A stretch of DNA of 64,000 bases from Vulcanimicrobiota bacterium (GTDB lineage Bacteria; Vulcanimicrobiota; Vulcanimicrobiia; Vulcanimicrobiales; Vulcanimicrobiaceae), in the NCBI GenBank assembly GCA_963714015.1, contig OY970223.1, positions 2,560,001-2,624,000 of the forward strand, written 5' to 3'. Every line of letters begins with the position of its first letter. Positions within the stretch are counted from its first letter, which is position 1. Position numbers and translations under genes: made by a program. The notes beneath the pieces are model-generated. The model made no database searches, was not told the DNA's origin, and worked only from the letters and a program-made list of their open reading frames with translations. Positions 1 through 64,000 of the stretch are shown piece after piece.

Positions 1-658
1 GTTCTCACGAAAGCTTACGGTGCCCCGTAGGTCTATAAAGTTGCCGGCCGCTGCCATCGACGAAAAGCAACGATGGGCAGAAGTAGAAAGGCTACTGCAC
101 GATAACGCACTTCCTTTGGATCTGCGGTTGTCCGCGCTGCTAGGGCTAGTATTTGGACAACACTTAAGTCGTATCTGCTTGCTCACGGTCGAGAACGTGA
201 CGCGAAAGGGGTCCAAGATATACGTAAAGTTCGGGAAAGATGATGTCGTCATGCCGCCAGACATCGCCCGTCTGGTGAACCAACAAGCGCAGATCAGCGA
301 ACAGAATCCGAAAGGGCTCATGCCTAATGAGCAACGCTGGCTCTTTCCGGGGCAGGGATTCGGTACACACCTTACGCCGGACGCCTTAGGGCGTCGTCTC
401 ACCGCCCTAGGCATCTACATGCGCCCTGCTCGGAATGCTGCACTGATGCATCTCGCTGCGCGTCTGGAACCGGTAATTCTGGCACAAATGCTGAATCTGC
501 ACGAGAACGTTGCCGCCGAGTGGTGCCGCGCCGCTGGCCGCACGTTCAACAAATATGTCGAGCTTCGGGCATCCGCGAGTACCCTTCCACACGAGGGCAG
601 TCGCAAGCTTCGAGATATGGCTGTTCCATCAACACCGACGTCCAGGAGATACAAATGA
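1..658 (+). CDS. Tyrosine-recombinase-fold protein, C-terminal part (5' end outside window)
   Basis: Frame open from base 2. Contains LLGLVFGQHLSRICLLT, WLFPG, LGRRL..LGI, ARNAALMHLA, ILAQMLNLH, resembling integrase catalytic-domain boxes in degenerate form. Confidence 0.65.
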   Translation, partial: FSRKLTVPRRSIKLPAAAIDEKQRWAEVERLLHDNALPLDLRLSALLGLVFGQHLSRICLLTVENVTRKGSKIYVKFGKDDVVMPPDIARLVNQQAQISEQNPKGLMPNEQRWLFPGQGFGTHLTPDALGRRLTALGIYMRPARNAALMHLAARLEPVILAQMLNLHENVAAEWCRAAGRTFNKYVELRASASTLPHEGSRKLRDMAVPSTPTSRRYK

Positions 659-888
659 CGCTTCGCCAGTTCTTTTTGATCTATTTCACAAGCAACGTGG
701 CTTTCATGTTCATCGGATATGAAATAAGCAAAGCGTCCTCCGTTCCCTGGTTGGTTGTGGTGGCGTCCGTAGTCGTCGCCGCACTACTGGCACTGAACAG
801 CGCGCGAACTCTAGGCAACTCCTACGCGCGCGAGGACCGCGCAAATGCGGCTCTTCAGCACGTTGTGGAGAACCGCCGTCCCAGTTGA
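655..888 (+). CDS. Small membrane protein (77 aa, 2 hydrophobic segments)
   Basis: AGGAG at 644-648; ATG overlaps the upstream stop (ATGA); MTLRQFFLIYF...WLVVVASVVVAALLAL. Confidence 0.65.
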   Translation: MTLRQFFLIYFTSNVAFMFIGYEISKASSVPWLVVVASVVVAALLALNSARTLGNSYAREDRANAALQHVVENRRPS

Positions 889-1053
889 CGACGACGGCCT
901 GCGACTGTGGCCATTTCAGCAGAGGGATTACCCTTTCGCCCTCTAACTTGAGGAATATCGCACTGCACGTGTGGCCCTCCTAAAGGCGTAGCCACGTCGT
1001 GCTACTGATCGCCAAGTCCGCTAACACCTGACGGGGCGATTAAGGAGACGATT

Positions 1054-2909
1054 ATGACCAGGCAATACGAGCCGATGGTCCTTCATAACATTGGCTTTGC
1101 GTTGCGCCGTCTCGAACAAGACTGCGCGCCTCATCAAGAACTGCGCGAACTGGCGCAAAACGCAATTGACGCTCACCGCAACCAAAAACGAATCGACCCG
1201 CATCATAGGGGCGAGATAGTTGTAGACGTAGTTGGCCGCTCGTTCCCGAGTATGGCTTCAAGATGTGCTTCATCGATAACGCGACCGGCATGACGGGCGA
1301 CGACATCCAGAACTACATCAATCGGCTCTTCCGTTCAGGCAGTGAACAAGCCTTAGACAAGAATTACGGAATCGGTGCCAAGGTTGCCGCCGGCGTCAGA
1401 AATCCAGAAGGACTCACATACTTTTCCTGGGTCGATGGCAAGGGCGTCGTTGCGAACCTGAAATATTTTGCGGAAAACGCTGACTGGGGCCTGGAGCCTT
1501 TTGAACGCCCAGATGGTACCTACGGTGTATGGGCGCCCGTCGCGGATTCTGTAAAGCCGAAGCAAATCGACCGGCACGGCACGATGGTCGTTCTTCTTGG
1601 AAAATCTGCGGATCACAACACGATGCTGCCGCCGGAGAACGTTACAAGCAAGACGCGGTGGCTTTCAAAGTATTTCAACCTGCGCTATTTCCGCCTTCCC
1701 GATGGAGTGGAGATGCGGGTTCGCCTCTTCACATCTCCGGACCCCGATCAATGGCCAACTGTCGAGGTAAACTCCAATCCACTGGGTGCGCAGCTTAACA
1801 GAGTCACCGGACAAGAATACATATTGAACAAACTCGCGTCAGCGAAGGGAACGGTTCGGCTCTCCGGTTGCAAGGCGCACTGGTGGATAATGCCGGCAAG
1901 AGAAGACCGCAGAGACGTAGGTCATCAGCAGCATCACGTTGGTGGACATATCGCAGCGCTTTACCAAGACGAAATCTACGACATGCGAATCGGCAACGAC
2001 GGGTACAGCGAGTTGCAGCGTTTTGGCGTCCTATTCGCATACAAGCGCGTGATAATCTATCTAGAACCGGACCCAAGCACGGTGCTTCCCGACACGTCAC
2101 GTTCTCGACTTCTGATGGATGGTCAACGCCTACCGTATGTCACCTGGGCGCGAGAATTCTCTGAAAACATGCCCAAAGCTATCAAAGCCTTGGACGACGA
2201 GATCCTTGCGAAGGCGGAAAAAACACCACGAGCCGAGTCCATTGCTAAACGCCTTGAGCGCATTAAACACCTTCTTCAGCCGAGCCGCTATCGTCGGTCT
2301 ACTAAAGGCGCGATACCGGTTGACCCTGATGACTTGATTCTCGGTGGAATGCCGGAGAGCAAGAAGGATGGGAAAGTCACTCCTATCGGCAACGGGCGCT
2401 CGGGCGGCGTGGCTTCCAGTGGAAGACGTCTTGCTGCATTCATCTCACCAAATGATGAAGCGCAGCAGCGCGCTACTCCCGCAGTTGCTCCGCTCAATAT
2501 CCCGATGATCGAATGGGTAAGCGTTGCAGCAGGAACTCGAGAGCCGGGCTTTCAGGAAGACCGTGCAGCATGGTATCTTCCAGAGTCGCGCACAATATTC
2601 GTGAATCGAGACTTCCGCGGCTTTGCCGATATGCATCGCGACTTCTTGAAACGGCACGGTGCAGTTCCGAACGCGGCTATCAAGATCTGGCATGCAATAG
2701 AAGAGTGGGTCGGCCAGCAGCTGTGCGAGGTTGTCATAGGAATCGAGGGTTACGCCGGCTCGCAATATTGGCTGCCGGATAGCGTTAACGCAGCCTTGTG
2801 CCCCGAGGCCTTAACTGCGGCCGTGATGTCCCGCTGGTTCGTGTACGGACAGGTTTCCCGCGCACTTGGAAGTGTCTTGCGTACGCAGGACGCGGAACAG
2901 ACCGCGTAA
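1054..2909 (+). CDS. GHKL (Hsp90/MORC-like) ATPase domain protein; one frameshift near 1232
   Basis: AAGGAG RBS. Bergerat motifs are split over two ORFs: ELAQNAIDA (1054 frame), then DNATGM, NYGIGAK, GTMVV (1263 frame). Restoring one base joins them. Confidence 0.85.
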
Positions 2910-2970
2910 GCGCCGTCTGATCTGCGATGCACGCGCTCACTTCACGGCCGTTCTTCTGCAAGGTGGTACA

Positions 2971-5900
2971 ATGATCGACTTGCCGCTACCGCTACTCCAG
3001 GGCATTGAGAATGGATCCTGCGTGCTCTTTTTGGGAGCTGGCGTAGGATCACATTACGCCCGCACTGGGCAAACGATGCCGGACTCTGCATCGCTTGCAT
3101 TAGAGATAGTCAGCATTTTCAACTGGACACGCGCGGCAGCATAAATCTCGCCGAAGTTGCGGAGTTTGCTGAACTTCGCAAAGGGAGGGCTGCCCTAAAT
3201 GCGTTTGTTCGCGAGCGCCTCTCAAACTTCGCTCCGGACGAAATAGCCCAATGGCTTACCACCGTTCGTTGGCGAAGCATATTTACGACCAACTACGACG
3301 ACGGTATTCTCGCCGCGTATAGGAATAATCCACACCCGCCTCAATTAGCGGTTCCAATAACATCTACCGGTGGTATTCGATACTGCGACCGTCGCTTGGA
3401 AGTGCCAGTCTATTTTTTGCACGGGTTCATCGGCGCGGGTGATGAGTCGCGTCTGCTCATAACGGAGACTGACTACATCCGATTCAGGGACCGCCGCGAA
3501 ACTTTGTTTTCTCTGCTCAAGGAACAATTCGCGCAGTCGACGTTCCTTTACGTCGGCTACTCGAATCGCGACCAGAATTGGAAGACCCTCTTGGATGAGG
3601 TTCAGCGCGAATTCAGTCCTAAACCCACTCCACTATCATATCGTCTAACTATCGACGAGCCTTCGATGGCGGATGCACTGCTTGAAGCGCGAAATGTCTA
3701 CACGCTGCATTGCTCCCTCTCGGACTTTTGTATGGCTGCGCGCGCGCAGCTTCATGCTGTTGAAATGACGTCTTCGGCTTTGGAGAAGCTCGAGCGCGAT
3801 ATCCCGCCCGACTTTGCTGAAGACTTCACCGACAATCCAGTTGCCGTGGCTCGTTTCTTCAACTCCTGGCAGTATGTCAATCAGTGCGACTTTTCCCAGC
3901 CTTCAAATGCGCACGCTTTTCTTCGCGGCGACCGGCCAAACTGGGGTCTCATCGCTCAGAAACACTTCTTTCAACGCGATGTCGAGGACCCGCTCTATGA
4001 TGAGATGCTGGACTACGCAACGAGCGGCGCACTACGCGAAAGCTTAACCCTATTGGGTCACGCTGGCTCGGGCGTAACCACTGTACTCATGTCGCTGGCG
4101 GCAAGACTAGTCCGTGAAGGCGCGGGCCCCGTATATTTCCTAAGGCCTGGAGCACAAGTCCTCGAGGGGGATGTGCTATTCGTGGCCCAACGTGACCCTC
4201 ATGTAAAACCGTTCTTCTTTGTCGACAACGCCGCGATCGAAAAAGAGCGCCTTCGACGGCTTGTGCAGCGCGTTCAGAGTTCTCATGCGAACGGGATGCT
4301 CGTCCTCGGAGCACGTCTCAACGAGTGGAGAGAATCCACTGTCCGCCTAGCAACTAAAGAACGTCAACTTCTACAGCTTGGCCCTGACGAGATACCGCGA
4401 CTTTTGACGCTCCTGGAAAACAGCGGCGAACTTGGCGTTCTAGCCGATCTATCCCCCGAACTACGCGTGGTGAAGATTCAACAAAGTAACTCGAACGATT
4501 TGCTCGTGACGCTTCGCGAGGTTACCGAAGGACGCTCCTTTGACGCGATAATCGAGGACGAGTATCTCGGTATCCATTCCGAGCTTGGGCGCCGATTCTA
4601 TCTCATGGTCGCGTGCTTTTTTCAAAAGCACCTATTTGTTAGGGATACGCTGTTAGCGCGACTGCTCGATGTAGATACTGAAGAAATGTTCCGTGAGACG
4701 AACGCAGCCACCGAAGGCGTGGTGCTATACGAAACAGTCGATGAGGCAAACGGCGTGTTCGCCGCAAGGGCGCGGCACCGGGTCATTGCGCAAATAGTTT
4801 GGGAGCGTTGCGGATCGCGAACCGAACGCGAGGACCTTCTGCTACGCGCAATGTCCTTCCTTAACCTCGCTTACAAATGGGATCGCGATGCTTTCGATCT
4901 TTTCGTAAGGTCTGACGAGCTTGTCGATTTTTTCGGAACTCTCGAAAAGAAGACGCGATATTTCGATACTGCGATCAACAAAGACCCCGACAATCCTTAC
5001 GTGCGCCAGCACTATGCGCGAATGCTTTCCAGGGAAGGTCGTGACTTGCTTGCGCTCAGTCAAATCAACGAGGCCCTTTCCATAAACTCTAACCCGAGAG
5101 CGCTGCACCACACCAAAGGCCTGATCTTGGCGCAACTCGCTCTCGGCTCGCCTAGTCCGGATGTCGGTCGACGCTATCTTCTTCAAGCCGAGGATGCATT
5201 CAACACTTGCATTCAAAAGAGCCCTCGGGACGACTACGGTTATACTGGCCTCGCGCATCTGTACCTCGAATGGGCTAAGCGATGTGAGAACGTCGATGAC
5301 GCGACCGGCTACACCGCCCGAGCGGAGTCCCTGATCAGCGATGGACTGCGTCGCGCTAGCATCCACGAGTCTCTGTGGCTTGAATCAGCCCGCGTTGAGG
5401 CATACCTTGGTGATTCTGAAGCACGAATCCAAGCGCTTGAGAAGGCGCACGGGAGCTCGCCAAGCAGCCCGATCGCAGCGTTCTTGTTAGCACGCGCGTA
5501 TAGACGCGACGGCAGAGCTGCAGAGGCCGAACAACTCTTGCAGCCAATCATTCAAACCGCCGTTGAAGAGTTCCGCGTCTTTATAGAGTACGCGAAATGC
5601 TTGATCGCTCTAGGGAAGCCGTATAAAGAAGCTGCGGCAGTCCTCCGCTTGGCGTACCTTTCGGGCCTTTCTGATCCTCGCTATATTGCGACGCTCGGCG
5701 GCATGCTTTGTCTAGGCAAGGACTATACGGCAGCACTAGACGTCTTCAGCGAAAGCGCGAAGCGCGGCTTTTCATTGGGCGAACGCACGCGGATTTTCTA
5801 CCGACCGCGTATAGACGGTAGAGGTGACCGAATCCGCCTCACGGGACGGATCAGCAGCGTCAAAGGGAACTATGCATTTATCATAGCTGCGGATTTCGGA

Positions 5901-6110
5901 ACCGATGTTTTCTGCCCTCGCTCGCGTCTTGATGATGTGCTGACAACTGAGGGCACATTCGTCGAGTTCGATCTTGCTTTCAGTTCGCGAGGGCCTATCG
6001 CAGACAGCATAAGCCTCGCCCCAAAGGCGGCAGCAATGGCCACCGTGACTCCGCCTTCAGCCGGCGTTGACCAGCTACCTGATGAACATGTCGGCGGATG
6101 CGATTCTTAG
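2971..6110 (+). CDS. SIR2-like domain + STAND-like NTPase + TPR + C-terminal OB/cold-shock-like domain; one frameshift near 3110
   Basis: LFLGAGVG, then after the shift IFTTNYDD, YFLHG, YVGYS (SIR2-like); GHAGSGVTT and FFFVDNA (Walker A/B-like); helical repeats; GRISSVKGNYAFI..DVFCPRS..VEFDLAFSSRGPIA (CSD/OB-like). Confidence 0.88.
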
Positions 6111-7042
6111 GCATGTCCCACTATGGCTACCTTTTGCGATCGTTCTTGCGACTCAAGTCATTACACTATTCTTTCTTCACGAGCGAGAATCTCGGACGCT
6201 CCGCTGGTGGGCAAGAAATCTAGTCATACTACTTGGCATTACAAGCGCAGCGGTTGCGTACTTGTTCCAGGTTCGTTCCCAAGAGATTGCGCAGTTAGTC
6301 CGGGCTCAAGTGAACCTTACAGATGCGTCAATGGCGAAACAGGCAACTCACCTCCGCAATCTGCAGGAACAGCTTTCTCAGGATAAGCCGCACATCGCTA
6401 GAACTGAGCAGCTCGCGAAGACATTAACCATTGCGTTGACGCAGGCACAAGAGAAACTCGCCTCGCAGCAACAACGTGTCACGGCGCTGATTGTCTCAAC
6501 ACGACAGACTGAGGAATGAATCCTCGATCGCGTTCTCGCACTCGGTAGCCGCTCTCAACGTTTCGCGGCGAGTTCAGAGTACAACGCAAAGGATTTCCAG
6601 AGAAGCTAACGAGCAACTTTCCCTCGCCGAACAAATGTCGCGCGAGGCGGCAGCCAAGGCGGGGATCTACAGATTTTCGCCGCTGCTCCTTTCCCGTATG
6701 ACAGCGATACTTTCGCATGCGGGTGTCGGCAAGGCGGCTGTTTCATGTGCTCCCGGCCTTGAGTCGCCATGCGATGATTTAGTGTCGGCGTTCTTAGCGG
6801 CGCGCTGGACAACATCCGTTCTACACGCGGCCTCCTTCTGGGGCGGCCTTGACGTTGTGCCAGCTGGGGTGATGACGGAGGCAGGGCTTGTTGTTCTTTA
6901 TGGACCTCGCTCTGAACGTACTGCAGACGAGTTGATCAACGTGCTGCGAGCCACCGGACTAAGGCTCGAAGCAGAGCCCGATTCAAGCGCCTACGACGTT
7001 TCAATAGTTCTGCGCCACGTTGAGGGAGCGCTGTCGCAGTAA
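6088..7042 (+). CDS. Membrane protein: 2 TM helices, coiled coil, C-terminal alpha/beta domain; probable frameshift near 6500
   Basis: ORFs 6067-6519 and 6491-7042 overlap with continuous Q/E/A-rich helical sequence; start overlaps the end of the SIR2-STAND gene. Confidence 0.6.
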
Positions 7043-7090
7043 ACCTTACACCGAATCCATATCCTCGATGAGGTCATGCGACAACGAGCC

Positions 7091-7128
7091 GAATATGTAC
7101 TGGTCGGAATATGTACCCCTACCAGTAA
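7091..7128 (+). repeat. Dispersed ~39-bp element, copy 1
   Basis: GAATATGTACTGGTCGGAATATGTACCCCT-ACCAGTAA; 36/39 identical to copy 2 by manual alignment. Confidence 0.9.
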
Positions 7129-7309
7129 ATGATACGCTTCGGCGGCGTGGCGAATCGTGGCGCCAGAATACGCCGGGTTTTGAATACCCGGAGGCAGTAC
7201 CCGTTATATCGAGCGACGGCGACGAGGCGGCGCCCTCTTACTTCTTTTTCCGCCAATATATGTACGGCTGAAGGTGTAACGCCGGACAGTTCAGGAACGT
7301 AGATTTCGT

Positions 7310-8692
7310 ATGCTGCAATTGATTCTTGCTGCCGCGCTTACGGAGCCCACCCAGCACAATTATTCCACCGCCATGAAGAGCGGGAAGATTCCCGGAATGC
7401 AGGTTGTAGTCGTCGACCACGGTAAGGTCATCCTCGACGATGCGCTGGGTGTCAAAAACGTCCTCACTCAAGCGCCGGTCGACGTACACACGCGTTTCGA
7501 GATCGGTTCGATCACCAAACAGTTCACCGCGGCCGCTATCCTGCAATTGCGCGAGCGCGGAAAACTTTCACTAGACGATGTACTTAGCAAGTACGTTCCG
7601 CAATACGTGCGTGGCCGGAAGATTACGTTGCGGCAAATGCTTCTACAGATCAGCGGCATTCCGGATTATAGCGAGACTAGCACCTTCAACAGCCTGGGCG
7701 CCTACCGGAACGGCCGAATTGTAATTACGAAGCGTGGTGACCTCGCGGCGGTCGTTGAGATCATCCAAGGCAAGAAACTCGACTTCACACCAGGTACGAA
7801 GTGGGAATACAGCAACACGAATTACTATATGCTCGGCTATATCGTGCAGCGTGTTTCAGGAATGCCATGGAGCGCATATATTCGGCAGCATATCTTCGCG
7901 CGTGCGAATATGAGCGAGAGCTCATTCATGCAGGACGAACCGGGCATGGCTGACTTGGCAACCGGTTACACCCGGTACAAAAATAGAATCGATCCGACTG
8001 GCAATTATGCTGGATGGGCCGGCGGAGCTGGCGCGATCGTTTCAACCGCCGCAGATCTAGCGAAATGGGACGCAGCACTATTTAACGGCAAGATCATCAG
8101 CGCGGTGGATTTAAAATTGATGACCTCGCCAGGACCGTTACCGGCGCTTGACGGAAACGCGCGGTATGGCTTCGGCTGGGTGATCGACAGCTACGACGGA
8201 CAGGCGCGCTTGTGGCATAACGGTGGCACGATCGGCTTCAGCGCGAGCAACGAAGTCTATCCGAAGCAGTCACAAGCGATTGTCGTACTGAGCAATCGGG
8301 AGAGCGGCACCGACTCAATCGCGCAGAAGACGTTTGACACGCTGCATCCAGAGTTCGTGGCGACGCAAAACAAAGCCGCGGCGGGCGAAGACCGCGCGGT
8401 CACCGCGCGTATCAAGATCACGTATTCCTCGCTCATGTCGGGGCATCTCGACCGAGCCCAGTTCACCAAAGAGGCCCAAAAGGGCATCACGCCTGATGCT
8501 GTGGCGCCATTGAAGCAGCTTGTCGCGCCTATGGGGCGAGCAGAAACATGGGTCTATCGCGGCAGTCAGGAGAAAAACGGCGCAACGACTTACACGTATC
8601 GCGTGACGTTTAGCAGCGGCATGATGCTGAACGTATACATGACGTTGGACAAAAACAACAAGATTGCTGCGTATTGGGTATCGCCGACCTGA
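7310..8692 (+). CDS. Serine hydrolase, beta-lactamase/AmpC-like family
   Basis: SxxK (GSITKQF), YSN and HNGG motifs. Confidence 0.92.
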   Translation: MLQLILAAALTEPTQHNYSTAMKSGKIPGMQVVVVDHGKVILDDALGVKNVLTQAPVDVHTRFEIGSITKQFTAAAILQLRERGKLSLDDVLSKYVPQYVRGRKITLRQMLLQISGIPDYSETSTFNSLGAYRNGRIVITKRGDLAAVVEIIQGKKLDFTPGTKWEYSNTNYYMLGYIVQRVSGMPWSAYIRQHIFARANMSESSFMQDEPGMADLATGYTRYKNRIDPTGNYAGWAGGAGAIVSTAADLAKWDAALFNGKIISAVDLKLMTSPGPLPALDGNARYGFGWVIDSYDGQARLWHNGGTIGFSASNEVYPKQSQAIVVLSNRESGTDSIAQKTFDTLHPEFVATQNKAAAGEDRAVTARIKITYSSLMSGHLDRAQFTKEAQKGITPDAVAPLKQLVAPMGRAETWVYRGSQEKNGATTYTYRVTFSSGMMLNVYMTLDKNNKIAAYWVSPT

Positions 8693-8819
8693 GGATAAAC
8701 AGCACTTCACGAAATGTTGGGCGGTGGCCGTTATGCCGTTGCCATCAAACGACGACAATGCTTGTGTGGGTGTCGGTCCAAAGCGCGCGGCGTAAGCATC
8801 GCTAAACTGATACGGAGCG

Positions 8820-9971
8820 TCACGCGAGTTCCGGCGGTGGATGCGAATGGCGTAACAAGGAATCGAGAAGCGCCAGGACATCCGGGAATCGCTCCCTTAC
8901 GGCGCGGTCGTTGCCGCCGGCCGGTACCTGGAACTCGCGCACGTTGAATCCGGTGAACACCACCGACGACCCTCGAAGCGGATCGCCGTTCTCCATGTAA
9001 TGGTACGGAAAGTTCGTGAAGAATACGATGGCACCGGGTAGGCCGCTCGTCTGCGGGTTCTGCTCCAGGCGTTTGACCTGCGAGCCGAGCCTATCGAACC
9101 ATCCGGACTCGAGAATGTGCGCCTCGCTCGGCGGGACGTTGATATCGATGAAGACGAGTCGCTCATGCAATGCATTCTTGCGCAACGCTGCCACGAGCAG
9201 ACTCGTTATGTCGGCCTCGATCTCCACAAGCCGCCCGGGCGTCCCCGGATACCCAAGGAATCCCGCACGATGGCGACTCTTGGCCTCGACAGAATACTGC
9301 TTGCCCGTCTTCATGTAGGTCGCGGTGAATTCGCAATGCGTTGATGACCGATTGCTTTCATCTTCGAGACCGATGGAAAAGCCGGCGCGGACGAGCGCGG
9401 CCGCAACGAATGCTTCGTATCGAGCACCCTGAAACTGATCCTTCCGCTGCAAGCGGTCTACCAGGCGCTGAAGCAGCAGCGAATGATGCTCAAGCGTGTA
9501 GATATCGTACGCAAACGCTAGCAGTGCCGATATCTGCGCTGGTGGATTGTCGATTTTATTGATATCGCCGAGCGCGACATCGGAGCGGTGCGCCGCCCAG
9601 AAATCGAACCAGACCTGATACCACTGCATGAGCGGATGCCGATCCTCGAGTGGCAGCGACTGTTCGTTCTTGAACCAGTCTTTCGCGAATACGGCTCCGA
9701 TATACGAAAATAGGAAGTCGTGGAACGTCTTCCATTTGTGGTACAACAGGCGCGACCCGACCGCGACGAACGTCTGGCCCGCGTGGCCCATCCAGATCGG
9801 CGGCTTGACGTAACCGTATTTTTCGATGCGCTCGGCCTCTTGGCGCTGCGCTTCAGCGAGTTTCAACCGGACACTTTCGGGCATCGTCAACCGGCGTGCT
9901 TTTTCCAAACAGCAGCGCTTATGCTTCTTCCCGCTGCCGCACGGGCAAGGACTATTTCTACCAATCTTCAT
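8820..9971 (-). CDS. SEC-C motif protein with possible restriction-endonuclease-like C-terminal domain
   Basis: KIGRNSPCPCGSGKKHKRCC; later YE..VAA...CEF...VEAK. Confidence 0.75.
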   Translation of the reverse strand: MKIGRNSPCPCGSGKKHKRCCLEKARRLTMPESVRLKLAEAQRQEAERIEKYGYVKPPIWMGHAGQTFVAVGSRLLYHKWKTFHDFLFSYIGAVFAKDWFKNEQSLPLEDRHPLMQWYQVWFDFWAAHRSDVALGDINKIDNPPAQISALLAFAYDIYTLEHHSLLLQRLVDRLQRKDQFQGARYEAFVAAALVRAGFSIGLEDESNRSSTHCEFTATYMKTGKQYSVEAKSRHRAGFLGYPGTPGRLVEIEADITSLLVAALRKNALHERLVFIDINVPPSEAHILESGWFDRLGSQVKRLEQNPQTSGLPGAIVFFTNFPYHYMENGDPLRGSSVVFTGFNVREFQVPAGGNDRAVRERFPDVLALLDSLLRHSHPPPELA

Positions 9972-10172
9972 CTTGACCAAGGCCCGGCCCGCGAGATAGG
10001 GCAGCCTCGACCATTATATGGCCTACACGCTGGGCATGGTCCGCCGCTTTCCACTGGCCTGCGCAGGCCCAGCGCTCAAGGGATTCTAAGGCCTCAGGTA
10101 CACCCACTCTCCACGTAGGAATTCGGGACGATCGAATAGGCCCGCATAAACTCCAACGTGAAACTCCGCTGC

Positions 10173-10573
10173 CTAACCAGCAGCAACGCCGAAGCATACA
10201 GTCAGCAGCACCTGTGGCGCGCCGACGATAAGCACTCTCTTGCGCGCGTTCAGGATGCCAATGAGCGTCGCCAACCCTATAGCCGACCAGATGCCGGGCC
10301 ACCACGTCCAATGCAAGTCGATCAAGGCTGGTATCTGAAGGTAGACTGCGATACTGCAGTTCGGCTGTCCCAAGAAATGTCCCAGACGCTATGGATACCG
10401 CAACCGATAAGGAGACTTAAGAACTTCGTCAGGTCAAGCTGCGATGGTTCAACCCATCGTTTGACGAGAGTGGAATTGGGATTGCGCCATGCAGCGATGC
10501 CGAGCAGCATCGCTAAAACGCCAGCTGGCAAAGCCCCCGCTGCCCAAAGCAATAAGCCGACGCTGCAGACCAC
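10173..10573 (-). pseudogene. Fragmented or frameshifted hydrophobic membrane protein
   Basis: Two overlapping hydrophobic ORFs (10322-10573, 10173-10373); an upstream GGAG-ATG at 10642 opens only a short frame. Confidence 0.35.
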
Positions 10574-10658
10574 CCCGGATCATTATAGAGGCGCAGTCGC
10601 GACCCTTGCTGTTTCTTCGCGCCTTGCGATTGCGGCCTTCATAGTCTCCGATTTGGGG

Positions 10659-10697
10659 GAATACGTACCGGTCGGAATATGTACCCCTTACCAGTAA
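10659..10697 (+). repeat. Dispersed ~39-bp element, copy 2
   Basis: GAATACGTACCGGTCGGAATATGTACCCCTTACCAGTAA. Confidence 0.9.
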
Positions 10698-10769
10698 TAG
10701 CTAGATAGTTAGAATGCGTGAGGCACGCATTATAGGACTTACGCATATTCCGCACTCCCTAGAACCAAC

Positions 10770-10800
10770 GAAAAGCCGACGAACTACGCGTCGGCTTTTC
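10770..10800. terminator. Hairpin resembling a bidirectional intrinsic terminator
   Basis: GAAAAGCCGACG-aactacg-CGTCGGCTTTTC, perfect 12-bp stem. Confidence 0.65.
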
Positions 10801-10959
10801 GCATTCGGGACAGCGCTTTCGGATATTTGATTGCGTGAGTCAAGGGCACGCTAGGCCTATCCTTGACCTGGGTGGATGCCGCTGCTCCTAATGCTGGTCG
10901 TTCAACCGGCCGATACGACCCAGAGTCATATTCGGCACTTATTTGTAATGGAGCACACA

Positions 10960-12003
10960 TTGCGCAAACACGTTTTTGGATTGGCCCTTGCGGGGGCGTC
11001 GGCTATGCTGGTGGCCTGCGGCGGCGGATCCACGCCGTCCGCGATCCCCACGGCATCTCCCGCCCCGAAGCAAACGGCTTCTCCAAGCCCTAAGCCGACC
11101 GCTTCGCCGACGCCGACTCCGACGACCGGCCCGAATTCGCAGATGATCTTCGTGGCGGATCGCACCACCAACGCGATCCTCGGATTCGCCGCGAACGCGT
11201 CCGGCAACGCCGCTCCGACCATCGACATCACGAGCTCCGCGTCGGGCTTCGGTCCAGCACTATCGCTCGCGATGAGCGCAAACGGCACGATGTACGAAGC
11301 CGGCGACAGCACCGATTACATCAACGTATTCAATTGGGGCGACAACGGCAACATCTCGCCGGATTCATGGGTGCAGAACAGCAACCCCGTGACGAGCGAG
11401 GGAGTCGCGGTCGATTCGAGTGGAAACATGTACGAATCTTCGTACTCTTTCCCATGCGAAATCGACGAGTACGCCGCCGGCAGCAGCGGCACGATGGCTC
11501 CCACGAACGTTCTCTCGGGAGCGAATACGCAACTGACTTTCCCGACGGACATGGCGTTCGACTCGAGGAATCGACTGTACGTCGGCCAGGGGGGCAGCTC
11601 CATCCTGATCTTCGCGGCGGGCGCGACGGGCAACGTCGCACCGGTTGCGACCATTGCCGGTTCGAACACGACGTTGACGTCGGTAACGGCGATGTCGTTC
11701 GACGCCGCTGGCCGCCTGCTCGTGGCGGATGCCTCGGGCAAGATCCTGGTGTTCGCGGCCGGGGCTACGGGCAACGCAACTCCGGTGCAGACGATCTCGG
11801 GATCGAACACCGGTCTCTCGGCTCCGAGCGGCGTCGCGGAAGACGCCCAGGGCGGAATCTGGGTTTCCGACAACGGTTCCTCGCCGAACACGACGGGACT
11901 GTATCGGTTCTCTAAGAACGCGAACGGCAACGTCGCGCCGATCAGCACGATCAAAGGCGCGGCGACGCTGCTTGTCGACCCGTTCTACGTGCAATTGCAC
12001 TAA
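10960..12003 (+). CDS. NHL-repeat/beta-propeller lipoprotein
   Basis: GGAG then TTG; lipobox LVAC-GGG; P/T-rich linker; repeats of FAAGATGNVAP..TISGSNT.L..P. Confidence 0.85.
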   Translation: MRKHVFGLALAGASAMLVACGGGSTPSAIPTASPAPKQTASPSPKPTASPTPTPTTGPNSQMIFVADRTTNAILGFAANASGNAAPTIDITSSASGFGPALSLAMSANGTMYEAGDSTDYINVFNWGDNGNISPDSWVQNSNPVTSEGVAVDSSGNMYESSYSFPCEIDEYAAGSSGTMAPTNVLSGANTQLTFPTDMAFDSRNRLYVGQGGSSILIFAAGATGNVAPVATIAGSNTTLTSVTAMSFDAAGRLLVADASGKILVFAAGATGNATPVQTISGSNTGLSAPSGVAEDAQGGIWVSDNGSSPNTTGLYRFSKNANGNVAPISTIKGAATLLVDPFYVQLH

Positions 12004-12020
12004 GGCGCGACGGTGTAGAA

Positions 12021-12060
12021 GCGAAACGGCCCGGGTTTTCGGACTCGGGCCGTTTTCGTT
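12021..12060 (+). terminator. Intrinsic terminator
   Basis: GAAACGGCCCGGGTT-TTCG-GACTCGGGCCGTTTTC just after the stop at 12003. Confidence 0.8.
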
Positions 12061-12434
12061 CGTTCGCTGGAATCTGCGCAGGGCTCGCCGCGCGGCGGCG
12101 GTATCGGAAGGGAAACCAATGAACCGTAGATGCCAGGAAAAACAAACGCCTATCGCGGCCGTCAGTATTATACGCTGACGTATAAGAGTATCGCCGGTCA
12201 ACCGTTGCCGGCCGGAATCCGAACCCGGATATGAAGTCCTTTTCCCGTGACGCACGCGCGGAACCCGTTCGAAGCCGGGCGCTCCGAACACAAACGGCAT
12301 TACGGCTAGACTCTTTCCGATGACGCCGGCCTACAGAAGCTCGACCACCAAAAACCATAACAGGACTTAGATGAGCCCTTCGAGTCAAAACCGGACTTAC
12401 GTTCAAAATGTCACCAGGGCCTAGTTGAAATGCT

Positions 12435-12473
12435 GAGTATGTACCGGTTGGAATATGTACCGGTTACGGGTAA
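12435..12473 (+). repeat. Dispersed ~39-bp element, copy 3
   Basis: GAGTATGTACCGGTTGGAATATGTACCGGTTACGGGTAA; 32/39 to copy 2; both continue with WAGCTAGA. Confidence 0.85.
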
Positions 12474-12554
12474 AAGCTAGAACCTTCCGGGTAATCCACT
12501 TAAGAGGGCGACGGCGTGAAGGCGCGGCCGCTCTCTTCCCATTTCTTGGTCGGT

Positions 12555-13073
12555 CTACAAACGAAACAGCATCGCAAGGCCAGATGAGAGAACCTTCATC
12601 ATAAACGCCGGTGAATAGCCTTTGTACGAAGGGATGTCGTCCGCGAATACCTTGCCATTCTGCAGAAAGCTGGTGCAGATACGCATCTGTATCGCCGGCG
12701 CATTAGGCCCGAGTCGCTCGCGGTAGATTGGGACCCAATGCCGCGCGTCATCGAAGCGCATCAAGACCGCCGAATTGCAGCAGCAGGCGACGACCCGATT
12801 TGTCTTGGGATTATGCTCGACCTTATAGTCTTTGAGGAGTTCGGAGCCCTTGACGTAGGTCACACGATCCTTCCGGTAAAGGACATATTCCGTGCCGCCG
12901 TCTGCCCGTCGCACGGAAGGCGCATTCGGCAACGCTTCGATGCGGCTCGAACCTTCCTGGCACGTGTCGCAGTAACAAGCGAAACTACCGATCGGCACGC
13001 CCTTAAGCACCAAAGCGACGGACCCGCAAGAACACTCAGCAAATACCGTGTTGTCGGCGGCTTGAAGCGTCAT
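12555..13073 (-). CDS. GFA/Mss4-like zinc-binding protein
   Basis: CSCGSV, CYCDTCQ, CCCNS cysteine pattern. Confidence 0.8.
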   Translation of the reverse strand: MTLQAADNTVFAECSCGSVALVLKGVPIGSFACYCDTCQEGSSRIEALPNAPSVRRADGGTEYVLYRKDRVTYVKGSELLKDYKVEHNPKTNRVVACCCNSAVLMRFDDARHWVPIYRERLGPNAPAIQMRICTSFLQNGKVFADDIPSYKGYSPAFMMKVLSSGLAMLFRL

Positions 13074-13099
13074 GGGTGTTCGTGTGCCGTGAGGGAGAA

Positions 13100-13138
13100 A
13101 TTATCCCTCTTTGCGTCCAAGTGTCAACCACCTGACAC
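13100..13138 (-). promoter_or_regulatory. Candidate sigma70 promoter with an overlapping palindrome
   Basis: Minus strand TTGACA-16 nt-GATAAT; inverted repeat GTGTCA-N6-TGACAC at 13121-13138 overlaps the -35. Confidence 0.5.
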
Positions 13139-13140
13139 AT

Positions 13141-13179
13141 GAATACGCCCACGTTGGAATAGGTGCACCTTACCAGTAA
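13141..13179 (+). repeat. Dispersed ~39-bp element, copy 4
   Basis: GAATACGCCCACGTTGGAATAGGTGCACCTTACCAGTAA; 31/39 to copy 2. Confidence 0.8.
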
Positions 13180-13478
13180 AGCCCCGGATTTTCATCAGAT
13201 GTTACAATTCACCGTCTGATGATCGTGCTCAGAAACGCGTGATTGAAGGGGTTGTCGGCAATACACCGTCAGCCTCTTCTTCTTTTGCCGCCTGCATTTG
13301 AAAGGGCACGTAATGCCGGCCGAACTTTTAACCGCCACGCCGCGCCGCCACGTGCATTCACCGAAACTGACTTATGTCAGCCATCCCCGACATTACGCGT
13401 CATCTTCTTGCGGTCGTGCTCCAAATGCCGGCGCGGAACGTTTTTACCAACGCGAACTGAATTAACTTCGATGGGCCG

Positions 13479-13952
13479 TCAAAGTGGCGCCATGCAGCAC
13501 ATTGAACTAATGCTGCCACCGGCCCAATCGTACCGAACGTAAACACAAGAACCCGCGCGTTCCCCGTGATGAGCGGAAAATATGCTTTGCCAATCTCCAC
13601 CGTAGCCGCCCTCAACTTGTCCCACGCTAATGGGCGCACTCAGGAGAATCCCTACCGACCGCCCACGAACCCATTCGACCCTAAGGGGCGCTGGAAGGAC
13701 GGGGAACGCCAACAACGCCGAACCGGATCGAACGTTGCTGATATGAGTTCGTTTCAGCGCAAACAAAAGTTCCTTAGCTTCCGTGTCCTGAAGTTGTTTG
13801 GAATCGAAAAGAGGCAATAATACTTCACACGGGGCGAGAGTGACATAGGCAAGAGCAGCACATATAACTACGAGAGCAACCGTCCCCGCTACGATAACAG
13901 GGCGCAAGTTCACCAAACGTTCCGAACTTTCGTTTCTATAAACATGACTCAA
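13479..13952 (-). CDS. Hypothetical membrane-anchored protein
   Basis: 157-aa ORF with one N-terminal hydrophobic helix; no recognised motif. Confidence 0.45.
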   Translation of the reverse strand: MSHVYRNESSERLVNLRPVIVAGTVALVVICAALAYVTLAPCEVLLPLFDSKQLQDTEAKELLFALKRTHISNVRSGSALLAFPVLPAPLRVEWVRGRSVGILLSAPISVGQVEGGYGGDWQSIFSAHHGERAGSCVYVRYDWAGGSISSMCCMAPL

Positions 13953-14022
13953 ATAGAACTACCATCTTCAAATTCCAAAGCGTTTAGACCGGCAACAGGT
14001 CCATCAATGAACGTGTGAGCTG

Positions 14023-14276
14023 AGCTCATTTACGTATCCGATGATTCCGCGCGGACGATTGATCGGCGCGCTTTGCTGGGGCCGAAGCACTCGCAAGAGT
14101 CTTACGCGCCCGACGAGTCCGATGCAATAGAGGATCTGGCGGACCATGTGGCCGGCGTGCTCGATGTATTGGGCCGCCCGGCTTCAGGCGACGGCGCCGT
14201 TTTAACCGAATTGAAATCATGCACCGCGCGTTGGCTGATCTTTTCATCGCTCCGATCCGAAATCAAACGCAGTTAG
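14023..14276 (+). pseudogene. 3' remnant of a GAF-like domain protein
   Basis: YPMIPRGRLIGAL / LGPKHSQESYAPDESDAIEDLADHVAGVLDVL, a GAF-terminal pattern with no start or N-terminal part. Confidence 0.5.
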
Positions 14277-14295
14277 ACTGAGCGGCTTTTGGTGA

Positions 14296-14345
14296 GAATT
14301 CGCGGCGAGCATAGGGATGCCGCACCTGTAAAGGCCCCGGAATTT
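14296..14345 (+). repeat. Possible degenerate copy 5 of the dispersed element
   Basis: GAATTCGC..ATAGG..ACCTGTAAAGGCCCCGGAATTTT versus copy 4 plus flank ACCAGTAAAGCCCCGGATTTT. Confidence 0.45.
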
Positions 14346-14392
14346 TTAAACGGTAGGCGAATGCGGGGCCTTGTTCTTGCATCACGGTTGGC

Positions 14393-14845
14393 TTACAAGC
14401 AGTTAAGGTTCGGGACGGACATTGCATCTGACGAACTCTTGTGCGGGTCGAAACTATATGACATGAAGCGCAGCTTGACTAGCGGCCGCTCAGAAGTGTA
14501 GGCCTCATCCGAGTGACCCGCGACCAGAACACCACGCAAAGTGATGTCCCATCCGCTGCCGGAATTGTCAACAATCATCGCTTTCAAAATCCGCTTGCGC
14601 TGCGACGCCAACCTTTGAAACGTTCTCAAATCTACACGCTTGGTTAAGCCAATAAACAACACGGTCGGAGAATCGCCTTTTCCCCAAAAATTCATCTTGT
14701 TCCCGGTCACGGTGAATAGGTCGACAGCTCCGGTTTCCTTGGAGCAAAATACGGCGCCGGCGACCGGGGCCGGAAAACTCGCGACACAAACGAGGGTCGA
14801 CACGATGATGAGCAGTGATAAAATGCTTTGTCGCAACGAAATCAC
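14393..14845 (-). CDS. Hypothetical secreted protein
   Basis: Signal-peptide-like N-terminus; GGAG upstream. Confidence 0.55.
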   Translation of the reverse strand: MISLRQSILSLLIIVSTLVCVASFPAPVAGAVFCSKETGAVDLFTVTGNKMNFWGKGDSPTVLFIGLTKRVDLRTFQRLASQRKRILKAMIVDNSGSGWDITLRGVLVAGHSDEAYTSERPLVKLRFMSYSFDPHKSSSDAMSVPNLNCL

Positions 14846-15443
14846 CCGTCTCCAACCGTCGGCTAACTCCCGAACAAATACGAACGTCGGCTTCTTACCC
14901 TAACCCAACATGGCACCCTCCTTTCCAGGGACGCTCGGATTATGCCCTACGGTGGCGCGGCGTGATTCAAGTACAAAAACTATGATACGCCGTTGTTCCG
15001 ACGCAATTGAAAAGGCCATCGTCCATAAGCAATGACGATAGTGAGGAGCCCGATTGCGTTCTTGTCTGCAAAGTGACGGTACAACGCCATGGGGGTCAGT
15101 TGGCCGTCTTTCGTGGGCTCGCGCATCAAGCGCGACGGTATCGCAACGTTCAAACCACCGCTTCGCAGCGCGAAGGATCCGCTGCTTCGTGCTCAGCCTG
15201 GGGATTAGTATACGGCGTATACATGGGCCTGAATTTGCAAGGCCCTCACCCCAGGCGCCGGCATGTCGTTTGCGGCGCCGACATTTGGGTCCGGGCAAGA
15301 AGAAATCGATCAGGGGTAAAATACGAGAAAAGGCAACATTGTAATGCGGCCAACGACCGGTCACGATGCGGCGTCCGAAATCGGGCCGCTCGACGGCTTT
15401 CAACTAATTTCAGGGGAGTAGTGATATCAGTAGACGCAAATCG

Positions 15444-15815
15444 ATGTTCTTCGCAATCCTATGCTGTGCTCAGTTTCCAGGGTGCAATCAGTCAACGCCT
15501 AATGCGGCTGGATTTATTCCGCTGGCGGCTCCGGTTCTTTCATGGACAGCCCCGTGGGTGCAAGGACCGCAAACCGGAACCATCGCATTCCAGTCGATCG
15601 GCCAGAACGTGACACTGTCGGCGAGCGCCGCTCAGCCCGGCGGTTCAATGCCGCCTTACACATTCACACCCGGAAACTGCGTGACGATGTCCAACCAGTC
15701 AACCAGTGGTAATACGCAAAATGTCACGCTTACCGCCGCCAGCGGGGGGTCCTGCAGTGTGTCGGTTAAGGGCACTCTCAGCTCGTCAACCTCCATACAG
15801 GTGACGGTACCCTGA
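15444..15815 (+). CDS. Hypothetical small exported beta-rich protein, possibly a lipoprotein
   Basis: Hydrophobic start and PGC; S/T-rich beta-strand pattern similar to the 30614 ORF. Confidence 0.6.
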   Translation: MFFAILCCAQFPGCNQSTPNAAGFIPLAAPVLSWTAPWVQGPQTGTIAFQSIGQNVTLSASAAQPGGSMPPYTFTPGNCVTMSNQSTSGNTQNVTLTAASGGSCSVSVKGTLSSSTSIQVTVP

Positions 15816-16003
15816 TAGACATGAAAGATGATGTCGCCGGAAATGCCGCAAAACGTTTGCGGGAAGCAATCTGCTCGCGGACCGGCGCGGGCCTCAGCTC
15901 GCGCTTAATCAGCGGCTCGGCTTGCCAAGCGCCCCGGCTCAAAAAGGAAAGTCTGCGCACAGCCAGGGCGGACGGCACGCGGCAATCAGCGAACGGGCGG
16001 GAC

Positions 16004-18811
16004 ATGACCGTGCCGCTGGAACCGGCAGCCTCAGCGTCCGGCTTTCTGCCGTCCGGGACGGTCACTTTTCTGTTTTCAGACATTGAAGGGAGCACGCAGC
16101 GCTGGGAGCGGGACCGCGAAGCAATGCGAGACGCGCTGCAACGGCACGACGCTCTGCTGCGTGCGAGGATCGAAGCGCACGGCGGCCGAGTCTTTAAAAC
16201 TGTCGGTGATGCGTTTTGCGCCGTGTTCGCGCGCGCGGAAGACGCGATCGCCGGGGCGCTGGAGGTGCAACGCGCGCTAGCGGCAGCGGACTTCTCGGCG
16301 GCCGGCGGCGTGCGCGTGCGCATGGCGCTGCACACCGGCACCGCCGACGAACGCGATGGTGATTACTTCGGCCGCACCGTCAACCGCATCGCTCGACTAT
16401 TGGCGATCGGCCACGGCGGACAGGTCCTTATTTCCGGCGCAACAGCCGAACTCGCGCGGGGCGACATGCCGACCGAAGCGACACTCCATGACCTCGGCGC
16501 GCATCGACTCAAAGATCTCGCGCGGCCGGAACGAGTCTACCAACTCGTCGCGCCCGATCTGCTGCGCGACTTCCCGCCGCTGCGCTCGCTTGACGTTCTC
16601 CCCAACAATCTGCCGCCGCAACTGACCTCCTTCGTCGGGCGCGCAACCGAGGTTGCCGAGATCGGCGCGCTGATCGCACCGCGGCGCGTCGTTACGATCG
16701 TCGGATCGGGCGGCGTCGGAAAGACGCGCACATCGCTGGAGGTCGGCGCGAACCTGCTTGACGGCTCCAACGACGGCGTCTGGTTCGTTGAGCTCGCGCC
16801 TATCGCCGATCCGGCCCTCGTGCCGATCACGATCGCGGGTGCGCTGGGCCTGATCTTACCGGCCGAAGGCGACCCGCTCGACGCACTCGTAAAGTTGCTG
16901 CGGCCGAAGCACTGCCTGTTAATCCTCGACAACTGCGAGCACCTCGTCGAGGCCGCCGCCGCCGCCGCGTCGGCGATCGTGCGCGGTTGCCCCGGCGTGG
17001 CGATCCTGGCTTCGAGTCGTCAGCGCCTTGGCATCGAAGGTGAGCGGACGTACCGAATGCCGTCGCTCGCGCTTCCAAGCGAAGCCGAGGCCGAGCGACT
17101 GACGGCAGCCGGCGCGAGCGCTTACGGCGCAATTGCACTGTTTATCGAACGCGCCGGCATGGCCGACAAGCACTTCTTATTGAGCGACGAGTCCGCACCG
17201 ATCGTCGCCGACATCTGCCGCCGGCTCGACGGAGTTGCGCTCGCGATCGAGCTGGCCGCTGCGCGCGTCGCGATCCTGCGTCCGCGCGAGTTGCGGACGC
17301 GGCTCGATCAGCGTTTCCGCGTGCTGACCGGCGGCCGGCGCGACGCGCTTCCGCGTCAGCAAACGCTCCATGCACTCATCGACTGGAGCTTCGATTTGCT
17401 CGACGAACGCGAACGCCGGCTTTTCCGCCGCCTCGGCATCTTCGTCAATGGCTTTACACTCGAAGCCGCCGCCGTCACGGCGGTGGACGACGTCGGCGAT
17501 GAAACCGGGAGCGACGAGCGCCTAGACGAATTCACCGTCTTCGACGTGCTCGCGTCACTCGTCGACAAGTCGCTCGTCGTCGCTGAACCTGAAGGTGAGA
17601 CGACGCGCTACCGGCTGCTGGAATCGATGCGCGCCTACGCGCGGGAGAAGCTTGACGCCGCCTGCGAGCGGGAACGCCTCGCCGAATGCCATCTGCGTTA
17701 CTTGCGCGACGTGTTCGTGCGCGTGGGCGAAGCATTCGAGCAGATGCCTCGCGATAATGACGTTCTGGCGCTGGCGGTCGAACTCGACGATGCGCGCGCG
17801 GCGCTCGAGTGGGCGGCGCAGAGCGGTCGGGCTACACTTGGCGGTGAGCTCTACGTTGCGACCCTGTTATGGGACCGGCTCGGCCTCCAACGGGAAGCCT
17901 TCGCGATCGCCGAGCGGTACGTGCCACTGCTCGAGCGCGCCGATACTGCTTTGCGCAGTCGCGCCTTTACCCAGTTGTCGTACGCGGCCTTGGCCCTCCT
18001 CCGACTGGCGGAGACGGAGGCTGCGAGCGAACGAGCCGTCTCGCTCGCACGCGAATCGGGCGATCCGCTGACCTTGTCATGGGCGCTCATTCAGCGATCG
18101 AACATCTCCATATGGCACGATCGCTACGCAGAGGCGAGTGCCGAGTTATCGGAAGCGGAAACCGTCGCTCCACTGACGGCGCGCATGCGATTGATGATGG
18201 TCATACAGCAATCCTGGCTGGCCAGGTTGAAAGGAGATTTCGCCGAAGCCGCGCGTTTGCTGGAACGCTACCGTGCGATGGATCGGGCGTTCGGAAACGC
18301 GTCGACCGCCACGCTGCTGCAGTTGGCGGAGCTCGAGCACCAACGCGGCAACACGGAAGACGCCATTGCGCACATTCGTGAGGCGCTAGTCTCCGCCGCT
18401 CCGGGCAAACTCGATCGTCTGTTGCCGTACCTGTACGGAAACTTGCCGGCCTATTTGTTGGCGATCGATGACCTGAGCGGTGCGTGTATAGCGGGACGCA
18501 ATGCGCTCAACTTGCTCCGTAAGACCGATCCCGACGGTATCATTGCGGCGATTGTGATCGAACACGTATCGCTCGCCGCCGCCCTGGCCGGCGATCTCCA
18601 CGCCGCCGCCCGCCTCGAGGGCTATGCCGATGCAAACTTCCGCGCCGCCGGCTATGCCCGCGACTTCACGGAAAGGACCTCGTACGACCGACTACGCGCC
18701 CTGCTGCGCGAACGGCTTACCACTTCCACCCTCGAAGAACTCCTCGCCGAAGGGGCCGGATGGGACGCCGACACCGCTATCACCCAAGCGCTCGAAGCAA
18801 TTGCCGCCTGA
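16004..18811 (+). CDS. Class III adenylate/guanylate cyclase + STAND ATPase + TPR protein
   Basis: FSDIEGST, FKTVGDAF, DYFGRTVNRIARL; GSGGVGKT; LILDNCEH; LDGVALAIELAAAR. Confidence 0.93.
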   Translation: MTVPLEPAASASGFLPSGTVTFLFSDIEGSTQRWERDREAMRDALQRHDALLRARIEAHGGRVFKTVGDAFCAVFARAEDAIAGALEVQRALAAADFSAAGGVRVRMALHTGTADERDGDYFGRTVNRIARLLAIGHGGQVLISGATAELARGDMPTEATLHDLGAHRLKDLARPERVYQLVAPDLLRDFPPLRSLDVLPNNLPPQLTSFVGRATEVAEIGALIAPRRVVTIVGSGGVGKTRTSLEVGANLLDGSNDGVWFVELAPIADPALVPITIAGALGLILPAEGDPLDALVKLLRPKHCLLILDNCEHLVEAAAAAASAIVRGCPGVAILASSRQRLGIEGERTYRMPSLALPSEAEAERLTAAGASAYGAIALFIERAGMADKHFLLSDESAPIVADICRRLDGVALAIELAAARVAILRPRELRTRLDQRFRVLTGGRRDALPRQQTLHALIDWSFDLLDERERRLFRRLGIFVNGFTLEAAAVTAVDDVGDETGSDERLDEFTVFDVLASLVDKSLVVAEPEGETTRYRLLESMRAYAREKLDAACERERLAECHLRYLRDVFVRVGEAFEQMPRDNDVLALAVELDDARAALEWAAQSGRATLGGELYVATLLWDRLGLQREAFAIAERYVPLLERADTALRSRAFTQLSYAALALLRLAETEAASERAVSLARESGDPLTLSWALIQRSNISIWHDRYAEASAELSEAETVAPLTARMRLMMVIQQSWLARLKGDFAEAARLLERYRAMDRAFGNASTATLLQLAELEHQRGNTEDAIAHIREALVSAAPGKLDRLLPYLYGNLPAYLLAIDDLSGACIAGRNALNLLRKTDPDGIIAAIVIEHVSLAAALAGDLHAAARLEGYADANFRAAGYARDFTERTSYDRLRALLRERLTTSTLEELLAEGAGWDADTAITQALEAIAA

Positions 18812-18851
18812 ATTCGACGCGGTCGCTGCCCGACGCCGGCCGGTAGGACGA

Positions 18852-20223
18852 ATGTCGCGCGTTCCAAGTCTTATTGCCGCTGCACTAATCGCATTTCTGC
18901 CTTCATCCACATTCGCGAAGACGAATACACCCGCATCTCCTGATGAGATTCGGCGATCGCTGGACGCATACGTTAAGGGCCACCCCAAAGCGCTGATGGC
19001 GCTCGCCATGATTAGCGGAGGCAAGACGCAGACCTATTTGGTACGCGGCGCCCAGGAAGATTCGGTCCCACTCGACGATCGCACGCTCTTTGAGATTGGC
19101 TCGGTCACGAAGACGTTCACCGCGAGCCTGCTCGCGGAAATGGTCCAAAGCGGCGCGGTTGGGCTGAATGATCCCATACAAAAGTATCTTCCGGCGGGCA
19201 TCACTGCGCCGACGTTCAACGGGATCCCAATTACGCTTGCATCGCTTGCAGAACATCGGTCCGGCTTGCCGGCGGATCCGCCGAACTCGCCGTCAAAAAA
19301 CCCGTCCAACCCGTACGCCGGTTACACGACTGCCATGTTGTACGGTGTCCTCGATCATTACAAACTGATGCGAGCGCCTGGAGCACAGTACGAATACTCG
19401 AACTTCGGTTTCGCACTGTTAGGCCGGCTTCTCGCCAATCGTGCGCATAAGCCGTACGCTGCGCTTATCGAGCGTCGCATCCTTCAGCCGCTTGGAATGA
19501 AAGACACCGTTGTCATCCCTTCAACTGTCTCGAAACGGCGTCTCGCACCGGCTTTCACCTATGACGGTCAGCCACAGGGTCCGTGGGACCTGGGCGCTCT
19601 AAGCCCCGCTGGGTCGATTGAATCCGACTTGCATGACATGCTCGTGTATTTGCGGGCGAACATGAATCCGCCGCCGGGACCTTTGGGCCGTGCGTTGGTC
19701 TTCGCGCAGCAACCGCGCGTACCCGAGGACAACGAAGATTTAATGGGATTGGCATGGGAAACGTCTCTCCAACACGGTTTCCTCGATAAAGCGGGCGGCA
19801 CGGGCGGATACAGCGCCTGGATTATCTTCGATCGTCGCGCGCGTTACGGGATGGTCTTTCTGGCGAACGCTCCGAATAACGGTGATCTCAGTCAACTCGC
19901 TGCGCATATCATCATGCCGGCCAGCGAAGGGCCGCCGACCGAGTGGGCACTCGTCAAGAGAGAATCGTCTCCGTATAGCGGCAGGCTATCCCATCGCATC
20001 GAACGGCCCGCACTTCGCGCTCTCTATTTTTAAATATATGGGCCGGCTCTACGTTGAGACTCCCCAGTCCTCGCCCGAACACCTCGTCGAACTCAAGGAA
20101 AACCGCTATTCTTGGGACGCCATACATGCGATCATCACGTTCAACCGCGATGCGCACAGCAAGATTACCGGCCTCACTGTGCTGCAGAACGGCCAGATTA
20201 CACGCGCTAAAAAGCAGCCCTAG
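18852..20223 (+). CDS. Serine hydrolase, beta-lactamase family; frameshift near 19984
   Basis: GSVTKTF, YSN, KAGG; the C-terminal part (19882 frame) aligns with the downstream paralog. Confidence 0.88.
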
Positions 20224-20286
20224 GCTAGCGTCGGGAACCGTATATGTGTTGAAAGTCGACTTTGGGGTCTATCAGAGGGGAGATAA

Positions 20287-21654
20287 ATGCCGCGCGCCTT
20301 AGCAATCTTAGTCGCCACGCTGTTGGCATTTTCCGCTTCCCGTGCATTCGCAGCGGTGAACGGTCCCGCATCACCGCAAGAGATACAGCGAACCTTAGCT
20401 GCGTACGTCGAGGGTCATCCGGAAGCGATGATTGCTCTGGGCATCGTCCGCAACGGAAAGTCCACGATCTATTTAATGCACGGAGCGACGGCACGTTCAC
20501 TAAACGAGGACACGCTTTTTCAAATCGGGTCGATCACAAAAACGTTCACGGCAACACTGCTAGCCCAAATGGTCGATGACGGCGAAGTGAAACTGAACGA
20601 CCCGATCCGAAAGTATCTGCCTACCGGCATCACGGCGCCAACGTTCAAAGGCAAGCCCATCAGGCTAGGCTTACTTGCAGAGCATCGATCCGGCTTGCCG
20701 GACGTACCCGCGAATCTGCCTCAAAAGAATCCGTCGAACCCCTACGCCGGCTATTCTACGCAAATGCTCTATAGCGCGATAAAGCATTTCAGGCTAACGC
20801 GCGCACCGGGAACAGTGTACCAGTATTCGAATTTCGGTTTCGGATTGCTTGGCCGGCTCCTTGCGAATCGAACGCACATGTCGTACGAAGCGTTAGTCCG
20901 GGAACGCATCCTTCAGCCGCTCGGCATGAACGACACGATCGTCATCGGCTCAAAAAGCACAAGGAAATCGCTTGCGCCGGGGTTCAGTTACAGCGGCCGG
21001 CCGCAGGTCCCGTGGGACTTTCCGGCTTTGAGCGGCGCCGGCTCCATCGAATCGAGCGCGCGCGACATGCTGATCTATCTGGAGGCGAACATCAACGCTC
21101 CTGCGGGACCGTTGGGCCGCGCGATGTCGTTCGCACAGCGGCCTCGTGCCCCCGAGGACGAGGATGACGTAACGGGACTGGGATGGGACAACACCATTCA
21201 CGTTCAGCCCGGGTGGGTCTACAAAGCCGGCGGCGACAGCGGTTATACATCGGACATCAGTTTCAACCGCCGGCTGCGTTTTGGCTTCGTCATACTCGCG
21301 AATATCGCGGATCAAGACGTCGATCAAATGGCGTCGCACATTGCTTTCCCTGCAACTGCGGCCGCTCCGATACAATGGAAACTCGTAAAGAAGGAACCCT
21401 CGCCGTATAGCGGCACATATTTTATCGCCTCGAACTTTGGTCACGTTGCTTTATCCATTTTCAAATATAAGGGCGCGCTGTACCTGAAAACCGCCGAGTC
21501 CGCACCGGAGAAACTGCCGGAATTGCGAAACGGGCGCTATGCGTGGCAATCAGAGGATGCGACCGTCACGTTCGACAAGAACGCGCGTGGCGTCGTCACC
21601 GGCCTAATGGTATTTCAGAACGGGCAGACCACACGCGCAAAAAAGATGCCTTGA
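20287..21654 (+). CDS. Serine hydrolase, beta-lactamase family (tandem paralog)
   Basis: Signal peptide, GSITKTF, YSN, KAGG. Confidence 0.92.
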   Translation: MPRALAILVATLLAFSASRAFAAVNGPASPQEIQRTLAAYVEGHPEAMIALGIVRNGKSTIYLMHGATARSLNEDTLFQIGSITKTFTATLLAQMVDDGEVKLNDPIRKYLPTGITAPTFKGKPIRLGLLAEHRSGLPDVPANLPQKNPSNPYAGYSTQMLYSAIKHFRLTRAPGTVYQYSNFGFGLLGRLLANRTHMSYEALVRERILQPLGMNDTIVIGSKSTRKSLAPGFSYSGRPQVPWDFPALSGAGSIESSARDMLIYLEANINAPAGPLGRAMSFAQRPRAPEDEDDVTGLGWDNTIHVQPGWVYKAGGDSGYTSDISFNRRLRFGFVILANIADQDVDQMASHIAFPATAAAPIQWKLVKKEPSPYSGTYFIASNFGHVALSIFKYKGALYLKTAESAPEKLPELRNGRYAWQSEDATVTFDKNARGVVTGLMVFQNGQTTRAKKMP

Positions 21655-21886
21655 CTACCGCCGTACCTACACATTGTGAGCGAACGTCATACGGCACGGT
21701 ATTTCGTCGCCTTGTTAAACGCCTTACCAATCGGACAGCATGTCGAACTCAACGGCAACGATCGCGGCAATGGCCTGCTCTCCAACCTCGTCCCGATAGG
21801 CCCGAGGTCCGGTCGCACGTCACGTCTTTCCAGCGGGAGCAAGTTCAGTGCGCGAGCGAAATATCGCCCAACGGAGGAATTGCCCG

Positions 21887-22480
21887 GTGCTTTATCAATC
21901 GGTTCTGCTCGTCCATTTACTCGCGGTTGCTTTTGCATTCTTTATGGGCGGCGCGATCTTCGTGTTGCGTTCGATGCTTCCGAAGGCGCCGTCGGTGCCG
22001 GTCGCCGGCATGTTGATTCGTACCCTGGGATTCCTTACAAAGCTCATGCCGATGTTCGGGCTCATGCTGCTCGTTACGGGACTTGCCCTGACCAGGCTGT
22101 CATGGACTTTTTCACTGGCATGGATCGACGTCGCGATCGCAGCGGTGGTGCTGATGGGCCTCGTCGGCGCGACGGTGCTCAAACCGCGCAACATAAAACT
22201 CAAAGATCTGTTGATTTCATCGAGCGAGTTCACACCGGAAGTGCGCGCGGCGCTGGTGGATCCCGTTGCCGCCGTTGGCGAGATGATCAACATCTCGCTG
22301 GCAGTGGCGATGGTCATGGATATGACGTGGAAGCCATCGCTATTCGGTGCAATTTTCTTACTGATCGGCGTTCCGCTGGCGGCCGCCGCGTTGCAAACGG
22401 CGGCGTTCTCGCAGGGCGCGGCGCGGCGCCGGACTGGTGACGAGTCGCCTAAATTGACGGCTGATAGCGGTCAAGCGTAA
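21887..22480 (+). CDS. Multi-pass membrane protein of unknown function
   Basis: GGAGG then GTG; about 5 hydrophobic segments; first helix LLVHLLAV. Confidence 0.75.
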   Translation: MLYQSVLLVHLLAVAFAFFMGGAIFVLRSMLPKAPSVPVAGMLIRTLGFLTKLMPMFGLMLLVTGLALTRLSWTFSLAWIDVAIAAVVLMGLVGATVLKPRNIKLKDLLISSSEFTPEVRAALVDPVAAVGEMINISLAVAMVMDMTWKPSLFGAIFLLIGVPLAAAALQTAAFSQGAARRRTGDESPKLTADSGQA

Positions 22481-22519
22481 CCGCGGGGGCCGACGGGAGA
22501 CCGCACCGCGTCGTCTTTT

Positions 22520-23288
22520 CTATGTCGCGTCAAGAAACCGCTCGATCATCGGTACTAGCCAATCGGTTCTGACCGTCAGGCTCATGTGGTCCGTTCCCGG
22601 CAACACCGCGAGTTGAGCGCTCGGGATCAATCTGTACTCTTCAACTGCCTGCTCCGGCCGCATGACGTCCGAATCACCGCAAATGACAAGCGCACCGGCG
22701 CGAATCGCGCGCAACGACTCATGAGGAATATCTTGGAAGTTGCGCATCAAGTTCACGCCTTTATAGAAAAAGCGCTCGAAATCTTCAGGATGCGGCGCGA
22801 CTGCTAAGTAGGCATCGCGCAGCGTTTCAGGCATAATATTCGGCGAAGCCGTCGCAAAGCCGTCCCAGAATGCCGGTTCTGCGCCGTCGTGGTTGAAAAA
22901 GGCAGAAGCGAGGACGAGTTTTCGAACCCTTTCCGGGTGCCGGATCGCGACGTGCAGTGCGACGGTACCGCCGTTGCTGAAGCCGAACAGGTCGGCTTTT
23001 GGGATTTTAACATGGTCGAGCAGCGCGACTGTATCGTCGGCAAACCCCTCGAAGCTGAACGGGCAGATCGGCGATGTCGGCAGTGTGCCCGTACCCCTGG
23101 CGTTCGAAAGCAATAATCTGTCGGCTGCGCGCAAGTTCAGGCAAGATCTTTCCAAACGAGGTCTGGATCGTATCCCCGCCGCCATGCAACAAGACGAGCG
23201 GTGGGGTTCCCTGCCGCGGCTCGCCGTGAACTTCGTAATAGAGTTGAATGCCGTTGATCGGTGCGTAATTGCCGTCGCGTCTGCCCAC
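22520..23288 (-). CDS. Alpha/beta hydrolase; frameshift near 23065
   Basis: LLHGG, QGYGHT, then GFSNGG, GDSD, PGTDH in the second frame. Confidence 0.85.
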
Positions 23289-23408
23289 AGAGGCCTTTTT
23301 GTCGAACGCGCCGGAGCGAAACCTGCAAATAGGTTTCCGGCCGGTGTCGATTTCCGGTCCTTCGGTTCGACGTGTAGGTAAAAGCCAACTCGACGATAAG
23401 GAGCTCCC

Positions 23409-23789
23409 GTGCGATTCTTAGTCTTGGTCAAACCGAATAATGACGAAGTTGCCCGTTACGAAGGCGGCAGCTTCCCCGATACCTTCAGCGACAGCTTCGC
23501 AAAAATGGCGGCATTCAACCAAACGCTCATCAACGACGCCATGCTTGTGGACATGGGCGGTCTGAAGCCCACCTCCAAGGCCGTCCGCATCGACTACTCG
23601 AGCGCAAGGCCCCAGGTTACCGATGGACCCTTCACTGAAACGAAGGAGTTGGTTGCCGGATTCTGGCTGCTCGAAGCGCGCTCGAAGGAAGAGCTCGTCG
23701 AACGCCTTTTGCGTTGCCCGTTCGACTATGGCGAATCGATCGAAGTCCGTCCGTTGTTCTCCGAGGAAGATCTCGAAGAGTTCCTATAA
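23409..23789 (+). CDS. YciI/DGPF family protein
   Basis: VTDGPFTETKELVAGFW. Confidence 0.92.
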   Translation: MRFLVLVKPNNDEVARYEGGSFPDTFSDSFAKMAAFNQTLINDAMLVDMGGLKPTSKAVRIDYSSARPQVTDGPFTETKELVAGFWLLEARSKEELVERLLRCPFDYGESIEVRPLFSEEDLEEFL

Positions 23790-24006
23790 ACGCAGGTAGG
23801 CGGGGTTTTATAGGAAACAGGCAGCGTTTGAGGGGTTTTCGGCGCCGGAGCAGGGCGAAACCTAAGTTTCCCGAAGCTCAAAAAACTCGCCGTACTACGG
23901 AAAAAGTGCGCGGTCGCCCGGTCTCATCATAGACTTATCGGTTTGACCCTAATCGAGAAAACTCCCAATCGCCGGTCTTCTATGGATTGGCAAAGTGGTG
24001 ATCTCG

Positions 24007-24816
24007 ATGGCAGATACTCTCTCGCCAACTCGCGCAACCGGCAATCTCTTCTTGGATAGTATGCCGACAGCCGCGCGCGAGGCGCTTCAAGCGCATCTTC
24101 AGCATGTCCCCTTAAAGCAAAATCGCGAGATTTATGCAGCAGGTGAATCGATGGATGCGGTATTCTTTCCTATTCACAGCATCGTCTCGATCGTAGCGGA
24201 TCTGCGTGACGGAGAAACCGTCGAAACGGGCATTGTCGGCCGCGAGGGGATGACCGGTCACACGATTGCGCTCGGCCAATCCGTCGCTCGACACCGTTCG
24301 AATGTGCAGGTGGGTGATTCCGCAAAGTGTATGCCTGCGGACCACTTCCGGGCGGCGCTGAAAAGCGAACCGGAACTGCAAGCCTATGTGGCGCGGTATG
24401 CGTACGCGACGACTATTTGCCTTGCGCAATCCGTCGCATGCAACGGTCATCATCCGGCCAACGAACGCTGCGCGCGCTGGCTCTTAATGGCGCACGATCG
24501 CGTTGAAGGCGACGTCTTGTTATTGACGCAAGAGTTTCTAAGTCAAATGCTCGGGCTTCGGCGCGGCAGCGTAACGATTGCGGCCTCTGCTCTGCAGGAG
24601 GCCGGCTTCATTTCATACTCTCGCGGCCACATTACCATACGCAATCGGAGCGGACTCGAATCGGCTTCCTGCGAGTGTTACGACGCCGTGGAAAAAGAGT
24701 TGAAAGGCGTCATGGGATATTCGATTACTAAAACAGCCGACATTGATGCCGGCCCCGGTGCAACGTCTAAGAGACAGGACGGATCGCCTGTCCGCAGCTC
24801 GGACGGCCGCGCCTAA
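24007..24816 (+). CDS. Crp/Fnr family transcriptional regulator
   Basis: GIVGREG, ERCARWLL, LTQEFLSQMLGLRRGSVT HTH. Confidence 0.92.
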   Translation: MADTLSPTRATGNLFLDSMPTAAREALQAHLQHVPLKQNREIYAAGESMDAVFFPIHSIVSIVADLRDGETVETGIVGREGMTGHTIALGQSVARHRSNVQVGDSAKCMPADHFRAALKSEPELQAYVARYAYATTICLAQSVACNGHHPANERCARWLLMAHDRVEGDVLLLTQEFLSQMLGLRRGSVTIAASALQEAGFISYSRGHITIRNRSGLESASCECYDAVEKELKGVMGYSITKTADIDAGPGATSKRQDGSPVRSSDGRA

Positions 24817-25068
24817 TCAAATCGGCCGCGGCGCGCGATAGGTATTGAGCGGCAGCTTCATGCCGGTATGTGCACCATTCTCATCCGGCGAAACTTGCGC
24901 TAAGAGCGGCTGGTGGTAGCGACAAGGCCGTACGAGGTATGTTTTCGGGACCGGAGCGACGGCGCAGCACCCACACGCCCAAAACAACCGAGCACGGTCG
25001 CGAGCGATGTCGCGGCGAGCGGGCCTGCATAGCAGCAAACGGATCTGATAATCGGATAACCAAATCAT
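24817..25068 (-). CDS. Small Cys-rich hypothetical protein
   Basis: ATGA overlap with the STAS gene; WACGCC...PCRYH. Confidence 0.5.
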   Translation of the reverse strand: MIWLSDYQIRLLLCRPARRDIARDRARLFWACGCCAVAPVPKTYLVRPCRYHQPLLAQVSPDENGAHTGMKLPLNTYRAPRPI

Positions 25069-25430
25069 TCGAGAACGAACAAGGTGTCGAGTTTCACAAG
25101 GGAAAGTATTCGCGCCAATCGCGGCGCAACGTGAATCAAGCGGAGTTGCGTCTCGGGGTCACGCTCTCTCCACTGACGGAGCTTGCCGACGAGCACCCCA
25201 AGACATGAGCAATCAAGAAGTTCCGTCTTCGATAGATCGAGCACGACGTCGCTGCGGGGCTCGACGGAATCCAATTCTGCTTTCAACTCGACCTTGCGGA
25301 AAATATCGTAACAGCCGCCGTGAAGCGAAACGGGTTCAGATATATGCCTCACCAGCGATCCGTGAAAAGAGCGCTTAAGGACGCGTTGGAGAGCGCCCAT
25401 TACCGGCAGAGTCAAAGTAGTACGATCCAA
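25065..25430 (-). CDS. STAS domain protein (anti-sigma factor antagonist-like); start uncertain
   Basis: VVLDLSKTELLDCSCLGVLV...RILSLVKLD. Confidence 0.8.
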   Translation of the reverse strand: MDRTTLTLPVMGALQRVLKRSFHGSLVRHISEPVSLHGGCYDIFRKVELKAELDSVEPRSDVVLDLSKTELLDCSCLGVLVGKLRQWRERDPETQLRLIHVAPRLARILSLVKLDTLFVLE

Positions 25431-25686
25431 ACTCCTTGCCCAGGTCCCTCAAAGAAAAAGGCTTGCCCATGGACTGCATGGCAATGCTCTCTTGGTGCGG
25501 CTCTTCGATGCGAACGATCAGCGTCGCCGGGTGCGGTGCCGAAAATGCGTCGAAGAGATCCAGGGCCATGCGGCGCGCGTTTTCAACCGCTTCTTCCGCG
25601 GTCGCACCGACGGCCGCGATGTCCATTTGACTCTCCGCGATGTAACCGTTTCCAAGCTGCGTGACGTGAATACGCAATGGGTCCAA
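25375..25686 (-). CDS. Hypothetical protein, HicB N-terminal-like
   Basis: GYIA...AVGATAEEAVENAR. Confidence 0.5.
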   Translation of the reverse strand: MDPLRIHVTQLGNGYIAESQMDIAAVGATAEEAVENARRMALDLFDAFSAPHPATLIVRIEEPHQESIAMQSMGKPFSLRDLGKEFGSYYFDSAGNGRSPTRP

Positions 25687-25851
25687 GGTTCTAAAGCCTC
25701 CTCAGGAACGAGCAGGGAACTATAACAATTGTAGAGTGCCGGGGGGGGGCATCGGTCCGGTGCCGCGCATATAACGGATCAGAAAGTTGGACCCCGTCCA
25801 ACCACCGTTACACCAGCCAAGGGGGCAGCTCCGAATGAGCGCTCGCCGGCT

Positions 25852-28252
25852 CTATGCCAACACGGCGAATGCATCTGCAATAATTTGGCGCAGCGGCGCG
25901 GCGGCACCGAAACGCCGCTCTTGCGAAAATACGTTATCGCCGAGAACGTCACGGATCGTCCGGACCTGTGAGTCATACTCGGCAATCTCGTAAGGCCACA
26001 GCGGTGAGCGAATCGCCTCGCGAAGTGCCTCGGCAGCTCCGCAAAGCCGAGCTGCGGTGCGAAAGTCTTCCTCCCGGATAGAGAGCCGCATCATTCCTTC
26101 CAACGCGTCCGCCGTGAGCGCCTTGTTGACGACGGTTTCGAGCAGATCGAACGTCTGCCGCCAACGCGCGCGCGCAACGTCGTACCGGCCGAGTTTCATC
26201 GCGACGGAAGCCAGGCGGTCGTAGGAATAAACGATCTGCGCCTGGTCGCCCATCTCCGTTTGCAGCGCGAGGCATTCTTCGAAAACGTCGTTTGCCTGTT
26301 CGTACTCGCCCATCTGTTCGAGAATGTAGCCGACCTTCGTCAGCGAGATCGCCAGCCCCGAATTGTTTTCGAGCGCTCGGAATAAATCGATGCTTTGCTC
26401 GCAGACCCGAAGCCCATTCGCCCAGTCGTTCTGCGCGGAAAGAACGGACCCGATACTGGCCAGTGAAGTCGCGATTCCGAAGCGGTCGTCGATCCTGCGG
26501 CGGATCTCGAGCGCCTGCTCGTGCACCTTCCGCGCTTCGTCATACCGGCCCAAGAAAAGCAACAGCTGGCCCTTCGAATTGAGTGACACCGTAAGCTCGA
26601 CTTCATCGCCGATCTCGCGCCACAGCGCGATCGCGCGTTCGCACAGCGGCAGCGCCTGTTCGAATTCGCCCAGGGCGCCCATGAGCATCGCTTTGCCCTG
26701 CAGCGCCTTTGCCTCCCCGAATGCGCTGACGTTCTCCGGCATGCGGTCCGCACGTTCGAGAAAGCGCTCGTACCAGCGGTTTCCTTCCGAAAAATAGCCA
26801 CGCATCCACCAGAAGCGCCACATCATGCCCGCAAGGCGCAAGCCGAGATCGGTCCGGCCGGCGCGGAGCGCCCAATCGAGGACCGCGCGGATATTCGGAT
26901 GTTCCAGTTCCGTGAGCGCAAGCCACCGTGCTTGATCGTTGCCTTTCAATTGCTCGTACGATTCCGTCGCAAACTCCAGATAATACGCGGCCATTCGCGT
27001 AAACAGCACATCTTCTTCACCCGCTTCGGCGAGACGTTCGCGCGCGAACTCACGCAGCAACTCGAGCATGCGCGTGCGCGGCTGGCCTTCGGGATCCTCG
27101 GCCAGGGAGAGCAGACTTTTTTCAATCAGCGCCGCGAGAAGCGCCAGCAGCGAATCGGCGGATTCATTCGTCACGGCGCCCGCTGCCGCAATCGTCGAAC
27201 CAGCATTGAAGAGCGAGAGCGCCCGAAACACGCGCTGCTCGTGCTCGGAGAGCAGATCGTAACTCCATTCGATCGCATCGCGCATCGTCTTGTGGCGTTC
27301 GGGCAGATCGACGGGCCCTTGCTCGAGCAGCGGCAGCCGGCGTTCGAGCCGCGCGAGCAGCGCCGATGGCGGCAGCAGCATCAGTCGCGGCGCCGCAAGC
27401 TCGATGGCGAGCGGCAAACCTTCGAGCCGTTCGACGATCGCCGCAACGACGCGCTCATTTGCATCCGAAAGCGCGAAGTCAAAGTTCACCGCCTGTGCAC
27501 GTTCGACGAAGAGCGCAAGGCCGGCGTCCGCCGCGAGGGGCCGCACGTCGTAGACATATTCCATACGAAGGTGCAAACGTTCGCGGCTGGTCACAAGCGC
27601 CGTGAGGTTGGGACACGCGCTCAGCAGATAGTGCGTCGTACTCGCCGCCGCCATGAGATGTTCGAAATTATCGAGCACCAGCAAGCGGCGCTGGGTTCCG
27701 ATGTGCGCGGCCACCGCCTGCGCAAGAGGCGTGTCCGGTTGCTCGCGCAGGCCGAGCTCGGCGGCGATTGCCTGCGTCACAAAATGCGGATCCGAGATCG
27801 GCGCGAGAGCAACGACGGAGGTGGCTTCGAACAGGCCGCTGCACTGCGCGGCAATCGAGAGCGCTAAGTTCGTCTTGCCCACGCCGGCCGGCCCGGTAAG
27901 GGTGACGAGGCGAACGTCTTTGCCATTGAGCAGGTCGCGAATTTCGGCAAGCTCGCGGTCGCGGCCGAGCAGCGGTACGGCGTGCAGCGCGGTTTTCGAA
28001 GCAACCGGCGCGGGCGCGTCTTTTGCGCGCCGCTTTGAAACGGCTGCGCGCAAATGTCCCGAATCGGCCGGTCGAGAGCTGCAGCGCTTGCGCGATGAGC
28101 ATTAGGCTGATGAGGCGCGGCGAGCGCTGGAACCCGGTTTCCAAGTCGCTGATGGTGCGAACGCTCAGACCGGCTCGCTCCGCCAGCGTCTCCTGAGAGA
28201 TTCCCGCGCCGGAACGATATGCTCGGACCAGGTCGGCGAGTGAGTCCGTCAT
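25852..28252 (-). CDS. XRE HTH + STAND ATPase + TPR protein; frameshift near 28070
   Basis: SQETLAERAGLSVRTISDLETG; GPAGVGKT; LVLDNFEH; GLPLAIELAA; TPR array. Confidence 0.9.
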
Positions 28253-28364
28253 GTGCACTCCCGAGCTCGCGCGATAATGTTAGTTTCTTCGTGGAGTTCA
28301 AGCGGCGCCCTCGTAGGATGATTACACCGGCGCAAACGCCGGAATTCGTCCGGAGGACCTCGGC

Positions 28365-28652
28365 GTGACAGTTCCCCAAACCGATCGGCTCGACGACGTA
28401 CCCGCGTTCGCGCAGGCTTCGGCTGCAGCGCGGGAGACGTCGCCTTCCTGGTCTCGGACGGAGTTGGCATCAGCGGCCTCACGTTCCGGCGGCGCCGAGC
28501 GCCCCGGAATTGCCTTCCTAGAGCGTTACATTCACCAACTGCTTGCGTTTCCCGAATCGATCCTCTCGCGTCTTCGGAGTGAGATTCTCGCGACGGGCGC
28601 TGACCTCTACTTACCGCTTCAAGTCGGTGCGCATGCGCGCGCCGCGTCATGA
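28365..28652 (+). CDS. Hypothetical protein
   Basis: GGAGGA RBS; stop overlaps the next start (ATGA). Confidence 0.45.
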   Translation: MTVPQTDRLDDVPAFAQASAAARETSPSWSRTELASAASRSGGAERPGIAFLERYIHQLLAFPESILSRLRSEILATGADLYLPLQVGAHARAAS

Positions 28653-29735
28653 GAAAGGACCCAACCAACGTGAAAAACCTCAATACGATCGGCCGCATTA
28701 CGGGGGCCATCCTCACCGCATCTATCATTATGCTTCCGCTCGCGGCTTGCAGCGGCGGATCGCCTTCGGTTCCGTCGTCAGCGATGCCGCTCGGCATCGC
28801 GCAGCCGTCATCGCCTGCATCATCGGCGGAGCCTTCTAACACCAACAGCATGGCCTCCCTGGCGAACGAGCCGTTGACGACCAAGAAACTTCTCTTCGTG
28901 AGCGACGCCGAAACCAACAAGGTTTTCGTGTTTAATGCTGCCGCCACCACGCAGAATCCCACGCCGCTGCGCGTCATCACCAACGGCGTGGTCGAACCCA
29001 ACGGCATCACGACGGATCTCGCCGGAAATCTCTACGTTGCCAATTATGCAAATAACACCGTAACCGTGTACGGGCCCGGCGCGAGCAAACCCAAACTCAC
29101 GCTCTCGAATGGAATCAGCTTCCCCTGGGACGTGAAGGTCGACGGCTTTGGAAACGTGTACGTCGTGAGTCTGCCGTGGGGCAACAGCGCATACATCTCC
29201 GAGTTCGCCAAAGGCGCCACCGCGCCGGAGTACACCTGGTACGTGCCGCAGCAGAACCTGGAGATCTCGGGCATCGCGATACTGAATGCGAAGACTTCCC
29301 CGTCCATTTACGCAACTGCATATTCCTTGGACCAAAACGACGTAGCGCACGGGACGATCCTCAGTCTGCTTCCCCGGTCAGTCGACCTGCACGCAGCTCG
29401 GCTATTCGTTCGGACAGACCGGCGGAATCACGGTTGAGCAGTCGCCGGGCGGATCCGGTCAGTTCGAATTTTTGGCCGTCGATCAGTATGTCCCGGGCGT
29501 GGACGAGTTCCAGCCGTTCGTTCAACAGAACCCAATCCAGCAGATCAACACCGGCGGTACTCCCGAGTTCCTCACCCTGAACGCCGCCCGCAAGGATCTC
29601 TTCGTGGCGGATCGCTTCTACGGTTACGTCGACGAATACAGCTTCCCGGCCGGCAAGATTGTAAACCACTTCTCACCCAACGACAGCGGCGAAGTCTACG
29701 GCGTCGCCACAACCCCGGCGAGCACCTACTTCTAG
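28649..29735 (+). CDS. NHL-like beta-propeller lipoprotein; frameshift near 29365
   Basis: Lipobox LAAC-SGG; PNGITTDLAGNLYVAN, PWDVKVDGFGNVYV; continues in the 29472 frame. Confidence 0.82.
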
Positions 29736-29772
29736 ACGCCCAACACAATGCAACGTCTCAGACGACGGAAAC

Positions 29773-29808
29773 GAGGAAGGCTCGCATAGAAGCGGGCCTT
29801 CTTCCTTT
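29773..29808 (+). terminator. Intrinsic terminator
   Basis: GAGGAAGGCTCGC-atagaa-GCGGGCCTTCTTC-cttt. Confidence 0.65.
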
Positions 29809-29882
29809 ACTGTGGCAGCCGGTGCAAGCACGAAGGCCGGAAAGAAGAAAGCTCTGACTGCCAAGGAAATAACTCATCCGAA

Positions 29883-30440
29883 ATGATCCCTGAATGGCTG
29901 AGCGCGATAGCCTCTTTTCTAACGCTGCTTGTGGTCGCGGCGTCGGCCGCCGCCGCGCTGATTCAGTTGCGGCACATGCGCGGTGCAAATCAGATTGTCG
30001 CACTCAACGAAATTCGTGAGACCTTTGAAACCGACCGGTTCCGCGACGCCATACGCTATGTCTACCGGGAACTGCCGCGCTTATACGAGGATCCGGCCGC
30101 GAGGGTCGATCTCATTGCAGTTCCCTTGCCCGCGCAATACGAGCCGGCCCGAACCGTGGCGAATTTCTTCGAAAACGTAGGCATGTACGTAAAGCGCGGC
30201 GTTCTCGACGAGAATTTTACGGCAGACATGTGGGGGGGCATAATCCTTACGTCATGGCTGCGAATGGCGCCGCTCATCACGAATCGACGGCACGTTCAGA
30301 AACAACCGCAAATCTGGCAGAACTTCGAATACCTTGCCGCAATATGCCGGCAATTCAAAGAACGCTATCCGAACGGCGCCTATCCCGAAAGGGTGCCGCG
30401 GATGCCTGAAGCCGAGGTTTGGCGAGAATCCGGCTCCTGA
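29883..30440 (+). CDS. Membrane-anchored helical protein (DUF4760-like)
   Basis: N-terminal TM; VANFFENVGMYVKRGVLD...IWQNFEYLA. Confidence 0.7.
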   Translation: MIPEWLSAIASFLTLLVVAASAAAALIQLRHMRGANQIVALNEIRETFETDRFRDAIRYVYRELPRLYEDPAARVDLIAVPLPAQYEPARTVANFFENVGMYVKRGVLDENFTADMWGGIILTSWLRMAPLITNRRHVQKQPQIWQNFEYLAAICRQFKERYPNGAYPERVPRMPEAEVWRESGS

Positions 30441-30613
30441 ACCTCCGCTATAAGGAGCCTTACGCCGGATAATTGGCCAGGGCAGGCATTCGTCGCGCCT
30501 TGTATGGCGTTTGTAACCGGACTGTAACTGGTGTCGAGTTTAATCGAAGACGAGCCTTCGCATTATGGCGGCGACTCGATTTTGCTTATCACTCGCTTAC
30601 TTGGAGGACGCGT

Positions 30614-31114
30614 ATGGAGATATTTAGGCTCAGAGCCTTTGCACTGCTTCCGGCGATCCTGCTGCTCTTTGGGGCCGCATGCGGCGGTTCGGGCGGGGCG
30701 GCGGCGGTAAGCCCGTCCCAGCAGCAATCCGGAAACTCTATTCTTCTCTATGTCATGGCCGGCAGCGCTACTCCGGCTCCCGGCACTCTTGGCACGCAAA
30801 GTGTCAACTATTCCTTTACGGCGCCGAATCAATCGGTTCAAATTCTCGTCAACCAGGTGAATTATACGAGCGCCTTTACGATTACGAGCGCTTGTCAGAC
30901 CCCCACGCAATCTCAAGGCGCCTCGGGAGTCGCGACGGCATCATTTGCAGCTCCGGCCTCAAACGGGCCGCAAGCCGTAATGACCGTTACGTCGGGTGCA
31001 AACGGCGGAAACTGCATTTTCGACGTAAAGGGCGGAGCAGGTAAGACAGCCACGGTTTTCGTCGGCAATACCGTTACCACGGGAAATATCAGCTCGAAAG
31101 GAACGTCACGATGA
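30614..31114 (+). CDS. Hypothetical lipoprotein
   Basis: GGAGG RBS; LLFGAAC-GGSGG lipobox. Confidence 0.78.
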   Translation: MEIFRLRAFALLPAILLLFGAACGGSGGAAAVSPSQQQSGNSILLYVMAGSATPAPGTLGTQSVNYSFTAPNQSVQILVNQVNYTSAFTITSACQTPTQSQGASGVATASFAAPASNGPQAVMTVTSGANGGNCIFDVKGGAGKTATVFVGNTVTTGNISSKGTSR

Positions 31115-32786
31115 AAGCGCGCGCCTTAGCCGTTGCTCTGGTTCTGTCATTCGGCGCTACCGCATGCGGCGGCGGTTCATCAAAAGTCGCCGGACTTCCA
31201 CCGACCGGCTCGAATTCCGGCCAAACGACGAAGACCCAGTTCGTTATTCATTGGCCCGCAAAGAAAGGCCAATCCAACGCCCGTAAGCGCCAGAGCGTTT
31301 CACCATCCGCGCTCAGCATCTCCGTCACGGTGAACTCCGGTACTCCGCAAGTCGCAAACAATCCCGGCGGCGGTACATCGGCGATTCCGATTGACGCGCC
31401 CATCGGTACCGATACGTTCGTAATCAAGGCCTGGGACCAGCCGAACGGACAGGGGAACCTTCTGGACGCAGCCACCGTCTCGCAGCTAATCGTTGCCAAT
31501 TCGACGAATACGGTGAGCGCCGCACTCGACGGCGTCTGTGCCGCACTTTTGGTGGAACCCGTTCCAAATCAACCGTTCCTGGAAACGACCACAGCCCAAA
31601 TAAGTCTCCCGAACGATCAGCAGCAGTCCATCGTAACGGCTCTGCGTCTCGTTGGGACCCAACCGGAGAGCTTCACCGTGACGCCGGTGGATGCGGACGG
31701 CAACGCGTTCCTTTCCTCGGGCGGTCAACCGGTGATTACGGTAGCAGAAAGCGGCGGCGTCTCACACGTCGGCATTTCGTCCGCGCAGTCGGGCGGCGTC
31801 ACGACATTTACGCTGACGCCGAAGATCGGCGAGCCCAGCGGCGAAACGACTACCCTGAGCGCAACCTCGTCACAGTGCGGCAGCGGAACGCCGTGGGCGC
31901 CCAATTCCGTTTCGCTGAACGTCATCGGAGCCGTTTACGTCGGCGATACTGATTCGGTATTTGCCTTCGATCAGGACGGCAACGCGATTACGTCGGTAAA
32001 CACGGGATACCCCCTCACCGGTGTCGCATGGGATGCAACGCACGGGCAACTGGACGTCGTCACGAGCAGCGGACCGACCAGCGGATTCGGTCAGCTCTTC
32101 GTGTACAGCCCGGCACTGGTTCAGACGGCGACCGGCGCGTTCAACGTGACCGTTTTGAAGGCTGCGAAGAAAACGTGCAACGCGCTCGCGCAGATTGCCG
32201 TGCAGCCTCCCTCGGGCAACATTCTGGCGGCATGCACGTCGTCCAGCCCGGGAACCAATAGCGGGTTCGTTCGCGTCGTCAGCGTCAGCGTCAGCGCGGG
32301 CGTCGCAACAACGACCGACATCACGCCGGCAGCGCCCAAGTGGACCGACGGTGGAACGGCACTGTACGATCCGGGCGACATCTTGGTCGAGCCGAACGGC
32401 AATGTTTTGGTTGGGGACCTTCAGACAAGCGGCTACTATTTCGACCCCAACGGCAACTACTTGAATTCAACATATAGCGATTGGACAAGTGCTGTATGGG
32501 ACTCCGAATCGAGCACCGTTTGGGCAGTAATTAACAATCGAATAGCGAGTACGTCTATCAGCTCACTGCAAACGGGGACACGATTGTCAACGACTGGTCT
32601 GTAAGTGGATTGCAGGATCTGCTGGCGTTCGATCCGGCCAACCAGTATCTTTACTCCCTTGCGAGCAACGGCAGCGCTGCGGTTTATGCACCAAACCAAG
32701 CCACATACGGCACGTTACCCGTAGTCACTGTACCGGGTTCGTTTACCGGCTTAGCGGCGCCCGTGGAAGAAACTTCGACGTTGTAG
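31111..32786 (+). CDS. Large lipoprotein, beta-sandwich plus propeller-like; frameshift near 32535
   Basis: FGATAC-GGG lipobox; the shifted frame continues EYVYQLTANG...LLAFDPANQYLY to TAG at 32786. Confidence 0.78.
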
Positions 32787-32793
32787 ACTCCGC

Positions 32794-32826
32794 AACGGGA
32801 GGCAGATTCGATTCTGCCTCCCGTTT
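32794..32826 (+). terminator. Intrinsic terminator
   Basis: AACGGGAGGCAGA-ttcgat-TCTGCCTCCCGTT, 13-bp stem just after 32786. Confidence 0.8.
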
Positions 32827-32906
32827 CGTCCGGCGCTATTCGGGCGACGCGCCGATCGCCGCCGGAATGGTCGCAGTATGCGCATCCCGAACCACTCGGC
32901 GCACCA

Positions 32907-33347
32907 ATGAACAAACGGAATCTCAAGCCGGCTGGACGAGAACCGGAGCCGAAAGTGCCGGCAGATCTCAGCAAAGCGCTCGCCGGCGATCCGGCCGCAA
33001 AGAACAAATGGCGCGATCTTACGCCTATTGCGCGTAGAGATTTCATTTCGTGGATAGATGCCGCTAAACAGCCGGAAACTCGCAAGCGCCGGATCCGAAT
33101 CGCATGCTCGAAACTTGAAGCGGGGCAACGGCGCCCGTGCTGCTACTCAATCGTCCCACTCGATCTTCACAAGGCGTTGGCGGCTGCACCGAAAGCGAAG
33201 GCAAAGTGGAGCGGGCTTACGCCGACCGAGCGCAGGGACTTGATCGGTTGGATAGAGTCAGCGAAAGAGCGTGCAGATCGCAGCGGCCGAATCGAGGAAG
33301 CCTGCGTGACGCTGGCGACCGGAAAAACCATCAAGCACCGCCCCTAA
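32907..33347 (+). CDS. YdeI/OmpD-associated family protein (two tandem domains)
   Basis: VPADLSKAL..W.DLTP..RRDFISWI..AKQPETRKRRI, repeated twice. Confidence 0.88.
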   Translation: MNKRNLKPAGREPEPKVPADLSKALAGDPAAKNKWRDLTPIARRDFISWIDAAKQPETRKRRIRIACSKLEAGQRRPCCYSIVPLDLHKALAAAPKAKAKWSGLTPTERRDLIGWIESAKERADRSGRIEEACVTLATGKTIKHRP

Positions 33348-33463
33348 TAATGCGCTTAGCGCATCAATGAAGTTACGCCGAACCCCGGCGCCGCCCGTGC
33401 GGCGCATGCGGATAAATGCGAATTGAAGCAGGCCGAAGATCCTTTCGGGGCGCACTATCAAGC

Positions 33464-34975
33464 ATGAGCCGGCTGCGTTGCTGTGCCGTCATGATTTGCT
33501 GCTTTTTGGCAGCGACGGCGACCGCGCGCGCCCAGTCGCAACTTGCAGCGGTCCGCGTTCAGCCGGGATCGGGCGGCAATACGTTGGTCACGCTCACTTT
33601 CGCCGGCCCCGTCCCGCCGGGTTGGCACATCAATGGAATGGGCACGCAAGACGTTACCGTAGTCTTGCCGTTGACGTCGGTCTCTCCGCAAGTATCGCGG
33701 CTGTCTTACGCAGGTTCGGGGTCCGTCAATTCCATTCGACTGAGCGCCGCGCCAAGCGAGGTTGACGTGCTCATCGATCTCAATTCGCCGGTCCCCGTCT
33801 TCGGTGCGACCGCGCCCAACTCGATCTCGGTGATCGTCGCGCCCGCTCAAAAAGCAGCGACCCCTACACCCCGCGCGCCCGCCGCGCCGAAGGCGCGCGC
33901 CTCGCAACCCGGAGCCGCCGCCTATGTCGTGGTTCCGCTCAAGTATGCGGACATCAGCGAGGTTGTCGGCATTTTGGTTCAAGGGCAGTCGATTACGCCG
34001 AACGATACGTTTCAGCCGTCGGGATCGATCTTCAGCCTTCCCACGTCAACCGGATCGAATGCCGGGCCCGTCTATCAAAACGCGCCCGTCACCGCCTCGC
34101 AGCCCGAGAGCTTCGGCGAACGAATCAACGACAACGTCGCGGTGGATCGCCGTTTGAACGCGATCATTTTGTCGGGGACACCGGAGCAAGTCGCGCAGAT
34201 GCAAGCGGAAATTGCGCAGATCGACGTACCGCTGCCGAGCGTCATGCTTTCCTGCGAGATCGTGGAACTCACCCAGACCGCGGCGCACGATCTGGGCTTG
34301 GATTTGACGAGCGGCGGCCCGGGCACGCCGATAGGCACCGCCGGCGGTACCTTGACGTCGGGAGCGCTTCCGGCATTCCGCGCCGACTTTCAGGCAAGCC
34401 TCTTCGCCACCATCGCTCATGGCGGAGGACAGATTTTGGCGACGCCTCGCATCGTCGCGCTGAACGGCACGCCGGCGCAGATCTTAACCGGAGACGCGCT
34501 GCCGATCGTCTCCACCACGATCTATCCGGGACCTCCGACGATCACGCAGCAGAACGTGAACTACATCGCCGTTGGAATCAACCTGCAAATCCAGCCCCGA
34601 ATATCCAGCGACCACTTCGTCACCTCGCACATCTTCGCCGAAGTCTCGAGCGTTACGGCGTATGTGCCGACCCAGCAAGGCAACGTTCCGCAAATCAGTC
34701 TGCGCCAGGCGACGACCATGGCAACCGTAACCGACGGCCAGCCTTTCGTCATAGGCGGTTTGTTACAGGAAGAAGAGATTCAAAATCTCGCAAAGATTCC
34801 CGGCATCGGCGATTTGCCGCTCATCGGCGGACTCTTCCGTGTGCGGCACGATACGGAAACTCACACCAATTTGTACATTCTCATAACGCCGCACATCATC
34901 GATCCGGCTGCAGGCCCCCCTCCGGTCCCCGCGTTGCCTCAGCCCCGAGTTCCGGGTCCGACCCCGATTCCGTAA
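33464..34975 (+). CDS. Secretin (GspD/PilQ-like outer-membrane channel)
   Basis: VDRRLNAIILSG, ILATPRI, VIGGLLQ, KIPGIGDLPLIGGLFR, LYILITPHII. Confidence 0.9.
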   Translation: MSRLRCCAVMICCFLAATATARAQSQLAAVRVQPGSGGNTLVTLTFAGPVPPGWHINGMGTQDVTVVLPLTSVSPQVSRLSYAGSGSVNSIRLSAAPSEVDVLIDLNSPVPVFGATAPNSISVIVAPAQKAATPTPRAPAAPKARASQPGAAAYVVVPLKYADISEVVGILVQGQSITPNDTFQPSGSIFSLPTSTGSNAGPVYQNAPVTASQPESFGERINDNVAVDRRLNAIILSGTPEQVAQMQAEIAQIDVPLPSVMLSCEIVELTQTAAHDLGLDLTSGGPGTPIGTAGGTLTSGALPAFRADFQASLFATIAHGGGQILATPRIVALNGTPAQILTGDALPIVSTTIYPGPPTITQQNVNYIAVGINLQIQPRISSDHFVTSHIFAEVSSVTAYVPTQQGNVPQISLRQATTMATVTDGQPFVIGGLLQEEEIQNLAKIPGIGDLPLIGGLFRVRHDTETHTNLYILITPHIIDPAAGPPPVPALPQPRVPGPTPIP

Positions 34976-34980
34976 GCGCA

Positions 34981-35010
34981 CAAAAGGCGCCCCCTTAAGA
35001 GCGCCCTTTG
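34981..35010. terminator. Hairpin between convergent genes
   Basis: CAAAAGGCGC-N10-GCGCCCTTTG. Confidence 0.55.
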
Positions 35011-35027
35011 ACACTAAGCCGCTAGAC

Positions 35028-36308
35028 CTATTTGTGCAGCTTGAGTTTTATCGGACGGCGCGGGCTTGGCCGGACCGTCTTCACCGCCGAGCGAGGCTCG
35101 AACGCACGCTCGAACGCGGGCGTCATCTCAGTCATATGCTCGTTCGAATAGCCGAGCCGCGTCGCATAGACGTGATAGTCGAAAGCGATCGAACTGCGGC
35201 CGCCCTGCATTTCACGCACGGTGAACCATCCGGAACTCTTCTGAGCGACGTAGAGGCCGCGCGTATCGCCGTCCGGTGTCAGCATGACCTGATACGGACC
35301 CTCGATCGAGCGCGCAAAGGCCGGATTCAAAGCAACTTGCGCCGTGCCCATCGATAAGCGCGCGGTTCCGTTGTCTTCGATGCCCGGGCTGGTCGACTGC
35401 GTCCCGTAGCTTCTGGCGACGTTGCCGTCTCGGGTGCGCGAGAACTGGTTGAGCGAGCCATGGTAGAACACGTCGCCGTTTCCGTCTACGAAGAACAGAT
35501 CGTTATTGCTGGTATCGGTCAAAACCAGTGGATACGTTCCCGATCCGGAGGGCGCGCGCGAGATGAGCCCGATGTATTGCCCGTACATTTCGACGCCGTC
35601 GCCTTGCGGGCTCGACCCGTTGTTTTCGAATCGCCCGGCGAGCTGACCGCTCGTAAACGAGTCGACGCCTTCTCCGGCCTCGTTGGACACCGCTTCGATT
35701 GCCGGATAACCGTTCGAGCAACCGCCCCCGCAGCCGTTCTGCGCGTAGATGGCGCTAGCGGAGTCGGAGTAGATGTCCGCGCCGTCAGCGCTTGCTCCAA
35801 GCGAATAGATTCCCGCTACGCCGGCATTCGGCGTGGAGGCGTAGAGTCCAAAATTTGCGCCCTGGCCGTAGACTCCGGCGCTGCCGCTGCTATTGATGCC
35901 TTCGACGGCTATGTCGTTCGTGCTGTAGCCGTACACGCCGGCATTATTAACGGATAGACCCTGCACGCCGAAGGCGTTGTTCGTTGCGGTGCCGAGCACT
36001 GCCGTATGTGTAGAATTGGACGTCGCGGTCGCGGCATAAAGCGCGGCTGTACCGTTTGTGGTCCGTGCCTCGACGCCATAGCCTGAAGCGGAGGTGCCTG
36101 AGACGCCTTGTCCGCTGCTCGTGTTCTTGCCGCCGGTGCACGCCGTCGATGTCGTGCTGCAGGTGACGATAGAAAATGCCTGAGCGATCGCCTTGCTGTT
36201 GAAGACCGCAAAAATTGCAAGCAACAGCAGCGGTATCGCTAATCCGGCTGCAGCCATTCGGAGAACGGGCCGTACTGCTTCCTTGCGGCCCTGTGGACGT
36301 TTCATCAT
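35028..36308 (-). CDS. Secreted Gly/Ser/Asn-rich beta-repeat protein with globular C-terminal domain
   Basis: Signal peptide; repeats of GVxGxS/GVYG; C-terminal YQVMLTPDGDTRGLYV...FDYHV. Confidence 0.75.
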   Translation of the reverse strand: MMKRPQGRKEAVRPVLRMAAAGLAIPLLLLAIFAVFNSKAIAQAFSIVTCSTTSTACTGGKNTSSGQGVSGTSASGYGVEARTTNGTAALYAATATSNSTHTAVLGTATNNAFGVQGLSVNNAGVYGYSTNDIAVEGINSSGSAGVYGQGANFGLYASTPNAGVAGIYSLGASADGADIYSDSASAIYAQNGCGGGCSNGYPAIEAVSNEAGEGVDSFTSGQLAGRFENNGSSPQGDGVEMYGQYIGLISRAPSGSGTYPLVLTDTSNNDLFFVDGNGDVFYHGSLNQFSRTRDGNVARSYGTQSTSPGIEDNGTARLSMGTAQVALNPAFARSIEGPYQVMLTPDGDTRGLYVAQKSSGWFTVREMQGGRSSIAFDYHVYATRLGYSNEHMTEMTPAFERAFEPRSAVKTVRPSPRRPIKLKLHK

Positions 36309-36417
36309 TATGAGGTTCCTTTTCTGACTGTTGATGCCGGAATACTAGCACGTGCACGTCCCGCGAACGTCCGCCGGCGGAACTATCAGAAATGTGAGAA
36401 CCAAAGGGCCCATGCCG

Positions 36418-36981
36418 CTACAGATGCTGGAGCAGTCCGACGGCCTCCAATGCCCGGGGATCGGAAAAATCGACGGCCAGTTCGCCGATAATTGCCGGCA
36501 CAGACGTCACCGTCACTCCGGTCTGCACCATACGATGGACCGAAGCTTTCTCGCTGCGTTCGGATGCTCCGTTGGAAGCGTCGAGCACCAGTTGCGCTTC
36601 GTACCCGCGCTCCTTTGCGCCCAGTGCCGCCCGCTGAGCGGCGATTTCCGTAATGATCCCCGCGATCAGAATAGTACTGCGTCCGGTGGAGTCGATTGCA
36701 CTACGAATTGCAGCATCGTCGAATGAATTCGTCGTTTGCCGCACGTGAATCGTCGCATCGTCACCGGCCACGCCGCGAAGGGCATGGGTAAGTTTCGGTG
36801 GACCATTCATCGCGATTCCACTAAAGACGATCGGAATGCCGAATAGCTTCGAGACGCTCGCCAGTGCGGCAACCGCTTTGTCGACGGACTTCGCAGGTGC
36901 GGTCCGCCCCATTTCGGCGATGCCTTCCTGGTGATCGACCAGAAGCAGGACGGCGCGCGTGGAAAGATCGTTCAAACTCAT
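36418..36981 (-). CDS. Isochorismatase family hydrolase (YcaC-like)
   Basis: LLLVDHQEG, RQTTNSFD, IAGIITEIA; the usual catalytic Cys appears to be Ala. Confidence 0.85.
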   Translation of the reverse strand: MSLNDLSTRAVLLLVDHQEGIAEMGRTAPAKSVDKAVAALASVSKLFGIPIVFSGIAMNGPPKLTHALRGVAGDDATIHVRQTTNSFDDAAIRSAIDSTGRSTILIAGIITEIAAQRAALGAKERGYEAQLVLDASNGASERSEKASVHRMVQTGVTVTSVPAIIGELAVDFSDPRALEAVGLLQHL

Positions 36982-37301
36982 GCGAGCGTTGTACCGCTAC
37001 ACCGGGCGCCCTACTCGCGAGACCCGCTACCGAGCAGCGGTGCCGTTGCTCGTTGGGTGTGAGTCCGGCACACCAAGCAGCAAACGAAGCCCGCCACTAG
37101 GATCGTACAGTCAGCTTGAGGTGCGCTTTGTATAGGCCGAAGTTGGCGCTTCGCTTCTGCTCGCCTTCCCAATGATGTACGCCTCGCCGGCACGGACATT
37201 ACTATTCGTGCCTGCGGGATGCGGCATCGCGAGCGTGCCGGCCGAATCCGGCGCGAAATCATGACACTGCCTGTCATGTTTCTTCTGCTAAAAAGTTAAG
37301 T

Positions 37302-37643
37302 ATGAGCGGAATGATGAACTTAACGCATATCGGAGGACGCGCGCTCGATAGCGATCAGCGCGCGGCCCTCGGCCGCTTTGTCGACGACCTTGCCGACGTG
37401 CTTCGGGGTTCGGGTGTGGGCTCCGAACGGTTCGACCGTACGCTGGGATCGCTCAGTGCCGCATACCATGCCGCACTCATGACCGGTAAATGGCACGTCG
37501 TCGTGGCAATTCTCACCGAAACGCTCGACGATCTCGTCGAGCACCAGCCGGTAATCAGGGTTTCGGCCGCATTCCGGCGCCTGCGCGCAATTGTCCGCGA
37601 AAACTTGGATCTGCTTCCGTCGGAGATGCTGCGGCTGGCCTAA
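37302..37643 (+). CDS. Hypothetical protein
   Basis: 113-aa helical ORF with host-like codon usage. Confidence 0.55.
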   Translation: MSGMMNLTHIGGRALDSDQRAALGRFVDDLADVLRGSGVGSERFDRTLGSLSAAYHAALMTGKWHVVVAILTETLDDLVEHQPVIRVSAAFRRLRAIVRENLDLLPSEMLRLA

Positions 37644-37723
37644 CGCCCGCGCTCGCGGACGAATAGTAGTCTCGTCATCAGCGGACACGAGGCGAGCACA
37701 ATCGCCGCAAGGAACGTTGCCGC

Positions 37724-38635
37724 GTGCCGGAATTTCCCGACATCACCGCGTACATCGCCGCTCTGCAAGAACGCGTCGCCGGACGAAAGCTCTTGAGCGT
37801 GCGGATTGCGAACACGTTCTTTTTGCGCACGGCGCGGCCACCGATTTCCGATGCAACGGGGCGAACCGTTTGCGAGATCCGCCGCATCGGCAAGCGCATC
37901 GCCATCGGCCTCGACGGCGAGCTCTGGCTCGTCCTGCACTTGATGATCGCCGGGCGCCTGCATTGGAAAGAAGCCGGCGCAAAATTGGCCGGACGCAACA
38001 GTTTGGCGGCGTTCGACTTTGAGAACGGAACGCTTACCGTCACCGAAGCCGGCACCAAGCACCGCGCGTCGCTGCACGTCCTGGACGGAGAGGCGGCACT
38101 GCGCGCGCTCGATCCCGGCGGGATCGAGGTGTTCGCCGTCGGTATCGACGCTTTCCGTAACGCGCTGTCGGCCGAAAATCGCACGCTGAAACGAGCCCTG
38201 ACCGATCCGCGCGTAATCAGCGGCGTGGGCAACGCCTATTCGGACGAGATTCTGCATGCGGCGCAGCTTTCGCCCGTCGCGCTGACCCGCAAGCTGAACG
38301 ATGACGAGTGGAGGCGCCTCTTTGACGCCGCGCGCGAAACTCTGGCGCTTTGGAGCGATCGCCTCCGCGACGAAGCCCAGGGGCAATTTCCGGAGCATGT
38401 TACTGCTTTTCACGACCGGATGGCCGTGCACGGCCGGTACGGAAAGCCGTGTCCGCGTTGCGGCGAACGCGTATTGCGCATTCGCTATGCGGACAACGAA
38501 ACCAACTATTGCGCCCGTTGCCAAACCGGCGGCAAAATACTGGCGGACCGATCGCTCTCGCGTCTGTTGGGCCACGATTGGCCTCGCACCCTTGAAGAAC
38601 TCGAGAATCTCAGGCCATCCCGGCATCGATCTTAG
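37724..38635 (+). CDS. Fpg/Nei family DNA glycosylase
   Basis: N-terminal PEFPD, LHLMIAG, GVGNAYSDEIL, C4 zinc finger. Confidence 0.93.
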   Translation: MPEFPDITAYIAALQERVAGRKLLSVRIANTFFLRTARPPISDATGRTVCEIRRIGKRIAIGLDGELWLVLHLMIAGRLHWKEAGAKLAGRNSLAAFDFENGTLTVTEAGTKHRASLHVLDGEAALRALDPGGIEVFAVGIDAFRNALSAENRTLKRALTDPRVISGVGNAYSDEILHAAQLSPVALTRKLNDDEWRRLFDAARETLALWSDRLRDEAQGQFPEHVTAFHDRMAVHGRYGKPCPRCGERVLRIRYADNETNYCARCQTGGKILADRSLSRLLGHDWPRTLEELENLRPSRHRS

Positions 38636-38684
38636 GGCGCGCGGTTGCACGAATAACTCCCGCGCCTAAGCGCCGCAGGCCCGG

Positions 38685-39284
38685 TCATTCCACGGTGTAG
38701 ACCTGCCCCGTCTGCGCCCCCTCGACGCTTTTACTGTACGCAAGCGCGACGCGTTTGACCGGCACCGCGTCGAACCCGCGAAAGTACGCGCCGAATTCGC
38801 CCATCGATTCGGCCACGACTGTCGGACTGACGGCATTGATACGTTGACCCGCAGGCAGCTCCAGCGCTGCCGAGCGCACGAAGCTCTCGAGTGCGCCGTT
38901 CACCATCGACGCGCTGGAACCGTACCGGATGGGATCCCGGCTGAGCGTCCCTGCGGTTAAAGTAATCGATCCCCCCGGATTCAGAAGCTCCCGAGCCGCG
39001 ATCACCAGATGAACTTGTCCCATCAGCTTGTCGCCCAACCCGATCGCGAAGTGCTCGGGCGTCATCTCTGCGAGCGGTCCAAAATGCACGCTGCCCGCAG
39101 CGCAAACAACGGCGTCGACGCTTCCGGCCGCCTGAAGCAGTTCGCGGACGCTTTGTAAGTCGGCGATGTTGACGCGCCTGTCGCCATGCGTCCTGCCCGC
39201 CGTGACGATCTCATGCCGGGGCCGAAGCTCTTCAACGACCGCTTTACCTATGGTGCCGTTCGCACCGATGACGAGAATCTTCAT
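38685..39284 (-). CDS. Short-chain dehydrogenase
   Basis: MKILVIGANGTIG, DKLMGQV, RINAVSP. Confidence 0.9.
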   Translation of the reverse strand: MKILVIGANGTIGKAVVEELRPRHEIVTAGRTHGDRRVNIADLQSVRELLQAAGSVDAVVCAAGSVHFGPLAEMTPEHFAIGLGDKLMGQVHLVIAARELLNPGGSITLTAGTLSRDPIRYGSSASMVNGALESFVRSAALELPAGQRINAVSPTVVAESMGEFGAYFRGFDAVPVKRVALAYSKSVEGAQTGQVYTVE

Positions 39285-39306
39285 GACCCTCGTCAACTCG
39301 ACGCGG

Positions 39307-40236
39307 TCAGCCGGGGTTGCGGACGGCGTGTTTGCGCAGCTGGCCGTAGATAAGCCACGCAAAGGCGGCCGCGAGTAACAGATAGGGAGCGAAGAGCAGC
39401 AGCCACAGGCCGAATGCCATGAGCGCAATCGTGAATTGCGAGACGGAGTGCACCGCTCTTGCCCAGGCATTAGCCAGCTGGGCGCGCCAGGTTGGTTCCA
39501 CCGCCGCAGGCGCAAGCTCGGTCTGCACGTCCAGTTCGATCGTGGCGTAGACCACCCGATTTTTCATCGAAGCCAACTCGGACTCAAGCGTTTCGATCTG
39601 CTCGCGAACTTCGGAGAGCTGGTTCTCCGCGTCCATCACTTGGCTGACGCTCCCCGACCGATCCATGATGGCGCGAATGTCGGACTCAGTTTGACGAAGA
39701 TTGCGCAGCCTTGCTCCCGAGTCGGTAATATCCGAGGTCAAATCTTCCGCGCTTACCGAACGTTCCCGCACTTTACCGATTGCCGCCACGGAATCCATCG
39801 CCTGGTCGAAGCGGCTCTCGGGAATGCGCAGACTCATCTGCGCGGACGCTCCCGAATCTCCGTCTTGATGAGAGAGATCCAGCGAGAACACGTCTCCCGC
39901 ATTTCGCTTCGCGAGTCGCGATAACGCTGAAACCGCTGAGTCGACGTTCCCCACGTACAGGCTCAGCTTGCCGACTCGCGCGATCTGCGGAACGTTCGGC
40001 GAGGCCGGCGCCGGCGCAGCGGATGCGGAGGGCGTCAGAGCATCGACCTTCAGCGCAGGCTGCTGAAGGCCGGAATACAGAGGCGATCCAACCATCGCGC
40101 GCTGCGCATTTTGAGGTTGGTTCTGTCCGCTTTCCACGCCGGGCAGCTTGGAGGCGGCGAGGCTTCCCAATACCAGCACGATCGCTGCCGCGCCCACCAC
40201 CGCTACGACCGGATTTTCCAAGACACGATAACGCAT
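39307..40236 (-). CDS. DUF4349 domain protein
   Basis: LRIPESRFD, EDLTSDITD..ARL.NL, coiled coil, C-terminal TM. Confidence 0.85.
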   Translation of the reverse strand: MRYRVLENPVVAVVGAAAIVLVLGSLAASKLPGVESGQNQPQNAQRAMVGSPLYSGLQQPALKVDALTPSASAAPAPASPNVPQIARVGKLSLYVGNVDSAVSALSRLAKRNAGDVFSLDLSHQDGDSGASAQMSLRIPESRFDQAMDSVAAIGKVRERSVSAEDLTSDITDSGARLRNLRQTESDIRAIMDRSGSVSQVMDAENQLSEVREQIETLESELASMKNRVVYATIELDVQTELAPAAVEPTWRAQLANAWARAVHSVSQFTIALMAFGLWLLLFAPYLLLAAAFAWLIYGQLRKHAVRNPG

Positions 40237-40316
40237 TTGCGATCGTAACGCTTGCCGGCGTTGCGGCTGTGACGAAAGGGAGAAATGGAATGAGGCAGAA
40301 CGTTTACAGTCCAGAT

Positions 40317-41190
40317 ATGAGAGCGAGCTTTCGTGCCGCAGTCTATCTGGCCGCAACGCTGACCGCGTTTGCTCTATCGTCGTCGAATGGGATCGCATCG
40401 CGCGATCCCATTTCTCTTTCGGCGCTGGCTCCGGCGGATGAGTATTTCGGACGGCAAAAGCTCAGCCCGCTGGGGATCCGTCACGAGATATACACGCTCA
40501 AAGACGACCTCCACCACGCGCGAGAGCAGCCCGATTCCATACAGAACAAGGCGAATTTGATCGAAGACGCAGTGGACGACTGGGCGGCGCGTTTCCCCCA
40601 AGATCCGTGGCTTCCGTCGGCTGCTTGGCAGCTTGCAACGCTGTTCGAAGAACTTCCAGGCGTCGAAGCGCACGAGCACGCGATCGTCGTTTTGCAGCTG
40701 GTCAAGGACAAGTTTCCCGAAACGTCCTTTGCGGCCGATGCACAGCGCGATCTGAGCCGCGGCGTCGGCATCCGGCCGTGGCCGCACTGGGCCATTGCGC
40801 AAGCTGAAATCTTCGGCATCGCCTGCGGCGCATGGATCGGCGTTACCTACGTCGACCTCCTCGCCTTCACCATCTCCCGAGATCGCCGTGAACGACTCGC
40901 AGTCGCTGGTTCGCGCCATTCTGGGCGCGAATGCGACCCCGGATCCGCAACGAGCGTCGTACGTAGATCAGTTGGCCGACAAATTTTGGAGTCTCTCCCA
41001 CGGCGGGACGGATGCAGCCTATGCGCGCGCCGCCTGGGAGCTCGCGACACAATACGAACGCCTCCCCGGCCAGGACTCCAGAACGCAGGCCATTCGTTTT
41101 CTGGCGTTACTCGTGGACCGATATCCTCAGCAGATCTTCGGGAAGTGGGCACTGCGCGACTTGGAGCGCGGCATCGGTGAACGTTCCTAA
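40317..41190 (+). CDS. Secreted helical-repeat protein with internal duplication; frameshift near 40800
   Basis: AAWQLATLFEELPG..RDLSRGVG recurs as AAWELATQYERLPG..RDLERGIG. Confidence 0.7.
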
Positions 41191-41200
41191 GAAGGACGGA

Positions 41201-42907
41201 ATGAAGCGGCGGCAGTTTCTGGTCACCACGTTGACCGAAGCGTTGATGGCCGCCGTCCCTCTCGGCGCATTCGCCGCCGCTTCCGATAGACCCAGGCATC
41301 TTGGAACGCTGTCGCCGTTCTGGCGCAATAGCGCGGTGCTTGGTCCGTATCTGGAGATCGGCGGCGGCGGACTCATGCAAATTCCGCAGTACATGCTCGC
41401 CGGCGATTTTCCGTACCGCAAGCGGCCGTCCGCGCTCGAGGTTCCGTTCGCGGATCAACTCAGCGTCGTGCGTTTGCTCGGCGGTTATAGCGGCGATCCC
41501 TCCGGCTCGAAGGATCTTGCTTATCGCGATTCGAGCGGCACGGTACGTTATCGAATGGAGCTCCTGCAGCCGCGATTGCAACCGTATCTCGAAAACGGCT
41601 ATGACCGCCTGACGTTGGTGATGGACAACACGCCGTGGTGCTTTCCCGAACACCCGGTAGCGCCGCCCGGCGGAGAAGGGCAGGCGTCGCCGCCTCGAAA
41701 CGACGGCGAATGGTATAAGTTCATTCGAGCCGTTTGCGTCCAGCTCGTCCGCATCGCGGGCCCGCAAGTCGCCGCAAACATGCGCTTCCGTGTCGGAACG
41801 GAGGACGACTCCGCGGATCGCTTTACCGGAAGCCAGTCGCAATTCGTTTGGTTCTACGAAACCACCGCCGCCGCGGTGGCAGCGGTTTTGCCGCAAGCCG
41901 AAGTGGGTCCGTTCAACATCTCGGATCCGACCGTGCCGGGCGTGGAAAAATACGATCACGTCCGCGCTCTTCCGCTGGCCGAACAATGCGTGCTCTACCC
42001 GAACGTTTTCAGCAAGGGACCGCGCACGAGGTTCGACTGGATAGCCTTCTCCAAGTATTTCCGTCCGGGACAGCAGACCCAGGCTGAAGTCGATCCGTGC
42101 AGGGCCGTTTGGAATTTGTTCGGCCGGGAGCTGCCGCCGCTCACGAACGTTTCCAGAGAGATCCACGAGTTTGGCATCGCGCCTTTTCCGCCGCCGGGCG
42201 GTGGTGGATTCGTAAGCGCGGAGCCGGGTGCGTTGGGGGCCGCGCTCACGTGTCAAATCATGCTGGGCCTGCGTGAAGGCGGCATCGACCGGTTGTGGCA
42301 CTGGCCCGGCGACATGTTCGACCAGTTTCGCGACGCCGAACAACGGCTGCGTCTGCTTGCAACGGGAGAGTCATGGCTTCTCAGCGTTCTCGATCGGATG
42401 GCAGGCGGCGAATATTTTGTCTTTCCATCGCCGCAAAGCCGCAACTCGATGGAGTATGCCCTCGTTGCTAGCGCAAACGAGAACGAGTCAGTGTTACTCC
42501 TATCTGCGTATGATGCCAAGATAGGTCAGTCGAAAGCCGAACTCGTGCAGTTTGAAGTGCCGAGCGCGCTCATTCCAAAACCGCCTCTGACGGTGCAGGC
42601 GGTATACCTGTCCAAGCAAACGTCGGTACACGATCGGATCCGCCGGGATCTCCAGGCGGCCGGGCTTCTGACCGAGCAGTACATCTCGCACCCCGCTCGG
42701 CTGGGAACGGTTCTGCAAATGGGCGGACCGCCCGCGGCGGCGTTCGTGGGCGAGCGGTGGGATGCGTACGTCGCGCAGTGGACGCAATCACTCACACTCA
42801 AACCGCTTCCCTCGCTTTTGGGCAATATATCCCAAAGCGCCGGCGGCCTCACGGTCAGCCTTCACGTCGCGCCGCCGTTGCTAGTCGCGCTCGTCCTTCG
42901 TCATTAG
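41201..42907 (+). CDS. Tat-exported glycoside hydrolase, GH39-like
   Basis: MKRRQFL twin-arginine signal; FRVGTE and IHEFG acidic motifs. Confidence 0.65.
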   Translation: MKRRQFLVTTLTEALMAAVPLGAFAAASDRPRHLGTLSPFWRNSAVLGPYLEIGGGGLMQIPQYMLAGDFPYRKRPSALEVPFADQLSVVRLLGGYSGDPSGSKDLAYRDSSGTVRYRMELLQPRLQPYLENGYDRLTLVMDNTPWCFPEHPVAPPGGEGQASPPRNDGEWYKFIRAVCVQLVRIAGPQVAANMRFRVGTEDDSADRFTGSQSQFVWFYETTAAAVAAVLPQAEVGPFNISDPTVPGVEKYDHVRALPLAEQCVLYPNVFSKGPRTRFDWIAFSKYFRPGQQTQAEVDPCRAVWNLFGRELPPLTNVSREIHEFGIAPFPPPGGGGFVSAEPGALGAALTCQIMLGLREGGIDRLWHWPGDMFDQFRDAEQRLRLLATGESWLLSVLDRMAGGEYFVFPSPQSRNSMEYALVASANENESVLLLSAYDAKIGQSKAELVQFEVPSALIPKPPLTVQAVYLSKQTSVHDRIRRDLQAAGLLTEQYISHPARLGTVLQMGGPPAAAFVGERWDAYVAQWTQSLTLKPLPSLLGNISQSAGGLTVSLHVAPPLLVALVLRH

Positions 42908-43052
42908 TATCTTGCGGCTCCCGTCGTCGCATCGCCGAACGGCCCAACCCGGGTTCGCTCGTCACGGGTGGGCCCGTCCCTATCGCCACGAGGGTGAGGA
43001 GTCGGCCGCTGCGGAATCTTCTTGTGCCAATTGCGCTCAGGAGGTCTGGCAT

Positions 43053-44327
43053 ATGACGACCCTCGATATTTCGGCCGCTCAAGCATCGCAGAACGTTTGG
43101 CAAATGGCGCAAGAACAACTGGACGACGTTGCGCGCGTCATTGGCCTGAACGAATCGATTCACGGATTCTTGCGCGAACCCAAGCGCATTCTGGAGGTTT
43201 CCGTTCCCGTTCGCATGGACAGCGGGGTCTTTCGCATGTTCAAAGGCTACCGAGTCCAGCACAACATCTCGCGCGGACCCTCGAAGGGCGGTATTCGCTT
43301 CCATCCGGACGTTACGCTGGACGAAGTGAAAGCGCTTGCGATGTGGATGACTTGGAAATGCGCGCTGGTCAACATTCCGTTCGGCGGTGGCAAAGGCGGC
43401 GTGATTTGCGATCCCAAGAACATGTCGATGCAAGAACTCGAGAATCTCACGCGGCGCTTTACCACGGAGATATCGATCATCATCGGCCCGGAAAAAGATA
43501 TCCCGGCACCGGACGTTTACACGACCCCACAGATCATGGCCTGGATCATGGACACGTTCTCGATGCAGCACGGGTATTCGATCCCAGGCGTCGTCACCGG
43601 TAAGCCCGTGGCGATCGGCGGCTCACTGGGTCGCGACAAAGCGACTGCGCGCGGTTGTCTGTATGCGGTCGATGAGGCATTGAAAACTCTTGGCCTCGAC
43701 GGTTCCGACGCCAGCGTTGCCATTCAGGGATTCGGCAACGCCGGTCTGCATTGCGCCGAGCTGATGTCCGCTCGCGGATACCGGATCATCGCAGCATCGG
43801 ACTCGCGCGGCGGCGTGGTAAACCCCAAGGGCCTCGACGTCAATGGACTCGTAGCGCATAAGACCGAGACCGGATCGGTCGTCGGTTTTACCGGCGGCGA
43901 ACGCATCAGCAACCGCGAGCTGCTGGAATTGGAGTGCACGGTGCTCGTTCCGGCCGCGCTCGAGAAGGTGATTACCGAAGAGAACGCCCCGCGCCTGAAA
44001 ACCAAGGTAATCGCCGAAGCGGCCAACGGCCCCACGACCCCGCAAGCCGATCGCATCCTCTTCGATCGAGGGATCATGGTGCTGCCGGACATTCTGGCCA
44101 ATGCCGGCGGCGTGACCGTATCGTACTTCGAGTGGGTCCAGGATCTGCAAGAAAACTTCTGGGAAGAGGACGAGATCAACGAACGGCTGCGGCGCAAGAT
44201 GGTACGCGCTTTCCGCGAGACGCACGAACAAGCAACTCGTTTCAACATAGACATGCGGCGCGGCGCATACGTGGTCGCCGTCAGCAGGGTCGCCGAAGCA
44301 ACGAAACTTCGCGGGCTCTATCCGTAG
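43053..44327 (+). CDS. gdhA: Glu/Leu/Phe/Val dehydrogenase, probably glutamate dehydrogenase
   Basis: KGGIRFHP, PFGGGKGG, DIPAPD, QGFGNAG, NAGGVTVSYFEW. Confidence 0.93.
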   Translation: MTTLDISAAQASQNVWQMAQEQLDDVARVIGLNESIHGFLREPKRILEVSVPVRMDSGVFRMFKGYRVQHNISRGPSKGGIRFHPDVTLDEVKALAMWMTWKCALVNIPFGGGKGGVICDPKNMSMQELENLTRRFTTEISIIIGPEKDIPAPDVYTTPQIMAWIMDTFSMQHGYSIPGVVTGKPVAIGGSLGRDKATARGCLYAVDEALKTLGLDGSDASVAIQGFGNAGLHCAELMSARGYRIIAASDSRGGVVNPKGLDVNGLVAHKTETGSVVGFTGGERISNRELLELECTVLVPAALEKVITEENAPRLKTKVIAEAANGPTTPQADRILFDRGIMVLPDILANAGGVTVSYFEWVQDLQENFWEEDEINERLRRKMVRAFRETHEQATRFNIDMRRGAYVVAVSRVAEATKLRGLYP

Positions 44328-44352
44328 CGGATCGAGCGGCAGCGGAAAAATT

Positions 44353-44383
44353 GAGACGGCCGTGCGGTATGCGCGGCCGTTTG
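44353..44383. terminator. Hairpin between convergent gdh and infA
   Basis: AGACGGCCGTGC-ggtat-GCGCGGCCGTTT. Confidence 0.65.
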
Positions 44384-44387
44384 ATTC

Positions 44388-44687
44388 TTAGGAGCGGCGC
44401 GGTTCGCCGGCGCGATACCGGTAGACGATGCGGCCTTTGGTCAGGTCGTACGGCGAGAGCTCGACATCAACGCGATCGCCCGGCAGAAGCCTGATGTGGT
44501 GCCGTCTGAGGCGTCCGGCGATGTGGGCCAAAATCGTATGGCCGTTGTCGAGTTCGACGGAAAACGTCGTGCTCGGGAAAACCTGTTTGATGCTCCCAAA
44601 TACTTCGAGCGCTTCTTCTTTTGGGTTGTCCGTGTGCGCCTTGGGTGTCCGGGGCCCCGTAGGTCTGTTTCGGGAGGGACGAGCGAT
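44388..44687 (-). CDS. infA: Translation initiation factor IF-1 (absent from the ORF track; apparent ATC start)
   Basis: Manual translation: [69 protein letters not shown]. Confidence 0.93.
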
Positions 44688-44813
44688 AGCAGATACCTCG
44701 TTTCTTTGTATTTTTCAGGGAAATTCTTCCGCCGAAGTGTCTCATATTGAAACACTTAAGGCAACCGCTAGGGTTGCTTGCCCAAAGCGCATTGCCTGAC
44801 CGCCGCCACCATT

Positions 44814-44871
44814 AACTATTTTTTTAGTTGACAGCGGACTCCCGGCCGGTTATACTACTAATAAATTAGTT
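44814..44871 (+). promoter_or_regulatory. Near-consensus sigma70 promoter with two operator-like palindromes
   Basis: TTGACA (44828-33), 17 nt, TATACT (44851-56); AACTA-N6-TAGTT (44814-29) and TACTA-N6-TAGTT (44856-71). Confidence 0.8.
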
Positions 44872-44911
44872 ACTCTGAAGCCCGAGGCCCGAAAGCCAAG
44901 GAGAGAAGCTC

Positions 44912-45028
44912 GTGAACACCTCCACAATCGCCGCCAACTCCATCCGTCCGGCCCGCCCCACGCTGCTGTCCCGCCCGAGCGGTAGCGCCACCGTCTTTGC
45001 CGGGTGGGGTCCGCGAATCGCTCTGTAA
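44912..45028 (+). CDS. Candidate small peptide (38 aa)
   Basis: AAGGAG at 44898-903, GTG; MNTSTIAANSIRPARPTLLSRPSGSATVFAGWGPRIAL. Confidence 0.55.
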   Translation: MNTSTIAANSIRPARPTLLSRPSGSATVFAGWGPRIAL

Positions 45029-45058
45029 CCTCATCCGCCGCGCCGGCCCGCGCGTTCT

Positions 45059-45625
45059 ATGGGTATGGTTGGCGCAATCTTTGCCCTACTGCTTGCCGCG
45101 CGCGTAGTGTTGGCCGGCGGATGTTTCTGGGGAATGCAGGCGGTCTTCGAACCGCTGCGCGGCGTCGAGAACGTCGTGGCCGGTTATTCCGGCGGCAGCG
45201 CCGCCAATGCTCACTACGATCTCGTGAGCACGGGAACGACCGGTCACGCCGAATCGGTCGAGATCACGTACGACCCCAAGCAAATCTCGTTCGATCGGCT
45301 ACTGCAAGTCTATTTCACCGTCGCGCACGATCCGACCGAATTGAACCGGCAAGGCCCGGACGAAGGAACGCAATACCGCTCGGAGATCTTTTACACGACG
45401 AACGAGCAGCGGGACAAAGCGCTCCAGTACATCGCACAGCTTACGGCCAAGCACGCTTTCGGCGCACCGATCGTCACCAAAGTATCGCCGCTGCAAGCAT
45501 TCTATCCCGCCGAAGCGTATCATCAGGATTTCGTCGCAAAGAATCCCTGGAACCCTTACGTGGTCATCAACGACAAGCCCAAGCTCGCGGCACTGCGGGC
45601 GGAGTTTTCGAATCTCCTGAAGTAA
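45059..45625 (+). CDS. msrA: Peptide-methionine (S)-S-oxide reductase
   Basis: GGCFWG, TGHAESV, HDPT, QYRS, AEAYHQ. Confidence 0.95.
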   Translation: MGMVGAIFALLLAARVVLAGGCFWGMQAVFEPLRGVENVVAGYSGGSAANAHYDLVSTGTTGHAESVEITYDPKQISFDRLLQVYFTVAHDPTELNRQGPDEGTQYRSEIFYTTNEQRDKALQYIAQLTAKHAFGAPIVTKVSPLQAFYPAEAYHQDFVAKNPWNPYVVINDKPKLAALRAEFSNLLK

Positions 45626-45634
45626 GTTGCGGCG

Positions 45635-46744
45635 ATGAAGGTCTTTGCCAGAGCCGCCATTCCAACGGCCGCCAAGACGCTCGAAGCATCATGGTATCTT
45701 TCGCCGGAAGTTTTCGCGCGCGAACGCGATCGAATCTTCAGCCGCAGCTGGATTTGCGCCGGACGAGCGGACGCGATCGGGGCGCCCGGTGACTATGCTA
45801 CGATCGACGTCGCCGGCGAGAGCCTGATCCTCACGCGAGATCTCCAAGGCGCGCTGCACGCCTTCTACAACGTTTGCCGCCACCGCGGTACGATGTTGTG
45901 CACGCGTGAGAGCGGAACGTTCAAAGGTTCGATTCAATGTCCGTATCACGCCTGGACGTACGGTCTCGACGGTGCGCTCTTAGTCGCTCGCAATATGGAA
46001 AACTCACCGGGGTTCGATCGCTTGGATTACCCGCTCCATGAAGCTCAGACGGCGGAGTTCGACGGCTTTCTTTTTGTCGCGCTGGAACCGTCGCGCAGCT
46101 TTGAAGAAACTTACGCGCCCTTATCCGGACGCTTTTTGGCATGGACCGGAAGCGCGCTGCGCTCCGGCGGACGGATCGACTACGATCTTGCTTGCAATTG
46201 GAAGCTGGTTTTTCAAAATTATTCCGAGTGCTACCATTGTCCGGTGATTCATCCGCAGCTCGAACGGCTATCTGCCTCCGACAGCGGACGCAACGACCTG
46301 ATCGAGGGCCCCTTCTTGGGCGGGTATTCCACGTTGCGCGAGGGCGGTCAAAGCCTGACCACGAGCGGCAGGACGTCTCGCGCTCCGTTTCCCTGCCTGC
46401 CGGAGAGCGAGATCTCACGCGTCTATTACTACACGATCTTTCCCTCACTGCTTCTCAGTCTGCATCCGGATTACGTGATGGCGCACTACGTGCATCCGCG
46501 CGGCCCCGACCGCACGCACGTGACGTGCGAGTGGCTCTTCGACGCGAAGGCGATGTCCGATCCGCAGTTTGACGGTTCCGACGCAATCGACTTTTGGGAT
46601 ATGACGAATCGGCAAGACTGGGCGATAAACGAGCTCACGCAGCGCGGCCTTCGGTCGCGCGCGTACACGCCGGGACCGTATTCGCAGGCCGAGGGCCTGC
46701 TGCATTCGTTCGACCGGTATTATCTGAACGTGATGAACGGTTAA
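45635..46744 (+). CDS. Rieske non-heme iron oxygenase alpha subunit
   Basis: CRHRG...CPYHAW; NWK, NYSECYHCPVIH, QD. Confidence 0.92.
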   Translation: MKVFARAAIPTAAKTLEASWYLSPEVFARERDRIFSRSWICAGRADAIGAPGDYATIDVAGESLILTRDLQGALHAFYNVCRHRGTMLCTRESGTFKGSIQCPYHAWTYGLDGALLVARNMENSPGFDRLDYPLHEAQTAEFDGFLFVALEPSRSFEETYAPLSGRFLAWTGSALRSGGRIDYDLACNWKLVFQNYSECYHCPVIHPQLERLSASDSGRNDLIEGPFLGGYSTLREGGQSLTTSGRTSRAPFPCLPESEISRVYYYTIFPSLLLSLHPDYVMAHYVHPRGPDRTHVTCEWLFDAKAMSDPQFDGSDAIDFWDMTNRQDWAINELTQRGLRSRAYTPGPYSQAEGLLHSFDRYYLNVMNG

Positions 46745-46750
46745 CCGTGT

Positions 46751-47227
46751 TTAGAGAATCGTAACGGTGCGCGGAGAGGCGCGCCCCACGATTTCACCGC
46801 ATTCGGTCTTGATCACGACGTACGCAATATCGGGCCCAACCGGACACATCCGCGATGCCCAAGTGCCGCGAGCGGCCGCGAGAACTTCTTGCTTCTGCGC
46901 GTTCGGCATCGCGTTCCAGGCTACGTCGTCCATCGTCAGCAGCAGTTCTTTGTGTTCCGAATTCATCGCGCCGACGCGGACGGAACGAACGATTCCATTG
47001 CGCTGATATTGGATCTCGAGCCCCTCGACGCTGTTCGGATTCGGACGCACGACGTTCACCGTTCCACGTTCCGCACGTAAGCGTTCGAGGGGAGGGCCCG
47101 CTGAGTGTTCCGCCGGTTTGAGTTGCCGCGCCGGCTCCGCAGACTTGGAAGTTCGAAAGGCGTACAGCAGCAATCCCAAACCCAGAACTACCGAACCCAC
47201 GGCTAAGACCGTCACTGCAATCGTCAC
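46751..47227 (-). CDS. Hypothetical membrane-anchored protein
   Basis: N-terminal TM from GTG at 47227. Confidence 0.6.
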   Translation of the reverse strand: MTIAVTVLAVGSVVLGLGLLLYAFRTSKSAEPARQLKPAEHSAGPPLERLRAERGTVNVVRPNPNSVEGLEIQYQRNGIVRSVRVGAMNSEHKELLLTMDDVAWNAMPNAQKQEVLAAARGTWASRMCPVGPDIAYVVIKTECGEIVGRASPRTVTIL

Positions 47228-47300
47228 AGCCCTAACGTACCCCAACGGGCGGCTGGGTCCTAAGTACTTGTGGCCTATTTCTGCCGGGTAATTCCGGCGA

Positions 47301-49666
47301 CTACGCGCTCGCTCCGCGCGCCGGAGCGGCCGAGCACTGCTGCGCCGCCTGACACGTCTCCGCGAGCATTGCGGCCTGGAACGCCACGATGTCCGCGACG
47401 TTCTCAAAGCGTGGATGCCGGCGGTTCTCGCTGAGCATGTAATGCTCGCTGGAAGCGAGCAGTATTCCAAGCCGCGTCATCTGCATCAGCGCCTGATCGA
47501 CGGTCCGGAGCGGATTCGTGCGCAGTTCCGGGTCGACGAAAGCTGCTCCGGCAACGCGCGAAGGCGCTCGATTACGGCCCTCATCGCTTCGTCTTTGGTA
47601 AAGGGACCGCTCCGCCTGACGAGCCAGTCCGCGAGGAGCGCACTGACGGTCACCGGGCGCGCCGCCGCCATTTCGGCGCGTACGTTGTCCCGCTGCCTCA
47701 ACTCGACGATCCGGTAAAGCTGCGAGAATCGCCGTCCCCGGAACGGATCGTAGCTGATCGCGGCAAGATAGATCTGCTGCGCTCTGCGGCTCCAGCCGCT
47801 CCCAGATTCCGCGGAACGGAAGCATGCGGCCGTCGAGTGTGTACTCACCTTCCGGAGTTACGTAGAAGGTCGCGCCGCGACGCACTGCGTTCTCGATTGC
47901 CGCCAAATCGCGGTCGACTCCGGCGCGCATTTCATCGAATGCCTCGCGCTTGTGCGGCATCTTTTGATCCGAAAGGCGCACGAAGGTTTCCTGCGCCATC
48001 TTGAAGTTCTCCGGACGGAAGAGATCGCGCGTCGTCAATCCTTCGAGCCGGTATTCACGCACGATCTCGTCTTTGAAAATCTGATCGAGCGGAAGAACGC
48101 CATGACGATTTTGGGCGCCGAAGGCCCAGCGAGCGATGCAGCGCGATTGCAGCTCGTTCTCGAGCGGAAGCAATCCCATGCCTTCCAGCAGCCATCCCAG
48201 GTTTACGTTGTACAGGAGGCGCCAAAGCCACGGAAGGCGCACCGCCATCCAGCCCGGCTCGTACATCATGCGCGCGCACGCCATGAGAACCGGCGTCTTG
48301 GAGCCGCCCGTCAAAATAAACCGTGCAGCCGGCCCCATGAGATCCAGCTCGACTTGGTGGTTCGAAACGATCAACGCCGGCCCGCGCCCCGCAGGCAGCG
48401 TTCCCCAACTTCGAATACGGTTTGCGGATGCGACGTACGCTCCGACGAAAATCCCCGACAAGATGCGCGCCGGCACGGCCCACCACGGAATGAACGGCTT
48501 TTTGCCCACTGCCAAAACGATGGCCGATCCGAACGCAAAGCACGCCGCTGCCGCAAAGAACAGCATGCGATAGCCCAGCAGCGAGTGGCCGTAAAGCGTC
48601 AGAAGCCAGCCTCCGGCAAGCGGCGCAACGACTTGAGGAAAGTTTTGCGCGATGCCCCAAATACCTAAATCGCGAGCGACGTCGCGCAACTTGGGCACGG
48701 CGTCTATCGCGAGCGCCCAACCGGTGGACATTATTCCGCCGAACCCGATGCCGAAAATGAACGCGAATCCCAGCATCCAGTGCTCTTCGGGAACCAGCGC
48801 AAATCCGGCCGCAGCAAGGGTCATGGGAATACCGCAGAGCGCGACGATGATATTTGCGCGGCACGCGATCGGAGACGATTCCCAGCACGATGCCCGAGAT
48901 GATCGCGCCTACGAGCGAGGCGAGCGCCACGAACCCCGTTCCGGCAGGCGCGTTGCGCACGTGAAGTATGTCGTTGAAGAAATACAGGACGAACGTCATG
49001 AGCAGCGCCAGGCCAAACGCCAAAAACGCGCGAGCTGACAAAAACGACGGTGAAGTCGTGCCAGTCGCTGATGTGCGCGCGGTCCTCGCGGCGATCGGCG
49101 GGACGTTCCGTTATGCCGAACACGGTGAAGGCGCCGAGCAGCATTGCGATCGCAATGCCGATGAGGGTGCTCTGCGGCGTCGTCCCCGCCGCAACGCCTA
49201 TGCCGACCACCGTGCCCAGTAAGAACGTGACGCTGCGAACGCCCGAAACCTTTCCCCATTCCGATTGGGGCACGATGTCCGGAATCAGCGCCTGATACGC
49301 GGAGAGCGTGATGTTCGCGCCCATCGTCGCGAGCAGCAAGAACGTGATAAACCCGCCCAGAGTGTGGGCTTGCGCGGCAACGATCAGGCAAGCCGCATCG
49401 ATGGCGACGCCGGCAAGGATCGGAATGCGGCGAGCAACGCCGCGCCGGCGCATCGAATCCGAGATTGCACCGGAGACCGGCGGAACGATCATCGAGACGA
49501 AGGCGACCATCGCCGCGATGGCGGCCAAAACGCGAACGTGATCGGCCGGCGCCAATCGCAGCAACGCTGCAGGAACGGCAATCGTGATGAGCGCCGTATC
49601 TTGGAACTGCAGCGGCACCCAAAGCGCGTTTAGGATGAATGATTTTTTGAAACTAAAAACGCGCAT
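47301..49666 (-). CDS. MFS transporter fused to a PlsC-like acyltransferase domain; about 4 frameshifts
   Basis: MFS motifs GAISDS.RRRG, YQALIPD, GIVSDR..RK; then NHQVELD (HX4D) and TPEGE in frame with the last MFS helices. Confidence 0.78.
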
Positions 49667-52604
49667 GCCCGGACCGCAGTTTTTGAACCACGGTGGCGAT
49701 ATCGCGGTCGATGGCGTCCATTTCCTGCGCGTACTGGTCGATCAGCGTGCGCTGGGCTAAAGTCGGAGCGCCGTCATACTGGAGGATTACGTGGCGCAGG
49801 TACGCGATCTGCTCCGAAAGACGAGCCGGCGACCGGTATCCGCTGGGATCGGCGTTGCGCAGCCGGTCGAGCAGCGCCGCGGATTGCGCCTGCTGACCGA
49901 ATTTTCGCTGGAACGACTCGAGCTGCGCTATACCCGCCTCCGCGCGTTCCTGCACCCCGGCCAAACGCTCCAAAGCGTCATATTGCTGCTGCAGCTGCGT
50001 CGCCTCGACGTGCTCTTTCGGATCGAGGTTCACGGTGACCGGCACGTTCATCCGATCGGCCCCCGCTTGGACGGAAAGCGTGTACTTTCCGGGAAGTACC
50101 GGCGGCCCGGCAATCGCCATCGGATAAAACACGTAATACGGTCGCGAATCTTGCACGGGTCCGGGGGACTGCGTGTTGAGATCCCAAGTAAAGCGATTCA
50201 TCCCCACATGAACCACGACGTCGAAAGCGTCGATTTGCGAACTACCCTCGTACACGCGCACGTGAGCGTACGATCGGCCGTTTCGCAAGGGCGGCGCTTT
50301 AGCGAGGTAGAGCGTCACGAGCGCGCCGTACGGTTTGTTTTCCGCGACGAATGCACCGCGTCCATGCTCGTGGAACGGCCAGCCCGCGTAGCGAAAGGCC
50401 GGCATGGGCGCAAACAACACGGCCCCTCGCCCTGCCGTTGCGGACCATTGCTGCAGCGGCGTGAGGTCGTCCAAGATATAGAAACCACGCCCATGCGTGC
50501 CGACGATCAAATCGTTGTCTCGCGGTTGGACCTGAAGGTCGTACACGGGCAAGTGCGGCAGCCCTAACCGCAGGTCACTCCAGTGCGCGCCGGAGTCAAA
50601 CGATACGAAGATGCCGCGTTCCGTGCCGGCGTACAGCAGATCGGGATTGCGCGGATCTTCGCGCAGCACGTGAACGTAACCGTTCAATCCGGCGGAAATC
50701 GGCTGCCATGTCGAGCCGCCGTCGGTCGTGCGAAACGCGTACGGCCGCGCGTCGTTCCATTGGTGACGATCGAACGCGGCATAGGCCACCAGAGAGCGCG
50801 AAGGCGACGCCGAGACGCACGAAACGCGCGAGGGCTGCGGTACTCCGCGAATGTTCGCGCTTACGTCCGTCCAATTTCGTCCGGCCTCGCGCGTGAGCTC
50901 GAGGTGTCCGTTATCCGTCCCGTACCACAGCGTCTTAGGATCGAGGGCATCTTCGGCTATCGACGTGATCGTGCAGAACGTCTCCGCGTTCGTGTTGTCC
51001 AGCGCGATTGGGCCTCCGCTCGGCGCCAGCCATGCCGGATCGCAGCGCGTTAGATCCGGACTGAACTGCGCCCAGCTTTGCCCTTCGTCGGGCGATCGAA
51101 AGAGCAGATTTCCACCGAAATATACGACGGACGGATCGAAATGCGAGAGCAGCAGCGGCGCGCTCCAGTTGAAACGGTACGTGAGGTCAATCGCTCCGCC
51201 GCCGAAAGGAACGATTGGTCTCGGGGAGATGTACTGCCGCGTTCCGGCACGCAGGTCGAGGCGCGCCAGATCGCCGAAATGCGTGTCTTCGTAGACGATG
51301 GAAGGATCGCGCGGATCGGCCATCGCGTATTGGCCGTCGCCCCAGTCTGCAATGTTTAACCACTCGCCGTTGCCCGCGGCATCGCTCTGGCTGAAGAGCG
51401 CGCTCGGCCCCCACCAAACCTCATGGTCCTGCAGTCCGCCCATAATATGGTACGGCTGTGCATAATCGAACCCGACGCGGTAGACTTGGTCGAATGGGAC
51501 GACGTCGTCGTTATTCCACGTGCGCCCGCCGTTCAGAGAATATTTGAAACCCATATCGCTGGCATTGAGCAGGCGCTGTGAATCGCGCGGATCGATCCAG
51601 AGATCGTGGTTGTCACCGCCGGCATCGTCGAATGGTTTGAAAGAATGGCCTGCGTCGCGCGATACTTCGACGGCGCTTCCCAGCGAATAGACTAGGCTCG
51701 GATCGCGCGGGTCGCAGCGCACCTGCGAGAAGTAGAACGGACGGAAATCGATGGACTGGCTCTTGTTACGCATTTGCCAGCGATCGCCGCCGTCGGTCGA
51801 TCGGTAAAGTAAACCGGTCCGCGAAGGAACCAGCGCGTAAATAATCCGTGGATTGCTCGCGCAGACACTCACGCCGACGCGGTCGATAGGCGCTTCCGGC
51901 AAACCGTTCTGAAGATGCGGACCGGTCAGTCGCGCCCACGTTTTGCCGAAGTCGTGCGAGCGGTAGAGCCCGCTGCCGGGACCGCCGCTTCGAAAGGTCC
52001 AAGGCTTACGCAGGTAATCGTACACTCCGGCGTAGACGACGCTGGGATTGCCAACGTCTAGTGCCAGATCGCTTCCTCCGGTCGTCGGATTGACGAAGAG
52101 CGTTCGCGTCCAATGTGCGCCGCCGTCGGTCGAACGGTAGATGCCGCGCTCATCGCCGGGCCCAAATTCGTCGCCCATGACGGCGACCAGCATTCGGCGA
52201 GGATCGCGCGGATCGAAGAGTATCTTGGCGATGCTGCCGGACTTTTCGAGGCCAAGATGCCGCCAATGCGTTCCGCCGTCATTGCTGCTCCAAAGTCCAT
52301 CGCCCGCATCTGCCGTATTGCGAGGAAACGGCTCGCCCGTTCCGATAACCACATGCTGCGGATTACGCGGATCGATCGCGATTGCGCCTACGGCACTGCT
52401 TTGGCCCGCTTCAAATGCTGAAGAAAACGTCAGGCCGCCGTCGGAGATTTTCCAAAGACCGCCGGAGGAATGACCGAGATAAACGATCTTCGGATTACCG
52501 GGAACGCCGGCGACCGCATCCAACCGGCCGCCCATCACAGCCGGACCGATCCAGCGGTAATGCAGATCTCCGAAAAGCAGTAAGACGGCGAGCAAGCTCC
52601 TCAC
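49653..52604 (-). CDS. VPS10/BNR-repeat beta-propeller protein
   Basis: Many SxDGGxxW Asp-boxes; WIGPAVMGGR; IVGTHGRG. Confidence 0.9.
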   Translation of the reverse strand: MRSLLAVLLLFGDLHYRWIGPAVMGGRLDAVAGVPGNPKIVYLGHSSGGLWKISDGGLTFSSAFEAGQSSAVGAIAIDPRNPQHVVIGTGEPFPRNTADAGDGLWSSNDGGTHWRHLGLEKSGSIAKILFDPRDPRRMLVAVMGDEFGPGDERGIYRSTDGGAHWTRTLFVNPTTGGSDLALDVGNPSVVYAGVYDYLRKPWTFRSGGPGSGLYRSHDFGKTWARLTGPHLQNGLPEAPIDRVGVSVCASNPRIIYALVPSRTGLLYRSTDGGDRWQMRNKSQSIDFRPFYFSQVRCDPRDPSLVYSLGSAVEVSRDAGHSFKPFDDAGGDNHDLWIDPRDSQRLLNASDMGFKYSLNGGRTWNNDDVVPFDQVYRVGFDYAQPYHIMGGLQDHEVWWGPSALFSQSDAAGNGEWLNIADWGDGQYAMADPRDPSIVYEDTHFGDLARLDLRAGTRQYISPRPIVPFGGGAIDLTYRFNWSAPLLLSHFDPSVVYFGGNLLFRSPDEGQSWAQFSPDLTRCDPAWLAPSGGPIALDNTNAETFCTITSIAEDALDPKTLWYGTDNGHLELTREAGRNWTDVSANIRGVPQPSRVSCVSASPSRSLVAYAAFDRHQWNDARPYAFRTTDGGSTWQPISAGLNGYVHVLREDPRNPDLLYAGTERGIFVSFDSGAHWSDLRLGLPHLPVYDLQVQPRDNDLIVGTHGRGFYILDDLTPLQQWSATAGRGAVLFAPMPAFRYAGWPFHEHGRGAFVAENKPYGALVTLYLAKAPPLRNGRSYAHVRVYEGSSQIDAFDVVVHVGMNRFTWDLNTQSPGPVQDSRPYYVFYPMAIAGPPVLPGKYTLSVQAGADRMNVPVTVNLDPKEHVEATQLQQQYDALERLAGVQERAEAGIAQLESFQRKFGQQAQSAALLDRLRNADPSGYRSPARLSEQIAYLRHVILQYDGAPTLAQRTLIDQYAQEMDAIDRDIATVVQKLRSGHARF

Positions 52605-52951
52605 GGAGCCTGCAGTTCGTCCTCCGTGAGCTCGATCCAGCGTTCGGCCCAGCGGCCGATTTCGTTGAGCGCGGGGCCGAGTTCCATGCCGCATTCCGTG
52701 AGCTCGTAGACAACGCGTACCGGAGACTCCGGATATACGTGGCGCCGGACGACTTTGGCGCGCTCCAGTTCGCGCAGCCGCTCAGTCAATAAGCGGTCGG
52801 AGATTCCGGGGATGGCGGCGAGCAATTCGTTGAAGCGCCGCGGACCGCCCATGAGGGTGCGAACCACCGCTCCGGTCCAGCGGCGGCCGATAAGTTCAAC
52901 GGCCCGGTGATACCGCGGACAGAGATCGCCGCTCGTTGCAGCCGTTTGCAT
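52601..52951 (-). CDS. HxlR family transcriptional regulator
   Basis: CP...ELIGRRWT, RRFNEL..IPGISDRLLTERLRELE, VVYELT. Confidence 0.92.
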   Translation of the reverse strand: MQTAATSGDLCPRYHRAVELIGRRWTGAVVRTLMGGPRRFNELLAAIPGISDRLLTERLRELERAKVVRRHVYPESPVRVVYELTECGMELGPALNEIGRWAERWIELTEDELQAP

Positions 52952-53021
52952 ATCTATAGGCTATCATAAGTAAGTTTCTACGGACAAGGGTCGCCCCGCC
53001 GGGGATGCGTAGGAAAGGCCG

Positions 53022-54728
53022 ATGCTAGCACCTTCCCGCACGCTGCCGGCCGGCCACTTCTCCGACATTACCGCCGAACCGCCCGACCTTTACGCGCTGC
53101 GCGAGCAGTACGACCGAATCGAACGCGACCTGGACGCCGCACCGGATCCTCAGAGTGCGCTCGCAATCTTTACGCGCTGGGACGGATTGCGCAGGTCTTT
53201 CGCTACGTGGTCCGCCCTGGCGGACCTGCAATTCCGGCGCGACACGACGAACGCCGACTTCAAACGCGCCGTCGAGACGTTGAACGAACTTCGCCCGAAA
53301 GTCACCGGCTTGGACGTGACGCTCAAGCGCAAATTCTTGGCCAGCCCCATGCGTGCCGAACTCGAGCGCGAGCTCGGAGCCTATCTGTTCGAGCGCTGGG
53401 AAATGGACGTAACGGCGTACGACCCCGCGATCGAACCGCTCGTCGTGCAAGAGTCAAAACTCGAAGACGAGTACACGGCACTCCTTGCGCGGGCGTCGAT
53501 CGAGTTGCACGGAACGAAGTATAACCTCTCCGAGATCGGCAGGTTCGCAGAGGATCCCAATCGTGAAGTCCGGCGCACCGCCGAATTCGCCAGATGGGGA
53601 TTCTTTACGCAGAACCGCGAGACTCTCGACCGCATTTACGGCGACCTCGTGAAAGTGCGCACCAGCATGGCGCGCGATCTCGAACTGAACAACTTTACGG
53701 AGCTGGCGTACCGCCGCCTCACGAGAACTGATTACGGACCCGCCCAAGTCGCTCGCTGGCGGGAAGAGATTCTGCGCGAAATCGTTCCGCTCGCGCGCCG
53801 GATCGTCGAGGCGCAGGCGCGAGATCTCGGAGTCGACCGGGTCATGCTTTGGGACGAACGAGTCTTCAGCGGACAAGGATCGCCTAAACCGCCTCAGCGG
53901 TACGATGCAATGCTGGATGCCGCGCGCAGCGCATTCGACGGCCTGGGAAGCGAGATCGGCGCCTTTGCCCGCATGATGATCGATCGTGAACTATTGGACT
54001 TGCATGCGCGTGACGGCAAAGCCGGCGGCGGATTCTGCACCTCATTTCCGACGTACGGGCTGCCTTACGTCTTCGCAAACTTCAACGGAACGACGGACGA
54101 CGTGAACGTGCTGGTGCACGAGCTGGGCCATGCGTTTCAAAATTATTCGAGCCGCAACATCGCCGTTTCGGACTACATTTGGCCGACGTATGAGGCGTGC
54201 GAGGTGCACTCGATGTCGCTGGAGTTCTTTGCCTGGCCGCAACTGGAATGCTTCTTCGGCGGCGGCGCGCAGCAATCGCGCATCGAGCACCTCAAGTCCC
54301 GGCTGCTGAGTTTGCCGTACGCCGCGGCCGTCGACCACTTTCAGCATTGGGTCTACGAGCATTCCGACGCATCGCCCGAAGACCGGCGAGGCTTCTGGAA
54401 ACAGCTCGAATCAACGTACTTGCCCTGGCGCCGCTACGACGGAATCGAACATCTGGAGGGAGGCGGCTACTGGCAGACCCAGCGCCATATCTACTTCGCG
54501 CCGTTCTACTACATCGACTACACGCTGGCACTCTGCTGCGCGCTTCAATTCTGGGTGCGATCCCTGGACGATTACGACGGCGCGCTCGCGGCCTACACGG
54601 CGCTTTGCAAGCGCGGCGGCCAACTGCCGTTTCAGGCGCTCGTGCGATCCGCAGGCCTGCGCTCGCCTTTCGAAAGCGGCGTCTTGCACGACGTCGCCCA
54701 GCGCGCCGCGCAGATGATCGGAATTTGA
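53022..54728 (+). CDS. M3 family oligoendopeptidase
   Basis: GKAGGGFCT, HELGH, EVHSMSLE, PFYYIDY. Confidence 0.93.
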   Translation: MLAPSRTLPAGHFSDITAEPPDLYALREQYDRIERDLDAAPDPQSALAIFTRWDGLRRSFATWSALADLQFRRDTTNADFKRAVETLNELRPKVTGLDVTLKRKFLASPMRAELERELGAYLFERWEMDVTAYDPAIEPLVVQESKLEDEYTALLARASIELHGTKYNLSEIGRFAEDPNREVRRTAEFARWGFFTQNRETLDRIYGDLVKVRTSMARDLELNNFTELAYRRLTRTDYGPAQVARWREEILREIVPLARRIVEAQARDLGVDRVMLWDERVFSGQGSPKPPQRYDAMLDAARSAFDGLGSEIGAFARMMIDRELLDLHARDGKAGGGFCTSFPTYGLPYVFANFNGTTDDVNVLVHELGHAFQNYSSRNIAVSDYIWPTYEACEVHSMSLEFFAWPQLECFFGGGAQQSRIEHLKSRLLSLPYAAAVDHFQHWVYEHSDASPEDRRGFWKQLESTYLPWRRYDGIEHLEGGGYWQTQRHIYFAPFYYIDYTLALCCALQFWVRSLDDYDGALAAYTALCKRGGQLPFQALVRSAGLRSPFESGVLHDVAQRAAQMIGI

Positions 54729-54730
54729 AA

Positions 54731-55576
54731 ATGGAAACGATCGCGTTCTACGGAGCGGGAATGCTCGGCTCCGGTTTCGTTCAAGCGTTGCGCAAGCGCG
54801 CGGTACCGGTGCGCGTTTGGAACCGCACGTTCGAGAAGGCTGAAGCGCTCGAAGCGTTCGGCGCCGTCGCATTCAAATCTCCGGCGGAAGCCGCTCGCGG
54901 AGCGGCTCGCGTGCACATCTGCCTCCGTGACGATGCTTCCGTGGACGAGGTCTTGGCTGCGGCCGCTCCCGGCATCGCCAAAGGAACCGCGGTCGTCGAT
55001 CATACGACGGTTCTGCCGAGCGGCGTTGCGGCGCGCGAGCAGCGCTGCGCCGCGAACGGCTTGGAATTCCTGCACGCGCCGGTGTTTATGGGTCCCCCGA
55101 ACGCCGCAGCGGCAACCGGTTTGATGCTGGCCTCCGGAGCGCGGAAGCGATTCGAGCAGCTGCGTCACGCGTTGGAACCGATGACCGGCAAAGTCTGGTA
55201 TTTGGGCGAGCCGGTCGACAAAGCGGCGACGTTCAAACTGATGGGCAACGCCATGATCCTCGCCGTCGTCGGTGGACTGAACGACGTATTCACGATAGCG
55301 CAAGCCAACGGTCTGAGCCGTCTCGAAGCCTTCGAACTCTTCGGCAACTACGATCCGTGCGCGCAGATTCAAGGACGCGGAAAACGCATGGCCCGCGAGG
55401 ACTACGAACCGACCTGGACGCTCGACATGGCGCATAAAGACGCGGAATTGATGCTCGAGAGCTCGGGCGGAGCTTCGTTGCCGGTCATTGCCGCGGTTGA
55501 AGCGGCGATGCGTGGACTGATCGATCACCGGCGCGAGCTGGCGGCTAAGGACTTGGCTGCGTTGTCGGCGCGGTAA
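54731..55576 (+). CDS. NAD(P)-dependent oxidoreductase, 3-hydroxyisobutyrate dehydrogenase family
   Basis: GAGMLG, WNRT, APVFMGP, FKLMGN. Confidence 0.88.
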   Translation: METIAFYGAGMLGSGFVQALRKRAVPVRVWNRTFEKAEALEAFGAVAFKSPAEAARGAARVHICLRDDASVDEVLAAAAPGIAKGTAVVDHTTVLPSGVAAREQRCAANGLEFLHAPVFMGPPNAAAATGLMLASGARKRFEQLRHALEPMTGKVWYLGEPVDKAATFKLMGNAMILAVVGGLNDVFTIAQANGLSRLEAFELFGNYDPCAQIQGRGKRMAREDYEPTWTLDMAHKDAELMLESSGGASLPVIAAVEAAMRGLIDHRRELAAKDLAALSAR

Positions 55577-56012
55577 ACGGAAGCGGAGTCCGGCGCGGCG
55601 CCGGCGATCCGCTGAAGATCGGGCGTGGAGTGGGCTGCGGAGCCGGCGTAAAGACCGGAGTGGGCGCCACTTCGGGAACGGCCGGATTGAACGGCGTCGG
55701 CATCGCAAGCATGACGTGCGGCGTGCGGATCGCTATGCGCCGCAGCCGCGCATCGTACACGACGCTTACCCCAATCGTGCGCAAGAGCGGAGCAATTGCC
55801 ACGTATTCTGCCGCGGGGGCTTGGGCGAAGAGATCGCCGCGCCGCACGATGACGGTCTTGCCATCGTACTCGACGCCGGCTGCCGCGTCGATCACGAACG
55901 GATCGACCGGTGCCATGACGCGGCCGCGGACGATACAGGCTCGCTGGTAGGAATGAATGGGAACGCCATCGAGCATGACGGCGACGGTCGCACAAGCAAG
56001 TGGGAAAATCAC
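55545..56012 (-). CDS. Hypothetical exported protein (copper amine oxidase N-terminal-like) with Pro-rich tail
   Basis: GRVMAPV, YVAIAPLLRTIGVSVVYD. Confidence 0.55.
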   Translation of the reverse strand: MIFPLACATVAVMLDGVPIHSYQRACIVRGRVMAPVDPFVIDAAAGVEYDGKTVIVRRGDLFAQAPAAEYVAIAPLLRTIGVSVVYDARLRRIAIRTPHVMLAMPTPFNPAVPEVAPTPVFTPAPQPTPRPIFSGSPAPRRTPLPFTAPTTQPSP

Positions 56013-56039
56013 CGGTCCGCCGCGATAGTACAGACAGCG

Positions 56040-56912
56040 ATGCGGCTCATTTTAGCGTTCCGGGAAGCGGGCATGCGGTTCTCCCGCGACGGATGCGCAT
56101 TCTTGTCACAGGCCATCGCATTCAACGCGCTATTTGCAATCTTCCCGCTGCTTGTCCTCATCGTAACGGTAGGCTCGCTGATCTTCCCCGATGCCGACCA
56201 GCAAATCCTCAAGTTCGTCGACACGTTCGCGCCCGCGCTGCATCAAACGGTTGCTGCGAATCTACAGACGTACAAATACGGACGCGGCGTCTCGAGCTTC
56301 ATCGCTTTCGTCGTGGTGGTTTGGGCGGCAAAGAACCTCTTCATGGGACTGGCTTACGCCCTCAATCGGGCGCTGGCCGTTCCGCGCAGCCGCCCGCTGC
56401 TGCACGACCTTCTCCTCTCGATCGTGACGCTGCCCATCATCGGCGTCGTCATGATCTTCGCGATCGGGTTGCCCGTCGTCGTCTCGGTGATTTTCACTTA
56501 TGCGCATCTGAACGATCCGCAGAATCTTTCGAAGATTCTGGCCTATGCTATCTCCATGACCATGGTGTTCATCGTCGTCGTTTTTCTCTATACGTTTCTG
56601 CCGAACCGTCCGGTCAAGTGGCAGTTCGCGGTCCCCGGCGCTACGTTCGTTGCGATCGCGTGGCCCGTGGTACAGTTCGCCTTTGCCTTCTATACCGTTC
56701 ACGTCGATTTCACGCGCGTTTACGGCGCGCTTTCCGCGCCGTTGGTTTTGCTGCTGTGGTTTTATTTGATCGGCGTCATCTTCTTCTTCGGAGCCGAGCT
56801 TAGTGCGGGCTGGGCGCACCACAAAGGCACGGAAAGCGTTTCGCCGCTCGTCGACGCGATCAATCCGGGAGAGAAAACCGAGGCGAAGGCCGAAAGCGCG
56901 GCTCAAACGTGA
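56040..56912 (+). CDS. YihY/BrkB family membrane protein
   Basis: AIAFNALFAIFP, LYTFLPN, YGALSA..LLLWFY..FFFGAEL. Confidence 0.9.
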   Translation: MRLILAFREAGMRFSRDGCAFLSQAIAFNALFAIFPLLVLIVTVGSLIFPDADQQILKFVDTFAPALHQTVAANLQTYKYGRGVSSFIAFVVVVWAAKNLFMGLAYALNRALAVPRSRPLLHDLLLSIVTLPIIGVVMIFAIGLPVVVSVIFTYAHLNDPQNLSKILAYAISMTMVFIVVVFLYTFLPNRPVKWQFAVPGATFVAIAWPVVQFAFAFYTVHVDFTRVYGALSAPLVLLLWFYLIGVIFFFGAELSAGWAHHKGTESVSPLVDAINPGEKTEAKAESAAQT

Positions 56913-57592
56913 CCATCGTCTTCGTTCACGGTGCAGGATTCGACGGGAGTGTGTTCGAGCAGATCTCCGCTTCGTTTCCCGGATCGCTTGCGCCCGATCT
57001 TCCTGGGCACCTGAAACCCGGCTCGCCGTCGACTATCGCCGAGTTTGCAGAATTTCTCGAAACATACGTCCGCGACAACGTTACGGACGACGCCGTCCTC
57101 TGCGGGCATTCCATGGGCGGCGCCGTCGTCATCGAAACGCTGCTGCGCGGTACTACTGCAGCCCGTGCCGCGGTGCTGCTCGGTTCCGGCGCGCGGCTCC
57201 GCGTGGCGCCTGCGGTACTGGAGCAACTCGAGGCGAATTATCCGGCCGCCGTGCAATCGCTCGTGCGGCACTTCTTTGCCGAGCCGCTGCAAAGCCGCTT
57301 GGATTGGGCCGCCGGATGCATGGAACGAATCGGACAAGCGCAGACGCTGCGGGACTTCCGCGCTTGCGATACATTCGAGGCGCTCGACCGCCTTGCCGGA
57401 ATCACCGTTCCGCTGCTGGCGCTTACCGGGGAAGCGGACCAAATGACGCCCCCCAAATACGCGCAGGCCCTTGCGGGCCGGGTTCCGCAGGGAGAAGCCC
57501 GAATAGTCCCCGGCGCCGGCCACTTCGTGATGGTCGAGCGCCCTGGCGAAACAACGCAAGCCGTCCGCGCGTTTCTGTCGGGAATCCCATAG
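56909..57592 (+). CDS. Alpha/beta hydrolase
   Basis: FVHGAG, DLPGH, GHSMGG, GEAD, AGH. Confidence 0.92.
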   Translation: MTIVFVHGAGFDGSVFEQISASFPGSLAPDLPGHLKPGSPSTIAEFAEFLETYVRDNVTDDAVLCGHSMGGAVVIETLLRGTTAARAAVLLGSGARLRVAPAVLEQLEANYPAAVQSLVRHFFAEPLQSRLDWAAGCMERIGQAQTLRDFRACDTFEALDRLAGITVPLLALTGEADQMTPPKYAQALAGRVPQGEARIVPGAGHFVMVERPGETTQAVRAFLSGIP

Positions 57593-57615
57593 TCGCGAAC
57601 TCGAAAGGACAACCG

Positions 57616-58630
57616 TTGCGCCGTCTCCCTGCCCTCCTTCTCTTCTGCTCGGCCGTTGTGTTGATCGGCGTCGCGCCGCCCAAGCGCACTCCTACGCCCG
57701 CGCCGACGCCGTCGGCGCCCGCTGCTGCGGCCTCGCGTGCGCCGATTCCGATGGTAGTGGTCTTTCCGTTTCAAACCAGCAGCGATCTGAAGATCCGACA
57801 CAGGGGAGAAGGCAGCCGAACTCTTCGTCCAGCAGATGAATGCCGCCGGCGGCGTAGACGCAATTTTGGCGCCGGCCACGATCCAACGCACCGACTTCCT
57901 TTCGTACACCCGAAAGTTGCAGGCGGATTACTACCTGATGGGCTACATGACCCCGCTCGGCGGCGGCGTTTCTCTCGTCGAACAAATCGTTTCAACTGAA
58001 AGCGGAACGATCGCCTACGGATCGACGGCGCAGATCGATTCATTCGAAGACGCGAGCTCTCAAGCGCTGCAGATGCACAGCGCAGTTCTGGCCATGGAGG
58101 AGAGCGACGCCGAGCGTTACGCTCAAGCGCAGGGCGAGTCCACCTCGACTCCCGGCCCGACGTCACAGACGAACGTCAGCAAAGGCCTTTCGGATATCGC
58201 CGGTCTCTTCAAGCGTCGCACCGCCACGCCGAAACCGGCGCTGATCAAAAAACCGGACAAGGGCGTATTCGTCGTTCGCGCAACGGGCTCGATTCCGGCA
58301 AATAATTTGAACGAAGCGACGCGCGCGCTCTACAGCGGACTAAGCGCACACTTCAATACGCACATGACCAGCGTCGTCCCCCATAATTTGGCGCAGCAAG
58401 CCGACGGCATCTGCGGAGCCAGCCGCGACAACACTATCGCCACCGGCTCACTTGCCGCGACGACGTCCCACCATGGTTTGGGCGAGCGCACGCAGTGGTC
58501 GTTCACGCTGGACATCTACACGTGCTTCGGCGCCAAACTTGCCGAAAGCCCCGGCGAGGGTGATTCGCTCGACGCCGCCGTCAAACAGGCCGTCGATGCT
58601 TACGCAGCATCGCATCCTCAGAACAGCTAG
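57616..58630 (+). CDS. Hypothetical exported protein; frameshift near 57795
   Basis: Signal peptide and Pro-rich linker (VVVFPF) in one frame, continuing in the 57836 frame. Confidence 0.65.
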
Positions 58631-58644
58631 AATGCCGGTCGTCA

Positions 58645-59163
58645 TTACAGACTTTCGGAGTCGTCCAAAAGTCCTAAAGGCAAGTCGGCGATGATCCGCT
58701 TGGACGCGACGTCGACGGATTTGATGAATTCGCCGATCAACGGGACGAGTTTGCCGTTTACGACCAGCATATCCGAACTGGGATAGTGCTCGACCGCAGT
58801 CACGGTTCCTAACAGCTTGGCGGCGTGGTCGTAGACCCTGCAACCGGTCAGATCGCGATCGAGATACTCGCCCGGTTCCAAGACGATGCGATCGCGGTTC
58901 GCATAAAACATCGCTCCGGCATAGCCTTCCGCCGCGTCCGCCGTGTCGACGCCGGGCAGCCGAATGAGCAGGCGGTTCTTGTGTTCCCGAACGGCAGAAA
59001 TTTCAACGTTCCGCGAGGTGCCGTCGGGCAATTGCATGCGCAGCGTTTCGCCGGCAGAAAAAAGAGTGCGACCCGCGCTCGTCGGGTCGCACTTGAGTTC
59101 ACCACGGACGCCGAAGATCCCGGCGATGCGTCCTACCGGCAGCTCATCACTCGAGCTCGCCAT
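58645..59163 (-). CDS. rimM: Ribosome maturation factor RimM
   Basis: VGRIAGIFGVRGELK, EPGEY...DLTGC, LVPLI; position after rpsP-KH. Confidence 0.92.
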   Translation of the reverse strand: MASSSDELPVGRIAGIFGVRGELKCDPTSAGRTLFSAGETLRMQLPDGTSRNVEISAVREHKNRLLIRLPGVDTADAAEGYAGAMFYANRDRIVLEPGEYLDRDLTGCRVYDHAAKLLGTVTAVEHYPSSDMLVVNGKLVPLIGEFIKSVDVASKRIIADLPLGLLDDSESL

Positions 59164-59692
59164 CATCCTCGCCGGTCGACGCGTCGTCTTCTTCGAACGC
59201 CTCCTCGGAGTCGAGAATCTCCACCGAAACCTTGCCTTCGGCGGTCGCGCGAACGATCGTACGCAGCGCTTGCGCGACGCGTCCGTTGCGGCCGATGACC
59301 TTGCCGAGATCCTCGCCATCTACGATCAGCTCGATCTGCGCTTGATATCCGTCCTCGGGCGGAAAATCGTCGACCGCAACTGCATCGGGCTTAGCGACTA
59401 GTTTTTTTGCCAGAAATGCGAGCAGCTCGCCCGCGCGCTTACGCGCGGCCTCCGGATCTGCAGGCTCGCGATGTTTTTCGAAGCGCTTGCCTTTGGCAAA
59501 TCCGCCCCGCGACCGCGGCGTCTGCGGCCGATCGCCGCCCGTGGCCCGGCGCCGGGGCGCCTCGTCTTCAGGCTCGATGTCGTCGATGATCGTTTCGTTG
59601 GTCGCGATCTTGCGCGCACCCAACGTCGAGCGGCGCTCGGACTCTTCGCCTTCTTCGCCGAAGAGACCGAATTCGTCATCGAACGCGCTCAT
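59147..59692 (-). CDS. KH domain RNA-binding protein (KhpA-like) with N-terminal extension
   Basis: [21 protein letters not shown]; lies between rpsP and rimM. Confidence 0.88.
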
Positions 59693-59985
59693 TGCCCGGC
59701 CGCTTCCGACTTCGGTTTGCGTTTCGTCTCGGGAATCGGCCCGCGCTCGACGAGGCCTTTCTCGGCAAACAACCGGCGGACGGTATCCGATGGCTGCGCG
59801 CCTTTGGCAAGCCACTCACGCGCCTTCTCTTCATTCACTACGACTTCGCGCGGTTCGGAACGCGGATTGTAGTGTCCGAGGATCTCGATGAACCGGCCGT
59901 CGCGCGGCGAGCGGGCGTCGGCGACCACAAAACGATACGTCGGTTGTTTCTTCGCGCCCATGCGCCTAAGTCTGATTTTAACCAT
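59689..59985 (-). CDS. rpsP: 30S ribosomal protein S16
   Basis: [30 protein letters not shown]. Confidence 0.98.
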
Positions 59986-60051
59986 TAGCCTTTATCCATT
60001 GAACGTTTTCGCGTAAAGCACGCGAGGGCTTGAGAGCAAACTTTAGGACGT

Positions 60052-61380
60052 TCATCGCCGGCCCATCATCGGGATGCGCGGACGCTTCTTACCGCCGAAG
60101 CCCATCTGCTTCATCATCTTGCGCGCCTCTTCGAAGCGCTTGACCAAGCGATTGACGTCGGAAACCTGCGTGCCGCTGCCGCGGGCAATGCGCTTGCGGC
60201 GCGATCCGTTCAGTACGTCCGGATTCTGCCGTTCGCGGCGTGTCATCGAGCAGATAATTGCCTCGATGCGCTTGAGATCCGCTTCCGGAATCTCGAAGTC
60301 TTTCGGAAGCGCGCGCGACACGCCCGGAATCATCTTCAAGATGTCGGTCATCGAACCCATCTTCCGAATCTGACGCATTTGGTCCAGAAAATCGTCGAGC
60401 GTGAAGCTCTGCTTGAGCAGTTTTTTCTCGAGCTCTTTTGCCTCGTCGGCGCTGTACAGATTCTGCGTGCGCTCGATGAGCGTGAGCACGTCGCCCATTC
60501 CCAGTATTCGCGATGCCAAGCGATCGGGATAGAAGGGCTCGAGCGCAGAGAGCTTCTCGCCGACGCCGATGAACTTGATCGGCGCGCCCGTGACTTTATG
60601 AATCGACAAGGCGGCACCGCCGCGAGTGTCGCCGTCGAGTTTGGTGAGAACGACTCCGGTGATACCCAGCCGGTCGTGGAAGCCCTTGGCGACGTTCGTC
60701 GCCTCTTGCCCCGTCATTGCGTCCGCAACGAGGAGAATTTCCTTGGGGTTGACGGCCTCTTTGATGCGCTCGAGTTCGCGCATGAGATCGTCGTCGATCT
60801 GGAGCCGTCCTGCCGTGTCGATGATTACGGTGGACAGTCCAAGCCGGCGTGCTTCGGCGACGCCTTCGCGCGCGATCTTCACCGCATCGGTCTGGCCAAG
60901 GGAGAACACCGGCGCTTCGATCTGCTCGCCTAGCGTCTTCAACTGATCGATCGCCGCCGGACGATAAACGTCGGCCGCCACCAACAGCGACCGCCGGCCC
61001 TGTTCCTTCAGCCGCAAGGCGAGCTTTCCGGCCTGCGTCGTTTTTCCGGATCCTTGCAGTCCGACGAGCATAATGACGGACGGCGGCGCATCCGAGAATT
61101 GCAGCCGCGCTTGCGCGCCGCCGAGCAGCGCCACCAATTCGTCGTGAACGATCTTGACGATCGTCTGCGCCGGCGAAAGCGAAGCCATCACGTCGGCGCC
61201 GATGGCTTGTTCCTTGACGCGATTGACGAACTCTTTGGCGGCGGAGAGCGAGACGTCCGCTTCCAGTAAAGCGACGCGCACCTCGCGCATCACTTCATTG
61301 ACGTCGTTCTCGCTGAGCCGGCCGCGCCCGGTCAAACGCGAGAAGATCGCGTTCAGCCGGTCGGATAATTGATCGAACAC
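60052..61380 (-). CDS. ffh: Signal recognition particle protein
   Basis: GLQGSGKTT, DTAGR, TKLDGD, M domain. Confidence 0.98.
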   Translation of the reverse strand: MFDQLSDRLNAIFSRLTGRGRLSENDVNEVMREVRVALLEADVSLSAAKEFVNRVKEQAIGADVMASLSPAQTIVKIVHDELVALLGGAQARLQFSDAPPSVIMLVGLQGSGKTTQAGKLALRLKEQGRRSLLVAADVYRPAAIDQLKTLGEQIEAPVFSLGQTDAVKIAREGVAEARRLGLSTVIIDTAGRLQIDDDLMRELERIKEAVNPKEILLVADAMTGQEATNVAKGFHDRLGITGVVLTKLDGDTRGGAALSIHKVTGAPIKFIGVGEKLSALEPFYPDRLASRILGMGDVLTLIERTQNLYSADEAKELEKKLLKQSFTLDDFLDQMRQIRKMGSMTDILKMIPGVSRALPKDFEIPEADLKRIEAIICSMTRRERQNPDVLNGSRRKRIARGSGTQVSDVNRLVKRFEEARKMMKQMGFGGKKRPRIPMMGRR

Positions 61381-61389
61381 GGGCAGAGA

Positions 61390-61632
61390 CTATTCTTTAA
61401 CAGTAGCTTCCTCGACGCGCTTGACGGCGTCGCCGACGGTCTTGATCTTTTCGGCTTCTTCGTCCGGAATGTCGATATTGAACTCGGTCTCGAAAGCCAT
61501 GACCAGCTCGACCTGATCGAGCGAGTCCGCGCCAAGATCGTCGGTGATCGACGCTTCGGGCGTGACCTCCGACTCGTCAACGCCGAGTTGCTCGACGATG
61601 ATCTTCTTGACCTTATCAAACGTTGTGGCCAT
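61390..61632 (-). CDS. acpP: Acyl carrier protein
   Basis: DLGADSLD. Confidence 0.97.
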
Positions 61633-61640
61633 ACGTCTCC

Positions 61641-62387
61641 TTACATGACGACGCCGCCGTCGACTACGAGGGTTTGTCCCGTGATGTAGCCGGCAGCTTC
61701 AGAACAAAGAAAAGTGACTACTCCGCTAATGTCTTCCGGTTTTCCGGGGCGACCGAGGGCCGTCTGCTTCAATAAATAGTCGCGCATTTCGTCCGTCATC
61801 TTCTCGGTCATCGCCGTTTCGATGATGCCCGGCGCGACGGCGTTGACTCTTATGTTCCTCGAACCCAATTCCTTCGCTAGGGACTTGGCCAAGCCGAGCA
61901 GCCCTGCCTTGGACGCGGCATATGCCGCCTGACCGACGTTGCCCATCAGACCCGCGATGCTGGACATCAGCACGATGGACCCGCTGCGCTGTTTCATCAT
62001 CGGTCTTGCCGCTGCGCCGCAGAGATAGAATGCCGATTTCAAATTGACGGAAAGCATCTGCTCGAGCACCTCCGGTTTGAGGCGCAGCAGCAAGGCGTCG
62101 ACGGATTGACCGGCGTTCGCGATCGCGCTATCCAGACGCCCGAACTTCTCGACGGTCTTTGCCACGAATTCGTCTACCGCAGCGCGATCGGCCACGTCGC
62201 CCGTGAGCACCAGGGTCTTGGCTCCGGCGCGGGCGGAATTGCATGCCGCGACCGTTTCCTGCAATGCCGCATCATCGCGGCCTGCAAGCGCAACATCGGC
62301 GCCGTGTTTGGTCAAGTCGACGGCGATTGCGCGGCCGATACCGCGGCTGGCGCCGGTGACGAGCGCGACTTTGCCTTCCAGAATCAT
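61641..62387 (-). CDS. fabG: 3-oxoacyl-ACP reductase
   Basis: [13 protein letters not shown]; fab cluster context. Confidence 0.93.
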
Positions 62388-63350
62388 GCGGAACCTCCGG
62401 AGATTCGCGCCTCGGGTTGCGCGAGCATCTCGCGAAGTTTTTGAACGCCGAGGTAGTCGCTGACGTTCAGCACGCTCGGCACGCCGGGCAGGCGTTTCAT
62501 CAACGGTGCGAGCACGGCCGATGCGCCGAACTCGACGATCGAATCCAAATCGTACGCGATGAGCGCTTGCGCCGTATCGTGCCAAAGCACTTCTTCAGTA
62601 ATGGATCGGACCAGATTGTGCTTGATCGTTTCAACGTCGCGGTACGGCTTAGCGTCGACGTTCGAAACGACGTCGAACTGCGGTACCGCAAACTGGGTCG
62701 CATTGACTTCTGCCGCAAAGCGATCGACGGCAGGCTGCATCAGACTCGCTGTGCCACGCGCCGGAAACGTTCAATGGAACGACGCGTTTTGCTCCGGACT
62801 CCAGCAGCGCGTCACCGGCGGCTTGCACGGCAGCAAGATCCCCGCTAATGACGATCTGCGAAGGCGAGTTGAAGTTTGCCAGTTGCACGCGTCCGCCCGT
62901 TCGCGCCTTGACGCCGTTCACGATCTCGCGAATTCGCTGCGCTTCCATACCGAGAACTGCGGACATTCCGCCGGGTGCCTGTTCGGCCGCGTACTGCATG
63001 GCCTTGCCGCGAGCGTCGACCAACTGCAACGCGCGGTCGAACGTCAGAGAATGCGCGATGGTCAAACTGCATAGTTCTCCAAACGAATGCCCTGCGCTGA
63101 CGACCGGCTGCAGCGCATCGCCGACGGCGTAGTAAAGCGCAAGATTTGCCGTGAAGATTGCCGGTTGACTAAACTGCGTCTCGCGCAGCTGCTCTTCCGG
63201 GCCCTGCTGCATGAGCGCCGGCAGATCGTAACCGAGAATCGCGCTCGCCCGTTCAAAGAGATCCCGGGCCTTTGGGGAGTTGCGGGCAAGGTCGGTGCCC
63301 ATGCCGACGACTTGCGAGCCTTGTCCGGGGAAGATGGCGCCGACCGGCAT
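62384..63350 (-). CDS. fabD: Malonyl-CoA:ACP transacylase; frameshift near 62745
   Basis: FPGQGSQ, GHSFGE, VSGAWHS, then MQPA.. in the second frame. Confidence 0.93.
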
Positions 63351-64000
63351 TATACGGCCCACCGCCAAGTAACGGCGCCCCACGAAAGGCCGCCGCCGAA
63401 GCCTACGAACACGATGACGTCGCCGTCTTTAATTTTGCCCGATTCGACTGCTTCGGAAAGTGCAATCGGAATGGACGCCGCAGACGTGTTGCCGTACTCC
63501 TGAATGTTCACGACGACCTTGTCTTCGGGCATCTTCAAGTATTTCGCAGCCGAGTCGATGATGCGCTTATTGGCCTGATGCGGAATCAGCCAATCCAGAT
63601 CTTTCTTTTTGAGTTTCGCTTTCTTGAGCGCGCGATCGGTTGCGTCGATCATTTTTGTGACGGCGAATTTGAAGACTTCGCGCCCTTCCATGTACATGTA
63701 TTGTTCGCCCTCCTCGTACGCCGCCGGCGTAAGCGGATTGCGCGATCCCCCGGCGGGAACGCGCAGCAATTCCGGACGGCTTCCGTCGGAACCGAGATCG
63801 CTGGAGAGGAACGAATCTTTTTTCGACGCTTCGAGAATCACCGCGCCGGCGCCGTCGCCGAAGAGCACCGCAGTTGCGCGGTCGTTGCGATTGACGATCT
63901 TCGTGAGCGTCTCGGCTCCGAGCAGCATGATGCGTTTGTAGACGCCCGACCGGATCAAACTCGAGGCTACGGTCAGTCCATAAATGAAGCCGCTGCAGGC
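63350..64000 (-). CDS. fabH: Beta-ketoacyl-ACP synthase III (5' end outside window)
   Basis: LFGDGAGA, PHQAN, YGNTSAAS, GFGGGLSWG. Confidence 0.96.
   Translation of the reverse strand, partial: ACSGFIYGLTVASSLIRSGVYKRIMLLGAETLTKIVNRNDRATAVLFGDGAGAVILEASKKDSFLSSDLGSDGSRPELLRVPAGGSRNPLTPAAYEEGEQYMYMEGREVFKFAVTKMIDATDRALKKAKLKKKDLDWLIPHQANKRIIDSAAKYLKMPEDKVVVNIQEYGNTSAASIPIALSEAVESGKIKDGDVIVFVGFGGGLSWGAVTWRWAV

Follow-up and report, generated by a model that had tools for sequence, protein, structure and literature searches.

What a short element recurring in one orientation between unrelated genes represents, and how these genes came to lie between its copies, are the questions raised by this locus. 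The window (the whole stretch of DNA analysed, 64,000 nt) contains four element copies, each on the + strand, that start at 7091, 10659, 12435 and 13141; consecutive starts are 3568, 1776 and 706 bp apart. A sequence-only reading had reported these co-oriented copies and taken them for recombination or attachment sites that remained as DNA integrated repeatedly at a single locus. All copies were recovered, and a four-copy profile run against the whole 3,562,638-bp genome returned exactly these four matches (E 1e-10 to 1e-8; next E = 3.9). The copies are therefore local rather than scattered over the genome in both orientations, and because the profile search shows locus-specificity, the element is not a REP, a MITE or a regulon motif. 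The consensus search (<=3 mismatches) matched copy 2 only, and none of 100 shuffles matched. The half-site GGAATATGTACC (<=2 mismatches) gave seven matches vs 1.68 expected, six of them paired half-sites of copies 1-3, and 0 of 100 shuffles reached seven.

Units and element copies at the locus

The following features were delineated.

1..7090, +: right part of the integrase-bearing unit, which starts outside the window, directly after the nrdJ stop
3396-6110: SIR2 / STAND NTPase / TPR protein, cargo of the integrase-bearing unit
7091..7128, +: element copy 1, 38 bp, one T absent (CCCC-TACC); profile E 4.4e-9
7129..10658: module 2, Beta-lactamase-fold serine hydrolase and SEC-C motif protein
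7166..7202, +: possible degenerate copy, 37 nt past copy 1; weak (nhmmer E 0.46)
7310-8692, +: Beta-lactamase-fold serine hydrolase, module 2
8820-9980, -: SEC-C motif protein, module 2
10659..10697, +: element copy 2; consensus and profile match (E 9.8e-11)
10698..12390: module 3, NHL-repeat lipoprotein (10876-12003, +)
~12391..12429, +: degenerate copy with ...CCTAGTTGAA at its end, separated from copy 3 by 5 nt, from alignment with G086
12435..12473, +: element copy 3; profile match
12474..13140: module 4, GFA-family protein (12555-13073, -)
13141..13179, +: element copy 4; profile match, subtype with GGTGCACC
13180..13286, +: relic, left end of an older integrase-type unit, by homology to post-nrdJ-stop DNA

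The cargo that had been named from the letters (Beta-lactamase-fold hydrolase, SEC-C, NHL and GFA proteins) was correct. Copy 1 is the distal end of the integrase-bearing unit, while copy 3 and the preceding 5 nt form a 44-bp 'empty' unit. In the alignment with G086, a genome of another genus, an intact element occupies the position of the degenerate copy at 12391..12429. The relic was 82.6% identical over 109 nt to the DNA directly after the nrdJ stop of G086 and was also homologous to that of the present genome (G000); it includes the 12-mer ATGTTACAATTC, which occurs twice in the whole genome. No recombinase domain was detected with Pfam in 15 window ORFs (20 to 18811): the neighbouring recombinase postulated earlier exists as an integrase gene, but 2-3 kb upstream of the window start and not inside it.

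When 61 distinct copies from many genomes were compared, conservation within the element (~39-41 bp) was limited to three boxes, GAATA-N7-GTTGGAATA-N6-CCTTACCAGTAAA. The direct repeats and small palindrome described in the sequence-only reading were seen, but the longer GAATATGTAC direct repeat was confined to one subtype among these copies. Box 3 (TTAC-CA-GTAA) may be the crossover site, and the GAATA repeats may serve as accessory binding sites. The likeness of the direct repeats to integrase arm-type sites, suggested in the sequence-only reading, is conjectural. DNA folding of 26 copies displayed no hairpin (mean -2.2 kcal/mol for the top and -2.8 kcal/mol for the bottom strand of the 39-mer), with mean z values against shuffles of -0.06 (top) and -0.66 (bottom), or -0.3 and -0.6 with flanks. 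The proposal of a system not using attC agrees with this non-hairpin folding and with the non-IntI integrase described below.

Distribution of the element and its anchor at nrdJ

The element was found by profile search in 20 of 151 genomes of the family, which represent 16 of 78 genera; each carried 1-7 copies, always clustered and on one strand. In the phylum sample, 7 of the 71 family f1 genomes contained it (G000 excluded from the count), as against none of the 79 genomes of 20 other families. An exact pattern searched against ~185,000 species genomes retrieved 16 stretches, distributed over 14 records that are all titled Eremiobacterota, Vulcanimicrobiota or WPS-2. Elements lay 0.6-38 kb downstream of nrdJ, co-oriented, in all 15 genomes with nrdJ on the fetched DNA, and six metagenome loci showed the same arrangement (none the opposite one). 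The profile scan of relatives, which had been advised as a check, hence recovered the element with its position and orientation unchanged, and gene content between copies was wholly different even inside a genus.

The locus is anchored ~3.2 kb upstream of the window, at the stop codon (G000:C1:~2556768) of nrdJ, which encodes a class II ribonucleotide reductase. The nrdJ of the G000 assembly carries a 1-nt frameshift. In G000, genes coding for a Xer-like tyrosine integrase and a small, Cro/C1-type HTH protein come after nrdJ. Close integrase homologues were encoded in G000, G086, G087, G104 and G139, and the order nrdJ, ~200 bp, integrase, HTH, cargo and element(s) was displayed by all four homologues on long contigs (G000, G086, G087 and G104). 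An integrase match at E <= 1e-20 was obtained in 7 of 151 family genomes. The G000 gene is readable in three frames and so has two frameshifts, being either broken or mis-assembled.

An IntI identity of the integrase was rejected, integron-integrase models scoring the G086 protein far under their cut-offs (TIGR02249, 60.7 bits vs a cut-off of 265; PRK15417, 37.8 vs 435). Its best models were XerD (95.8) and XerC (94.7), both far under their own cut-offs. The association of the integrase with the element is purely positional, and this integrase would be the responsible enzyme. The nrdJ protein ends in ...CDSCGATSGCS (3' end ...TGC GGN GCN ACN AGC GGN TGY AGY TAA), and this 3' end and the element do not align, having in common ~AGT(T)AAA only; such identity between attB (the nrdJ end) and the element is unusually small for a classical tyrosine integrase. 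GTTAC/GTAAC was enriched in the interval from the nrdJ stop to the start of the integrase in four of five units (3-5 copies vs 0.3 expected), G087 lacking this enrichment.

Junctions, exchange between genera and alternative explanations

The flanks of 35 elements were compared by BLAST with 24 nrdJ-stop flanks. Eleven HSPs were obtained, all from right flanks (9 of the 35 elements), and left flanks showed no match. Five HSPs started exactly at the first base past the element and past the stop codon, namely copy 4 of G000 vs G086, and the last elements of G086 and of G104, each vs G096 and G001. The right-flank homology of G087 began 19-26 nt past the element, off the junction.

Whole units were also exchanged between genera, inter-genus modules being 93-99% identical overall vs 71-80% for nrdJ. 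In G000 and G086, the unit formed by copy 3, GFA and copy 4 shared 98.7% identity across 753 bp (nrdJ, 77.6%), its homology starting between ...AA and ATGCT and ending directly after CCAGTAA. A YCII-RibD_C-element unit was 93-96% identical among G094, G096 and G001 (nrdJ, 71-80%), with homology ending <=1 nt from the element end in two pairs and 18 nt before it in one. Synteny breaks, another of the checks advised, coincided with the element, and breakpoints mostly lay <=1 nt from its 3' end.

In metagenome contig L122, an element was joined directly to the left end of an integrase unit, followed by the start of the integrase gene; this junction may be attP-like or tandem, from a circle or a tandem copy. 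Among 35 metagenome matches, eight lay <=130 nt from the downstream contig end vs two from the upstream end, which fits population heterogeneity just past the element. Neither an excised circle nor a variant with an empty site was observed; the sole public run with a partial stretch consists of short low-depth contigs, none of which contained a joint.

Based on the observed uniqueness of the locus, the conserved placement and direction with respect to nrdJ, the homologies at junctions and the exchange between genera at the element, the elements are most probably recombination-junction sites of a serial insertion hotspot directly after the nrdJ stop, each unit bringing its own island-borne site. 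Repeated integration at one locus, as proposed from the sequence, is thus supported by locus uniqueness, by relatives and by breakpoints; the single, repeatedly used site stands, but the target is the nrdJ stop codon, outside the window. The ~41-bp element would be the recombination site at the distal end of mobile units that insert site-specifically directly past this codon. Upon insertion, the left end of the unit would abut the nrdJ stop, leaving nrdJ intact, and its element-bearing right end would abut the former post-nrdJ DNA; repeated rounds would stack units, and therefore leave one co-oriented element per old junction. The reaction is probably catalysed by the Xer-like tyrosine recombinase, whose gene lies with that of the HTH protein in the largest units, at the end nearest nrdJ, and circular intermediates presumably exist. 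Smaller units (44 bp to 8 kb) harbored no integrase; accretion or cassette-like mobilisation, acting in cis or in trans, may have moved them.

A first alternative dispenses with any site-specific system, the element being a homology anchor for RecA-dependent exchange of the segment from nrdJ or one element to another element. The copies, 39-41 bp long and often >85% alike, are near the lower limit for homologous exchange, and no close integrase homologue was found in 16 of the 20 element-bearing genomes. This explanation is nevertheless unlikely, since the element end and the nrdJ stop are not homologous and homologous recombination cannot make junctions that join them, with homology to the nrdJ-proximal flank beginning at the next base. 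Moreover, the drop in identity, from ~99% to random, lies at the element's outer edge and not within it.

Operators, for the island HTH regulator or for nrd regulation, would account for copies that are all intergenic and composed of direct repeats and a small palindrome. Element orientation, however, is constant regardless of that of adjacent genes: the copies lie between tandem, divergent and convergent gene pairs, contexts correctly described in the earlier reading. Copies also coincide with homology breakpoints, occur in tandem 5-86 nt apart with no intervening gene, and lie downstream, not upstream, of nrdJ, so that a regulatory role appears quite improbable.

Slightly less credible still are ends of a Tn7-like target-specific transposon, whose transposase would bind the direct repeats. 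Tn7 inserts in fixed orientation downstream of glmS, and here too the orientation is fixed directly after the stop of a conserved gene, with an end bearing repeated GAATA motifs. Yet scanned unit ORFs (G000, G086, G149 and others) encoded no transposase domain and a tyrosine integrase is present, the left ends inspected carried no inverted element copy, and junctions no target-site duplication. The possibility that the elements are remnant 3' ends of a gene, reading EYxxVGIxxPYQ-stop and displaced by integrations, also raised in the sequence-only reading (as EYxxVGIxxxYx-stop), can practically be discarded. In its favour, most copies have the stop in frame, and some of the changes appear synonymous. 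However, no long ORF terminates in the element, and the genome contains no intact gene with such an end; upstream open frames span only 1-173 codons and are mutually unrelated; 3 of 35 copies contain in-frame stops; 9 of 61 distinct copies have TAT or TAC in place of the 'stop'; variation among copies falls in two blocks without a three-base period; and the true nrdJ end is unrelated to the element.

A Xer/dif-dependent element (IMEX) was considered separately and rejected from the direct repeats, the own integrase and the off-terminus position. The dif site is a 28-bp site at the replication terminus with two 11-bp inverted arms, and elements that depend on it encode no integrase themselves; the nrdJ locus lies ~160 kb from the cumulative GC skew maximum at 2.408 Mb.

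Significance and comparison with known systems

Eremiobacterota (WPS-2) are abundant in soils and peat and almost entirely uncultured. The literature search returned no account of mobile elements in Eremiobacterota, nor of nrdJ as an attachment site, and a gene-collecting hotspot at nrdJ was thus undescribed before in this little-known soil bacterial group. Through serial insertion after nrdJ, defence genes (SIR2-STAND, type III restriction-modification) and small metabolic genes would move between genera within the family. At this locus the insertion point is precisely defined, the site motif is compact and a candidate integrase is available, all of which can be put to the test in a heterologous host.

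Integrons have a fixed capture point, small and often single-gene cassettes, co-oriented sites, recombination between dissimilar sites and an adjacent integrase. Like them, the nrdJ locus displays a cassette array in which each cassette ends in a co-oriented site, with a fixed capture point; unlike them, its integrase is not an IntI and sits on an inserted unit rather than on a fixed platform, its site forms no hairpin, and cassette genes are found in both orientations. A bolder reading, tentative and more doubtful than serial insertion as such, is that of an independently evolved integron-like gene-capture platform in one Eremiobacterota family, in which integrase-less cassettes (44 bp to 8 kb) with 41-bp non-hairpin sites would be captured singly at the stop of the essential gene nrdJ by a Xer-like tyrosine recombinase joining dissimilar sites, like attI and attC in integrons, and would move between genera as free units. 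If integrase-less single-gene units were captured individually, this would be a second, mechanistically distinct answer to the problem solved by integrons, and the system could possibly serve for site-specific integration in a phylum that lacks genetics.

In streptococcal ICE/IME/CIME accretion, units have common att sites and integrase-less ones are mobilised in cis, and units are usually tens of kb long with conjugation or mobilisation modules. Site-specific accretion, att sites in common and cis mobilisation of integrase-less units would apply to the nrdJ locus as well, but no relaxase or conjugation genes were seen in the scanned ORFs of its units.

Nearest among known systems are tandem accretion arrays, for example the Dehalococcoides ssrA islands and tycheposons. 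As in these arrays, the insertion point lies beside a conserved gene and the integrase at the target-side end (in four genomes), but the direct repeats are not copies of the target's end. The portions of the Dehalococcoides report considered here (PMC3146451) describe multiple islands stacked downstream of the single-copy ssrA, with the integration module next to attL, and integrase-less units interpreted as cis-mobilisable. The repeat is there a 20-bp copy of the target 3' end, the enzyme is the serine recombinase DsiB, and a conserved island-borne motif without alignment to the target gene adjoins each repeat (PMC3146451). As far as those portions go, stacking after one gene, a target-side integrase, integrase-less units and a conserved island-borne sequence that does not align with the target gene are common to both systems; the nrdJ array differs by its island-borne repeat, its Xer-like tyrosine recombinase and units down to 44 bp or a single gene.

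Prochlorococcus tycheposons, in the parts of the preprint drawn upon (bioRxiv 10.1101/2020.12.28.424599), carry tyrosine recombinases and insert repeatedly at one site, newcomers displacing older units inward while degenerate remnants and cargo modules pile up; their targets are tRNA genes and their repeats partial tRNAs. Within what these parts describe, the nrdJ locus resembles tycheposons in its tyrosine recombinase, serial insertion at one site and accumulating remnants and cargo, and differs from them in that insertion is aimed at a protein-coding gene, at its stop codon, and the repeat is not a copy of the target.

A co-oriented repeat array downstream of nrdJ

The element (a repeat of about 39-41 bp) was found in four copies, all on the + strand, in a read of positions 6900-13400 of the window (G000:C1:2560001-2624000, G000 being the source genome); copy 1 was short by one T. 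Where 1.68 matches to the half-site GGAATATGTACC (up to two mismatches) were expected in the window, seven occurred, a number reached by none of 100 shuffles. A four-copy profile run on the 3.56-Mb single-contig genome matched just these four (E 1e-10 to 1e-8; next best 3.9). The array is thus real, is not due to chance and occurs at this locus alone. The sequence-only reading had described four co-oriented copies separating unrelated genes; both points were borne out, and the genome scan that it proposed displayed an element that is not scattered. When the region after copy 1 was compared (blastn, tblastx) with the stretch between the nrdJ end and copy 1, element-level matches alone were returned. 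No tRNA genes were found in the window. The 20 kb preceding the window (L001) were scanned with Pfam.

Features of the locus (positions without L001 are those of the window)
L001:13127-16765, class II ribonucleotide reductase NrdJ (Pfam)
L001:16945-17586 and 17499-18053, tyrosine recombinase split in ORFs, ~180 bp beyond nrdJ (Pfam)
L001, overlapping the tyrosine recombinase, Cro/C1-type HTH gene (Pfam)
7091, + strand, copy 1; then Beta-lactamase-fold hydrolase and SEC-C protein
10659, + strand, copy 2; then NHL-repeat protein
12435, + strand, copy 3; then GFA protein
13141, + strand, copy 4
13180-13286, older integrase-type unit, left end (integrase gone), abutting copy 4

The G000 integrase aligned in three frames to the intact 368-aa homologue of the relative G086, which amounts to two frameshifts. 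The G000 nrdJ carried a 1-nt insertion and frameshift at its 3' end (L001:16735-16768), ending in CDRLRSHIGV-stop versus CDSCGATSGCS-stop in relatives. Since both genes are affected, indel errors in the G000 assembly (single contig, 89.6% 'complete') are a possible cause. Beyond the last element, a 996-aa adenylate/guanylate cyclase-AAA protein was encoded within 15821-22440, together with a second and a third Beta-lactamase-fold gene (18624-20033 and 20287-21654); counting that at 7310-8692, three paralog-like serine hydrolases lie in 15 kb.

A sequence-only covariance model built on seven copies detected the element in 20 of 151 family genomes (16 of 78 genera). In a phylum-wide sample, it was present in 7 of 71 family genomes (G000 not counted) and in none of the 79 genomes from 20 other families. 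When ~185,000 species genomes were searched with an exact IUPAC pattern, 14 records gave a total of 16 stretches; every record bore the title Eremiobacterota, Vulcanimicrobiota or WPS-2 (one Baltobacteraceae). The pattern also matched 35 stretches in metagenome contigs. Genomes harbored one to seven copies, clustered on a single contig and a single strand in every case. Wherever nrdJ was on the fetched DNA, the element lay 0.6-38 kb downstream of it and co-oriented (15/15 genomes: G000, G001, G013, G086, G087, G092, G094, G096, G097, G104, G115, G136, G140, G142, G149), so that the proposed scan of relatives found the array at the same site and orientation, behind nrdJ; the other five element-bearing genomes (G002, G014, G045, G129, G145), in which a contig end intervenes, were left out of this count. 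In metagenomes, nrdJ was located 0.5-1.5 kb upstream and co-oriented at six loci, and reversed at none. Of the 35 metagenome matches, eight had the downstream end of their contig no more than 130 nt away and two the upstream end, an excess that suggests assemblies branching directly behind the element. Three viral-contig matches of a shortened pattern were all one unrelated AT-rich sequence (nhmmer E 0.097) and were taken as chance. Two genomes flagged as unpublished (G010, G030) were counted in two tallies alone and support none of the claims.

Insertions of ~1-1.3 kb within nrdJ itself interrupted the tblastn alignment of G000 NrdJ in relatives such as G087 (L078:3062-10294), G096, G097, G115, G136, G140 and G149. 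They recurred near residues 204-207, 484, 685-687 and 883-892, a pattern such as would be expected of inteins; the G000 gene had none.

Nature of the element

Across 61 distinct copies, information content was high in GAATA (positions 1-5), GTTGGAATA (13-21) and CCTTACCAGTAAA (28-40), low in two blocks between them (7-12, 22-27), and close to zero at -2 and +41; conservation of these boxes is inflated, as many copies were found by a box-fixing pattern, while profile-found copies have the same boxes. The alternative offered earlier, a duplicated 3' gene end, was ruled out. No gene in the G000 genome ended in the element's peptide, in-frame stops occurred in 3 of 35 copies, and the last 'codon' was TAT or TAC in 9 of the 61 distinct copies; open frames upstream of the 35 copies spanned 1-173 codons and were unrelated among copies. 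A diverged nrdJ 3' end was also rejected: the RLRSHIGV-stop that aligned with EYAHVGI results from a 1-nt frameshift, either an artefact or a variant, and relatives read CDSCGATSGCS-stop there. A hairpin or attC-like site was rejected: with mean ΔG of -2.2 and -2.8 kcal/mol and z near 0, the 39-mers stay unfolded. A dif or terminus site was rejected as well, and an NrdR box was discarded in view of the position of the elements, downstream of nrdJ and within arrays.

Half elements were observed in two relatives. In G015 (L027:~156-195) one (ATATGTACGCCTTACC) begins at the nrdJ stop itself, and in G018 (L023) one lies ~200 nt downstream of nrdJ, where the first 6 nt past the stop look duplicated (AGTTAA AAGTTAAAA). 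Both may be traces left by excision or deletion.

Junctions and module exchange

The 250-nt flanks on both sides of 35 genome copies were compared by BLAST with 250-nt segments starting behind the nrdJ stop, taken from 24 genomes. Eleven HSPs were obtained, from the right flanks of nine elements, while left flanks gave no match. In five HSPs homology started at the first base after both the element and the stop codon (G000 copy 4 against G086; the last element of G086, and that of G104, each against G096 and G001); the remaining ones started 6-50 nt in. DNA to the right of an element is therefore DNA that stood immediately behind nrdJ, either at some earlier stage or in a different genome. Likewise, the 12-mer ATGTTACAATTC occurred twice in the whole G000 genome, 25 nt past the nrdJ stop and 19 nt past copy 4, with ~80-110 nt homologous around the two sites. 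In the single-unit case of G087 (~17 kb), nrdJ and integrase preceded the element, followed by a flank 90.8% identical to that of G096 nrdJ over 618 bp, starting 19 nt past the element. By these sequence comparisons, the stretch from the nrdJ stop to the element 3' end is an insertion.

Modules were exchanged with breakpoints at the element. A 753-bp segment of G000, opening 7 nt ahead of copy 3 and closing with copy 4, was 98.7% identical to G086, from another genus, versus 77.6% in nrdJ and ~66% in the integrase region; identity replaced random alignment at ...AA|ATGCT and gave way to it again at CCAGTAA|, the element end. In G086, a further intact element ended 5 nt before the counterpart of copy 3 (degenerate in G000, 12391-12429), which makes ATGCT plus copy 3 a 44-bp 'empty' unit. 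A YCII-RibD_C-element unit was 93-96% identical in G094, G096 and G001 (three genera) versus 71-80% for nrdJ; two of the pairs lost homology no more than 1 nt from where the element ends, the third 18 nt short of that point. Between G000 and G001, of one genus, elements alone were in common from nrdJ to the conserved abhydrolase/YCII genes (~26 and 9.8 kb, respectively). The earlier proposal of attachment sites left by repeated integration is thus supported by first-base junctions and module breakpoints, the latter sought in relatives as it had suggested.

Cargo was varied and in both orientations (SIR2-STAND, type III restriction-modification, E1-like/DUF6527 pair, multicopper oxidase, SDR, glyoxalase, TetR, aldo-keto reductase, Vgb-lyase-like protein). 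Element pairs 5-86 nt or 578 nt apart without a gene between, again 'empty' units, recurred in several genomes (L087:1001-1125; L095:1000-1616; G086 L061:~11690-11777). In one soil run, 0.13 of the sampled words, as five contigs of 164-313 nt, were identical to the NHL and GFA modules, and two runs of the same study gave partial matches of 33-43 nt alone; at these lengths no joints were found in these runs.

Candidate integrase and related systems

We infer from sequence an insertion mechanism in which the integrase would act at the nrdJ stop. A circular unit would carry attP, in which the element precedes the left end of the unit; strand exchange by the integrase with attB ...TG(Y)AG(Y)TA(A/G)|A would take place near GTAA|A. 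G086 junctions fit this scheme (attP CCAGTAA|AGCCCC, attL TCGTAGA|AGCCCC, attR CCAGTAA|ATGCG), with attB TCGTAGA|ATGCG assumed from G096/G001-type empty sites; attB and attP share little past the GTAA|A-region bases. Stacking of insertions would yield the array, from which single or multiple units could be released if any two junctions recombined, excision being a candidate step and the integrase the candidate enzyme for this site.

Homologues of the G086 integrase (E <= 1e-20) were encoded in 7 of 151 genomes, closely related (48-100% identity) in G000, G086, G087, G104 and G139, the last at a contig edge. The first four shared the order nrdJ, integrase, HTH, cargo, element(s). The element profile had no match in G046 and G056, which bear distant homologues, and both nrdJ and the element were absent from the 20 kb fetched around the G046 integrase. 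NCBIfam assigned a generic Xer-like tyrosine recombinase, IntI being excluded. GTTAC/GTAAC, resembling TTAC of box 3, was enriched from nrdJ stop to integrase start in four of five units. Metagenome contig L122 fused an element to the integrase-unit left end and integrase start codon, as an attP or tandem junction would look.

Homologous recombination, a rival to insertion by the integrase, cannot create the junctions between nrdJ stop and element. Transposon, operator and gene-end explanations failed their tests. A tRNA-Ser(gga) target was rejected, core genes (shikimate dehydrogenase-like, nrdJ) separating it from the island. Behind this tRNA gene (G000:C1:2550375-2550740, L001:10375-10740, ~9.5 kb before the window starts) its terminal 34 nt recur twice, imperfectly the second time, with the same ~90-nt spacer ahead of each recurrence (a 159-bp tandem duplication); these copies, which core genes follow, could be old att remnants.

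Full-text literature searches returned no published description of such an nrdJ/Eremiobacterota system. The layout is like that of integrons, but neither hairpin attC nor IntI, which define them, was found here. Dehalococcoides ssrA islands (PMC3146451) and tycheposons (bioRxiv 2020.12.28.424599) share the logic of tandem accretion arrays, whereas here the target is the nrdJ stop codon, the site family is another one, the repeat is island-borne rather than copied from the target, and some units are very small.
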